From: Balamuthia mandrillaris
Taxonomy: Eukaryota
NCBI GenBank assembly: GCA_031835245.2
Contig: JAVKOQ020000021.1
Span: 1-64,000, forward strand
Direction: 5' to 3'
Length of the DNA stretch: 64,000 bases
A program made the translations under genes and the position numbers. A model generated the notes under the pieces. That model was not told the origin of the DNA. It did not search any database and saw only the letters and a program-made list of their open reading frames with translations. This document shows, piece by piece, positions 1 through 64,000 of the stretch. The first letter of the stretch is position 1; every line of letters starts with the position of its first letter.

Positions 1-80
1 TAACCCTAACCCTAACCCTGATCTGATCGAAATTTCCTTTAGCCCTAGACCTAACCTAGCTTTGCCCTAACCTTACCTAA
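1..80 (+). repeat. Telomeric repeat (TAACCC)3 plus degenerate telomere-like variants; chromosome/contig end
   Basis: taaccctaaccctaaccct at 1-19, then ccctagacctaacctag and ccctaaccttacctaa up to ~80. The C-rich strand at the 5' end is the orientation expected of a left TTAGGG telomere. Confidence 0.85.
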
Positions 81-600
81 TGTTTTTCTTTTTTTTTTTT
101 TTTGTACGTCTCTCTTCTTTTCCATCTAGCCTTGTGGTGTTACTTTTTATTTATTGTTGATATATTACATATCTTCTTATTTATTGCAAGGCAGTTGAGC
201 CTTTTGGTCCTTGCTCACTGCACTTTCTCTTTAACCGTTAGTAAATACCTAGTAAATCTGAACAACAATGCTTTAGTTTGTTACTGAATATAATACGTAC
301 TTGAGTTTTATTTGCTTTGTTGTCCACTTGCTCATTCACTCACCTACTCACTCGCTCATTCGCTCAAAAGCTTTTTTATATAACTAATTCATTAGCAAAG
401 ACTTTGTCTTTTTCTACTTTCATCCATTCATTCCTACACAACTAACTTGTTTAAACTAAACATGAATACAAAGCAAACAAACCTTTCTTATTTTACTTTT
501 GTTGTCCTTGTTGTTCATGGTCGGTAATACTGTATATTCTTGTTTTTGAAATGATTGTTAATACTTAAAATCGAGAGAGCGTACTGCTAATATCAGAATG

Positions 601-726
601 ACGTTTGGACAATGCGGCATTAGTGCATAGCACTAAATTTGCAAAGCTCGGCATCGTGAAAGCCTCAGAACGTTTGGACAATGCGGCATTAGTGCATAGC
701 ACTAAATTTGCAAAGCTCGGCGTCGT
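601..726. repeat. 69-bp-period tandem duplication containing an inverted repeat
   Basis: acgtttggacaatgcggcattagtgcatagcactaaatttgcaaagctcggc(a/g)tcgt at 601 and 670. Each copy has TTAGTGC-ata-GCACTAA and TTTGCAAA. Confidence 0.95.
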
Positions 727-1689
727 AACAACATCTGACCCACAGTACTATTGGTGTTTATAGACTTAGTATTGTTTTTAACTCTTTGTTATCCCAAATA
801 AAAATGTCATATACCTTCATTCCTGAGAAAAACGACCAAAGTCAGAATCATCACGAGAAGTAATGGATTTGCTTCGCAGTTATTTTGGTCGTACCGTTAT
901 CACAGCTCGCTCACTTGCTAGTTCACTCGCACTTGATAAAAAAAAAGTCCAACATAGTCTATAATATAAAATAATTGCCATCGCAGGTCTTTTAATTACT
1001 CCATCTATTCCATTTATCCATCCATACATGTATGCGTGTATCAAAAGATGACAAGTGTAAAGTTAGAGGATTCTTTGTTTGCATATCAAGAATGAGAGGG
1101 CCAAAAACAAATACAACCGCTGTTATTCATGTTGCTCTTGCTTCAAAGAAGTATTACTTTCCATCTATTCAATCTTCTTGGTCCGTTGACACTTTAAAAG
1201 CTCTTCCCGAAGAGTCCTTGGCCTTTGATAGTCCAAGTTTTATCTATTTTGCTTTGTTAACAAAGCCATTATTTAGAAGTGAGCAAAAATACAAGCAAGT
1301 AAGCAAGCAAGCAAGTCCTTATGAAACAAAACAATAACAACAACAACAACAACAACAACAACAAGTCAATGTAGAATAAGCATGTCAGTCAATAGCTGAC
1401 AGAGCCAACCAACGAGTGAGTGAGTGAGTGAATGAGCAAGTGGATGAATGATCAAGTAATTGCCTGTTCCCTGAAGATAAACAAACAAAGCAAAGAGTAT
1501 GTTAGTTAGTTAGTAAGATAACCAGTCAATTTGTCCGTCTATCCATCCATCCATCCGTCCGTCCGTCCGTCCGTCCGTCCGTCCATCCGTCCATCAATCC
1601 ATCTGCCTGCCCACCATCTAGCCCACTATCCATCTGCTCCATTTTTATCTCATGCAGAGGCTGTCAGTTAGTTAAGTAAATAGAACAGC

Positions 1690-1942
1690 TATATAATTCA
1701 AATAAATAAATAATAATAATAATAAATAAATAATAATAAATAATAATAAATAAATAAATAAATAAATAATAAATAATAAATAACAATAATAATAACAATT
1801 AATGTCAATAATAACAATAAATTTGTTATAAATAAATAATAAGAATAACAATAACAATAATATTAATAACAATAACAAATAAATAACAACAACAACAATA
1901 ACAATAACAAATAAATAACAACAACAAATAACAACAACAAAT

Positions 1943-2025
<83 letters not shown>

Positions 2026-2256
2026 ATAAAAGAGGTGATTCCTTTGAAAATACAGTGCTGAGCAAGCCAATGCTTCTACTCGGGTTTAGTAGGTCAAAAA
2101 AGAGCTCAGCCATAACGAAAAAGGCAAGTAAATGAATGAGTGAGTAAGTGCATGCAATGAGTGAATAGAACGACAATAACAAAGAGAGTTTAAAAGAAAA
2201 GAAAAGAAAAGAAAAGAAAAGAAAAGAAAAGAAAAGAAAAGAAAAGAAAAGAAAAG
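1690..2256. repeat. Compound microsatellites (AAT/AAAT)n, (AAC)n, (GAAAA)n
   Basis: Directly visible; source of the spurious poly-L/V/C ORFs. Confidence 0.95.
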
Positions 2257-2307
2257 AAGTATACCAAAAAAACAAGCAAAGCAAAAAAGAAAGATGAACA
2301 GGCTAAC

Positions 2308-3962
2308 AAGGCCGTGAAGAGCAGTGAGTACAGTCACAAAGGAAAACAAAGATCATGGAGAGCAGTGCGGCCAGTCACAAAGGAGAAGAAAGAAAGGTCG
2401 TGAAGAGCAGCACGGCCTCTAAGAAGAAAGGTCATGAAGGAAAAACCAAGGCCGTGAAGAGCAGTGAGTGCAGTCACAAAGGAAAACAAAGATCATGGAG
2501 AGCAGTGCGGCCAGTCACAAAGAAGAAGAAAGGTTGTGAAAAGCAGCATGGCCTCAAAGAAGAAAGGTCCTGAAGGAAAAACCAAGGCCGTGGAGAGCAG
2601 TAAGTGCAGTCACAAAGGAAAACAAAGGTCATGGAGAGCAGTACAGTCAGTCACAAAGGAGAAGAAAGGTCGTGAAGAGCAGCACGGCCTCAAAGAAGAA
2701 GAAAGGCCATCTATGAAAGAGAAGAAAAGCACAAAGGAGAAGAAAGGCTGTGAAGAGCAGTACAGCCACGAAGGAAAAGAAAGGCCGTGAAGAGCAGTGA
2801 GTGCAGCAGCCAGCCAGCCGCAAAGGAGAAGAAAGACAGCAAAGAGCAGCCAGTGTGGCCTCAAAGAAGGAGAAAAGCCAGCCAGCAAAGAGGGAAAACG
2901 GCTGTAACGAGCAGTGAGTGCAGTCATAAAGGAGAAGAAAGGCCATGAAAAGCAGCGTGACCTCAAAGAAGAAGAAAGGCCGTGAAGGGCCGTGCGGGCA
3001 CAACGGAGAAGGCCATGAAGAAAAAGAACAGCCAGCGCAACCAAAGAAGAAGAACGGCCATGAAGAGCAAAGCGGTCAGTCGGTCGGTCAGTCAGTCGGT
3101 CGGTCGGTCAGTCAGTCGGTCGGTCGGTCGGTCGGTCGTTCGGTCGGCCAGTCGGTCGGTCGGTCGGTCGGTCGGTCGGTCGGTCGGTCGGTCGGTCGGT
3201 CGGTCGGTCGGTCGCAAAGAAGAAGAAAGGCCGTGAAGGGCAGAGCAATTGCATGCAAAGAAGAAGAAAGGCCGTGATGGAGAAGAAAAGCCACGGAGAG
3301 CAGTGCAATTGCATGCAAAGGAGAAGAAAGGCTGTGAAAAAGAAGAAAGGCCATGGCCATGAAGAACAGTGTCATTACAAAGGGGAAGAAAGGTTGTGAA
3401 GAGCAGCAGTGCAGCCTCCGAGGAGAAGAAAGGCTGTGACGAGCAGTACAGCCACAAAGGGAGAAAAAGGCCGCGAAGAGCAGTGTGGCTGGCTGCGAAG
3501 AAGAAGAGAAGAGCAGTGCGGGGGCCTCAAAGGAGGGGAAAAGTCATGAAGGGAAAGAAAGGCTGTGAAGAACAGTGCAGTCCTAAAGGAGAAGAAAGGT
3601 GATGAAGAGGAAAAAGGCCGTGAAGAGCAGCGCAGCTTCCAAAAAGATGAAGAAAGGCTGTGAAGGGCTGTGCGGGATGGAGAAGGTCATGAAGAAAAAG
3701 AAAAGCCATTAAGAACAGTGCAACCACAAAGAAGAAGAAAGGCCATGAAGGGCAGAGTGGTTGGTCGGTTAGTCGGTCGGTTGGTCGGTCGGTCGGTCGG
3801 TTGGTCGGTCGCCAAGAAAAAGAAAGGCCGTGACGGCGGGGCCGAAAAGCCACAGAGAGCAGTTTGACCACAACAGAGAAGAAAGGCCATGAAGAACAGT
3901 GTGGCTACAAAGAGGAAGAAAGGTGTGACGTGTGGGTCATGAAGAGGGAGGAAGGCCGTGAA
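2308..3962. repeat. Purine-rich degenerate tandem repeat with embedded (GGTC)n tracts
   Basis: Recurring gaagaaaggc(c/t)gtgaagagcag motif. A ~136-140 bp higher-order unit starts at ~2308, 2448 and 2584. (GGTC)n lies at ~3073-3213 and ~3759-3810. Confidence 0.9.
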
Positions 3963-4071
3963 GGGTGAGTCCTCGTGCGATCCGTGCCACTTTTATCTTT
4001 CTTTTTTTTTTTTCGGCCTGCTGATTAATTTGTTTTCCCTTCCCTGTTACCCCCCTTCCCCCTTCCCCCTT

Positions 4072-4114
<43 letters not shown>

Positions 4115-4148
4115 GCCCGGTCGAAAACGGACCCGGAGAAAAAAGAAA

Positions 4149-4464
4149 ATGAAACGTAACAGAGGGGAACTGAAGGAACACTACCAAACGCTAGAGCGAC
4201 AGCTACGATGCCAGCAACAGCAGCAGCAGCAACAGCAGCAACAAGAGAAGGCAGAAAACAAGCGACTGAAGCGCGTACGGCTTCGACAAGCGAAAATGAA
4301 ACGCAGGCACGTCTTTTTAACAGTATTATTGTTGTTATGTTGTTGTTGTTGTTGTTGTTCTTCTTCTTCTTGTTCTTCTTGTTCTTGTTCTTGTTCTTGT
4401 TCTTGTTCTTCTTCTTCTTCTTCTTCTTCTTCTTCTTCTTCTTCTTCTTCTTCTTCTTCTTCTT

Positions 4465-4495
<31 letters not shown>

Positions 4496-5911
4496 TTGGT
4501 TACCATAGGTTGTTTGGTTAACTTTAGGTTTGCTTTCCGCTTTTTGCTCCTCCTTTGTTCATATTGGTGGCATTGTTCTATGCAACTTGACCGACTGTTG
4601 AATTGCAAACGTAGACGAGCAGGGATTCACCTCTCACCTCCATTACCAAAGATAAAGCTACCATTACTTAGTAGCGAGGAAAAGTTACAAGTCCTGTGGT
4701 CAGCACCTCTGACTTTGGAAGAAAGCCAACAATCTGGCCCCTTTTCTTCTTATCGCTTGCTGTCCGCAAAAGACCTGCTGGACTCTTTCCAGTTTGAGGC
4801 CGAAGCTAGTACCCACAGCTTAAAACGACTTTTTCCCTGCAGCAGCAGCGGTGGCAGCAGCGGCGGCGACAAAAACAAGATGAACTCAAAGGCAGCTTAC
4901 AAGTAATTTCTCTTTCTTCTTCTTTATGTTTGTTCTACTCAATGTGTTTTCTTTTTTTCCGTTCTCCTGGTTTGTTCATTGTTTTTTTTCTTTCTTTCTA
5001 TCTCTTCTTTTTCTTTTTCTTTTTCTTTTTCTTTTTTTTTTTTTTACTTTGCTTGCTCTCTTGCTCGCTCGCTCACTCGCTCGCTCACGTTTTTGATAAA
5101 CAGGTTAGCTTATATTTATGTTCCAGTGGATAAGCAACTTAAAGAATGGAAAGAAAGGCATTGTCTCTCCAACCAAGACCTTCACTTGATTATGACCTCT
5201 AGCGGTGGGAACTTGGGCAAAAGAAACAACATTGCCAGTGCAGGGAAGGCAGCTGGCGTGGGAAAGCGACCAGGCACGGACAAAGGATACTTTGGGCTGT
5301 CATATACCCTTGCTCCACGTGGTCCAATTTTTCAGGAATGGCTTTCAAAATGGTGGACGCAGCAACCCTTGCAGTTGAGAACTAGAAGAGAGGAACAAGA
5401 AGAAATGGAGAAAAAGGAAAAGGAAAGTGCAACCACAAAAATGATAACAACAAAGAAGACCATGGAAGAGAAAGAGGAGGAGGAAGAGGAAGCGGACGAG
5501 GACGAGGACGAGGACGAGGAAGAGGAAAAGGAAGAGAACAAGGAAGAAGAAGAGGAAGAGGAAGAGGATAAGGAAGAGGAAAAGGAAAAGGAAGAGGAAG
5601 AGTCAGAAGAAAAACAAAAAGAAAAGAAAAGAAGCACTAGACCTCACTATCACCACAAGGATTTTCCCTACAAGGAACTAAGGAACTTGGAAACTCTCCG
5701 CCCAGATCTCTACGCTTCTTTCGAGTCGTTGGCTTGCATTTTGGCCGCAATAATGCAACAGCACTGCCAAAGGGCTTCAAAGTATCGAAAGAAAACCCTG
5801 AAGAGGCTTTTTTCAACAACTGTAGGAGCATCAATGTCATCTTCATCTCCATTATCATTCTCTTCCTTTTCCTTCTTCCCCTCCTCTTCCTCTTCGTTGT
5901 CATCATCCTCG

Positions 5912-5965
<54 letters not shown>

Positions 5966-6631
5966 GCAGCACTGAAGGAAGGGATAAAGACATCAATAAA
6001 GTGGAAACGCTACCTAGAGGCCGTGGCCATCAGGATGGCCCACAGAGGTACTCTTCTAGGCCAAGGCTTTGCCACAAACCTTATTTTTAGTTGGAATTTT
6101 AGTTCAGCGCCACATGTGGATCCGCAAGATGATGCTAAGGGATTGGCCATTGTGGTTTGGTGGCGCGGTTGGGACCAAAGCAACCGCTGCCCCTACGGCA
6201 GTGATGATGGAAAGCATCGTGCAGCAGGAGAGGTATGGGCCTTTTTTTTCCCTCAATTCTATCGTGCAGTGCGCCTGCATGACCTGGCAACTATTATCTT
6301 CAATTCGGCTGAAGTGTGGCATGGTTCGATCTTTCAAAGAGCTCCGCATTGCACATGTTCAGTTTATGGCTCAATCTCCGCCTTGAACAAACGATTTTTG
6401 AGTGCAATGCACAAGAAAAAGAGCAATGATGACAGCCAGCAACAACAACAACTACCTCCATCACAACTACAACCACAACCACAACCACAACAGCAACAAC
6501 AAAAACAACCCCAACAACAACAACTCTCATCACCACTACTGCCACCACCACTATTGCAAGACTTAACACGATCCTTGTTTGAAATGGCCTCGTACTTTAG
6601 TGCCCCACGAACGACTACAACGACAAAATAA
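4149..6631 (+). CDS. TET/JBP-like 2OG-Fe(II) dioxygenase (spliced; catalytic exon 5104-6631)
   Basis: The last exon encodes FATNLIFSWNFSSAP-HVD-PQDD (HxD at 6113-6121), WAFFFPQFYRAVRLHDLATIIFNSAEVW-H-GS (distal His 6320-6322) and YGSISALNKR. Upstream GKAAGVGKRPGTDKGYFGLSY resembles the GxxxxxGxR...GxY motif of fungal TET/JBP proteins. Intron 4903-5103 (gtaatt...aaacag) joins the frames. First exon and start at 4149 are inferred. Confidence 0.75.
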
Positions 6632-6661
6632 CAGTCAGCAGCAAGCAGATTAGAACAATTG

Positions 6662-6984
<323 letters not shown>

Positions 6985-6989
6985 GATAT

Positions 6990-9900
6990 TTACAACACTA
7001 ATAAAGGATCCACAAAGTCATCTTCAGCTGTCCTTGAAATAATAACAACATCATCATTAGAATCTTCATCTTCATCTTCCTCTTCAACAACAGCACACTC
7101 CTTCTGTGTGGTCTTTCTTTGAACAGCTGCTCTTTTGCTCTGTTGTCCTTGTCGAAGTCGTCGTCGTCGTTGTTGTGATGATGAGTGTTTATTCCTCCTT
7201 CTTCTCGATTTTAGGGTTGTGGTCCTGCTTTGGTCGTTAGTTTGTCTGGTGGTGGTGGTTGATTGTTGTAGGCCATCCTTTTCCTCGTTTCCCACCCTCG
7301 TGACAGCAACCACAGCACTTCCTCCGCCACCATCCTCACCACAGGTTGAAGAAGTAACAGCCGCAGCCCCAGTCTTTCTTCGTTTTGCTTTGCGAAAACC
7401 AGTGTCGATCTGGTCGTTACCCTCTTGGCTGAAATCTAGAATGCCGATGCAAGGACCGCGAAGACGTTGTTTCGGTTCCATCATCAGCAGATTGTGTAGG
7501 TCCTGGCAATTGTTGCAGTTGTTGTTGTTGTTGTTGTTGTTGTTGTCATTGTTGTAGTGGTGATGATGATAAGGATCCTCCTCTTGTGCCTCTTCGTTGT
7601 TGCTCTCATGGTCGTTGGTGTCGTGGGTAAGAAGGTGACGATGATGGCGAGTAGCACGCCGCTTGTTGTGGGAGTTGGGCATCGAGTGTTGGCCGAGGCG
7701 AGCGAGCTCCTTTGGTAACTGCACCTGCTCCCATTCCACATCATCAACAGTGGTCCTGAGAGGGCGAGCATAGCCCGAAATCTCGAGGTCCCTTTGAAGT
7801 CCTGGGTAATCCCCTTTTGTCATCCCCATGGAGGCCTTCGTGGAACGAGACACTTCTTCATCGTCGTCATCGCCTTCGTTGCTGTCGCTGCTGCTGCTGT
7901 CCTCCTCAGGACTGCTGAAGGCTGCTGAGGAACCGCCACCGCCACTCCCACCGCCACCACCACCGTCGCCACCACCACCACTACCACAACAACGGATAAA
8001 CCAAGCATTTGTTTGGTCTAAAACGGACCTCACTCCTTGTTGCAAAAGCTCATCCACCAGCTGCTGTTGGGTTCTCCATGTTTCCTCAAACGTACTGTAG
8101 CGATTGTAGTTTTCGCGCATAACCATCTCTTGCACGTTCAACAAATCGGCCAGGGCACTCAACCATTTGGAGAATTCCTCGGTGTCCAGGCTACCTTTCT
8201 TGCGGAAAACATCGGTCAAGGTCATCCTTCGGTATTGAATTGGCGTGAGTCCAGCCACATAAGGATTGAAGTCTTGGCCCATCTGACGAACCTCTTGGCT
8301 GAACTGCTTGTACTCCATCGCTTGGCCCTTCCTGTTGATCCACAAAGCCCAAGGATTGAATGGATGTTCCTTGCGACTTTGTTGTCCGGAGGTGGCGCAG
8401 CAATGGTTGTTGCTGTTGTTGTGGTTGTTGCGGCGGTTGCCATGGGTCAGGTTGCGTAGCATCGTCGTGTCACCCTCAGCATGGTTGCTGTCCTCCTCCT
8501 CCTCCTCCTCCTCCTCCTCCTCCTCTTTCACAATCTTCTAGGCAGTGGTCCTCATCCGACATGGTATTCTCTTTATCTTCATCATCATCATCATTGTTGT
8601 CATGAGTGTCGTCGTTGTGTTTGTTGTAGTTATTGCCGTTATCTTCGACATCAGTATTGCCGTTGACAGTTGTTGTTAAGGGACGGTGATGATGAGGAGA
8701 ATGCAAGTGGCTGCTATCGAGTAACGAAGGACGAACCGTACTCAAAAAGTAATCCAACAAAGGTATAAAGCAGGATGGCAAAGGAATCTTATTTGTTTTG
8801 GTTCGAGTTTTTTTCTCTCGAGTGGAGATGATGTAAAGTATCACCTCTTCGTGGCGCTTGTGTGATGAAGCAGCACTAGCCTCAGCTTCAGTAGATAGGG
8901 AAGAGGATGCAGAAGAAGAAGAAGAAGAAGAAGAAGAAGAAGAAGAAGAAGAAGAAGAACAAGAAGAAGAAGCCGAAGATGATGATGATGATGATGACGA
9001 TGTTGAAGGCGAACCCACTTTTAAACGATCGAGTCGTAAACCAGCCACTACTTGTCGTCTCAAACCACCGCAAAAATTCATAAGCAATGTCATCAAACAA
9101 CGTTGAAAAAGCCTTGCTTCCTGTCGTTGAAACAGTAGTTTTTTGGTTTGTAGCCGTTGTCGTTTCTTTCGACGACGTTGCTGTCGCTGTTATAATTAAC
9201 AGAGCCACCATGAAGAAAAAGCAAAGTAAGAAAAGTAAGAAAAGTAGGACTCACTCACCACAAAAACAAACAAACGAAACAAACAAACAAATTATTGCCC
9301 TCCCTAAGCAATGTTTCCTCACCCTAATAAGACGGACAAACAGATAAAACAATAAAAATGGAATCTATCCATCTGTTCATTCTAACCAGCCAGCCAGCCA
9401 GCCAGCCAGATTACCAACCTTTCTTTTAATAGCCTTGCAGGTTAGAGCATGCATCTTGTTCAACATCCAGATGGCAAACACAGCCCTTTCTTCCGCAGTG
9501 ATAAACTTGCCGTTGTTGATCATATCCTTTTCATGGAAAATTTCACTTTGATAGCTGTGGTTTTCGTGCATAGCTTGATTTGCTACTTCTCGAATTAACT
9601 AACCACCAACCTTACATCAGTTATAGAAAGAAACGACAAGAAAGAAAGAAAGAAAGAAAGAAGAAAGAAACAACAACAAGAAATGACAAGAAAGAAACAA
9701 CTACAAAGAAAGAAAGAAAGAAACGACTAGAAAGAAATGACAAGAGAGAAAGAAAGAGACCAAAAGGAAATAGCTACATACGAGACGACAAAATACGATT
9801 TGCCGAACATAACCACGAAATTCAGGTTGGAATGACATCCACCACAGCACTCGTGCCAATATAGCCGCTTTGTTTCGTCGCGTCTTTGCCTGTCCCCAAC

Positions 9901-11869
9901 AGCAGTTTGCAAACTTAACCCAGATACGAACTCGCACACAATCATACAACATGCTAATATGTGGTTTCCATTCGCCACCGCTGCTGCCACCACCGTTGTT
10001 CCATTTTTGGTTGGTTGGTTGGTTGGTTGGTTGGTTGGTTGGTTGGTTGGTTGGTTGGTTGGTTGGTTGGTTGGTTGGTTGGTTGGTTGGTTGGTTGTAT
10101 TGAGATGTAGAGTTGATTGGTTAGTTCATTGGTGAGGTAACGAACAAATGAATAACGCTAATGATGCAAGAGTTGGTTGGTCCTCCAAGGCACTTACCTT
10201 TGTTTGCCACTGCAGCCATAAGTTACTTCGCATTCATAAATCAAACGATAAAACTGGGCCAATACGCTTTTGATATCGCTAGCTGTTTGGTCGCAACTGC
10301 CAAAAGTAACACTTTTTCTTTTTTCTTGGCTTTGTGTTTGAAGGATCCTTCGGGTTTCTGTATCCACACGGTTCTTTTTCAGAGCCGCTTCTTGCTTCAC
10401 GTAGCATGCTAGATATGGAACAAATGGAGCCACTTCCTTATTGAAATTCAGTCCCTTTGTGAGAAGAACAACAACAATAACAACAATCAATCACAGTTAG
10501 CTGAGAGTAACCAACCAACCAACCAACCAACCAACCAACCAACCAACCAACCAACCAACCAAGAAATGGTGAACAAAGAGGCGATGGAAAACAAAATAGG
10601 CCTTACCAAGAAACGGTTGTTGCGGTCTGTTCCTTTTTCTATCAAAGCCATAAGTAGCTGTTCCTTCTTTTTACTAGTGTAGATGGTAGAGAGTTTTGTA
10701 CTATCATCATCTTGAATTTCTTGTTGTTGTTGTTGTTGTTCTGCTTCTTCTGCTTCTTCTTCTTCTTCTTCTTCTTCTTCTTCTTCTTCTTCTTCTTCTT
10801 CTTCTTCTTCTTCTTCTTCTGTTTCTTCTTCTTCTTCTGTTGCTTCTTTATGTACGTCTTCTTTGTTTTGTGCTTTTTCATCTACTTCTTCTGCTTCTGT
10901 TGTTGCTTCATCGTTTTCTTCATCTTTCCGTTTTCTTACTTCCAATTCCTTGCTGCTGCTGCTGCTGCTGCACTTCCACATGTTGTTCTCAGCAGCGCGA
11001 GCATTCTTTCTGGCATCATCCTCAATTTCTGAAGAAGCATTCGAAGACTTCAACAAGAATAGATCATCCTCCTCTTCTTCAAGAATGTCCGTCACCTCAT
11101 CATGGTTTACTGCTGCTGTTGCTTGTTCTGCTGCTGTTGCTGAGAGAAAAGAAGAGGAGGGAAAAGAAGAAAAGAGGAAGGATGATAATGGTGATGCAGT
11201 GAATGTTTCCATGGTCTCCATCGACATTATCGATGGATCAACCGCACCACTTGAGGCCACAGTCAAGGGAGTTACTGTTTGTGTTGTTGTTGTTGTTGAA
11301 GAGAAAGAAGGTTCCAAGTAGTCGCCAAGGAACTGGTGCATTGAAGATGATGCGTATGAGGAAAAGGGATGTTGTTGTTGTTGTCGTTGGAGCTGCACCT
11401 GTTGTAGTTGTTTGGGTTATTGTATGTTAGTATGAACAATAAAAGCAGCACTTATACAGAGTGTTTTGATGGATGGATGGATGGATGGATATGGATGGAT
11501 GGATGGATGGATATGGATGAATGGATGGATGGAGGGAGTGAGTGAGTGAGTAAGGGAAGAGAAAGAAAGGCAAGGTAGGCTACTCGCAATCAAAGTTCTT
11601 GTGCTTACCTGTGAGTTGTCCTCAAAGGCCATTTTCACCTCATTTTCACCAACTGCAGGGCTTGTAGTTGTCGTTGTTTGAGTTCGTTGTTGTTTTCGTT
11701 GCTTACGACGTAGTCTTCTTGCCTTTCTTCTCTGAAGTCGGTTGTGATAACGACAACAACGAACAACTGTTTGCTCTTTGTCCATCACACAGCAACACTT
11801 TCCATTGTTGTTGTTGTTGTTGTTGTTGCTGTTATGATCCCTGTAGAACTGTTCTTCTTCTTTTTCCAT
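6990..11869 (-). CDS. Tyrosine recombinase (phage-integrase fold), multi-exon, with one unresolved frame break at ~8476-8540
   Basis: Box [18 protein letters not shown] (Arg 9058-9060). [14 protein letters not shown]...[11 protein letters not shown] contains the candidate catalytic Lys. [10 protein letters not shown] follows. LTPIQY-R-R sits at the HxxR position (Arg 8229-8231). [16 protein letters not shown] (Tyr 8106-8108) has box II spacing. Upstream exons bounded by GT-AG introns (e.g. 10197-10457, ~9782-9953, ~9418-9597) include [15 protein letters not shown], a core-binding-domain-like helix. Start is uncertain. Confidence 0.75.
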
Positions 11870-12239
11870 TTCTGCTCGCTTCTTTACTTGCCCTTGCACT
11901 TACTCACTTGCAGGCTTGCTTTCTTTTCTTTCTTTTCTTTCTTTTTTGTGTCTTCCATCCCATCTTCGTCACCTGTTCGCTCTTCTCTTCACCCATCAAT
12001 TTTCTTCTATTTTCACCAATGTTTTTTTTTTCATTAATTATTTCTATTAAATCTATCTTCTCATTGGATGGCTTTTGGTGATGGTTGTTTTTTGGTCTTT
12101 GTTTCCGTTTTGTTGTAGTTTTTTTTGAGCTACGTACGTACGACAAAAAAAAACAGTTTTGCTGTTCGCTGCAATAGTAAGAACAACACAGCACAGCAAA
12201 GGCAAACAAAAGTAGTGAGAACGAACTTGTTTGCTTGCT

Positions 12240-14935
12240 TCTTGGCTTGCAACAGCTATGTGGACTTGCTTCCTTGGATGGAAAAGCTCGCTGCTGATAC
12301 TTCTTCAGCAAAGAGATGAAACCAAGGGAGTAGGTCTGCGTGCATGACACAACAGCTGTGCGGACTTGCTTCCTTGGGCTGAAAAGCTCGCTGCTGCTGA
12401 TGCTTCATTCAGCAAAGAGATGAAACCAAGGGAGTAGGCCTGCATGCACTATGCAACAGCTGTGTGGACTTGCTTCCTTGGATGGAAAAGCTCGCTGCTG
12501 ATACTTCTTCAGCAAAGAGATGAAACCAAGGGAGTAGGTCTGCGTGCATGACACAACAGCTGTGCGGACTTGCTTCCTTGGGCTGAAAAGCTCGCTGCTG
12601 CTGATGCTTCATTCAGCAAAGAGATGAAACCAAAGGAGTAGGTCTGCGTGCGCTACGCAACAACTGTGCGGACTTGCTTCCTTGGGCAGAAAAGCTTGCT
12701 GCTGATGCTTCATTCAGCAAAGAGATGAAACCAAGGGAGTAGGCCTGCATGCACTATGCAACAGCTGTGTGGACTTGCTTCCTTGGATGGAAAAGCTCAC
12801 TGCTGATGCTTCATTCAGCAAAGAGATGAAACCAAGGGAGTAGGTCTACTTGCTTCCTTGGATGGAAAAGCTCGCTGCTGATACTTCTTCAGCAAAGAGA
12901 TGAAACCAAGGGAGTAGGTCTGCGTGCATGACACAACAGCTGTGAGGACTTGCTTCCTTGGGCTGAAAAGCTCGCTGCTGCTGATGCTTCATTCGGCAAG
13001 AGATGGGCTCCAAGGGGGAGTAGGCCTGCATGCACTATGCAACAGCTGTGTGGACTTGCTTCCTTGGACTGGAAAAGCTCGCTGCTGATACTTCTTCCAG
13101 CGAGATGAAACCAAGGGAGTAGGTCTGCGTGCATGACACGAAACAGCTGTGCGGACTTGCTTCCTTGGGCTGAAAAGCTCGCTGCTGCTGATGGCACATT
13201 CAGCAGGGAATGAAACCAAGGAGTAGGTCTGCGTGCGCTACATATGACACAATGGCGGACTTGCTTCGCCCCAGGCAGAAAGCACAACAACGTGCTTCGT
13301 TCGACGAAGATGAAACCAAGGGAGTAGGCCTGCATGCACTATGCAAGCCGGCTGTGTGGACTTGCTTCCTTGGATGGAAAAGCTCACTGCTGATGCTTCA
13401 TTATTCAAAGAGATGAAACCAAAATTAGGTCTGCATACGACTCTGCATGACAGCTGTGCGGACTTGCTTCCTTGGACAGAAAAGCTCGCTGCTGATGATG
13501 CTTCATTCAGCAAAGAGATGAAACCAAGGGAGTAGGCCTGCATGCACTATGCAACAGCTGTGTGGACTTGCTTCCTTGGATGGAAAAGCTCGCTGCTGAT
13601 ACTTCTTCAGCAAAGAGATGAAACCAAGGGAGTAGGTCTGCGTGCATGACACAACAGCTGTGCGGACTTGCTTCCTTGGGCAGAAAAGCTCGCTGCTGAT
13701 GATGCTTCATTCAGCAAAGAGATGAAACCAAGGGAGTAGGCCTGTGTGCGCTATGCAACAGCTATGTGGACTTGCTTCCTTGGATGGAAAAGCTCGCTGC
13801 TGATACTTCTTCAGCAAAGAGATGAAACCAAGGGAGTAGGTCTGCGTGCATGACACAACAGCTGTGCGGACTTGCTTCCTTGGGCAGAAAAGCTCGCTGC
13901 TGATGATGCTTCATTCAGCAAAGAGATGAAACCAAGGGAGTAGGCCTGTGTGCGCTATGCAACAGCTGTGCAGACTTGCTTCCTTGGATGGAAAAGCTCG
14001 CTGCTGCTGATGCTTCGTTCAGCAAAGAGAGATTAAAACCAAGGGAAGTTAGGCCTGTGTACACTACACAACAGCTCAATGGACTGCTTCTGAGCTGAAA
14101 AGCTCGCTGCTGATGCTTCATTCAGCAAGAGATGAAACCAAGGGAGTAGGTCTCGTGTGCTCGCCTTGGCCCAATGTGGACTTGCTTCCTTGGGCAGAAA
14201 CTTCGCTGCGTGCTTCATTCAGCAAAGAGATGAAACAAAGGGAGTAGGTCTGCGTCGCTACACAGCAACTGTCTTGACTTGCTTCCTTGGACAGAAAGAC
14301 TGTAGCGTGCTTCGTTGACCAAAGAGATGAAACCAAGGGAGTAGGCCTGCATGCACTATGCAACAGCTGTGTGGACTTGCTTCCTTGGATGGAAAAGCTC
14401 ACTGCTGATGCTTCATTCAGCAAAGAGATGAAACCAAGGGAGTAGGTCTGCATACGCTACACAACAGCTGTGCGGACTTGCTTCCTTGGACTGAAAAGCT
14501 CGCTGCTGATGATGCTTCATTCAGCAAAGAGATGAAACCAAGGGAGTAGGCCTGCATGCACTATGCAACAGCTGTGTGGACTTGCTTCCTTGGATGGAAA
14601 AACTCGCTGCTGATACTTCTTCAGCAAAGAGATGAAACCAAGGGAGTAGGTCTGCGTGCATGACACAACAGCTGTGCGGACTTGCTTCCTTGGGCAGAAA
14701 AGCTTGCTGCTGATGCTTCATTCAGCAAAGAGATGAAACCAAGGGAGTAGGCCTGCATGCGCTACACAACAGCTGTGCGGACTTGCTTCCTTGGATGGAA
14801 AAGCTTGCTGCTGCTGATGCTTCTTCAGCAAAGAGATGAAACCAAGGGAGTAGGCTGTGCAGACTTGCTTTCTTGGGCAGAAAAGCTTGCTGCTGACGCT
14901 TCAGCAAAGAGATGAAACCAAGGGAGTAGGTCTGG
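12240..14935. repeat. ~100-104 bp tandem satellite, ~27 units, often alternating two variants
   Basis: Unit cagcaaagagatgaaaccaagggagtagg(t/c)ctgc...ggacttgcttccttgg...aaaagctcgctgctgat starts at 12306, 12410, 12510, 12614, 12715, 12816 ... 14902. Confidence 0.97.
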
Positions 14936-15230
14936 CTGGGATGAAGGACAACATTCCTTTGAACCTGCTTACGCCCAGGCTTGATGCTGTTGCACCACCT
15001 GTGGTACGCGATGATCGGCAAACAAAAGAGCTGAAGCAAGAGTGGTAGTTCTGAGAGTGCATAAGATGTTCGGTTGGTTGGTTAGTTAGTTGGTGGTTCA
15101 AAAAAAAGAAACAAGAGAATGAGTTGAGAAGTAAGCAGGTTCCGAGCCAGCTTGTGTGTCGGTCCCCGAGGTCTTTATGGCTCTCATGTCGTCATGAAAG
15201 TCTCAAACATTTCGTCTCTTCCTTTTTCTC

Positions 15231-15500
15231 TTCTCAGCCTTCTGCTGCTTCCTCGCGTTCTCTGCCTCAGGCGGCTTCGCCGCCTTCGGCAGGTGGCCTT
15301 CAGCCACCCTCTAGAAGCCTGGTAGACCCACATTTTCAACAGAAAAAGTGGGAAAGCGACATTTGTCTCGCGATTCCACCGGAAATTGCACTTTTGCGGC
15401 CTTGGGCCGCTTCCTCGCGTTCTCCGCCTCAGGCGGCTTCGCCGCCTTCGGCAGGTGGCCTTCGGCCACCCTCTAGAAGGCCGGTAGACCCCTAACCCTA
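15231..15500. repeat. 162-bp GC-rich repeat (~1.6 copies, CpG-intact) ending in CCCTAACCCTA
   Basis: ttcctcgcgttctc at 15249 and 15411; telomere-like motif at 15490-15500. Confidence 0.9.
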
Positions 15501-15824
15501 CCTAGTTTCTACTCTTTATCATACAGCCACTGTTTACAGAGACAATACTTGTTTCTTTCCAAGTCACAAACCAATTTGTGGTTATATTTGTCAACAAATC
15601 TCATCTCCAGCTCCTCACAGTTTCAGTGGTGTTTTCCGTCCTTGTCAACAAAAGGAAGGTTTGGTGACAGTCACAGATTTCACTTTTTTAAGCCAACACC
15701 TTGTTGCTGGCAACCGGGGTGCGGGGAAAAGAAGCAAGAAGCGATGGCGCATCTAGCTCACCACTCTTGGTTTCCGAAGGACCCTTGTTTTTTTCATTGA
15801 GCCTTTCTCTTTCAGTTATTGTGA

Positions 15825-16920
15825 TAAGCTGCTCTCTCGCTCTCTCACCTCTCGTCTCTACTCTCACCTCTCTCTTCTCTCCTCTTTCTTTTCACCTATC
15901 TCTCTCCACTCGCCTATCTCTCACCTCTCCCCTCTCTCCTCTCACCTTTCTCCTCACCTCTTGCCTATCTCTCACCTCCTCTCTCCTCTCTCTCCTCCTT
16001 GCCTCTCACCTCTCTCGTCTCTCGCCTTTCTCCTCTCTCGCCTCTCTCCTCTCTCGTCTCTCACCTCTCGTCTATCTCTCACCTCCTCTCTCCTCTCTCT
16101 CCTCCCTGCCTCTCACCTCTCTCCTCTCTCTCCTCACCTCTCCTCTCCTCTCTTCTCTCTCCTCTCTTGCCTCTCTATCTCTCTCCTTACCTCTCTTTCT
16201 TTCCTCTTACCTCACCTTGTTGGAAAACTCCAACATAATAGCCCTTCTTCTCTTCCTGTCAACCTCTCCCTCATGCCTGTCGACCTGAGGAAACCTCTCG
16301 GTGTCCAACTTCTCCTTTCTTGAACTTCTCCTTTCTTGTTGTTTTCTCTCTCTGCCCTTTTATGCTGATATTCTCTGTTCTTCTTTTTTGGATATTTGTT
16401 CTAGCTTAAATACTGCCTCTCCTTGCTTCTTCTTCTTTTTCCTCTCGGGACAACTTACAACAAAACACAAGATACTTTACTATCACTTGTACTCTTCACT
16501 TTTAGTAAATTAAGTTTGGGTCTCATACTTACTTTGTCTTCGTCATCATTCCCGTTCTTATTTTACAACAACCTCTCACCTCTCTTCTCTTCTTACCTCT
16601 CTCCTCTCTTACCTCTCTGCTCGCCTCTCGCCTCTCACCTCTCACCTCTTGCCTCTTGCCTCTTGCCTCTCGCCTCTTGCCTCTCGCTTCTCGCCTCTCG
16701 CCTCTCGCCTCTCTCTTCTCTCTGCTTACCTCTCCTCTTCTCTCTCCTTGCCTCTCTCTCCTCTCTTCTCACCTCTTCTCTTACCTCTCCTCTTGCTTCT
16801 CACCTCTTGCCTCTCTCTCTTCTCTCCTCTCTCCTCTCTCTGCTCTTTGCTCTTTGCTCTCTGCTCTCTCATCTTTCCTCTCTCAGCTCTTACCTCTATT
16901 CTTTTAGCTTGTTGCTCACC
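15825..16920. repeat. CT-rich low-complexity tract interrupted by a solo LTR
   Basis: (ctctcacct/ctctcgcct)-type degenerate repeats on both sides of 16218-16570. Confidence 0.9.
16218..16570 (-). mobile_element. Solo LTR (353 bp)
   Basis: Starts TGTTGGAAAA and ends TTTTACAACA (10-bp inverted termini, 1 mismatch). ACCT lies on both flanks (16214-16217, 16571-16574). A TATA-like tatttaa is present on the minus strand (basis for the tentative strand). Second copy at 22457-22791. Confidence 0.75.
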
Positions 16921-17099
16921 TCTTGTCTTTTGTCTTGTTTCTCACCAGGGAGTTACTGCAATACTTGTGTTTGGGGATCACAGAGAGCTGTTCTGTTACA
17001 CTCTTCTCTTGTCATCATGATATGCTTCAATAATAAACATTTTGCAACAAAAGAATCAAAAGAGAGAGAGAGAGAGAGAAAGAGAGAGGAAGGAGAGAG

Positions 17100-19256
17100 A
17101 GGCCTGATGAAAGCAAAAAACTGAAGGTGAGGGTTTGAATGTATTGAACGGAATTCAAACCCCAAGTTTTTGCAGACAATCTCCTATTCATCATGTTATC
17201 TCTTCTCTCCATATGAACCCTGCTCTTATCTATCTTGTGATCACATACAGAAAAATGATTAATACAGCTGTCTAAACAGGTTGTAAGAAATACAGAAAAA
17301 CCTGTTTGGTGATCAATGGGCTGTATATACAGGTAAATCCTGTCCAGACACCTGTTTATACAGCTGTATTTCACTAACAGAGCTCAGTTGCTGTTGTGCA
17401 AGTCGTTTTAGTGTTGTTTTGCTTTGTGTAAACATATGATGCTTGTGTTGCAGTACAAGTCCTGGTATGTCTCTGTCATCTTCACTCTCTATAACATATT
17501 CAAGGTAGTTAATGCCTCTGTTGTCATCCCAGCCTTCATCATAGTCCCAGTCATCATTGCCATTGCTGTCATCAAAGTCTTTGCTGGCATCACTGCCTTC
17601 TATGTCATCGCAGTCAATGCTCTCTTCTCCATCATCACAGTCATTACAGCTTTCTCTGTCATCACAGTATTTGCTGTCATCATCACCATCAATATCACAA
17701 TCCTCTTTGTCATCTTCTTTATCATTGTTGCCATTGCTGTCATCATTGCTGTTGTTATCATAGTTGCCATTGTTGTTGTCACAGTTGTTGCTGTCATCAA
17801 TGCCTTCACGCTCCTTGCTCTCCTTGCTGTCTTTGCTCTCTTCTCTCTCTTTGCTCTCTTCAATATCTTTGCTGTCTTTCCTGGCTTCGATGCCTTCACT
17901 CTCTTTGCTGGCTTTGCTGGCTATGCTGGCTTCGCTGTCTTCACTCTCTTCACTGGCTTCACTCTCTTCGCTGGCTTCGCTCTCTTTGCTCTCTTCAATC
18001 TCTTCACTGGCTTCACTCTCTTCGCTGGCTTCACTCTCTGTTATGTCATTGCAGTCTTCGCTCTCATCGCTATCACCACTGTCATTGTTGCTATCTGTAT
18101 CTGTGCTATTTTCATTGTCTGTGTTATTACTGCTGATTTCATAGCTGTCATCTTTGCTCTGCTTTCTCTTTTTTTCCCCCACATTGGTGTTTTCTAGAGA
18201 ACAAATTCTGCACATGAAGTGAAGAATCAGAAGAAATAAGTGACCTCAAATCAAGCAACAATACTACAGCCATAAATTATTTTCTTTTGGGGGGAAAGAA
18301 AAAGATAATACTTCTGATCACGCAATGCACAACAGGTCTGTTGGCTGCTGCTGCTCTCTGATCATCCACCCATGGTAACCTTCTTTTCATTAAAAAGATT
18401 GCTTAGAATTTTGTTTTTGCTGATCTGCTTACTTTTTTTTTTGTTGGTCCTCAGCGCTCCTTGCTTCATTCTCCTTTGAGTTCTTCTACCCCTTCTTGGC
18501 AGGGGTTTTCCCCTTCTACTACAGGACCTATCTCCTCCATTTGTTCTTCAACAAGGGAGTACTCTCCTTTTACTCCTCCTTCAACTTGGCTGACTTCCCC
18601 CTGTGTTTTTCACCTTCAACTGGGCAGTGCTCCTCTCCTGGTTCTCCATCTCGACAGCACTTTCTCCTTTTTTCTCCTTCTGAACAGCGCTCTCCCCAGC
18701 ATTTTCACCCTCAACAGTGCTCTTCCCAGCATTCACCTTCTCAATGGTCCTCCAGGCGTTCTCTTCCTTGGCAGTGCTCTTCCTGGGGTTCTTCTCCTCA
18801 ATGGTCCTCCCCCCACCTTTCTTTTCCATTCTTTACCCATTCTCACAAGGATCTCGGGCTATCCTTGCAGCAACATCCAGCAGGACAAGGTCCTGCAATG
18901 TGCCATTGCTCAAAGGAATTCAAGTCTCGCTGCAACCTGGTACTTCATTGCTATTGCTTCACCAAGTTTTGATGGAGATCACACACAATAAATGCTTTGT
19001 TGTTGGTACAGAGAGACGGTGGCCTTTTGTGCAACAATCACTTTAGTGTTGTTGTGCAGGGGATAAATAGTCTCTTTGTTGTATCAGCTGATGTATGCAG
19101 AGAGACGGTGGCCTTTTGTGAAACAATCGCTTTAGCGTTGTTGTGCAGGGGATAAATAGTCTCTTTGTTGTATCAGCTTACATATGCAGAGAGATGGTGG
19201 CCTTTTGTGCAACAATCACTTCAGCGTTGTTGTGCAGGGGATAAATAGTCTCTTTA
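17100..19256 (-). pseudogene. Decayed gene of unknown family: Cys-rich segment, degenerate coiled-coil repeats and an acidic repeat exon (ORF 17313-18215)
   Basis: The minus frame at 18841-19020 reads CTNNKAFIVCDLHQNLVKQ*Q*STRLQRDLNSFEQWHIAGPCPAGCCCK, with stops explainable by C->T changes. No family recognised. Confidence 0.35.
19010..19256. repeat. 89-bp tandem repeat x~3
   Basis: agagaga(c/t)ggtggccttttgtg at 19010, 19099 and 19188. Confidence 0.95.
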
Positions 19257-19294
19257 CTGCTTATGTGCTCTCTCCATGAAAACACGTCTTTCTC

Positions 19295-19608
19295 TCCATT
19301 AATCAAATGGATTTAGTAAGTTAGTCAAAGATAAAAGATTTCAACAAGACTTCCAGGAATGGACTACAGATCAAGCAAAATTATCAAGAATTTCTAAAGG
19401 TGCAAAGAAATTGTGTCCTTGGGACACACTCACAGAGGTTGAAAGGGCTTTCTTTCCATTAATCAAATGGATTTAGTAAGTTAGTCAAAGATAAAAGATT
19501 TCAACAAGACTTCTGGGAATGGGCTACAGATCAAGCAAAATTATCAAGAATTTCTAAAAGTGCAAAGAAATTGTGTCCTTGGGACACACTTGCAGAGGTT
19601 GGAAGGGC
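19295..19608. repeat. 160-bp tandem duplication
   Basis: tccattaatcaaatggatttagtaag... at 19295 and 19455. Confidence 0.95.
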
Positions 19609-19769
19609 TGTTGTTAAGTAGGGCTGTGCTGAAAATGACTCATGGAACCACAATAGCCTGGATAAGGCTGTACCAAAAGTTCAACGGCTATCACAGAAAG
19701 AAAGAAAAAGTTCCCTCTGGTGATTGCTGTAATGTAACTATTCCTTTCTCTGTTTAGTTTTCTTTATTC

Positions 19770-20255
19770 TTCTCATTCTTGTGTTCTTGGTCACATTCAC
19801 ATTCTTGTTCATCATTCTTGTTCACATTCACGTTCTTGTTCATTATTCTTGCATTCTTAGTCGTGTTCACATTCTTGTTCATCATTCTTGTTCATGTTTG
19901 TGTTCTTGTTCACGTTCACGTTCTTGTTCATCATTCTTGTGTTCTTGTTCATGTTGTTGTTCATTATTCTTGCATTCTTGTTCGCGTTGTTCTTTGCATT
20001 CTTGTTAATCATTCTTGCATTCTTGTGCTCATTCACATTCTTGTTCATTGTTATGGCGTTTTTGTTCATGTTAACAATCTTGTTCATCATTCTGGTTTGC
20101 GTTCCTGTTTGTGTTTGTGTTCTTGTTTATCATTCTTGTGTTCTTGTTCGTGTTTGTGTTCTTGTTCATCATTCTTGCATTCTTGTTGTTGTTCTCATTC
20201 TCGTTCTTGTTTTTGTTCTTGTGCTTGTTCTTGTTTTTGTTCTTGTTGTCATTCA
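19770..20255. repeat. Degenerate (ttcttg/ttcatc/ttcaca) hexamer microsatellite
   Basis: Directly visible; overlapping ORFs are artefacts. Confidence 0.9.
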
Positions 20256-20299
20256 AATATTTGTGGCTTTCTCATTTGTTTCCCACCATAAACACTCTA

Positions 20300-21090
20300 A
20301 AAGTTGATAGTTGAAGCACAGCTTGAGCTAAACATTAAATGCATGGTTGAAAAACTCATGGAACGCTTCAAGTTGCTGTTTATTGCTGTTCTTTATCATT
20401 TATGACTATTGGAAGCTAATTCAGATAGTGAAGTGTTTTTATCAATGATAGGGAATTCATTAACGGCCCTTCCTCCCTCTTTCATTTTCATTTCATTCGT
20501 TCTCTATTTGTAAGCATATTATTTATTTCTTTATTTTTCTTTTGCTAGCTTTCTGAGCAAAGCCCCTTGATCACAGCTGTTCAGCAAGCTGTAAATGTGG
20601 TGGAAAATGAGGACTGTCTGTACCAACATGCATTACTTGCTTTCATTCCTATGTGGGATATAGAATCAGCAGAAAGGAGGCAAGTCAGACACCCACTGCA
20701 AGCTGGCATTTCTCGTGACTCACTTATCAGCGAGTGTGAGCTGCACTTAAACCAAGCTTTTTACAGCACTTTGCTTTATACACTTTACCTAACCAAAGTT
20801 GACGAGATACCTTCCACCAGATCTCTTTTAATTCATGCCTTATTTGCAACAAATCCTACTATCAAGCTTCCCAAAGGAGCTGGTGCCTTTTTATCCACGT
20901 GCAAACAGCTCTTGGGTAACACGGGTTTTCAGCTTGGTTTACCTCTTTCATTGTTAAACACCACACTGCGTAACATTGCTTCTTTTTTTCTCTCTCTCTC
21001 TTAGTAATAGAACTATCCATCTGTCAAAATGGATGGCGACCTATCACAATTACCAAATATCAACTAGTTACTGCAACAACAAATGATAAA
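20300..21090 (+). pseudogene. Spliced gene remnant of unknown family (exon 20550-20935)
   Basis: Protein-like ORF 20567-21004 between pyrimidine-rich introns. Neighbouring exon-like segments contain stops, and the region is CpG-poor. Confidence 0.3.
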
Positions 21091-21491
21091 CAACAAGGAG
21101 AAAAGAATAGTGAAGAAGTGATGGAAGAAAGAGAGAGCTTTTAATAAATATATAATAATAATTTTGATTTTTGTTGTAATCTATTGATCAGATACCATGT
21201 GATCTTCCAATAGAAGCATTTGCATCATATACTTGGTTCATAGAAACACTTTTCAAAGAAAAAAGTCGTATAAACAATGTATATTTGCTTTCCATATATT
21301 TGTCAGATATTTGCTGAAAAAACGGCCCTGTGTATATTTGGTGGATATTCACCGTATATTTGCCAACTGTTTATCTGGTGTATATTCTCTGGAAATCCGG
21401 CTGGATATATCCACGTTTATCCATTGGATATATGCCCAAATATTTCGCCAGTAGAGTAGAGTATTGCAATGCTGAAACAGCAAATAAATCA

Positions 21492-21940
21492 ATTCCACCA
21501 TAAATCACACTTTCTCAGCCTTCTGCTGCTTCCTCGTGTTCTCTGCCTCAGGCAGCTTCACCGCCTTCAGCAGCTGGCCTTCAACCACCCTCTAGAAGCC
21601 TGGTAGACCCACATTTTCAACAGAAAAAGTGGGAAGGCAACATTTGTCTTGTGATTCCACTGGAAATTGCACTTTTGCCACCTTCAGCCACTTCCTCATG
21701 TTCTCTGCCTCAGGTGGCTGCGCCACCTTCAGCAGGTGGCCTTCAGCCACCCTCTAGAAGCCTGGTAGACCCACATTTTCAACAGAAAAAGTGGGAAAGC
21801 AACATTTGTCTCATGATTCCACCATAAATTGCACTTTTGCAACCTTCAGCCACTTCCTCACATTCTCTGCCTCAGGCGGCTTCACCACCTTCAGCAGGTG
21901 GCCTTCAGCCACCCTCTAGAAGGCCGATAGACCCCTAACC
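21492..21940. repeat. 162-bp repeat (~2.7 copies), CpG-decayed paralogue of 15231-15500
   Basis: ttcctc anchors at 21530, 21692 and 21854; ends in tagacccctaacc like the first cluster. Confidence 0.92.
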
Positions 21941-21979
21941 TCTGTATCTAAATTTGCTGACCAAACTGGTCCAATGAAA

Positions 21980-22456
21980 AAGCAATAAAACTATTTTGAA
22001 CTGAATGGTGAACAACGTTGTGATCACCAGTAGAACAAAACATATTGACATCAGATGCCACTTCATTTGTGAGAAAATCGCAGACAGACATGTGAAACTT
22101 CTGTATTGTCCAACAGAAAAGATGGTTGCAGATTTCCTGACAAAGCAACTGCCATGAGACAGGTTCAAACTATTGACTGCGGCTACTGGGATGATTGACT
22201 TTCCAAATCATACAACTTGAGAAGGAGTGTTGAAGCATGACAACATGACAAGTCAGATAATTGGAATGACTGGGGTGCTCCTATCTGCCGATTAAAGACA
22301 CTCACATACACACCCCGCAGTCCACACACTTTGATTAACTGATTACTTCCACCATGCAACATAATGATTGCCTTGCTTTTTGCTGGACAACACACAGTTA
22401 CAGGCTCATAGACTGGATTGCTTCTGTTAGAGGTAGTTACCTTTTGTTATTATCCC
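21980..22456 (+). mobile_element. Ty1/copia retrotransposon 3' remnant: RNase H end, polypurine tract, truncated 3' LTR
   Basis: From 22005 reads MVNNVVITS-RTKHIDIRCHF-ICEKIADRHVKLLYCPTEKMV-ADFLTK-QLP*. PPT gagaaggag at 22219-22227 is directly followed by TGTTGAAG at 22228. Confidence 0.9.
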
Positions 22457-22791
22457 TGTTTGAAAACTCCAACATAATAACTCTTCTTCTCTTTGTGTCA
22501 ACCTCTCTTTCCTGCTTGTCGACCTGAGGAAACCTCTCTGTGTCCACTTTCTCCTTTTTTGTTGTTTCTTTCTCTCTGCCCTTTTATGCTGATATTTTCT
22601 GCTCTTCTTTTTTGAATATTTCTTCTAGCTTAAATACTGCCTCTTCTTGCTTCTTCTTCTTTTTCCTTGGGACAACTTACAACAAAACACAAGATACTTT
22701 ACTTTTACTTGTACTCTTCACTTTTAGTAAATTAAGTTCGGGTCTTGTAGTTATTTGTCTCCGCTATCATTCCCGTTCTTATTTTACAACA
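22457..22791 (-). mobile_element. Second copy of the solo LTR, without matching target duplication
   Basis: TGTTTGAAAA...TTTTACAACA, colinear with 16218-16570. Flanks tccc / aacc do not match. Confidence 0.72.
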
Positions 22792-22825
22792 AACCTTCTT
22801 CGAGCTTCCTTCAAACAACACCACA

Positions 22826-23230
22826 GAAAGAAAACAAGAAAAAGTTTCTGCAAGGCATAATGCAAGAACAAGAAGACATCATCCACGACCTCGGCATGAA
22901 ATAACCTACGAGGCGCTCTCCAAGATGGATCGTTTGCATTGCTGCATCAAGGAGGCTCTTTGCATGTACCCTCCGCTCATCTTTCTCATGCAGCAGGTGG
23001 TCCGCCCGTTTGACTACAAGGGCTACACCGTGCCGGAGGGAGACATTCTCTTCGTCTCCCCTGCCCTCAGCATGCGGCTGCCTGTGGTATGACGAGTTCA
23101 ACCCCGAATGCTTTGCTCTGGCCCCTGAGGAAAGAGAAGAGAGGAAGTACTCTTACCTGGGCGTCGGCGCAGGCAGGCACGCCTGCATGGGAGAGAGCTT
23201 CGCTTACCTGCAGGTGAAGGGCCTTCTCGT
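22826..23230 (+). pseudogene. CYP51: Sterol 14-alpha-demethylase (CYP51)-like C-terminal fragment, frameshifted
   Basis: EITYEALSKMDRLHCCIKEALCMYPPLIFLMQQVVRPFDYKGYTVPEGDILFVSP, then in another frame DEFNPECF...YSYLGVGAGRHACMGESFAYLQVK (heme Cys motif). The ExxR and PERF arginines are mutated to Cys, and the N-terminal two thirds are missing. Confidence 0.8.
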
Positions 23231-23491
23231 CCTTGTAACCTGCATTACCAAAGAAGAAAAAGCTGAAAACAAAACTCCCATTTTTGACAAGCCATCTCTT
23301 ATGATTTGTCCAGGCGCGACTTCTCTTGGTCAGCGGCAAACGCCACCCACAAGAACTTGAGTCAGCTTCTGCGTTGATGTTTTTGATTAATGTCTGAAAC
23401 GATGTCTTTGTTTCTTGGCATCCCAGTAACAGTGAAAGCAGAAGGTGACTAGCTGCAAAAGTGCCAGTTGCTTTCTTTCTTCTGTTTGCTT

Positions 23492-23522
<31 letters not shown>

Positions 23523-23764
23523 GGAGTACAACTCTAGTTTTGATTTTTCCCAAACGAAGGAGGATGGAGCTGTATCAACAATACACAACAGGAGTTGTTG
23601 TGAACGCAGCACATGATGCTGCTCTGTGATGCTTGAGATTTATTTGCAAGGAAGGAGCAGTATCATGAGCAAATATTCACATTAAAAAGGAATACTTCAA
23701 CAGAGAACGTGTTCTCCACCATGTGTGCTCTATTCAACAATTTATAAGAGAGGTGAATATTGAA

Positions 23765-24080
23765 AGGCGGCCCACAGATAAGGATATGCACCCACGATAT
23801 GCGGCCCACGGATTGGCGCCCACGGATTGGCGCCCACAGATATGTGGCCTATAGATATGGATATCCGCCCACAGATAAGAACATGCACCCATGGACATGC
23901 GCCAATGGTTATGGATAAGCGGTCCACGGATTGGCGCCCACAGATGTGGGTATGCAGCCGTGGATTGGCGCCCACAGATCAGATATGCGCCCATGGATGT
24001 GCAGCCCAGAAATAAGCGCCTATAAATATGGAGAGGAGGTCCACAGGTTGGTAGCCCACAGATATGCACCCATGGCGAGG
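23765..24080. repeat. Degenerate minisatellite of ggattggcgcccac(g/a) / cccacagat units
   Basis: ggattggcgcccac at ~23810, 23824, 23927 and 23962. Confidence 0.85.
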
Positions 24081-24109
24081 CCGCTCCCAGATATGGAGAG
24101 TCTAGACTG

Positions 24110-24730
24110 GAAACAGGAGCAGCATCCCGTCAGCGTCTTGTCCAGGAGAGCAGCGTTCCATCAAGGAGGGGCAGCGTCTCATATAAGAGGAGGAGGGGCA
24201 GCGTCTCATCAGCATCTCGTCTAGGAGGGGCAGTGTTCCATCTAGGAGGGGCAGCGTCTCATCAGCGTCTTGTCCAGGAGAGCAGCGTTCCCTCCTCCTC
24301 CTATACGAGACGCTGTCGCTGTCTAGGAGAGGCGTCTCATTGGTGTTCCATCAAGGAGCCTGGGCAACGTCTCTTCTAAGAGGAGGGGCAGCGTCTCGTC
24401 TAGGAGGAGGAGCAGCGTCTTGTCTAGGAGGAGGGCCAGCATCTCGTCTAGGAGGCAGCGTCTCGTTTCGTCTCGTCTCGTCTCGTCAAAGAAACAGTGT
24501 TCCATCAAGGAGATGGGGCAGCATCTTGTCAGCGTCTCGTCTAGGAGGGGCAGCATCTCGTCCAAGCGGAGGGCAGTGTTCTAGGAGCATCTCGTCTAGG
24601 AGGGGCAGCACCTCGGCTAGGAGAAGGGGTATTGTCTCGTCAAAGAGGAGGGGCAGCACCTCATCCAGAAGGGGCAGTGTTCCATCGAGGAGGAGGGGCA
24701 GCGTCTCGTCCAGGAGAAGGGCCAGCATCG
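24110..24730. repeat. Degenerate ~21-27 bp minisatellite (ggggcagcgtctcgtctaggagga)
   Basis: Directly visible. The minus strand reads LLDETLPL repeats in ORF 24486-24938, which may be a small spliced gene. Confidence 0.85.
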
Positions 24731-25304
24731 AGGTGGAGCTGGTTGATGATTGTGCTGTTGATAGTGCTGAAAAAACACAACAAGTTAAACAGAGTAGCAC
24801 AGGGACAGGAGGTGACCTACCCCCCCACTGTGGATCATCCAGCTCTTGCACCAACGTCTTGTACGGAAGGTGGCGATAGTTGAATCCGACGTCTTGCGCT
24901 GCCTGATTTTGCTGTTGGGGTTGCGCTCCCTCCTCCATCCCTTCTTGTTTTGTTGCTGTTCAAACTAGACAAAAAGTGTAGCGAAACAAAAACAAAAAGA
25001 AAGTGGATAAACATGACTTCTTTCCTCGTTCACAGTAAACCTCGCCGTGGGTGCGCCGAAATGCAAACCAAAAAAAAAATTCCAAATATCCTCAATTATT
25101 GAACCTGGACGGGGAGGCAAGTTGTAGAATAGAAAAACGGTGTGTAAGTCCTTGTGCATCGCCTCAGTTTTAACGTACTAATTTCCCGCTATTTTGTTCA
25201 CAAGGAACACCGATAAATTTTATTTGATTTTGTTTTTGTTTTTTATTTTTTTTTGCAAAAAGAGAAAAAAAGCAAAATAACACCCTCCACCAAAAATCCG
25301 CAAC

Positions 25305-26892
25305 ATGCTGAGATCTCTGCCCAAAGGCCTCAAAGCAGGAGGAAGGCTCTTTGTTTCTACTCCCTACCTGCCAGGCTACCTCGTCCCCTCTAGGAGAGCT
25401 CTGACGACTGTAGGCCTATCCCTGGAGGAGCGCAAACTCGAGCTCGAGGCTAGGAAATTGGACACCGAGGAGCGCCGCTGGAACGAGGAGAAGTCGAGGG
25501 AGGAGCGCCGCTGGAAAGAAGAGTTGGAAGAGAGACGTGAGGCCAGGAAAGAGGAAGAGCGCCGCTGGAACGAGGAGAAGTCGAGGGAGGAGCGCCGCTG
25601 GAAAGAGGAGGAGCGCCGCTGGAACCGACAGAAGTTCACGGAGACCATCATCCAGAAGGGTTGGGTTGTATTGATTGGTGGTTTGTTCTACTGGCTCGGC
25701 CCCTCGATAGTGAGCAAACTCTACGGCTCGTGCTTGGCGCAGGTTCCAAACATCCAACAGCTCAAGACAAAGATAGAGGAGGAAATGGTCGAGGCCCGAA
25801 TGAACGACGCTGGACAAAGACCTATCGATTGGGGGGGGGGGCCCCCCCCCCCATGAGGAGATGATCAGCAACAGCCAACCGAGGCAGATAAAAGAGCTGC
25901 TTAATTCCGACTCCCACCGCGTGATCATCCTCGACGGGCCAAGAGGCTCCGGAAAGTCCTGGTCTTTAGGAAAGGCTCTCCACGAGATCAAAACAGAACA
26001 TCCCCTCATTTACCAGATCAAGTTGACGGGAATCAACTCTGATAAAGACCTCCTTCTCGCCCTCTGCGACGGCTTTGGCTTCAGGAGCCTTTCCGATATG
26101 ACGGTGAGCTTGAATATCGGAGGCGCTTCTTTTGCAACACCTGACAGAGAATTCGAAAGCCTGAGCTTGTTGCTTGCCAAGATCGACTCATACTTGGCCA
26201 AAAGGAAAAACGAGCTTCCTATCCCCGTCATCTCTGTGGACGATCTGGAGGCCGTCTCCCTCAAGTGTGAGTCCTTCGACACCTTTATGAGGTTCTGCCG
26301 AAACTGGGCCAAGGACAACAAGGCCAAGGTGGTCATGGCCAGCAGCAACACCCACGTTTCTAGGATGTTTGCCACCGCTGCGGATAAAATCCACTACGTC
26401 GGAGATCTTGAGAACAAGGACATCGTGGAGCACCTCACCACCAACCACGGACTCAACCAGGAGGAGGTCGGAAAGGTGATCGACAAGATCGGCAGGAAGG
26501 CTGCTGATATCAGGAAGTTTAGCAAGAACTACGGCAGCACTAAAAACCTGGAGGAGAGCATTGACAAAACTGTGAAAAGCCTCTCAGAAAGCGCCCAGCT
26601 TGAATATGAAAAAGTGCGCAGTAATCTCGCTCTTCAGGACATCGTCCCCGTGCTATCCAAGATCACACGTTATGCCGGACAAGAGGAGAAGAATGGAAGC
26701 AGTCCCCTGATCCAAAAGTTTCTTGCTGAAGAGGAGAAGGCCTTTCAGGAGCTTCTGAGAAATCAAATCATAATACACGACAGCAACGGCAGGGTGGTCT
26801 TTGCTTCCAAGTTCCTCCAAGAATTCTTCCTCAAAAACCTGCACAACGCGGAGGCAAGAAAGTCCGGTGGTGGTGTTAGCTCGGACCAGTAA
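25305..26892 (+). CDS. Intronless membrane-anchored P-loop ATPase (archaeal-ATPase/AAA_16-like), split by a +1 frame shift at a G11C11 run
   Basis: ORF1 has an Arg/Leu/Ser-rich presequence-like N-terminus, EERRW coiled-coil repeats and a TM segment (GWVVLIGGLFYWLG). ORF2 (25861-26892) has Walker A VIILDGPRGSGKS and Walker B VISVDDLE. Deleting one base in 25831-25852 fuses them. Confidence 0.7.
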
Positions 26893-27065
26893 CACAAGAA
26901 TGTAATAAAGTGACCAAGAATAGGCTTTAATGAAAGGAAAGTGTCATGACAGTGTGTGTTACTTGTTCCTGTTCCAAGAGAAAAAGAAAGAGAGAAAGAG
27001 AAAAGAGAAGATAAAGAAGGAGAGAGACAAAATGAATGAGAAAAAGAACCAATCAAGAGAGCCCA

Positions 27066-27681
27066 CACGTCAGAAATGTAGCTCACGTCCAACGTATCTT
27101 CTCCAAAGTTATCACCTCCTGGTAATCCTAGGAATACATGTTGGTAAGTAGAGAGAGTTCAATTGAAAGAAGCAGGAAACGAACCCTGGTAGCCTTTGGT
27201 AACAATGTCTGCAGTACTTGCAGGAACGTTGTAGGAGCTATAGCACAACTTCATGTCACTTGGGAGATATCCGTAGGTGCATGGGCCTGGAGAGAGAGGC
27301 AATCAGATTCATGGATGTTCTAACAGTGAGCACAAAGAAGCAACTATGTACCCCAAACCATCTGAGAGTTGGTCTGCATAATGAACTTACTTACAGTCAG
27401 CTTACAAGACAAGGAGGAAAATAAAAAGGAGAAGGGAATACCTTGTTGGTGCCTCGCACATTGGCTGGCATGCCATAAGCCAGCTTCTGAGTTCGGGTCA
27501 GCCAATTGGACGGTCGGTTTGGAGCGGAAATGGGTCTGTCACGTCAATTGGAATTCAGAGCATTGGACTTGTCTCTTGAACGAAGTCTCTGGAGAACGAA
27601 TGACCACTACGTCGTCTATCAGGTCTGTAATGATCTTTGGCGCACTGAAGAGAAGTGAAGGAGAAACAGGAAGAGAGAATG

Positions 27682-27775
<94 letters not shown>

Positions 27776-28323
27776 CGAGAGCGAGAGCAGAGGAGAGAAA
27801 AAGACAGAAAGAGGGGGCAGGAAGCACCATACGTAGCATAGAACCGTTGACGAATAGTGGCATCCCCACTGAGACGATGCAGAGAGGGCATGGTTACTTC
27901 CAAAAAGTCACCGCTGTCCTTGAGGACAGTGTGAGTGGCTCCTGTGCAGCACAGCCAGAAGTGGTGAACAGAACATGGAGCAGAGGAGCAGAGCAGGGGG
28001 GAGGGCATGAAAAACGAACCTAACGCGGAGGACAGCCAACTCTGGGCGCTGAGCACGTTGGCAGGGGAGGGAGCGGGTAGCTCTCGCAATTGGTCCCTGG
28101 TCAGAAACCGGGCATAGTTGGGGAGTCGGGATAGGAGACCTCCCAGAACAAATGCTCCAGCTTGTCCAGGTTGCGTTGCTTCAGCGCTACGAGCAAGTGC
28201 CACTGCCGGTCTTCCCTCTGGTCACAGTGAGTGAGTAAAAAGGAGAGAGAGAGAGAGAGAGTCTAACCGAAGAGGAAGAGCCCGAGGAGCAAGAGAAAGA
28301 AGAAGAGAAAGTGAAGCTACCAT
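27066..28323 (-). pseudogene. Tripeptidyl-peptidase I / sedolisin (S53) pseudogene, truncated in the catalytic domain
   Basis: Hydrophobic N-terminus, then prodomain [39 protein letters not shown] (1-nt frameshift). Later exons read QKLAYGMP, SQMVWGPCTYGYLPSD and GGDNFG-EDTLD-VSYIS. Nothing corresponding to the catalytic Ser region follows. Confidence 0.75.
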
Positions 28324-28464
28324 CCAAGCGCCCAAGGCCTTGTTCTTCTTTTTCTTCTTTGTCATATTGTCTACAGCCGCGCAGCAGAGGAAGACAGCAA
28401 GGGCTGCCGATCGAAGGGAGAGAGCATGTGTAGTGCAGGAGAGAGATCAAAAAAGGACAAAGAA

Positions 28465-28537
28465 TGGCCAGTATGGGGATCGAACCCATGACCTTGGCGT
28501 TATTAGCACCACGCTCTACCGACTAAGCTAACCGGCC
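28465..28537 (-). tRNA. tRNA-Ile (anticodon AAT)
   Basis: Reverse complement ggccggttagcttagtcggtagagcgtggtgctAATaacgccaaggtcatgggttcgatccccatactggcca folds as a 73-nt cloverleaf with A and B boxes; a T-run terminator lies downstream. Confidence 0.95.
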
Positions 28538-28879
28538 TGTTGTTTCCACTGGGGCGTTATTTAAGCTTCGTATTCGAAAACTACAAGAGCAAACGACCAC
28601 CAACGAACAATGCGCAAGTTGGGGTAAACTGCCGCAAGGGAAAAATCTCCCATTCCCACCCAGCAGCACAACCCGCACTGCATGCGCACGTTGTCTATAA
28701 CGAGGAAGTTGGGAGACTTGTCTTTCCGCTTTTCTTTGCCTTGCGTTAGAAACCTTCCAGCTTCCTTTCCGTGCAGTGACCCCAAAGCTGTGAAGCATCT
28801 TCCTTGCCCTCACTTCCTTACTGTCGGACGCAACCAGCTGTTCTCTTCTTTTCGTGCGGTTTCCCGTGAGGCTAGAGCA

Positions 28880-30183
28880 ATGGAACCGGAAACGGAGAAA
28901 CTGCAAGAAGCAGAAGAGACGACGGAGAGTGTGAGAGGCACCAACAGTTGGATCGCGGTCGGACAGATGACTTCCACCTCTGATGTGGAACAGAACTTCC
29001 AGACTTGCGCCTACCTGATAGACCAAGCTGTCAACCGCAACTGCTCGTTTTTGTGTCTTCCAGAGGGTAAGGCCTTTCTCCATATGTTGTTCTTTTCATC
29101 ACGCTTTTTGGGCAAACGGGCAAGTCGTTCTTGTAGCGTTTGACTACATCGCAGACAACGCAGAACAAGGCATAGCCATGGCTCAAAGCTTGGATGGCCC
29201 TCTCATGACAAGGTTCCGTAGCTTGGCCAAGCAACACAGTATGCATTGCTTGATATTGCAGGCCTCACTCCAAAACTACTAACCCTTCCTCCCATCAGAT
29301 ATGTGGCTTTCTTTGGGCGGCTTCCATGAAAAGGTTGTTGCTCGTTGGTTCTTGTTCCTTGGTGCCCCTGGTTTAGTAACTTGCCTTTTTCACTATGAAC
29401 CAAACAGGAGAAGCCAGACGCCACAAAGATATACAACACCCACGTTATCATTGACAACAAAGGAGAAATAGTGGCAACTTACAGAAAGATCCATCTGTTT
29501 GATGTTAACATTCCACATGGACCTGTTTTGCAAGAAAGCAAGAACGCACGTGCTGGAAACCAACCTATCGTTGTGGATACTCCCGTTGGTGTTACTGCTC
29601 TTTCCATTTGTTACGATCTCCGCTTCCCAGAACTCTATCTTTCTTACCGTCAGAACAAAGGTGCCCAAGTCATTCTCATTCCTTCAGGTAGGTTTTATGG
29701 TTGTCACAACTGGTGTCAGTAGAGTTCTAATCCCTTGGGGATGTTCAGCTTTTACACAAGCTACTGGTAAAGCACATTGGGAACCGTTACTTAGAGCAAG
29801 GGCCATCGAGACCCAATGGTACGTTTGCCTCTCCCCTCCTATCAACCCCTCTCACCAGAAACCATTGATGTTGCTGCTCAACAACAATCAAGCTACGTGG
29901 TGGCGGCTGCTCAGGTTGGTAATCATAATGCTAAACGAAGCTCTCATGGCAATTCCATCATCATAGATCCTTGGGTAACGTTAAAGAGTGAAGAGAGCAA
30001 TTTTAATACCACGAGCTTACTCTTAGTTTCCTCACTCTTGGCCAGGGCAAAGTGGTGGCATGCTGCTCCGATCGAGTCGGGATCGCTGTAGCTGAAATCG
30101 ACCACTCATACATGGAGCAAATCCGAGAACAAATGCCCGTATTTCAGCACCGAAGACCAGACGTCTACGGTCCTTTGTTGTAG
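28880..30183 (+). CDS. NIT1: Nitrilase-family deaminated glutathione amidase (multi-exon; alternative upstream start 28682)
   Basis: IAVGQMTS, LCLPE, YRKIHLFDV, ICYDLRFPEL (E-K-C triad), HWEPLLRARAIETQ, HGNSIIIDPWG and HRRPDVYG; stop at 30181-30183. Confidence 0.92.
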
Positions 30184-30765
30184 ATCGCCGCACATGCCTT
30201 GATAACACTAGAGAAGGAGAGGAGGGTACACTATCGAAGGAGAGGAGGGTACCGAGTTCGCTGCTCCACTGCGTCAGTCGACACAAAATAAAGCCGTAAA
30301 CAAAAAGAACGGACCACACAAAAAAAAAACCACCAAAAAAAGAAAGCGGTGGTGGTGGTGGGGAGGCCTTCTTCAGCGGAGGAGGGATGGGTGCCCAGCT
30401 GGGAGACCGGAAGAGGAGGGAAAGAGAGGAAGGCCGCCACGAAAGCAGCGGAGGAGGAGGCAAGGCAAGTGATGCGGCGGCAGCTGTATTGTTAGCACCA
30501 CACTCCCCTAGGAGCTCGAACAACGGGTCGACCTGACAGGATCAGTACAACTGAACAATCGCTCGCTCGCATCGGGTGGTCAACCACCCAAGTACTTCTT
30601 TTGTTGGGCTGCTGCGGTGTTGTTTGTTGCAGCAGGTTGTACCGCCGAGCAGCAGGCAGCAATGATGTGTGTGGTGAAGCGTTCCTTCGTTTTTTGTTTT
30701 TCCGACTGCCACCTCCCTTTCGAGGGCACACCAAGCGAGAACATACATAGCATCGACGCAACAAG

Positions 30766-33764
30766 ATGGAAGAACACGACGAAATGAAGGAACGTGTGGC
30801 GAGGACAAGCAGCGATCCATCCCTGGACACTAACGACCAAAAGACTCCCGAGGAGATGCTAGCGCCCTACGTGCCATGGCTGGTCAAACAACGACTTTCA
30901 CAAAGGGTCCTGACGAGGAAAGAAGAGAAGGAAGGGCCGGCAGAGGAGGAGGAGGACTGTCCTCGTTGCTTTTCTTTTCCTGGAGCAGTTGTCTTTGTGG
31001 ATATTAGTGGCTTCACTCCTTTGACGGAGGCTCTTTGTCGATCTAGTGCTGCGGTCCGTTTTGTGTTCATTCTTGTTTTTTTGTTGTTCGTTTGTTGAGT
31101 TAATTGGGTTTTTTCTTCAACGCATAGAAAGGAGGAGAGATCATGCATTTGGTTTTGGAACGGATCTTCACGGAGCTGCTTGACCTAGTGGAAGAGTATG
31201 GTGGTGATGTTATAAAGGTTTACTACTTTCTCTCTCTCTCTCTCTCTCTCTCTCGCTTGTTTTTGTTCTTATCATTCGGCCCGTTTACTTCCTTCTTCCT
31301 TCTTTACAGTATTAGTAGTCTTCCTGTTCATCTTCTCATTCCAGTTCTACCCATGCAGTTTGCTGGCGACGCTTTGCTTATAGCGTGGAGCTCTCAAACC
31401 AGCTGTTCCGAGGCATCGCCTGACGGTGCTACACAGAGCAATGACGCATCAATACTAGACACAACCGTCCGTCTAGCTGCTCAATTTGCGGTGGTTGCCT
31501 CCAAGTTCGAGTGGAAGTTGGACATGGGGAAGGAAGAGGACAGTTTCATCAAGGACTTGGCTGCTGATGAAGCCATTTTCTCCGTCTTACAAAACGTTAC
31601 TTTGCGCGTTAAAGTCTCAGTAAGTGCTGGTAGGTTCGAAACTTTGTTCTCTCTCTCTCTCTCTCTCTCTACTTATTTTCTTTTTATGCACGTTCTCGTT
31701 GTTCCTGTATTGCTTTATTGACCCATTTTGTTTTTTATAAAAGGAGAGGTAGTAGCAATGCAGTTAGGAGGCATCAACGGAAGGTGGGAATATCTTCTGG
31801 CTGGGAAGCCGCTCTTGGAGATAGCAGCAACTGAACACGACGCTGCGGTATCCACTGTTGTTGTCACTCCCAAAGTTTGGTCTATGTTGAAATCTAAACC
31901 AGGACAACAGAACGACGAAGAAGAAAAAGAACGAAAACAAGAACAAGGAAAAGAAGAAAGCGAAGAATATGTTGCGATTCGACTCCCTTCCGGCAATTTT
32001 GTAATTCAGGACAAAGAAAACGAAAGATCTGCAGCAACGCAGAAAATGAACGGGGAAAGAGCAAATAACGAACAAGAAAAAGATGAAGGAGAAGAACTGC
32101 ATGATCAATCACTTCCAAAGAGAAAGTTTTGCTCCAACGCCATCGTTGGAGATGCATTATCGTTATCTCTGCAGATACATGAAGAACGAGCTCGTATCAA
32201 ACGTGCTATCTGTGCGATGAACCGAAGCTCCAATTGGATGCAAGGTTACGTTCCTGTGCCGCTGCGGAAATGGTTGGAAGAAGGTCATTGTCTTCATTAC
32301 TTGGCAGACATTCGCCAAACTACTGTTTTATTTATAGCGTTGTGTGGACGTACGTATTTTATTGTGTTTCTTATTGTCTTCCCTCTTCCTTTTCTTGCTT
32401 ATTTTTCCTTATTTGTGTTCTTTATTCTCTTTTTGTTCTTCTTCTTCTTCTTCTTCTTCTTCTTCATCTTGTACTGTGAAAACTAATGACTTTTAAAAAA
32501 TCAAGTTAACACTGCCACCACAGATTGTTTTGCACCGTTGCAAAATGCATTGTCAAGTGCTCAAGTTTGTTTCTTTCTTTTCGCTTCTTGCTTGCTTTCT
32601 TGCTTTAACTTGTTCATTCCTGAAGGAAGTGCTGGTGCATTACAAAGGAGCCTTAAGACAATTCATTGTGGATGACAAAGGAGCAGTTCTCATTGCTGTC
32701 TTTGGTTTGCCTCACATGACGTTGGAAGATGATGCTGTTCGAGCGGTGAATGCGGCCCTCGTTATAAACTCACGGTTGCATGCACTGAAACTTCCGAATT
32801 CCATCGGGATAACCACTGGAAGAACGTTTTGTGGAAACGTAGGTAGCGCCAAGCGGTGTGAATATTGCGTGGTTGGAGATTCGGTAAATCTCAGTGCCAG
32901 GCTCATGATAGCTGCCGCAAAGTGAGTTGTTTTCTTTTTTTCTCTCTCTTTCTCTTTCTTTTTTTTCTGTTTCTTTAGGTGCTCTATTTTGTCAGCTTGG
33001 TTTTCTTTCTTCTTTTGTGTTTCCTCTTTTGTCTGGTAATGAGACTGACCTAAATCCACATTCATCCATTTTCGATGATAAAGAGCATCGAATGGAGGAA
33101 ATATCTCTGGTTCCATTTTTGTTGACGAACAAACCTATCGCATTGTCACAGAGTCTGAAGGTCGTTTTTTGTTGCAACCACGGGACCCTATTCTCGTTAA
33201 AGTTTGTTTTCTCCTCTCCCCCTCTCTCATTCGTTCATACATTGATGGAAATGCTCACAAACGAACTTTTAAACAAATACATAAAGGGAAAAGAAAAACC
33301 AATACCTATCTACACACCAATTGAAGGAAGAAGAAAGTCACTTCGAGAAGCTATCAACACATGCTCCCGAAAGATGATAGGCAGAAAGCATGAGATGGCT
33401 GTCCTTCGCAATGCCTTCGATACGTTTATGCAGGACGGATATCACTTCAAAGTGGTGTTCATCAAAGGGCTGGCAGGCATGGGCAAGACTGCGATGGTTC
33501 GAGAGTTGCTCAGCTGGAATGAAGGTGGGGTGTTGCACATCGATGGACAAGCTCCAGAGATAGAGAAGAACACGCCCTACTTTATCTGGCAGGAAATATT
33601 GAGCAGTGCCTTTGCTGTTTCCGTCATGGATAAGCGATTTTCGTCATGTCAGCAGTTCAAAAGCGTTTTAAAAAAGAATCCAAAGTTCGAGAAGTATCTT
33701 GCAGTGCTGAACCCTTTGCTTGTTACTCACTTTCCTGAAACAGAAGGTTTGGATGTTCTCTCTT

Positions 33765-33811
<47 letters not shown>

Positions 33812-36800
33812 TTCTTGTTGTTGCTCATGTTTGTTATTTGTTGCTTGATGCACGAAGAGTCGAAACATCTTGAAGCAAAGGAACGGCGAGACATGCTTCA
33901 TGAGATACTTGCATGGATGCTGAGCGAGTTTCGTCGTGCTAACGGTAACCGACCCATCGTTTTGATTTTGGAGAACTGTCACTGGTTGGACAGCGCCAGT
34001 TGGAGCGTTATTACCTATATGATCGACAACGCGACTCCGCATGGCGTTTTCTTGGTGCTCACAGCCAGACCTCCTCACAACCATTTTTCTTCGAAAGCGA
34101 TGGTATCCTTCTTCATCCAGTTTTTTTGTCTTGTTTTGCTAATGATAACAAACATTATTATCTTTTAGAATGAAGAGGTAGATGTAAACATATTGCAAGA
34201 AGCCAAAGAAAAAGTGGTAACGCTAGCTGCACACATGAAATTTCTGGAAGAAACCCATCCAGATATCACTGTACCCATTATGTTGGGTCGCATGAGCAAC
34301 GAACAAATTGCGGAATTGGCCAAGGCGGTAATAAATAGAACAGAATTGAGCAAAACTGAAGAAGAAATTCTTTTTTCCAAGTCTCAAGGAAATCCTATGA
34401 TCGCTATATCTTTGGGTATTCGCTTTCTTCTCTCTGTTTATCTCTCCCTCTTCCTCTTCTTGTTTTTTGTATTTAGACTTAGTTGTTTCTAACATATTTA
34501 TCTTTATTCACGTTCTTTTGAAAGCATTAACTCTTCCGAAGCTCAAACTAGTCTGCGTTGGTAACGTCTGTTTTTTTGATCCATCTACCATTCACAAACT
34601 TCCCTGCTCCGTGGAGAGCGTGATAACCAGCACAGTGGACAAACTTTCGATTAACCAACAGACCATCCTGAAAGTGGCTTCTGTGATTGGTTCTCGTTTT
34701 CCTGCTGTGCAGTTACGAAACACATTCGAGATAGCGCAAAATGACATATACACTCTTGGACATGAATACCTCTTAAAGGAACTACAGACTTTAACACGGA
34801 TGAACATCTTGTCTGTGGCTTTGGATGGTGATGATCTGCTTTATTTCTTCGAAAATCCGTTTGCCCAAAGTTTGTTCCTCCCTCATCCCAACGACGTCAT
34901 AGTTGTTCCTTTCTTGCTTCCATTTTTTATGATGTTTCCGCCCTTCTCATTTTCTAAATCAACCGAAAACAGAGACGATCTATGGCATGCTACCCTTTGC
35001 AGAGCGATACGAATACCACGCAATCATTGCAGATTGGTATGAGCGACAATTTTCCACCAATAGTACCTCTCATTATCCTTTACTTGCCTATCATTGGCGC
35101 AGAGCGCAAAACTTCCCTAAAGCTATCCGTTACTACGACCTTGCTGGCGAGTTTGCGTTCAACAATTATGCAGGAACTGAAGCCTCAACCAGCTGGCTGC
35201 AAGCCATCAAGCTGCATGAACGCGTTCTTCACATGTCCTTATCTTCTTTGACAACGCCGCCTCCACGCGAAGATGGTCAGAAAGAAAGAGAAAAAGACGA
35301 GGAGGACAGCAGGAACAGGTCGACATATATGATGGAACACGAGTCACAGTTGCAGTTGGGAAGATGGTATAGGATGATTGGTTTGGCCAAAGCGCAGGTC
35401 GGTTACCTATTGGACAGCGTTAAATTCACAAAGAAGGCGGTACGAATTTTGGGAATGCCAATGCCTGAAACGGATGAAGCAATGAATATAGGTTCGTTTT
35501 TTTTTAAAAAAAAATAGGCAATTCTCCCTATCTGCACTCAACTTTCGTTTCATCTCATCCTCTTGTTTCTCTTTCTCACACACAACAGAGATCTGTAATT
35601 TGTTGAAGAAAGTATTGCTGTACCACATATATCCCTCCCATTTCATCGGGAGACAGAAGTACAATCCATACACTAAAGAATTACTGGAAGGCTACAAACG
35701 ACTCATGATGTACTTATTTTTGTAGTTGTCGTTGTCGTCTTCGTTATTCCAAATTCTTTTCTCATTTGCTGTTATAGATCTGGTGTCTTGTTATCATGGG
35801 ACAACAAAATATATACTGTGTTAACGTTACAACGGTCGTGTTTGGCGGAACAGTGTGACGTTCTCATGGAACGAGCATTTGCGTATGCCTTTGTCCTCAT
35901 GAACGTCAACCGTTTCTGCAATAATTGGGGCAAGTTTGCTGGATACCATTGGCGATGGCTCAAAAACCTTTTTCAACACAAATGCAACGCTCTTATTCAA
36001 CAAATAGATCACGAAATGCAACAACAAAACTCGGATGAGGAAGTACAGAGAAAAGTAGAGACGGTAACAGAAGGAGACAGCACGTCATCAAAAACAGAGA
36101 AGCTTTTGGCAAGGTCGTTGTTAGAGGCGAGAAGGCAGGTTCTGATTGTTGGAGAACCTGGTGTCTCTCTCAACAAGCTAATTCAACGCTTGGAAGAAAT
36201 GGCCACAGGTTTAACGGAAGTAGGCGAGCTTCTCGAAAGCGATAGCACAAAAACGTTTTTGCTCCTCTTTTTGTATTTGCAAGGACAGTTAGACAAGGGC
36301 ATTCAACTCGCTAATGAGCTCTTGGAAGACATCAAAACGCGCAAATATCAGACCAATGAAGAAGCTACCATTCGTATGAAGACTATGATTCTTCTTCGGT
36401 TTGTTTTCTGTTCTCCTCTTTTCTTTATTGTTTATCCTGATTTCTCCTTATCTCTTTTAATGTTTGTTGCATTTCTGTATCTCTTCTCAGAAAGGGCGAA
36501 TGGGAATCAGTGGAGCGTTACAACAAGGAAATGGTCGATAAGAAATTGCACTTGCTCAGTCCTTCAATTCATTTTGCCTTCTTGCTTCGCGTGGCCTCCT
36601 GGCATTTGGCTAACGGACAAATGGACGCTGTCAGAGAGAACCTTACCCGTGCTCTTTCTCTCTGGGAAGATACATTCCTAGAACAGATTCGAATCCTTGT
36701 GCCTCTCCAACTTGCTTTTGAAGAAAGCGCAGCATTGTGGGAGTATCAAATCGCTGCTAGACAGAAAGGTAAAGAGAAAGAGATGACCGATGAAAAGGAA

Positions 36801-37271
36801 TTGGAACGATGTGTGAGTCGATGTGAGTTTGTGTTGGAACTATTTTGGAAGATGAGCGCCATCTATACACTTGCAAGATGTGGAGCTTGGTATGCGCAAG
36901 GCATGTTCTTTGCTCTATTGGGCAAGATTGAAAAGGTCTTACTTTCTGTTCTTTACTTGTTTCTTCTGCCGTTGATGTAGTGGTCTTTCTACTCATAACA
37001 GGCTTACTGTTGTTGGAGCCATGCAAAGAAACTCTACAGAAGTGCACCAGACTTTCTTCCAGTGGAACGAGCTCTGATTAAGCTCGCCAAAGCCCGCTTT
37101 CCTCTCCCTTCCCTGGGTGCCTCGAAAAGTGTCCAACGAGCAACAGCTGCAATGAAGGCCTTTCAACAAATGGGTTACATCCCGTTTGCTCAGCAATGCG
37201 AGCAACTTCTTTCTTCTACATCTTCTACGTCTTCTTCTGTTACGTCTCCGCTTTTTTCTGCACGTCGTTGA
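30766..37271 (+). CDS. Soluble adenylyl cyclase (ADCY10)-like protein: two class III cyclase domains + STAND P-loop NTPase + TPR-like helical region
   Basis: FVDISGFTPLTE, KFAGDA, VDDKGAVLIAVFGLP, VVGDSVNLSARLM, IKGKEKPIPIY, Walker A GLAGMGKT, Walker B LILENCHWLD, SQGNPM, LAYHW; many GT-AG introns. Confidence 0.88.
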
Positions 37272-37459
37272 GAAAGACAACAACAACAGCAGCAAAAAAA
37301 AAAGGCAGCCACTTCTCGCTTGCGTTGGCTAAAGTAATAAAGAAGAACAGTCCGAAGTTGTGGAACTCTCGAGTGTTGACTCTCTAAATTGAGGAGGAGA
37401 GGGAAAGACTATATTGATTTTAAAGATGTCAATTACTAATTGTAGAGAGAAGTCCCATG

Positions 37460-39856
37460 TTACACTTGCCACCATTTCTTCTTTCTTCGAGTACGCCGAC
37501 GAGCAGCCACAAGCTCGGCGTCCGTTCGTATCCTCTCCTCCTCTTGCTTGCGTAACGCGGTTTCTCTTTTCCTTGCCTCTTCCAGCTGTTGTTTGCGTGC
37601 TCTTTCTAACTCAGCTAGCCTTTGTTCTCGGGCTCTTCTCTCCTCCTCTTCACGCTTGCGCCATTCTTCCATCCTTTTAGCCTCTCGCTCTTTCTTGGCG
37701 CGACGCGCTTCTTCTCTGGCCAAAGCTGATTGCCTTCTGTTTTCTGCTTCCTCACTGATGTGCTGCTGAACTGGTTCTGGAACGGAGGGCCACATTGGAG
37801 ATTTAATGACTTGGTCGTGTTGTTCGATCATGCTTGTGAGGCAATTTTGTCGAAGGCGTAGCGCTCTGTTGTGCACACAGAAAGAAATGTTAGTCGGAGG
37901 AAGCTAAAACAAGGAGAGAGGAATATAAGTAGTATGGTATGCACCTGTGTTGATCAGCAAAGAGGAAGACCTGGCATATGTCATTGCTTTCCAAGATGAG
38001 TCGAGAATATTGCGATAGCCACTCTTCACACAGCTCTGTCCAATGTCATCGTTAACGCTTGTATTAAGAGAAAGAGAGAGAGAAGGAGAGAGAGAAGAGA
38101 GAGAGAGAAGAGAGAGAGAGAGAGATTCCCACGTACCAATGAGACCAGGCAAAAAGTATTCGTTAGCGATGATCATAAGGTCAAATGCCAGTTGCACGCT
38201 ATCCTCAAAGCCCATCACTCCAAACAACGCTTCTCTTCTTCTGACAATCTCCACCTTGTGTTGGGGTTGGTCGTTCTGTCGAGCCTTTGCTAATTCATGT
38301 TCCCATTGTATCATGTCACCTACCAAAAAACTTTTCGATCAGAAAGGAGGATAGGCAAAACGAAACGCTTTTAAAGAAGAACAAGTACCGGTCGTGCTGC
38401 CACATTCCTTGAGCATCTCTTCCACGGATTGAGCAGAAGTTGAGAATTCTTCTTTGAAGATTTCTTCAGTCTCTTCATCATCATGAATGCTTTCATCTTG
38501 GTCTTCCGATTTGATGGTGGTGACGGAGGACAGGATGCGGCTGTCCGAATAAGATCTCCTTAGCCCATTGCGTCCTGCCAAACGTTGGCCTTCATCTTTC
38601 TCTTTCTCTTTCTCTTTCTCTTTCTCTTTCTCTTTCTCTTTCTCTTTCTCTTTCTCTTTCTCTTTCTCTTTCTCTTTCTCTTTCTCTTTCTCTTTCTCTT
38701 TCTCTTTCTCTTTCTCTTTCTCTTTCTCTTTTTTCCATTTGCTTTTTCTTCTGGTTTTGTCGCTTCATATGAGTTCCTTTTCTTGCTTGCGCGTTGCTTC
38801 GAACGTCAAATCTATAGACGGTGTTTGTATAAAGGTACTCCAACACGTGAACAAAAACGATCCATCGAACATCGCCCCAAAGTACTATCTTCTTTGCGGT
38901 TGCCTCTTTCATTCGTCCCAACAACATCAACCGAAAATATTCGCATCTAGTTAATACTAACTTATGCGCATATACTTCCTGATGGGAGGCAACAAAAAAA
39001 TAAGTTATGCCAATCCAGGACACAAAAGAACTTACCTTTCCTTCCACAACGAAGGAGATATCAGCATAAGTTGGGTCGTTAATGCTTCGGTGCAGGTCAC
39101 GCAATAAAGTAGACTTTGGAAACGCTTCGATAGAAAGTGCATTACTTCCTCTGCGACGGTTGTGCTCCGAAAAGGCGCTTTCTAAAGACGGAATAGCAAA
39201 TAACTTCCCCACCTGTTCCATCTTCGCTGGCGGAAACTGCAAAATATAGTCAGCAAATGAGGCAGAGATCATGCTAAACGACAGAAGTCAGACAGACCTT
39301 GGAAAAGATCCAATAGTTGCTGCAATGCAAAAACTCCAATAGAGAATAGGCAACAGAAGTAGTAAACGGCAAACCCATTGCCAAACAAAACTTTGCAGGT
39401 AGTACTATTTTTATCTTAGGCTTTTCTTCTTCTTCTTTTTCTTCTTCTTTTTCTTCTTCTCCTCTTTCCAATTTGGAGGGTAGAGTTGCAGAGTATTGAA
39501 GAAGGAACGCAAAGAGAGAAGGCGCTCTAGCAGCCAATACAAAAGCATAACAAAGTAACTCTGTGCCATTGCCCAAAGTAATGCTTACGTCTGGTGGTAT
39601 ATTTCCTTCTGTACTTAAAAACGTAAACGAAGATGAAGAGGTGGGCTCATGCATAGTTGTGCTGGAAGAAGAGGCAGAATCAGAAGTAGAACGTAAGACG
39701 GGTAGTAGTCGAGCAACAACGGTTTGGTTGGCAAGGCGGAACGCGTTGGCGAGTTGGGAGTGTAGGGTGGTACGTCCTCCCACAGACGTTACTGTCTCCA
39801 TGATTTCTGCGTCTCCTCCAAATGTGGCATAGTCCACCACTGTAAACCCTGTTTAC

Positions 39857-39906
<50 letters not shown>

Positions 39907-40704
39907 AGAGAGGGAGGGAGTAGGAAAAGAGGGTGAGAACAAGAAAGCGTGAAGAGGAGATGAAGAAGAAATACCCATAGGGTTACAGAAATTGCTGCTG
40001 ATGGCCAGGGCAAAGGTAGGATCGTCTCTTTGACGGAATGCGTCTTTCTCTCGATTTAAACCGGCCACGCAGAGCATGTTGTTTCTGCCTCTAAACTGAG
40101 TGCTGAGGTTGGCAGTACGTTTCACCGCACCCGCTTTGCCTTTGCCGTATGTCGCCACATTGTGGTCTCTTTGTTGGAGAGAAGAGGAATAAGCAGTCAA
40201 AGAACAACAAGCGGGAGAGGAAGAAGGAAGAAGGAAGAAGGAAGAAGGAAGAAGAAACCAAGAACCAAGAACCAAGAAGAATGAAGAAGAAAAAGCAGAG
40301 GAACAACACCGTAATAAAAACATACTTGATTAGCTGTCGTATTTCTTCAGTCAAGGCACCAAGGTAACACCGTTGTCCATCTGTGGTATCCAGGTCCACT
40401 AGAGGTTTAATAGCTATGTGTGAGCAGCACTCCAAACAAAAAGCGTGGAGGGCAACTTACGGGTGGCTCCTCTGCTGAGAAGATACTCCACAACAGGCCT
40501 GTGCCCGCAAAGACAAGCCAAGTAAACGGGAGTGTTGTTGTAAAAGTCGGCCGCGTTCACGTCGGCTCGCTCAACCTCCACAAACTCCCTCACCTTATCG
40601 AGAAGGCCCTGCTTGGCGGCATGATGGAGGGTCAAGTATTCTTGCTCTTGCTGCTTTTGCTGTTGTGCGCGTTCTTGGCTGCTGCGAAGAGCGTTGCGCA
40701 ACAT
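37460..40704 (-). CDS. Ankyrin repeat and BTB/POZ domain protein (ABTB1-like) with C-terminal coiled coil
   Basis: LHHAAKQGLLDKVREFVE, TPVYLACLCGHRPVVEYLL, DGQRCYLGALTEEIR; BTBs PDVSITL...FVLAARAP and YADISFVVEGKEVYAHKLVLTRCEYFR; IANEYFLP. Confidence 0.85.
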
Positions 40705-41526
40705 GGGCGATGGAAGCTGGTCTACGTGGAGGTCTTTTTGTTTCGCCGAAGGTTGCGTTGGTTCCCACCACCGGTACTTGACTTTCTGTGCTAAAGGTTT
40801 TACGTATTTTGTCTTTATCGGCAGCCTTCACATAATGCAAAGCCGTAGCAAAGACCAAAAAGAGGAGCCCACGAACACGCAGCCAGCAGCAGCCAGCAGA
40901 GGGCAGACCTCTATCGACAGGGTGGCTGACCTCCAAGCCCAGTGCCCCGGCTACATCCGGGTGCAATCACCCGTTACGGCCGCGGCAGAGGCGGTTTGGT
41001 GGTGCTGTGCGAGTCCGCTCTGGCCACCTCCTTTCACGAGTTCTTTCCTGCAAACCGTTAGAACGACAACAACACAATAGCTGACGGGTCTTGCTGGAGA
41101 CAGTTTGTTGGCCTCTGGGTCCCGGCCGCAGGGATCGAGAGATTTGCATAGACGACCCCTAGGGGTGGGAGTTATGATGTGACACAAGCAGGCCGAACAG
41201 CCATTATTGGAGGGAGCACCGACAGGCATTCGCAAGCACCATTTGGCCGAAAGAAGGAAAGCCCCGCGTGACCTGCACGTCGCTTCGTTCGAAACAACAA
41301 ACCCAAAAGGACAAACCGGGGGTGGTGGGGGGGGGAGAGGGGGGGAGGGGTTGGGACCAACAACCTTTCCCTTTTTTCTTTTTTAGGTTTGGTTTGGGAG
41401 CGGGCGAACCTTTCCCTCTTTTCTTATTATAGGTTCTATAGAGAAGAGACAAAGCCATCCGCAGACACCGAACCAAACTGGGAGCTCCACACGCGCATTT
41501 CTTGAACAAGACAAACGGTAGTCTAC

Positions 41527-44181
41527 ATGCCTAGCCCACATCCGAGGATGTGCACGCTTGCTGTCGCCATCGGCTTGCTGGTGTTGGTGGTGGGCCATGC
41601 AGCCGCCAAACAAAGCGTCAACTTTGACTTTGCATGGCGTCACTTTCTCGGGGACCCAACTCCCCAGCACCTCGCTTCATCTTCCCGCCTGTCGCCGCCA
41701 CCAGCCTCTCAACCCAGCTTTGACGATTCTTCTTGGTCGTTGGTGGACGCTCCCCACGACATGCTCATCCACCAACAGTTCAACGTCGATGAGGACCGAC
41801 ATCAAGCCTTTCTGCCTCGCGGCAGCGGTTGGTACCGGAAGCACTTCAACGTGCCCTCCTCTTGGCAGAACTCTTCCGTTTGGGTGTACTTTGAAGGCGT
41901 GTTTCACGAGACCAAGTTCTGGCTCAACGGTGAACAAGTCTTCTCGCATGCCTCCGGCTACACCTCCTTCTTCTTTCGCATCGACAAGCAGCTGTTCTAT
42001 GAAAAGGAGAACGTGTTGGCGGTGTACGTGAACGCCTCCACTGGCACAGGGTGGTGGTACGAAGGAGGAGGTCTCATGAGACACCAGTTCCTGGTACAGG
42101 CCCACCGCACTCACATTATCCCGGACTCAACCTGGGTGTTTGCAAAGGTGGAAAGCAAGGACATTCTCAACGCCACAGCCGCCAAACAGGCTGTCTTCTA
42201 TCTGCAGACGGACGTTGCCAACGATGCCTCCGCAGCGGCCAGTGTGCGAGTACGTGCAACGCTGCTATCTCAAGACGGCAAAAGAAAGCTGGCTAGTGTA
42301 ACTTCTGCAAGCAACACCATTCCTGGAGGCTCACACGCTCAATTCTCTGTTGCCATACCACTTAAGCTGGTCAACCTGTGGAGCATTACCAAACCCTACG
42401 TCTACACTATGCAAGTGGAGGTGCTTGACAAAAGCGACAACGTTGTTGACCAGGACAGCGTGCCAGCTGGTGCGCGAACAACCCGCTTCGATGCAAACCA
42501 TGGCTTCTTCCTCAACGAGCAACCGGTCAAGCTGCGTGGCTTCTGCGACCACTCCACCTTTGGAGGTGTTGGAGGAGCCGTCCCTGACCGCGTGAACCTG
42601 TTCCGTGTTCAAGCTCTTCGCAGCATCGGTGCCAACGCCTGGAGGATGGCCCACAATCCACCTGAGCCCTCTCGCTTGAGCTTCATGGATTACCTTGGTA
42701 TGGCCGCCATGGACGAGAACAGGGATTATGGCGGTCACATCGGCCAAGGTGGCAACACCTCGGAGACAGCTGCCGATGAGGTGATGGACATGGGAGACAT
42801 GGTAAGGAGAGACCGTATCCATCCCTCCGTCATCCTGTGGTCCTTCTGCAATGAGGTGGGTTGCAACAATGAGACCTCCGCCAAACCCTTCCGTAATATC
42901 ACTTATGCTTTGGATGGCACCCGTCCTGTCACACAAAATCAACTCCTCACCAATACCTCCAGCTTCTACTTGGACGTTCAAGGCTTCAGCCACAACGTTG
43001 GCCTTGTCTTTGACCTATTCCATAAACGCGAACCAACTAAGCCAACATTGGCCACCGAGTGCTGCAGCTGTAGCTCCCAAAGAGGGGAGGATGCTGACCT
43101 CACACCTGCCAACATACCAGCAGCCAACGCCACTCGCCCTGGTCTCTTCTATAACAATCTCATTCAAGAGTGCATGGCCCTTCAGGTGCTCTATTCCGAC
43201 TCACGCGAGTTTGTCTCTGGCACGTTTGTCTGGTCTGGCTTTGATTACTATGGCGAGTCAGTAGGTTGGCCACAAGTGGCCAAGTGCCGTGGTGTCATCG
43301 GCGACTTGGCTGGCTTTACCAAAGAGACGGCCTACTGGTTCAAGTCCTGGTGGCTCTCCGCAATTCCTACTACAGACGCTGGCAGACCGGCGCTTCCCCC
43401 TGAGCCAACCATCTTCATTGTAGAGTCTTGGGTGCCGTTGTTGAACGGCTCCATCTTTACCGACCGCCACATCCATGTCTACGGCAGCACACCCACCGTG
43501 GACCTCCTCCTCAATGGCAAGTCCTTTGGCAAGAAGGATATGCCTCACTTTGGGGCAGTGTCCTACAAAGTTGCTTACGCTCCTGGAAATGTGACTGCCA
43601 TTGGCATGGATAATGATGGCAAAGTTGTGGCTACGTACAGCATATTCTCTGCAGGACAACCAGCCGCCATTCAGCTATCTATTGACGCACCCTCCAAGAC
43701 TACTGGCACTGGAGACTATCTTGTCCTGGATGGGCAGGACACGGCCATGCTTCGCGCAACCATTGTGGACGCCAACGGCGTGGTCGTGCCCAACGCCACC
43801 AACAACGTGACTTTTAGCATCATATCAGGAGATGGCGCTGTCGTTGCAACTCACAACGGCGATCCGGCTTCACGCAGCCCTGCTAATGCCACGTGGCACG
43901 CTGCCTATCACGCCCTCGTTCGTTGCTTTGTGAGGTCGACCAAGGATGAAGCTTCTCCCTTTGAAATGAGGCGGCTGATGGCTTTTGTGGATGTGGATGG
44001 AGGTCGATTGACCCGATATAGCGATGTGCGCCGTTTCGCGGAGGATCCTCAACCCATTGTGGTGAGGGCTGACAGCCCCGGTCTGAAAGGGGCCGTCATC
44101 AGCATCTCCACCTCTCGTGACCCTTCCCTCTCGGCCTTACGCCTCGTCGTGTCCCAAGGTAATGCACTTTTTTCATCTTAA
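41527..44181 (+). CDS. Secreted glycoside hydrolase family 2 (beta-galactosidase-like), intronless, 884 aa
   Basis: Signal peptide; GWYRKHF, FEGVF, WWYEGGG, LRGFCDH, NAWRMAHNPP, LWSFCNE (acid/base), ATECC (nucleophile), GTFVWSGFDYYGE. Confidence 0.93.
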   Translation: MPSPHPRMCTLAVAIGLLVLVVGHAAAKQSVNFDFAWRHFLGDPTPQHLASSSRLSPPPASQPSFDDSSWSLVDAPHDMLIHQQFNVDEDRHQAFLPRGSGWYRKHFNVPSSWQNSSVWVYFEGVFHETKFWLNGEQVFSHASGYTSFFFRIDKQLFYEKENVLAVYVNASTGTGWWYEGGGLMRHQFLVQAHRTHIIPDSTWVFAKVESKDILNATAAKQAVFYLQTDVANDASAAASVRVRATLLSQDGKRKLASVTSASNTIPGGSHAQFSVAIPLKLVNLWSITKPYVYTMQVEVLDKSDNVVDQDSVPAGARTTRFDANHGFFLNEQPVKLRGFCDHSTFGGVGGAVPDRVNLFRVQALRSIGANAWRMAHNPPEPSRLSFMDYLGMAAMDENRDYGGHIGQGGNTSETAADEVMDMGDMVRRDRIHPSVILWSFCNEVGCNNETSAKPFRNITYALDGTRPVTQNQLLTNTSSFYLDVQGFSHNVGLVFDLFHKREPTKPTLATECCSCSSQRGEDADLTPANIPAANATRPGLFYNNLIQECMALQVLYSDSREFVSGTFVWSGFDYYGESVGWPQVAKCRGVIGDLAGFTKETAYWFKSWWLSAIPTTDAGRPALPPEPTIFIVESWVPLLNGSIFTDRHIHVYGSTPTVDLLLNGKSFGKKDMPHFGAVSYKVAYAPGNVTAIGMDNDGKVVATYSIFSAGQPAAIQLSIDAPSKTTGTGDYLVLDGQDTAMLRATIVDANGVVVPNATNNVTFSIISGDGAVVATHNGDPASRSPANATWHAAYHALVRCFVRSTKDEASPFEMRRLMAFVDVDGGRLTRYSDVRRFAEDPQPIVVRADSPGLKGAVISISTSRDPSLSALRLVVSQGNALFSS

Positions 44182-44572
44182 TTCCCATTTGTATTTTCTT
44201 TGGTTCTATTCTAAACATTTAAGACTGCGCCAATGCATTCCCTTCCTACCAAGAGAGGAGAGAGTAACGAGAGGGAAGGGTCAACGGGAGGTGGGGATGC
44301 TGATGACAGCCACGAGGGACGGGCGAGAAAAGGGACATATATGGGTGAACCAATAAGAATCAAAGGATCGTAATTTGCCAAATAAGGGAATTGTAGATCG
44401 ATAGATCAACTTCGATCAAATCAAAAGAAAGGAAGAGAAAAGAAAGGAAGAGAGAGGAAGAGAGAAGAGCGAGGGTGAAGACGAACACTGCTGCTTCTTT
44501 GGCAGAAAGAAAGTGTAGCAGAGGACAGTATACAGGGGGAAATACAAACGTTTGGCCAATAAAAACAAAAAA

Positions 44573-45958
44573 ATGCGAATCAACACGCTTCAGAAATTGG
44601 TCATTGGCACGCTCTTTATTTCGGCCTGTTTGACGCTGTGGGGCTGGCGCTCTGTTCCTTCTCTTCCTCCTGCTACCTCCACGAAGAAGCCGCCTTCATC
44701 TTCTCTTCCACCAGGTCATCTTTCATCATCCCCTCTTTCCTCCCGCTCTGTCTCCGTTGTTTCTTCTCCTTCTCCTCCTGTTACTGCTCCTCCTTCAATT
44801 ACACCTCCCCCTCCGATTACTCCTGTTACTTCTCCTCATCCTCCTCCCGTTGCTCCCCCTCCGATTACTCCTCCTCCTTCTCCTGCCTCCCCTTTGCCTG
44901 TTGGTCACCGACCTCTCAGGGTTCCTCCTCCTCGATCTTCCTCACCCACAAAGCCTCCTCCTAAACTTGAAACAGGACCAAAGCTTCTGCCCTCTCGACA
45001 AGGAGACGGCAGACAACGCAGGCCAGACACACCAAGAGCCAACACGCAGCCGCAGCTGCCACCGCAGCCGCAAACACCGCCACTTGATGAGCACAAGTTT
45101 CTTTTCATAGCAGGCGTGCATCGCAGCGGAACTACCATTACCCATGCTGCCCTCCGCGACCATCCTGGTAACAACTCCTTACCATATATGCTTTAGTTAC
45201 ACTCTGGACTGACTACTGTTTCTGGTCTGATGGTTATTTTGTTTGTGCTTGTGCTTGTGCTTGTATCTCTCTTTATTGTCACTGCTTGTTGTTGCTTTCA
45301 TTCCTTCCATTTCTTTTTCATGCATGTAGACATATCAGGATTCAAAAACACCAAAGTAGTGATGGACGAGGGGCAGTTCTTAACAAAAGTGCTTCCCACT
45401 GGTAAGACCTTTGGTGGCTTCAGCAAGTTTGCCTTCGACAGTAGGGCTCATCTCACGGAGGCCCACCACCTCAACACGAAAGAGAATTCGGATCAATTGT
45501 TCGCCGATTGGAGCCGTTATTGGAACTTGTCCAAGCCCGTTTTGATGGAAAAGAGTCCACCCCACACCATGCAACTTCGTTTGTTGAACGCTTTGTTCAA
45601 AGACAAGGCAAGCATCCTCTGTTCTCTCTTGCCCTCTCTCGTTTTTCTTCTCTATTATTCTCTTTCTCATCTCTCATTCTCTTACATGAATGCTCACTTC
45701 AACCAATAATAAATTAAAGGGAGAACGATATTTCTTGGTGGTGCAACGACATCCCGTAGCTACCACGCTTGCGATAATGTTTTGGGGTAAAAAGCCTCGC
45801 GCTCTTACGAAGAAAGACGAGGTCAACTTTTGGTCGTTAATAGAGCACTGGCTCATCCAAAATGAGCGCATGAGGGAGGACGCCACCTTTTTGGATAACG
45901 TGGTGGTGGTTCGGTACGAGGAGTTTATGGCTTATCCTCAGGTGCCTTTACTCTTGTC

Positions 45959-45989
<31 letters not shown>

Positions 45990-46535
45990 TTCTTCTTCTT
46001 CTTCTTCTTCTTCTTCTTCTTCTTCTTCTTCTTCTTCTTCTATTTCTTCTTCTTCTCTTTGTGCCTCTTCTCTCTTCTCATGTTGTTTATAACAATAGGA
46101 TTACTTGTTATATCTGCACCGGTGGTTGGGTGTAAAACCGGACCCTTTGCGGCAGAAGCTTACGGATAGCACTAACGACAAGTATTACAACGCATTGCTA
46201 TCCAGCTGTAATTTGTTTGGTATGTCCTCCTTTCTTCTTTCTCTCTCCTTCTCTCTTTTGGTCTTCTCTTTTCTATCTCTCTTTGACTCCTGGAATTTCC
46301 AACTACAGAAGGGCGGCAAGGAGTCTGCAACGATAAAACAATCAGGTACACAAGCATTGACAGCAGATCCAAATACCAAGAGCTCAAAGAGAGAGTGGAG
46401 AGTTTCGGTTATTCTATGGAAGATCCTTTTTCATTGCCTGAGGTGCCATGCAGCGGCAAGCTCCTTCCACACGAGAGATTGTGGTGCGACCGGTTGATAA
46501 CACCCACAATGCTTCTTCATGGACCAACAAAATAG
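44573..46535 (+). CDS. Type II membrane sulfotransferase with Pro-rich stem
   Basis: N-terminal TM; FLFIAGVHRSGTT (5'-PSB loop), MEKSPPH, VVQRHPV, VVVVRYEEF. Last exon ends LHGPTK* at 46533-46535. Confidence 0.85.
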
Positions 46536-46699
46536 CACCAAGCAAAACTTAGAAGAGAGGTGGAGGAGGGAGGGTTTTCGTGCTTTTTTTGCTTATTTAT
46601 AAAATGTGAACATGTGTGTGGTTAGTGTTCACCTTCATCTAAAGATATCAAAAAAAAACAAACTATAAACAATCAGAGAAGGCAACGACCATCAAGATT

Positions 46700-47185
46700 T
46701 CACAAGTTGGTGTTGCTTCTGGTTTGCACAAAAGCCTTGTCGCTTACACAGACCACATCTTCTCCAGGAACCCAACTGCAAAAGAAGTTACTCAGCAAAC
46801 AACAAAACGACAAAGCAAAAAAGAGGGAAAGAATGGCACCTGTTTCTCTTCTTTCCCACGGGTTCCATCATGTTGTTCCAAAGGCCAACGGCAGCTGCTC
46901 TGTGAGCCTTTTCGGAGAAATGGAAGCAGTCCGGAGCGAGATAAGATGTGTCAGCCTCTCCATCCTCCTTCACAGGAATGGTCGTGTTGGAGAGAAACGG
47001 TTGTATGACAACGGTGAAGTCCTCCTTGTCGTTAAGCTCAGGGATCAAGACAAGCGCCTCCAACCGTTTGTTGTACTCCTTGGACAGGGCCGATGTGGCT
47101 TCTCTCACGGATACATCATCAGAGACGCCACATGGGCATTCGTACAGATGTAACAGACTGCAAAAACCTTGTGAAGCTGTTCCGA

Positions 47186-47226
<41 letters not shown>

Positions 47227-48301
47227 GAATGTAATTTTAGCAGCATTGATGGTAACGAATGAAGAGTAGGTACCTTTGTGGAGGTTGGTGACATCAAGGG
47301 CGAGAACAAGGTTGACAAAGAGACGAGGCACGCTGTTCTTCAGCCTCAACAGCACTTCTTTGATGTGTGCCTCGAACTTATCAGCGCTGTAATCTTCGGG
47401 CTCCTCGCAACTGGCACAAAGGTCGTTGCCACCGATGAAGAGGGTGAGCAGCTTCCAGTCTTTCTGAATGTCCAATCCTTGGATCTCTCCCAGTCGCTCC
47501 AACAGCAAGTCCACTTGCCCGTCCAAATCGGCAGCAACGGAACCCGTTATCGCCACGTTCAGCCTTGAGTTGTCAAAGTCTTCCACATCTCCTGTAAAAT
47601 GACAATACAAAAGGATGTTTAGAGGATACCCAAAAATAAATAAAAGAACACGAACAAAGACAGCGAGAAGCACAAACAAAGAAGAGTAATGAAGAATGAA
47701 GAATGAATGGAGAATGATGAAGAATGAAGAACGGAGAATGAAGCACTAAGAACGATGAAGAATGAAGAATGAAGAATGAAAAGAGGAAGAGCAACAACAA
47801 ACCTGTTCCAACAGAGAAGCCCTTGACCAAAGGGTCATACTTCCTGAACAAGTTAGGCACCGTCGTGACCGACTCCAGCGTCGAATCTCCTCCAATGGAC
47901 CAGGAGACGCCCCTGTACTCGGTCAATATGCCAAACACGGTCTTGGCCTTGGCGCCAAAGCCAGCGGTGATGCTGTCCCCCATGGCCATGACCACACGAA
48001 AGTCGGAGGGGTGAAGGCGGTGCACCGAGGTGGGGGGGTCCTCGATGGGGGAAGGCGCAAAGGGGCAGTCCTCCCCAGCCCTCTTACCGTGAGTGGACTC
48101 GAAAAGGGGGGAAGGCGTTTGGAGCTCGTAGAGGTGTTTGAGGTACAAGATCTGGGAGAGCCCCAGCTGACGGTGAGGGGGGAGGTGGGGCCAGTGACGC
48201 TTCACCATCTCCAGCAAGTAGGTGCCATCATCATCAGCCTCTCCCTTTGCCTACAGATTTGTTTGAGTGAGAAACAAAAGAGATCAAAGAAGAAAGAGTG
48301 G

Positions 48302-48348
<47 letters not shown>

Positions 48349-48478
48349 GATAAGATGAAGGTTCGTGGTGTTGCTGTTGTTGTTGGGTGAGCAGGCCGTT
48401 GTGAGCACCCACAAACGAGCTGCCCCAACAAGCAAGCACCACCACGAACAGCACCAAAGCGGACCGTTGGCAATGCAT
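46700..48478 (-). CDS. Secreted phospholipase B1-like SGNH/GDSL lipase
   Basis: Signal peptide; SVHRLHPSDFRVVMAMGDSITAGFG, EYRGVSWSIGG, LNVAITG, DWKLLTLFIGGNDLC, YLAPDCFHFS, GLWNNMMEPVG. Confidence 0.9.
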
Positions 48479-49140
48479 CACTCTTTGCTGTCGTTTGTGG
48501 GAAAAAAAAACACAGGGGCGCTATGGGGGGTCAAAGCCTTCGCAGTGGACTTTCGCTTCTTCTTCGCTTTTTTTCTCCTTTCTTCTGCTGTAATGGCGAT
48601 TATTTATTGCAATTATTATGAATATTATTCATCGTATATATTAAAAGAGAGACAAAGCCAAGGGCGGATGAAACACGTCACGCGATCCCTCCCTTACTTT
48701 GCTTATCATGATCTGTCCGCAGTAAATATCAAACCACGTCATTCCATTCCTTTAAACGGCTGAAAAGAAATGGCAAGGGACAAAAGGGCAGCAAAAATAG
48801 TCCCTGCGCTTCCCTGCTACTTTTAGCGGGGAAAATTAGTGTCGACAAGGACCACCGTCAAACCAAACCATTGCGCGTTAGTCATAAGCGGATTCCCCGC
48901 CGCTGCTGCTGCTGGGCGATGACTTCACGCGGAGGGTCGAAAAGCTCTCATGGTCACGTGAAGCACAAGGCCTATCACGTTCTGGCTGTTCTGGTCCTGT
49001 TTGGTGCAACTCTGGTCCTGTTTGGTGCAACTCTTTGTGAAAGTGGTAACGGACGGATCGACTGGGCACAGTCGGGCCAAAATCCCACCCTGCAGCGGAG
49101 AGTGTATGCAGAAGAACAGACAGAATATTTTTTTGTGTTT

Positions 49141-50437
49141 TCACAAAGCGCCGCCAAGGCATGCCCTGGCTTGCTCCAGCAGTGCATCGGCATCCGTTCC
49201 GCCTGCCACCTTCTTGCACTCGCGCCTCAACCAACGCAAGGCCTTGGCGGCAACCAACTCCCACTGCTCCTTTTCCTGAGGGAACTTCACCTCCAAGAAG
49301 ATGATCGCCAAAGCAGTGGCAACCAAACTTTTCTCCTCCTCCCCTTCGCTCTCCCTCAACCTCACCTTTTCTTGCACGAGGTTGGCGGTGAGTTGAGTGG
49401 CGGCAAAGAAGGCCTCGTCCAGAGCCCATGACCCATTCGCTCTTTGCAGCGCCACGAATCGGTCCATTGGGCTCATGTGAGGATCGATCGGGGTGGGGGT
49501 TGAAATGGAAGAAGTTGAAGTGGGGATATTGGAAGAGAAGAAGGATAAGGAAGAAGAAAGAGAAGAAGAACGAGGAGGAGCGGGAGCACCAGCGGCAGGC
49601 GAAGGAGCAAAAGCAGTGGGACGGCCGCCTGGTGGGGGCGGTGATGCTGCCTGGGTTGTGGTGGTTGCATTGTGCACTGAAAACAACCAAGAAAAAATGA
49701 GTGAGGACAGCTAAAAACAAGCAAAGAGAGATCTGAGGAATAGAGTTTGCAAATGTACCAAAGTCGTCAAATGAAGCAGTGTCAGTAATAGCGCAGCATT
49801 CTTCCTCAGCAGCAAAACATTTCTCCTGCGTGAAGCAGGTATCGATGGAATCATAAGAAGAGGTGTTCTGCGCGTCTTCTTTTGCCTCGCATCTACTTCC
49901 GCTGCTACTCCTCCTTCGTTTCTCATCGTTACAACCTCCACTTGCTCCCTCCTGCTTAGCCTCCTTCTCCATTACTACCTTCCTACTGTGCTTTCCTCTC
50001 ATGTTCTTTTTCTTCTTAGGAGCGGATGATCCAAACAACCCCAACAAGCCACCAACCACTCCACCACCTCCAAATCCTCCTGCACTCTTCTTTGCAGGAG
50101 CTGAAGCATAAGAGAGTGAACTCTCTACAGCCGGCGCAGCAGCAAGAGAAGGATGTGCAAAAGAATAACGAAAATCTGAGTGCGAAGAGGAGACGCGAGT
50201 CTCCGTACTGATACCAGCATCAAAGAGATCAACGCCTGCATCTTCATCTTCGTCGGATGAAGCTGAGTCGACTCTTTGTAGGCTCTTTCCTGTTAGAGAG
50301 GAAATGATCTTGGAGTTGACGTTGATGTGCTTCATAGTGCCTTCGGCGGCCTCGTCACCCTCCGCTATCGCCACGAAGGATGTATATTTGGTCACGAGAC
50401 CGTATCTATCATTTTGTGACATTTCAGGTAAGGACGA

Positions 50438-50476
<39 letters not shown>

Positions 50477-50630
50477 ATTAACATACGAGGTAGCAAGACG
50501 AATCACTTCATCTTTGACTTGCTCAGCGCTATCAGAGGAACGAGCAAGCAAACCTTCCAAATCCCTTTGATCAAAACGAAGATATTAGCTATATCTTCTA
50601 GCTGACGATCGTCGGAGAGAGAGAGCAAGA

Positions 50631-50672
<42 letters not shown>

Positions 50673-51181
50673 ATTAACTGCACAATCGAACGTGCGGCAA
50701 AGCGATGAATGATGTTGCCTTGGCAGTTCTCTTGCTTGCCCAACGGCAATGCAAACTCCAGCTCTTTCTCCCCAGTGGAAGCCTTCAGCACGACTGACGC
50801 CTTTCCAGAGAACAGTTGGGAGTCATCACCGGCATCTTCCAGCAGAGCAAAGACCACAAGGCTTTGTCCGTGGAAGATCGGTGGCAGAGGTTGTGGTGTT
50901 TGACGCTTCAGTTTCAGCTCTCCCCATTCGATGCTCACATTCTAACATGAAACCATTTAGTAGAGTTTTAAGCACAGAAAAAGAAAAAGTATAACCTTCA
51001 ATATGGGCTGAAGTGCTCTTTTGAGTTGTCGGAGGACTTTAGATTCTAAGCGTTCTCCAGAGGCAACAAACTCGGCTTGCCCTTTGCCAGCACTAGCCAC
51101 TCCTCTTACCAACTCAGCGCTCGCTTCAGCACCTGAACTCATTTCATAGCGATGAATTAAAACATGAAAGGAAGGAATTGA

Positions 51182-51228
<47 letters not shown>

Positions 51229-52308
51229 GGACGAAGGAACAAGAAGACAGAATAAGAAGGAATAAAACAAAAAACAAACCAATGCCAAAAGTGAAGACGC
51301 GAGTGGAGGCACAGCTCTTTTGTACGAAAGATATAACTTCATCCGTGTTGTCGACATCACCATCCGTCAACAAAAAGATTTGGCGAGGATAGTCGGGATT
51401 AGAGTCTGTCCCAAAGATGTAACGAAGAGGAGGCAATATGTTGGTGCCCCCAAGGTTGGCTTCCATCCTGTTAACGTAGGCTATGGCCTCTGCTAAACTG
51501 TGGTCGTTGTATTCTCTGCTGGCGGTAAACATGGTTTCGTGTCTCGATCCGAAACCGATGACTAGTTTTGTACATGGTATTGTCAAGCAGCAATGCGTCA
51601 GCATAAAGAAAGCTGAAAGAGGGCGAAAGAAGAACGAAGCAAGATGAAAGCAAAGCACAATGAAGTGGCAAAGGAAAAGAGTAACAAAGCTCCAAAGAAA
51701 ACTTACCATTAAAGAGCGTTCCTAACGGAAGGCTGTGAAGAAAGAGTCGTAAGGCGTTCTTTGTTTGCCTCATCCGACTGCCGGCCATACTGCCGCTCCT
51801 ATCCACCAGAAATATCATCTCCGTAATTACTTCTTCGTCCTCCATATCGATGTTGGGGTAAAAGCGCAGCATTGCCGCCCTGTCTTTCTTTCCTGGCTCC
51901 GTTTCCACTAGTATCTGTGTTTTTTGTTTGTAAGAACGAACCGAAAAGAAGAAATGTGCGCAAAAAAACAAACCTTTGGAGAATGAGGATCTTCTAACCC
52001 AATAAGAAGAGTGAGGGGAGTTCCTGGGTTGTGATCTTCGCCTAAAGCATACTTCAAAGACGCATTACCTTCGCCTTCACCAACCTTCCAACTGATCTGA
52101 TGACCAGATTCTGACTCGATGCCAACGATGTTGGAACCCATTTCGAAGTCAATGTCCACATGAAGGCCGTCTTTGATAGTTGTTGTGCTTCCTTCTTCTC
52201 CTTTTTCACTGCCTCCTGCTTGTTTTGAATGCAAAGGAATACTCGTTATCGGTAGCTGCATTCTGTTCGTATCAGAACAAAATGAGGGAGAGGAGAGAGA
52301 GAGGAGAG

Positions 52309-52343
<35 letters not shown>

Positions 52344-53558
52344 GTTAATAACATAGCATAACAAGCTTATGAAAGCTAAAATACGGACCTGATGGCTTCT
52401 CCTTCCATGAAGAGCTCAGAAATGTATCGAATGGTGAGGATGGCTTCCTTCTTGGGAGGCAGATTGCCAACGCTCAACTTGAAGGCACCGTCGGAGCTCT
52501 CCTTATCCAACAAAAAGGCGTTATGACCAGAGGCAATGCCATCGTCATAAGTGTCCGCTGCTTCCTGTTTCTCTTTGGCTTCTCCGATCACTCGCTTGCC
52601 ATCCAACACGGCCTCCAAAGCATAAACAGTCGAATCGTCTTGTTTGAAACGAAATCTGTTTATTTTTTGTGTTTGTTGATAACAGAGAAGAACATAAGAG
52701 AGAAAAAAGTAACAACAAAGAAATAAGCAATGATAGACAAAAGAAAGAAGAAAAGGAGAGAAAATGATCAAGCAAACGAAAAAAGGAACAACAAAGCAAT
52801 AACAAACATGAAAACAAAACAGAATACGATCTACGTACACAGCTTCGATGGGTTCTTCGTAGTCGTTGAAGAACCGCTGAGATATTTCCACATCAGCCAG
52901 CAGGTCTTTCACGTGGGCCTTCACCTGAACGCCGTACAGCGGCAACGCCCCGTCTTGTTGCTCCTCCGTTTCTTCTTTCGTCGTTGTCGTGGTGGTTGGA
53001 GGAGGCAGCGGGAAAGGAACAGGGACAGGAAGGTGGATGGGAGGTGGACGACGACAAAATAGACCACAAACCATCTTTTTGGGGGTGGGAAGCGCAAAGA
53101 GGTCGGAAGAGGAAGAGGTGGAAGCAGAAGTGGAAGTGGAAGAAGCTGTGGGAGAAAGAAGAGAGGTGGCGGCGGTTGGCGTATGTAACACATCGGGTGG
53201 CGTGAGTCCCGCATCAAAGTAGTTGGAAAGAGCTCGCTGCAAGCAGAACGAAAAATGAAATGGCGGATAAGGGAACTGTCTCCTACTTTTTGCTGGAAAG
53301 AAAGAAAAGAAAGAGAAACGACAAGAAAGGAAGAAAGAAACGACAAGAAAGGAAGAAAGAAAGAAACGACAAGAAACGACAAGAAAGAAAGAAAACGACA
53401 AGAAAGAAAACGACAAGAAAGAAATGGCAGCCTCTAATGCAAACAGAAAAACGTACTTCAAGGTCCCAGTTGGCCTGCGACAAAAACCTATTGCAGGTGG
53501 TTTCATCGGCTCCCGCCACCGCTTGAAACGAAGCTATCTTTTCTTGTTGTGTCGCCAT
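49141..53558 (-). CDS. VWA5A-like VIT + vWA protein with N-terminal UBA-like domain
   Basis: MATQQEKIASFQAVAGADETTCNRFLSQANWDLERALSNYFD (UBA-like); VIT EPIEAVY...SVGNLPP; MIDAS FLVDRSGSM, LGGTNI, LLTDG; TKYTSFVAI; LQRANGSW. Confidence 0.88.
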
Positions 53559-53957
53559 TGTTGTTGCTGTTGGCTCCTGTGTCGGTTCTCCAGCGTAGTA
53601 GGCCGTGGCAAATAGCAAACAACAACAAGGGCCGCCTACAAACGCAGTACGGTGGGTTGGGCTCGCTGAACGAAACCAAAAGCAACGTCAGTAACGTCAG
53701 TAATTCCTTTAAATGGGTATGCGTGATGTCATCCTTTCAGCGGAGGGATGTCATTGTGGGCAGAAGGGCCGCACAACTGAATTTTGTAGACAACGTGTCA
53801 GACTTGCTTTGAAATGGATAAGAGTGACGTCATCCGATTTGTCACCTGTGAGGTGGAAGGCTGCACAACGAAAGCAACAAAGCTGAACGAAAGGTCAAGT
53901 AATTGAGGTCCTTTATTTTTCGTCGCCATCATGACGTCGCGGAAAAATTGGTGCGGT

Positions 53958-54324
53958 TTAGTGGCCGCGAGACTTGCTCTTCTTCTTCAATCGTGGTTTC
54001 AATCCTTTCTGCGCTTCTCTTCCTTGGAAAGAAGGTTTGGCTCCGCCCCTGCCGCCCCTGCCGCCCCTGCCGCTTCCTCGTACTCCGCCTCTGCCGCGCC
54101 CTCTGCCGCCTCCTCTGCTTGTTCCGTTTGCCTGTTTCTTTTGCTTGTGCTTCTCGGGGTGTGCCAACGCTCTGAACACGCGAATCTCTCTGCCTTGAAA
54201 CTTGCTATTGTGTAATGCTAATGCCAACGACACGGATGCTTTGCTCTTTTTGAAGAAGGATAAAACGATTTTTCAAGAGAGAAACGTAAGTGAGAATGAC
54301 AAGAAAAGGGGATAGAAACGAAAG

Positions 54325-54369
<45 letters not shown>

Positions 54370-54542
54370 AGGGGGGGGAAGAAGGACCGTACAGCGAAAA
54401 GAATGTAGCCAAAACCCTTGCCGAGGTTTGTGTCTTTGTCACGGATAAGTCGCACATTCTCAATTTCTCCACAATCCGCAAAGTGTTGGCGCAGTGCCTC
54501 CTCCTCCATATCTTTCATTTTAAACAAATAGCATGAGACAAA

Positions 54543-54602
<60 letters not shown>

Positions 54603-55577
54603 GAACAAACCAAAAGGAAGATTTCCAACAAAGACAGAAAGCTTGTTGTCAAACATGTTGCGAGCGGCCGCTGCAGCCGCGGTGCCGCCAGCCGCAGCCG
54701 CTGCGGCCACCGGCGGCGTGGCATAGTCCACCCTGAGGTGCTTGCCCTCCACCTCGTGGTTGTGCAGCAGGGCCACGGCCTTGGCCACGCTCTCCTTCTC
54801 CTTGAAGACAACGTAGGCGTTGCAGGTGTCCCGCTTGGGGTGGAAGCTCTCCTGGATGAAGCTGGCCTTGCGCGGGAGCTTCTGGTTATCAAAGGGGACG
54901 CTGCGGCAGCGCACCGACTCCACGGGGCCGCCCAGCTGCTCCGCAAAGCCCTTGAGCAACTGTCGCAACCCCTTGGCCTTGTTATGGATGAGGGCGAGGG
55001 GCACATTGCCGAAGAACGCCGTTCTCTCCAGTCTCGCTGGGGAGAAGAGGTCTTCGCCTTTGGCTTCATCCTCCTCGTCTTCCTCGTCCTCTCCTCCGGA
55101 ACGAAGTTTTTTGCTCTTCTTCTGCTGTTGGGTTTTGGAGGTTTGTTTTCTTTTCCGCTTTCTGCTTTCGTTCTCAGAGTCGTCCTCTTCCTCCTCTCCA
55201 TCGGAGGAGGAGGAGGAGCGGCGTTTGGGCTCGGGCCAGCGAAAGGCGGGCTTCGGGGCGGAGGGCGCCGCAGCGGGTGTGCTCGCGAACAGCGCGAGAA
55301 GCTCCGGATTGACCGCCGTCCCTTCCTCACCTCCTCTTCCGTTTGCAGCAACCGACTTTATTTCTTTGCCCTCTATTTCTTTTCCATCCTCTTCTCCTCT
55401 CGCTTGGTTCGAAGATGAGGCTTCACGCTTTTTCTTTTTCTGTTTCTTTTTGGAGGGAGTTTTTGTGTTGGTGTTGCTGACAGCCATGGTGGAAGGCTCT
55501 GTAGCAGCGGTGCTCCGCTGGTTGGCAGCTGCACGAAGCGCAGCGGTGATGTCGCCCACTTTGAAGTCCACCTCCAT
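53958..55577 (-). CDS. RBM34: Nucleolar two-RRM protein Nop12/RBM34
   Basis: RTAFFGNVP, VESVRCRSVP, CNAYVVF, KHLRVD, SVFVGNLPF, VRLIRDKDTNLGKGFGYILF; C-terminal RGG and SFQGREA. Confidence 0.88.
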
Positions 55578-56081
55578 CCTTTTTTTTGTTCTTTCTTTCT
55601 TTCTTTTTTCTTTCTTTCTTTTTTTGCTGCGTGATCTCATGTTTTCAAACATCCAATAAAAAATCAGAAATGATTACATAAAAGGAATTTACTGATCTCG
55701 TCGACAATTAAAATAGAACTATTGAAAAAAGAAAGTGTAATCCGCCGGGGGTCGAACACGAGGCTTCGATAGGTGTACTCCGCGGGGGGCAAAAATTGTC
55801 TGGATATAGATAAATTCGGATTGATTCAAATGGGCCCTTTCATTTAGCAGTGTGGGGGGAAGAAAAAGAAAGACAGAAAAGAAAGTATTTTTTTTTGGTG
55901 AGAGAGAAAAAGAAAACGATTTTAGACGCTCAAAAACTCACGTTCTTCCCATACAAACGAAGAGGAGGAGGAAAAAAAAAAGGAGAGAAAGTGCAGAAAG
56001 AAAAAAGCTCCTCTTTTGTTTTTATATATTTTTTTTCTTCTGCTCTACTCGCTTTCTCTCTTTTTTTAACTCTCTTCAATA

Positions 56082-59000
56082 ATGATGAGTTCAGCTTCTT
56101 CTTTCTCAGAAGAAGACGCCACTACTACTTCTTCTTCGTCCCATCAAGCTATTAAATTGGTAGGGAAAGGTGGAGGAGGAGGCGGAGGCTCTCACATACT
56201 GCCCGCCCCAAAGCAGCGATGGAAGCTCAGCAACAGCGGGGACACCGCTGCCTCTGTCTCTGCCTCTGGCGACGGCACTGCCCCCTCCGGAGGAGCTGGC
56301 AAGCCCCGCCGCAGAACCGTGATGGGCACTCGCCGCATCAGCATCTGTCCCGAGGAGTCTGAGGCCGCCGCATCCGCCATCAGCGCCGCTGTTGCCACCC
56401 CTTCTTCTGCTGCTACTGCTGTGGTGGTGGCGGAAGAAAAGCAGGAGGAGAGAGAAGGAGAAGCAACGGCTGCTGCATTGATGGGAGAGGGCTCCTCCGA
56501 AACAGCCAACGAAAGGGAGAGGGAGAAAGAGAAAGCCAAAGAGAAACGAAAAGCAAAAGGCACGGAGGGGAAGGGGAAAGAGAAAGAGAGAGAAACGGGG
56601 CTGGGTCCACAAGAGAACGGAAAGCAGCGAGAGCAAACCACTTTGGGGAGGGACACACAGCGACGACCAAAGCGTGGCGTGGTGACGATCGGGAGGATGG
56701 ACGGCCCTTCCTCGCCGTTACTATCGCCGGTGATGTCGCCAATAATGTCGCCCCACTCACCTGCCGGCAGTTCTTCGCGGTTGCCTCGTCCTCATAAAGC
56801 TTTGAAAGAGGTCAGGCTCTCTTATCCTCCTTGTTGTTGTTCTTTCTTCTTGTCGTTTCTTCTTTCCTCTTTCCGCTTACTTCTTTCTTCTTTCTTCTTT
56901 CCTTCTTTCTTCTTTCTGCTTTCTGCTTTCTTTCTTGTTGTTTCTTTTTCTTCTTGAAAATGAGTTAAACTGAAGTGTTTTTGCAGTTGTTGCAACAACC
57001 AGACATGAAGTTATTGTTGGCAACCTGTGATGCCATTGATGAGGCCAACGCCAGAGAACAATTGGTGAAGGCGTTGGCTGAACTCTTTGTTGTGAACGAC
57101 TGCGTTATGCCTCTTCTCAAATTGATGATATCCAAAGAAGTATTATTTACAGGTTCATTCTTATTCTGTCTTCTTTCTCCTTCATTCTGCAGTCTTCTAT
57201 CTTCATTCCTTCTTTTCATTCAGACATGACAGTGGTCAAAGTATATCATGGTAACGCGCTTTATGTTTTTCACAGTGGATCCAACCACTCTCTTTAGAGG
57301 CAACAGTTTTGCCACGAAGATGATGTCGGCCTATGCAAAGCTAATTGGTGAAGCCTACGTACAAGACATCCTGCGTGAACCCATTCAGACCCTTTGTGCT
57401 ACTGATACAGATTGTGCTCTGTTGGAGGTTTTCTTTTCTCTCTTCTCTTCATATTTTCTCTTCTTCTCCGCTGCTTCGCTTCTGTTTCTCTTCTTCTAAT
57501 GCAAAGCATCATAATAGATCGACGAAACAAAACTGCGGCTACAGATGGGCATGCCAGCGGAACCACTCCCCGATGCACAGGATGAGGAGACAGTTGCCTC
57601 TGCTGTGGCAGAACTTCAGCAGAGAAATGTAGCAAAGCTAATTAAAGTCACTGATTCATTCCTGAACATCATTCTCAACTCTCTTCCTAAAATGCCGCGG
57701 TTGGTTTCTTGTTATTCTCGTTCTCGTTCTTCTTCCTCATCATCATTTTATATTCCAATTCTGACAACTATTATATCTAACAGAGGCTTTTTGGTCATTG
57801 CAAGCCATCTATGGGAGACAGTAAACAAGAAGTTTCCTAATCACAAGCATGCTGCCGTTGCAGGCTTCATTTTCCTCCGCTTTCTTTGCCCTATCATTGT
57901 GAATCCAAAAGGATGGCAACTAGTTGATGGTTTGGCTTCCATTTTCTATTCCATTTTCATTTATCTTACCTCTTTGTTGTTTTGTTTGTTGTTTGTTTGT
58001 TTGTTTGTTTGTTTGTTTGTTTGTTTGTTTGTTTGTTTGTTTGTTTGTTTGTTTGCTTGCTTGTTTGCTTGTTTGCTTGTTTGCTTGTTTGTTTTTCACC
58101 TCCTCTTTTTTTTTTCTTCATTGCTCCTCTAAATGATCATCTCAACAAACATCAATACTGTCAGAGTTGCCTTCACGGGATGCCCAAAGAGCACTTATAC
58201 TGGTATCAAAGATTCTACAGCTACTTGCCAACGGAGTACTCTCCATGAAAGAAAAGTTTATGCAAGTGATCAACCCTTTTATTGATGAAAAACTTCCTGC
58301 TGTCTATCTGTTCTTGCAGAATATGGCTGTAAACATTCTCGTTCTTCTCTTCCGTCAATCTTTTTTTCTTTCTTTAGCTAATTGCAACGTGCAACACAAA
58401 AGTCTCAGGGCAATGCGCTGACAAACTCGCAAACGCTTCCTTCGAACAAAGATACGATAGAAAGTTCTTCTGTTTTACGGGAAGAACTGCGGTTGGGAGA
58501 CAGAGAAAGGTCTAAAATGGAGAAGTCCTCCTTGGAAAATCTTCAGCGGTTGCTTCAGTTCAACATCCACAAAATTGGCAGAGTATTAGTAGCAGACGCT
58601 CTCTCGAAAGAACCGGAGGTACGTAGTTCCCTTTTCTTCCTGCTCCATTTTTGTGCTTCGTTTTTAAAATTGATCATAAAACCGACAGCAATTAAGTTCC
58701 AGACAATACGTGGCGGTGAACTCCCAAAAACAGGGCTACTTGCATAAAATGGGTGGCGAGTCCTTCAAAGCATGGACAAAACGTTGGTTCGTCCTCAAGA
58801 AAGGGTTTCTCTACTATTTCAAATCCCCTCAACACTCCAACTCTTCTGGTGTTATACCTCTCGAAGACAGTCATGTTCAGGACATACATACACAAGAGGC
58901 TATTGACTCAACTTCTTCCTCGGCCTCACATTTCTCTGAACGGCTGGAGGAGTTGACAGCAACGGACAGTTTCAGTAAAGCCACATTGTTGCCGTGCCTT

Positions 59001-62000
59001 TACTCTTATCAACAACAGCAACAACAAACTTCAGCACACAACAACAATAACAGTTCAACAACGAGTCCTACTCTCTTCCTGTTTAAAGTGGTTACCACGT
59101 ACAGAACTTACTTCTTGAACGCCTCTTCCTCCGAAGAGAGAAAGGAATGGACTGAAGCAATTCAGCAGGCCATCTACGCTCAACAAGTTCGAAAGGAAAG
59201 AAAGAGACTTTCTGCCAATAGAGAAAAGAACAATGGCGAAGAAAATACTGCTCCCACATCAGCGCCATCACAACAACAGCAGCACAAACATGCTACAACC
59301 AACTCGCTAGTGCCACGTTTGCCTCTGTCGAGAGAAGTTACTGCGACGGACACTGTAAAAGAGGAGAACGACAAAAACGTACGGGCCACCCATTGCTGGT
59401 CATCAACTTTGCCCTCCAGCGTTTTTGTTTCTTTGCCCGTGGATCCTGCTATCAGAGCCTCGGCTCTAGCCTCTCCGGTACTTGCTTGCTTCTATTCTAT
59501 TCGCGCTTTTCTTTTCTTGTTCGCTGTTCTACGTCCTCTTCTCTTCTCGCTCGTTCTACTTTTATAGTCTCTAATTGTTACATTTGTTGATGAACAGAAA
59601 TCAAGCGCGCATCATTCTTCTTCTGCTGCTGCGTCTTCATCCTCTTCTCCTTCTATCCAATCATTTTCTCCTTCTTTGTATTCACCTACTTCCTCCTCTT
59701 CTTCGTCGGCCTCTTCCTCCATTTCTTTTTCTTCAGTTTCTAGTTCTTCTTCTTCTTCTTCTTCTTCCTCTGCTTCTTCTGAGGTGCAACATAGCGGGCG
59801 GAGCAGAGCTGCCACAACGACAGTCACCAAGAAGGGCTTCCTGGGCAAAAGAGGAGAAGTCGTCAAAACTTGGTACAATTTTTTTCTAGGATTCAACGCC
59901 ATCATCCGTTTAACATTCCCTTTTTGCTATGGTTGTTTTTTGTTATTTGTTGTGTATTTGTTTTTCTCTTCTTCTTCTCTTATTTACAAAAACAGGAATC
60001 AGAGGTGGATTGTACTTAAGGTTTCTCTCCTTCTATTCCTCCCTCCTCTCTTCCTTTCTTTTTATATGGCTCTCACCTTTGTTAAAACAACAGGACAACC
60101 TTTTAATATACTTCAAATCGCCTTCCGATCCTCTTCCGAAAGGCGAGATAGAAATTCAAAACTCCTTCGTTCGAACCTGCGAAGCCAAACCTGGAGAGGG
60201 TCCCTCTTATTCCTTCGAATTATCAACATCTGGAAAGAAAACCATCTTCTTCAGCGCTCCTGATGAAGCCACCATGAAGTCATGGATGGACGCCATAAAG
60301 AAACAAAAGAACGAATGGTGGAAGAACCAACGAGCTTTAAGAGGCAATACCACCACTATCTCGGGCAATTCTCTGCTACAACAAAATCAACAACATCAAC
60401 CTCATCGACAGACCTTTATTTCTTCTTCGTCCTCTGGGTCTGATCGCATGAAGAGTCCAACACCTACAGAAAGAGAACGAACGATAAACATTCCATCTAC
60501 ATTCTCTCCTTCCACACATAGTAATAATACCTTGCACAGTGCAACAGATGCAGAAGTTACACAAATGAATGAACATGAAGTGATGGAATATGACAATCAT
60601 ATGCCGGTGGTGGAGGATGGGAGAGGACCTGATATATCCAGCAGCCTTGCTGGTGTACGAATAGGCAGTCATGAAACCAAAAGTACATAGTCAATTTTTT
60701 TTAAAAAAAAACAACCATGGACTAGCAAATGACTAACAATCGCTATTGCAGAAAGTGGAAGCAAACGGTTTATGCGACTTTGGGGAAAGGTCAGTGATGT
60801 TTTTGTTATGAAAAAAAGGATCATAAATAACGTAAAAGACTAACTGCCTACAAATACAACAGCATGCACTAAGCACCGCCGAAAAAGAAGGTTGGCTCAT
60901 GAAAAAGGGAGCTAACATCCAAAGCTGGAGGAGGCGCTGGTGCGTGGTCACCAATGGCAAGCTCTTCTATTTCCGCTCTCCCTTGGACGAGAAACCAGCG
61001 GGCATGATAGAGCTCCTACAAACAGCGGTAGAGTTAGCCAGCGTGAACCTAGGCAGAGAGAAGCCTTGTTTTCAGGTGTTAACGCGGACGCGGTGTTACT
61101 TCTTTGAGGCGGATGACGTGACAGCTGCATTAGCTTGGATTAAGGCTCTGCAGGGCTCTGCTCTTCATGCAAACAACCAGGAAGTGCGAAGAAGGAGTGC
61201 TGTGCGTACTTTAGTTGTTTATTAGTTTTCCTGTTCCGTTATTGCACTTTCTTGTTCCTTTTTCTTAACCATTGATTTTTCTTTCAACAGTTGAAACGAG
61301 CAGCAGGTGCGCGTAAGACGGGATGGCTGTTTAAACAAGGCGGCAAGTTCCAAACTTGGCGGAAACGTTGGGTAGTTTTGGAGTACAATCTTTTGTCTTA
61401 TTATAAAACCCCACAGGTACTTTTCTCTTTCCTCTTACGATTCTTTGTTGCGGTCATTCCCATTTTTCTTCTGTCTGTCTTCTTACTTGGTTGAAACAAA
61501 TGTAAAAGGACGCGGATCCAGCGGGAGTAATTCCTTTGGAGAACAGCTGTACAGTGGAGTACGTGCCCACCACGGAGGTCAAAGCGCGAGAGCACACCTT
61601 CCAGGTATTCACGCGGTACCGCACCTATTTTTTCATGGGTAAGGATGATGTGGAGGCCGGCGAATGGATGGAAGCCATTCAACACGCCAAAGCCTGGCGT
61701 TGCCGAGACGATGATTTGCATGGGGTACTTCTTTTTTTTTCTTCAGTGTGTTTGTTAGCTCACTCCCCTTTTCTTCTTTCTGCTGTTAGAATGCTGCCAA
61801 ACTCAATACGTTCAACCGATTGAACGAAGTGCTCTCCATGTTTGAAGATGAGGACGAAATGCACGCCAAGGAGGAGAACGAACCGCTCCCCCTCACCAAG
61901 AAGCTCTTCCTTGATGGAAGGCCAAACAGTGCTTCGTTTTCTTCTTCTTCGTCCGCCACTCCTGACGGACCCCACAACCACGTTGTTGTTGGTCTTTCCC

Positions 62001-62035
62001 AGTTTTTCATCGATGACTACAACCAAGAGGTATGA
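56082..62035 (+). CDS. RasGAP-domain protein with four C-terminal PH domains
   Basis: TLFRGNS (Arg finger), FIFLRFLCPIIVNP, SKILQLLANG. PH domains begin KQGYLHKMG (~58730), KKGFLGKRG (~59830), KEGWLMKKG (~60885) and KTGWLFKQG (~61315). Confidence 0.88.
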
Positions 62036-62147
62036 CGAGAGAATACAAAGAAAGAAGCAAATAAACAAACTTTCCAGGTTAAATAAACGAAAGAAACAAA
62101 TACAAGGAAACAAAAAAAAACGGGATAAAACTGTTTGCAACAAAGCT

Positions 62148-62192
<45 letters not shown>

Positions 62193-62213
62193 AGCAACCA
62201 AAAGAGTGTCTGT

Positions 62214-64000
62214 TTAGTTGCCCTCGTAGAAGAGACTTTCGGTAAACTTGCCAGTGTTCTCGAAGAAGGGATTGTCCATGACGGCATCCTCAAAGTCACG
62301 CTCTCCAAAGACGACGTCCTGTTCGGGGGTCTTGCTCATGAAGTACACCATGGCGGCAATGATGCCCGCCAAAAGAGCTCCTCCGGCAAGCAAAGCTGCC
62401 ACCACGCCACCCACGAGGCCGCCGACCTCCTCGTCGGTCATGCCGTCGTCCTCCTTGCCGGCAGCGCACTGAGGGGAGTAGAAGCAGTTGTCATCGGGCT
62501 GTGGCCAGGTCTGGCCGGTGACCAGGTTCTCACGGTCGTAGCAGCCAGCCTCCAGGCCGTTGCCTCCTCCGCCTGGGCACCACCAGCAGGAGAGGTAGGT
62601 GCCGTTGATGGAGCTGACACCGGTGCAGGTATCGCAGTCGCTGATGCAGGAGCAGTGTACCTCACCGTTGAGCTTCTGGCCGCAGCCGCGTTCGGCATCG
62701 CAGAAGACCTCCCAGCAGAGGTTGTAGGGCTCGCCGACCTCAGCGGCGCAGTCCCGTTCGCCCTTGCGACAGGTGCCGCCGAGGCAGTAGTCGTTGGCGC
62801 AGGCATCCGTGTCGTTGTCGCCGCTACCAACGCTCCTGCCGCAGGGTACGTTGTCGGTCACGTTCACAAGTTGGCAGAGACCAACCACGCACTGACCCTT
62901 GGCACACTCGTTGTCGGCCAAGGAGTCGACTCCTCCATCCTGACGCTTGAAGGTGACCTCCTTAGGGTAGAGGCACTCGCCTTCCTTGTTGCGAGAGATG
63001 CAGCGACCATCCGCATTGCAAACGAGCTCTCTGCACTCATCGTAACATGTGGGTAGGAAGAAGTCACAGGGCTCAGTGGTGCCAACGCAGGGCTCACCTG
63101 CCCCCACGGAAATGGGGGTGGAGTCGTCGCAGCGGCCAGCTCCGTCGCAACCATACTTGAGGCAGAAGTTCTCGGGGTCGGGACGAGCACCACAGGTGGT
63201 GTTCGCTGGGAAGTTGTACTTGGTGCAAGCTCCTCCCTCACACTTGAGCTCATAGCATTCTTTGTCCTGAGGACGATCGTTCCTCTCCACAAAGAACTCT
63301 CTTTCTTCCATTTGTTGCTGTGGTTCTGCTTCTACTCCGCGTTTAGCAGTGTCGGGAGGAATGGGCCTCGGGTTCTCGCTGGAACAGGTCTTGCCCTCGT
63401 TCAGGTCCTTGACCGTACAGTACCCTCCTTGGCAAGTAAGGCTGAAGCAGTCGCCAGGGGAGCCGCATGGCGTTCCATCCATGTTCTTCACCACGCACTT
63501 TTGAGCATCGTTACACTCAGTGACGTAACAGCCGGATCGGGTGGTCTGACAATGTTTGCCAGCAGGAAAACCGACGTACTTGCAGGAGCCTGACTGACAT
63601 TTCAGGGAGACGCAGGAGGAATCCCTGCCGTTGAGGCCTGAAACGGGGGTGGTGCAGCTGCCGGATTCCTTGCTGGTGTCCGGTTGACTGGTGCACGCAC
63701 CGCCCTGACAGACGGCCTTGCGGCACTCTACGGCTGCAGTGCCGCCGACGCAGGGGCTGCCGTCGGATTGGTCCCGGACCTGGCAGTTGCCACTGATGCA
63801 GGAACCCTTCTTACAGTATTCATCGCTGCCGGTGGTACTACAGGCGCCGGAGGTCTTCGCGAAGAAGGTGCAGGAACCATCGCTGCAACGAGCGTTATGG
63901 CATTGATCCGGGGTGCGCTCAGAGCTGCAGTCGTTGTTATTATTGGTGTTCCTCAGCTCGCAGCTGCCGCTGATGCAGGAACCTTTCAGGCAAACGGAGG
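62214..64000 (-). CDS. Cys-rich repeat type I membrane protein with PSI-like domain (5' part outside window)
   Basis: The frame continues without stops well upstream of the track start at 63494 (read to ~63720) and probably to the window edge. It has repeated C-x-C...C-x-GG-x-C units, CSCISDCDTC...CWWC (PSI-like), a Gly/Ala-rich TM and the tail VMDNPFFENTGKFTESLFYEGN. Confidence 0.85.
   Translation of the reverse strand, partial: SVCLKGSCISGSCELRNTNNNNDCSSERTPDQCHNARCSDGSCTFFAKTSGACSTTGSDEYCKKGSCISGNCQVRDQSDGSPCVGGTAAVECRKAVCQGGACTSQPDTSKESGSCTTPVSGLNGRDSSCVSLKCQSGSCKYVGFPAGKHCQTTRSGCYVTECNDAQKCVVKNMDGTPCGSPGDCFSLTCQGGYCTVKDLNEGKTCSSENPRPIPPDTAKRGVEAEPQQQMEEREFFVERNDRPQDKECYELKCEGGACTKYNFPANTTCGARPDPENFCLKYGCDGAGRCDDSTPISVGAGEPCVGTTEPCDFFLPTCYDECRELVCNADGRCISRNKEGECLYPKEVTFKRQDGGVDSLADNECAKGQCVVGLCQLVNVTDNVPCGRSVGSGDNDTDACANDYCLGGTCRKGERDCAAEVGEPYNLCWEVFCDAERGCGQKLNGEVHCSCISDCDTCTGVSSINGTYLSCWWCPGGGGNGLEAGCYDRENLVTGQTWPQPDDNCFYSPQCAAGKEDDGMTDEEVGGLVGGVVAALLAGGALLAGIIAAMVYFMSKTPEQDVVFGERDFEDAVMDNPFFENTGKFTESLFYEGN

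What the first reader, a model, noticed from the sequence alone, without database searches (positions are those of the whole stretch)
5104..6420. TET/JBP-like enzyme with a non-canonical 2OG-binding strand and large low-complexity inserts
Seen: HxD and the distal His are intact, but the strand after the His reads SVYGSISAL with no Arg where TET/JBP proteins normally have the Rx5-aromatic 2OG-binding motif. The domain is split by poly-E and poly-S inserts. Established: kinetoplastid JBP makes telomeric base J, and TET homologues in Naegleria, fungi and Chlamydomonas (CMD1) differ in substrate and co-substrate. Inference: the chemistry could be atypical, and the telomeric position invites testing for modified bases at chromosome ends.
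Basis: partly seen in the sequence, partly recalled or inferred. Interest (0 to 1): 0.7.

Follow-up and report, generated by a model that had tools for sequence, protein, structure and literature searches.

The report
Amoeba TET-like oxygenase, remodelled cofactor strand
Near a likely chromosome end of an amoeba lies a spliced, strongly conserved gene for a TET-like iron enzyme that lacks one of the two arginines normally holding its co-substrate, as many fungal-transposon relatives also do; it likely still modifies methyl-cytosine in DNA, but this is untested and nothing points to base J.

Summary
The ORF is exon 3 of a spliced 657-aa gene; the closest database protein is labelled Balamuthia mandrillaris. 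H486/D488/H555 are intact. Alignments put Val569 where TET/JBP enzymes have the C5-carboxylate Arg and Ala575 at the base-stacking aromatic/Gln. This is not an assembly error: two DNA runs agree, and a second version about 8% divergent also has Val569. The domain is under strong purifying selection (dN/dS about 0.06). Nearest relatives are Tet-like (PF20515; rust-transposon 'PU-type'), not JBP. There the Arg loss is common: 19 of 41 PU rows read and 2 of 3 relatives found lack it. Ala at the stacking site was unique among these. Both structure models were low-confidence and did not decide the class. Best reading: a mobile-element-derived TET-like 5mC oxygenase with a remodelled co-substrate pocket (0.45). 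Rivals: pseudoenzyme (0.25), vitamin-C chemistry (0.1), base J (0.08). The inserts are local low-complexity, as in neighbouring genes. Interest is moderate.

The parts
1..80 (+). Telomere-like stub: three TAACCC units, then degenerate units; suggests the contig end is a chromosome end
4149..4306 (+). Exon 1 (ATG; basic and Gln-rich N-terminus)
   Evidence: Inferred: an X10 contig has 176 loose letters before 4607, whose reported 30 match window 4269-4298 exactly
4307..4614 (+). Intron 1, GC..AG (inferred)
   Evidence: X10 contig skips it; its single mismatch fits this junction; the spliced frame is open. X10 is only guessed to be RNA
4615..4902 (+). Exon 2 (no recognised domain)
   Evidence: X10 contig 1; Pfam blank for 4580-4903
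4903..5103 (+). Intron 2, GT..AG
   Evidence: Joint 4902>5104 in 3 RNA reads of X22
5104..6631 (+). Exon 3: whole TET-like domain plus Q/P-rich tail and stop
   Evidence: RNA depth about 1-4 over its non-repetitive parts
5231..5278 (+). N-terminal strand with the retained first Arg, R204 (5267-5269); inferred equivalent of TET2 R1261 / CMD1 R244
   Evidence: by-eye match to the PU-type G-x-R motif
5384..5630 (+). Acidic (poly-E/D/K) insert, about 80 aa, after the Arg hairpin
5678..5755 (+). Conserved helix (LRPDL motif) shared with P0002 and P0003
5834..5965 (+). Poly-Ser insert between helix and core; the second version also has a Ser run, of different sequence
6047..6421 (+). Core of the double-stranded beta-helix: S478, H486, D488, D491, H555, S557, R561
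6362..6388 (+). Last strand V569-N577: Val at the Arg site, Ile at +4, Ala at the +6 stacking site, Asn at +8
   Evidence: strand E106-114 in a low-confidence model

Best explanation
This is a spliced, weakly transcribed, purifying-selected gene for a TET/JBP-superfamily iron oxygenase of the Tet-like (PF20515/PU-type) branch, which likely oxidises 5-methylcytosine in DNA using a remodelled co-substrate pocket. Shown: the gene structure (intron 2 from RNA reads, intron 1 from one contig); intact His-Asp-His; R204, D491, S478 and S557 kept; V569, I573 and A575 in place of Arg, Ser and aromatic/Gln; dN/dS about 0.06. Inferred from CMD1, TET2 and NgTET1 structures: Fe(II) sits on H486/D488/H555, R204 stacks on a flipped base and holds the C1 end of the co-substrate, and D491 reads cytosine N4. 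With no Arg for the C5 carboxylate, 2-oxoglutarate would be held loosely or by a substitute residue, or a shorter 2-oxo acid would be used, so turnover is predicted to be low. Likely origin and role (inferred): cargo of a transposon or endogenous virus, since TETs of this kind ride such elements, probably acting against 5mC silencing and now kept in a repeat-rich subtelomere.
For: ESM Atlas top clusters carry PF12851 Tet_JBP on 31% and 27% of members (score 0.95 and 0.94). Relative P0003 (E 1.1e-6) passes PF20515 (30.6 bits vs cut-off 27) and weakly hits PF12851. Three collinear blocks match the relatives. R204 aligns with the G-x-R Arg. Residue roles are from Li 2021 passages. Selection: 29.5 synonymous vs 8.5 non-synonymous changes over 156 codons, dN/dS 0.064, Fisher p 4e-15. 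Arg loss coexists with an intact triad in 19 of 41 PU rows. CpG o/e is 0.28-0.46 at 12-24 kb vs 0.65-0.88 at 24-64 kb, as repeat-directed 5mC would leave. TETs on transposons, polinton-like viruses and a latent giant virus are in print.
Against: No activity data. Neither Pfam nor PDB sequence search hits the window protein itself, and the profile comparison with phage TET/JBP is weak (prob 11%, E 0.0027). Both AlphaFold models are poor (pLDDT 44 and 49). Ala at the +6 stacking site differs from all 41 PU rows and all 3 relatives; F416A cuts CMD1 activity eightfold. The activity of PU-type enzymes has not been measured in what I read. No element ends were found, and the recombinase-like neighbour has no profile support. 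5mC and DNA methyltransferases in this organism were not tested.
Confidence: 0.45

Rival explanations
1. Pseudoenzyme or nearly dead enzyme, kept as a metal-stabilised binder of DNA or 5mC, or as a scaffold.
For: Three pocket positions on the last strand are changed together (V569, I573, A575). Transcription is low. Large inserts sit in or near the predicted DNA-facing loops. 27 of 74 and 15 of 47 fungal TET/JBP homologues are not counted as predicted active (passage).
Against: The triad, R204, D491, S478 and S557 are unchanged between two versions that differ at about 30% of silent sites. Pseudoenzymes usually lose metal ligands (own knowledge).
Confidence: 0.25
2. CMD1-like chemistry: ascorbate is the co-substrate and a glyceryl (or other) adduct is added to 5mC.
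For: CMD1 does not use its last-strand Arg and cannot use 2OG. The hydroxyl residues at the CMD1 T337 and T399 sites (S478, S557) and the R244 site (R204) are present, by offset from the His residues. Kojima lists CMD1 among the closest structures to the PU type.
Against: By the same offsets, CMD1's essential Trp358 is Val499 here, Ser335 is Ile, Ser414 is Ile573, Phe416 is Ala575 and Arg418 is Asn577. These offsets were not checked on a structure.
Confidence: 0.1
3. Not a DNA-5mC enzyme: it acts on RNA, another base (such as 6mA) or a non-nucleic-acid substrate, or it belongs to another oxygenase class.
For: The stacking residue is lost. CcTET shows that substrate switches occur in this family. 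In Foldseek, prolyl hydroxylases and cupins rank level with or above CcTet, all non-significant.
Against: All sequence-level leads point to Tet-like families. The N-terminal Arg hairpin and helix match PU-type TETs.
Confidence: 0.12
4. JBP-like thymine hydroxylase making 5hmU or base J at chromosome ends.
For: The gene lies about 4 kb from a telomere-like end. Some TET/JBP enzymes act on both T and 5mC (passage).
Against: The relatives found are PU/PF20515-like. Asp at HxD+3 disfavours thymine in CMD1, whereas the ParB-adjacent phage gp2, of a class predicted to act on T, has Asn there; TET2 also has Asn, so this is weak. No J-binding or SNF2 domain was recognised in the parts scanned. A gene's position does not set where its enzyme acts.
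Confidence: 0.08

Closest known systems
PU-type TET/JBP dioxygenases of rust-fungus DNA transposons (Kojima 2025, PMC12730594); Pfam PF20515 2OG-FeII_Oxy_6 (Tet-like)
   Same: Same order of motifs, by eye against Table S1 rows: G-x-R hairpin, long helix, N-F-x-x-x-x-H-x-D-x-x-D, F-F-P strand, distal His plus hydroxyl at +2, last strand with Gly at +2 and often Asn at +8. The N-terminal motif is closest to the PU subgroup that has His at the Arg site. 19 of 41 rows read lack the Arg (15 His, 1 each of Lys, Pro, Ser, Leu).
   Different: Ala at +6, where all 41 rows have Gln or Glu, and Ile at +4, where 40 of 41 have Ser. Two large inserts and about 150 aa of N-terminal extension. Amoebozoan host, and no transposase or element ends shown. 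The window protein does not itself hit PF20515.
Chlamydomonas CMD1 (Li et al. 2021, PMC7854593)
   Same: Intact HxD...H; first Arg and HxD+3 Asp kept; no working C5-carboxylate Arg.
   Different: Here the Arg is gone, and the Trp358, Ser414, Phe416 and Arg418 sites are Val, Ile, Ala and Asn (by offset).
Canonical TET/JBP: human TET2, Naegleria NgTET1, Coprinopsis CcTET, phage gp2-type, kinetoplastid JBP1/2
   Same: Metal triad, first Arg, and the residue at HxD+3 (Asp234 in NgTET1).
   Different: Lacks both the Arg (R1896/R289) and the aromatic (Y1902/F295) of the last strand. No accessory domain recognised. No significant sequence match to solved structures.
TET-like genes of mobile elements in protists: punuivirus GEVE (bioRxiv 10.64898/2026.10.09.758095), polinton-like viruses (10.64898/2026.06.19.733378); TET/JBP noted in Acanthamoeba (PMC8889193)
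   Same: Intron-containing TET-like gene in a repeat-rich region of a protist; a possible recombinase-like neighbour.
   Different: No capsid, ATPase or other viral hallmark recognised nearby; sequence kinship to those proteins was not tested.

Membership tests
TET/JBP family (canonical) | HxD...H Fe(II) triad | tested here: met
   H486, D488, H555; invariant in alignment A7; unchanged in the second version
TET/JBP family (canonical) | First Arg (TET2 R1261 / NgTET1 R224 / CMD1 R244) | tested here: met
   R204 aligns with the G-x-R Arg of P0002 and P0003; its equivalence to the solved-structure Arg is inferred from position, not from a structure
TET/JBP family (canonical) | Last-strand Arg binding the 2OG C5 carboxylate | tested here: not met
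   V569 in the Arg column; same in the second version
TET/JBP family (canonical) | Base-stacking aromatic at Arg+6 | tested here: not met
   A575; state in the second version unresolved (within 31 nt of a contig end)
TET/JBP family (canonical) | Match to Pfam PF12851 or to solved TET structures | tested here: inconclusive
   No direct HMM hit; Atlas features point to PF12851 clusters; models too poor to classify
TET/JBP family (canonical) | Oxidation of 5mC or T in DNA | not testable with these tools
   needs an assay
Tet-like PF20515 / PU-type | Profile match | tested here: inconclusive
   Window protein: no hit. Relative P0003 is above the cut-off; P0005 E 3e-4, below it; P0002 none
Tet-like PF20515 / PU-type | Gln/Glu at +6 and Ser at +4 of the last strand (my reading of 41 rows, not a published definition) | tested here: not met
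   A575 and I573
Tet-like PF20515 / PU-type | Carried inside a DNA transposon | tested here: inconclusive
   No element ends among the listed repeats, which simple repeats dominate; neighbour unclassified
CMD1-like vitamin-C enzymes | Trp358, Ser414, Phe416, Arg418 pocket residues | tested here: not met
   Val499, Ile573, Ala575, Asn577 by offset from the His/Arg positions given; not structure-checked
JBP / base-J system | JBP-clade hydroxylase with J-binding or SNF2 domain, plus a J-glucosyltransferase | tested here: inconclusive
   No such domain in Pfam scans of exons 2-3; no tree with JBP was built; the genome could not be searched
AlkB / prolyl-hydroxylase classes | Model or sequence groups with these classes | tested here: inconclusive
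   Only non-significant Foldseek rows (best E 0.08 in PDB, 0.02 in viral) from a pLDDT-49 model; sequence leads point elsewhere

The most novel reading that the evidence does not exclude
A broad Arg-less branch of Tet-like enzymes (His-type PU transposon TETs, P0002, P0005 and this amoebal protein) has abandoned 2-oxoglutarate. The amoebal enzyme, whose pocket is widened further by Ala at the stacking site, uses another co-substrate to write a DNA base not yet described, a third TET chemistry after hydroxylation and CMD1 glycerylation.
Probability: 0.12. Interest if true: 0.85.

Novelty: new variant of a known kind. Interest (0 to 1): 0.42.

Why it matters
Whether TET/JBP proteins use other cofactors or substrates is named as an open question in a 2024 review (PMC11065753, passage). 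CMD1 showed that a changed 2OG pocket can mean new chemistry. This gene is a natural, selectively maintained test case. It also points to a larger untested set: nearly half of the rust-transposon TETs read lack the same Arg. If it proves a plain or dead TET, it is one more mobile-element-type TET in a protist. Any unusual DNA base in an amoeba that infects people would also bear on sequencing-based work with it.

Tried and rejected
No hit for the window domain in Pfam, PDB sequences, PHROGs, NCBIfam or the word-index protein search (0 of 397 candidates). Searches with P0003 and with the 4-row alignment added nothing. Viral and metagenome contig scans confirmed 0 of 39 and 0 of 113 pattern matches; phage tblastn was blank (54). 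Hit P0004 is a zinc-finger repeat protein and was dropped as spurious. Single-sequence AlphaFold gave pLDDT 44 with almost no strands. An 8-row fold of the core, four rows being phage TET/JBP and so biased, gave pLDDT 49 with a beta-sandwich strand pattern. Foldseek found nothing at E<=0.001 (CcTet prob 0.93, E 0.27, level with prolyl hydroxylases). VIA best Z 6.3 was to unrelated sandwiches, with no TET in the 50 rows. All of this is uninformative on class. An early by-eye reading that the first Arg was also lost (Thr in GLSYT) was rejected once GVGKRPG aligned. Rescue by R561: the three Arg-less proteins have Arg or Lys at His+6 and P0003 does not, but 2 of 4 phage rows with the canonical Arg also do, so this is not diagnostic. 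Assembly error and pseudogene were rejected. The tyrosine-recombinase reading of the neighbour got no support from Pfam, PHROGs, NCBIfam, PDB, phage tblastn, viral contigs or a 4-integrase profile. Literature: 0 papers for Balamuthia+TET+dioxygenase, 0 for the conserved-arginine-lacking query (128), 0. Iyer 2013 and 2014 are not held and may already describe Arg-less clades.

Full report
Gene and setting. The window opens with three TAACCC units and degenerate copies, followed by repeat-rich DNA. No genome is held. RNA reads of run X22 join 4902 to 5104 across a GT..AG intron (3 reads). A contig of run X10 (only guessed to be RNA) has a loose end matching 4269-4298, which implies a GC..AG intron at 4307-4614. 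The spliced frame is open and gives 657 aa. Transcription is low: depth about 1-4 from about 12.9 million records per run, read from 3-5% of each run. None of the 83 laid RNA reads was 99% identical, so they come from the second version of the gene or from another strain, and some lie on a CAA repeat. The best database match (76% identity) is a mis-modelled copy of that second version, named 'hypothetical protein [Balamuthia mandrillaris]' by NCBI; its cluster has two members.

Is the missing Arg real? Runs X1 and X3 carry 5975-6430 with no difference (either may be the window's source). Run X9 holds two versions, one like the window and one about 8% different at about twice the depth. The second keeps H486, D488, D491, H555, R561 and V569; A575 lies too near its contig end to read. 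Over 156 codons where differences could be listed, I count 29.5 synonymous and 8.5 replacing changes, dN/dS 0.064. Exon 2 gave 4 and 4 over 28 codons, dN/dS 0.24. Three listed sites outside these regions and one site in the window-like contig were left out. The gene is therefore maintained by selection; it is neither a pseudogene nor an error. Whether the versions are alleles or paralogues is unknown.

Family. Pfam, PDB, PHROGs, NCBIfam and the word-index search do not recognise the protein. The ESM Atlas ranks Tet_JBP-bearing clusters first (0.95 and 0.94; PF12851 on 31% and 27% of members). A full HMMER scan of 1.8 billion representatives gave 5 hits: the second version, three relatives (P0002, P0003, P0005; E 1e-7 to 7e-4) and one spurious zinc-finger protein. 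P0003 passes the cut-off of PF20515, 'Tet-like 2OG-Fe(II) oxygenase'. The query was only the C-terminal core, yet two upstream blocks also match P0002 and P0003: an Arg-bearing strand (3 of 5000 shuffles reach its score) and the LRPDL helix (0 of 5000). In each case only 1 of 444 same-length six-frame pieces of the window, presumably this gene's own, reached the score (block limits were chosen after seeing the match). The domain is thus three collinear blocks split by the acidic and Ser-rich inserts.

Active site. Li 2021 (passages) gives two 2OG Args in TET2 and NgTET1 (R1261/R1896, R224/R289), an Asp or Asn binding cytosine N4 (D350, N1387, D234) and a stacking aromatic (F416, Y1902, F295). 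Here R204 fills the first Arg site (structural equivalence inferred) and D491 sits at HxD+3. On the last strand, V569 falls in the Arg column and A575 in the aromatic column of phage gp2-type proteins. The gp2 strand aligns weakly but in register with NgTet1. CMD1's distinctive residues (W358, S414, F416, R418) are not matched by offset, so vitamin-C chemistry gets no specific support.

How unusual? P0003 has the Arg; P0002 has Phe and P0005 Ala. In Kojima 2025 Table S1, I read parts 1, 2 and 7 of 20 of the supplement: 41 PU-type rows from a sheet of 165 rows, many of them close relatives. By eye, 22 have Arg, 15 His, and 1 each Lys, Pro, Ser and Leu at that site. All 41 have Gln or Glu at +6, and 37 of the 40 with an N-terminus keep the first Arg. 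The word 'arginine' does not occur in that paper's main text; its Figure 7 was not visible to me. The window's N-terminal motif most resembles the His subgroup. Arg loss is therefore a recurrent trait of this branch. What is particular here is Ala at +6 together with Ile at +4. An earlier AI note on another genome reports a similar Arg-less clade (e1-7508450); it is a lead, not support.

Inserts. Runs of Glu, Ser, Asn or Gln also fill the neighbouring ORFs. Loose ends at 5814, 6032 and 6410 show that the Ser-rich insert and the tail differ between the versions, though P0001 also has a Ser run. I read them as tolerated loop expansions.

Telomere and base J. Position is the only argument. The relatives are not JBP-like. 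Asp at HxD+3 disfavours thymine in CMD1. The glucosyltransferase could not be sought. CpG depletion in the repeat zone (o/e 0.28-0.46 at 12-24 kb vs 0.65-0.88 at 24-64 kb; 0.63-0.74 in the first 12 kb) fits past or present repeat-directed 5mC, which is indirect support for a 5mC substrate. TETs are carried by fungal transposons, polinton-like viruses and a latent giant virus, where anti-silencing is proposed. TET/JBP is already noted in Acanthamoeba. The convergent neighbour looks by eye like a tyrosine recombinase, but every profile test was blank, so a mobile origin is an inference.

Papers seen. PMC12730594: abstract, introduction, part of the methods, section 3.4, passages and three supplement parts. 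PMC7854593, PMC11065753, PMC13229309, PMC11244446, PMC8889193, 10.64898/2026.10.09.758095 and 10.64898/2026.06.19.733378: passages only. Iyer 2013 and 2014: not held. Supplementary alignments of Li 2021 and the Iyer papers, which I did not see, may bear on the residue mapping and on novelty. No held paper links Balamuthia to a TET dioxygenase.

Verdict. Observation confirmed; interpretation partly supported. This is a new variant of a known kind: a selected, Tet-like oxygenase with a remodelled last strand, likely acting on 5mC (0.45). The alternatives are pseudoenzyme (0.25), another substrate or class (0.12), vitamin-C chemistry (0.1) and base J (0.08). Interest 0.42.

Noticed in passing
window 6990-~11900 (-): Multi-exon gene convergent with the TET-like gene. 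By eye it carries tyrosine-recombinase-like motifs (GLRR near 9050, a Lys-rich strand near 8810, IQYRR near 8235, NY near 8105), with a frame change or small intron at about 8476-8650. No profile support was found.
   Followed up: partly
window 6188-6358 and relatives P0002, P0003, P0005: Cys and His residues recur in the two core loops (here C511, a His ten residues further on, H564/C565/C567; one Cys column is invariant). They could form a structural zinc site peculiar to this lineage.
   Followed up: no
Kojima 2025 Table S1: A whole subgroup of rust-transposon TETs has His instead of the 2OG Arg, together with a GFR[PGSC] N-terminal motif; not remarked on in the text I read.
   Followed up: partly
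window 4307-4614: Probable GC-AG intron filled with TTC/TTG repeats.
   Followed up: partly
window 12248-14930: Array of about 100/104-bp units (about 25 copies); with 2307-3950 (37-41/136-bp units), a likely subtelomeric satellite.
   Followed up: no
window 12000-24000: CpG-depleted zone (o/e 0.28-0.46) with a 261-bp repeat at 15231, 21512 and 21674 and cytochrome P450 fragments at 22751-23360; looks like decayed, formerly methylated DNA.
   Followed up: partly
run X9 on window 4500-6650: Two gene versions about 8% apart at roughly 1:2 depth, while runs X1 and X3 show one over 5975-6430; may reflect ploidy, hybridity or subtelomeric paralogues.
   Followed up: partly
window 25804-26892 (+): Intronless AAA/STAND-like ATPase ORF (PF13401, E 5e-8).
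   Followed up: no
L001:785-1753 (NC_008195 gp2): The record labels this TET/JBP protein (PF12851, E 4e-6) 'queuine tRNA-ribosyltransferase', which looks like a misannotation.
   Followed up: partly
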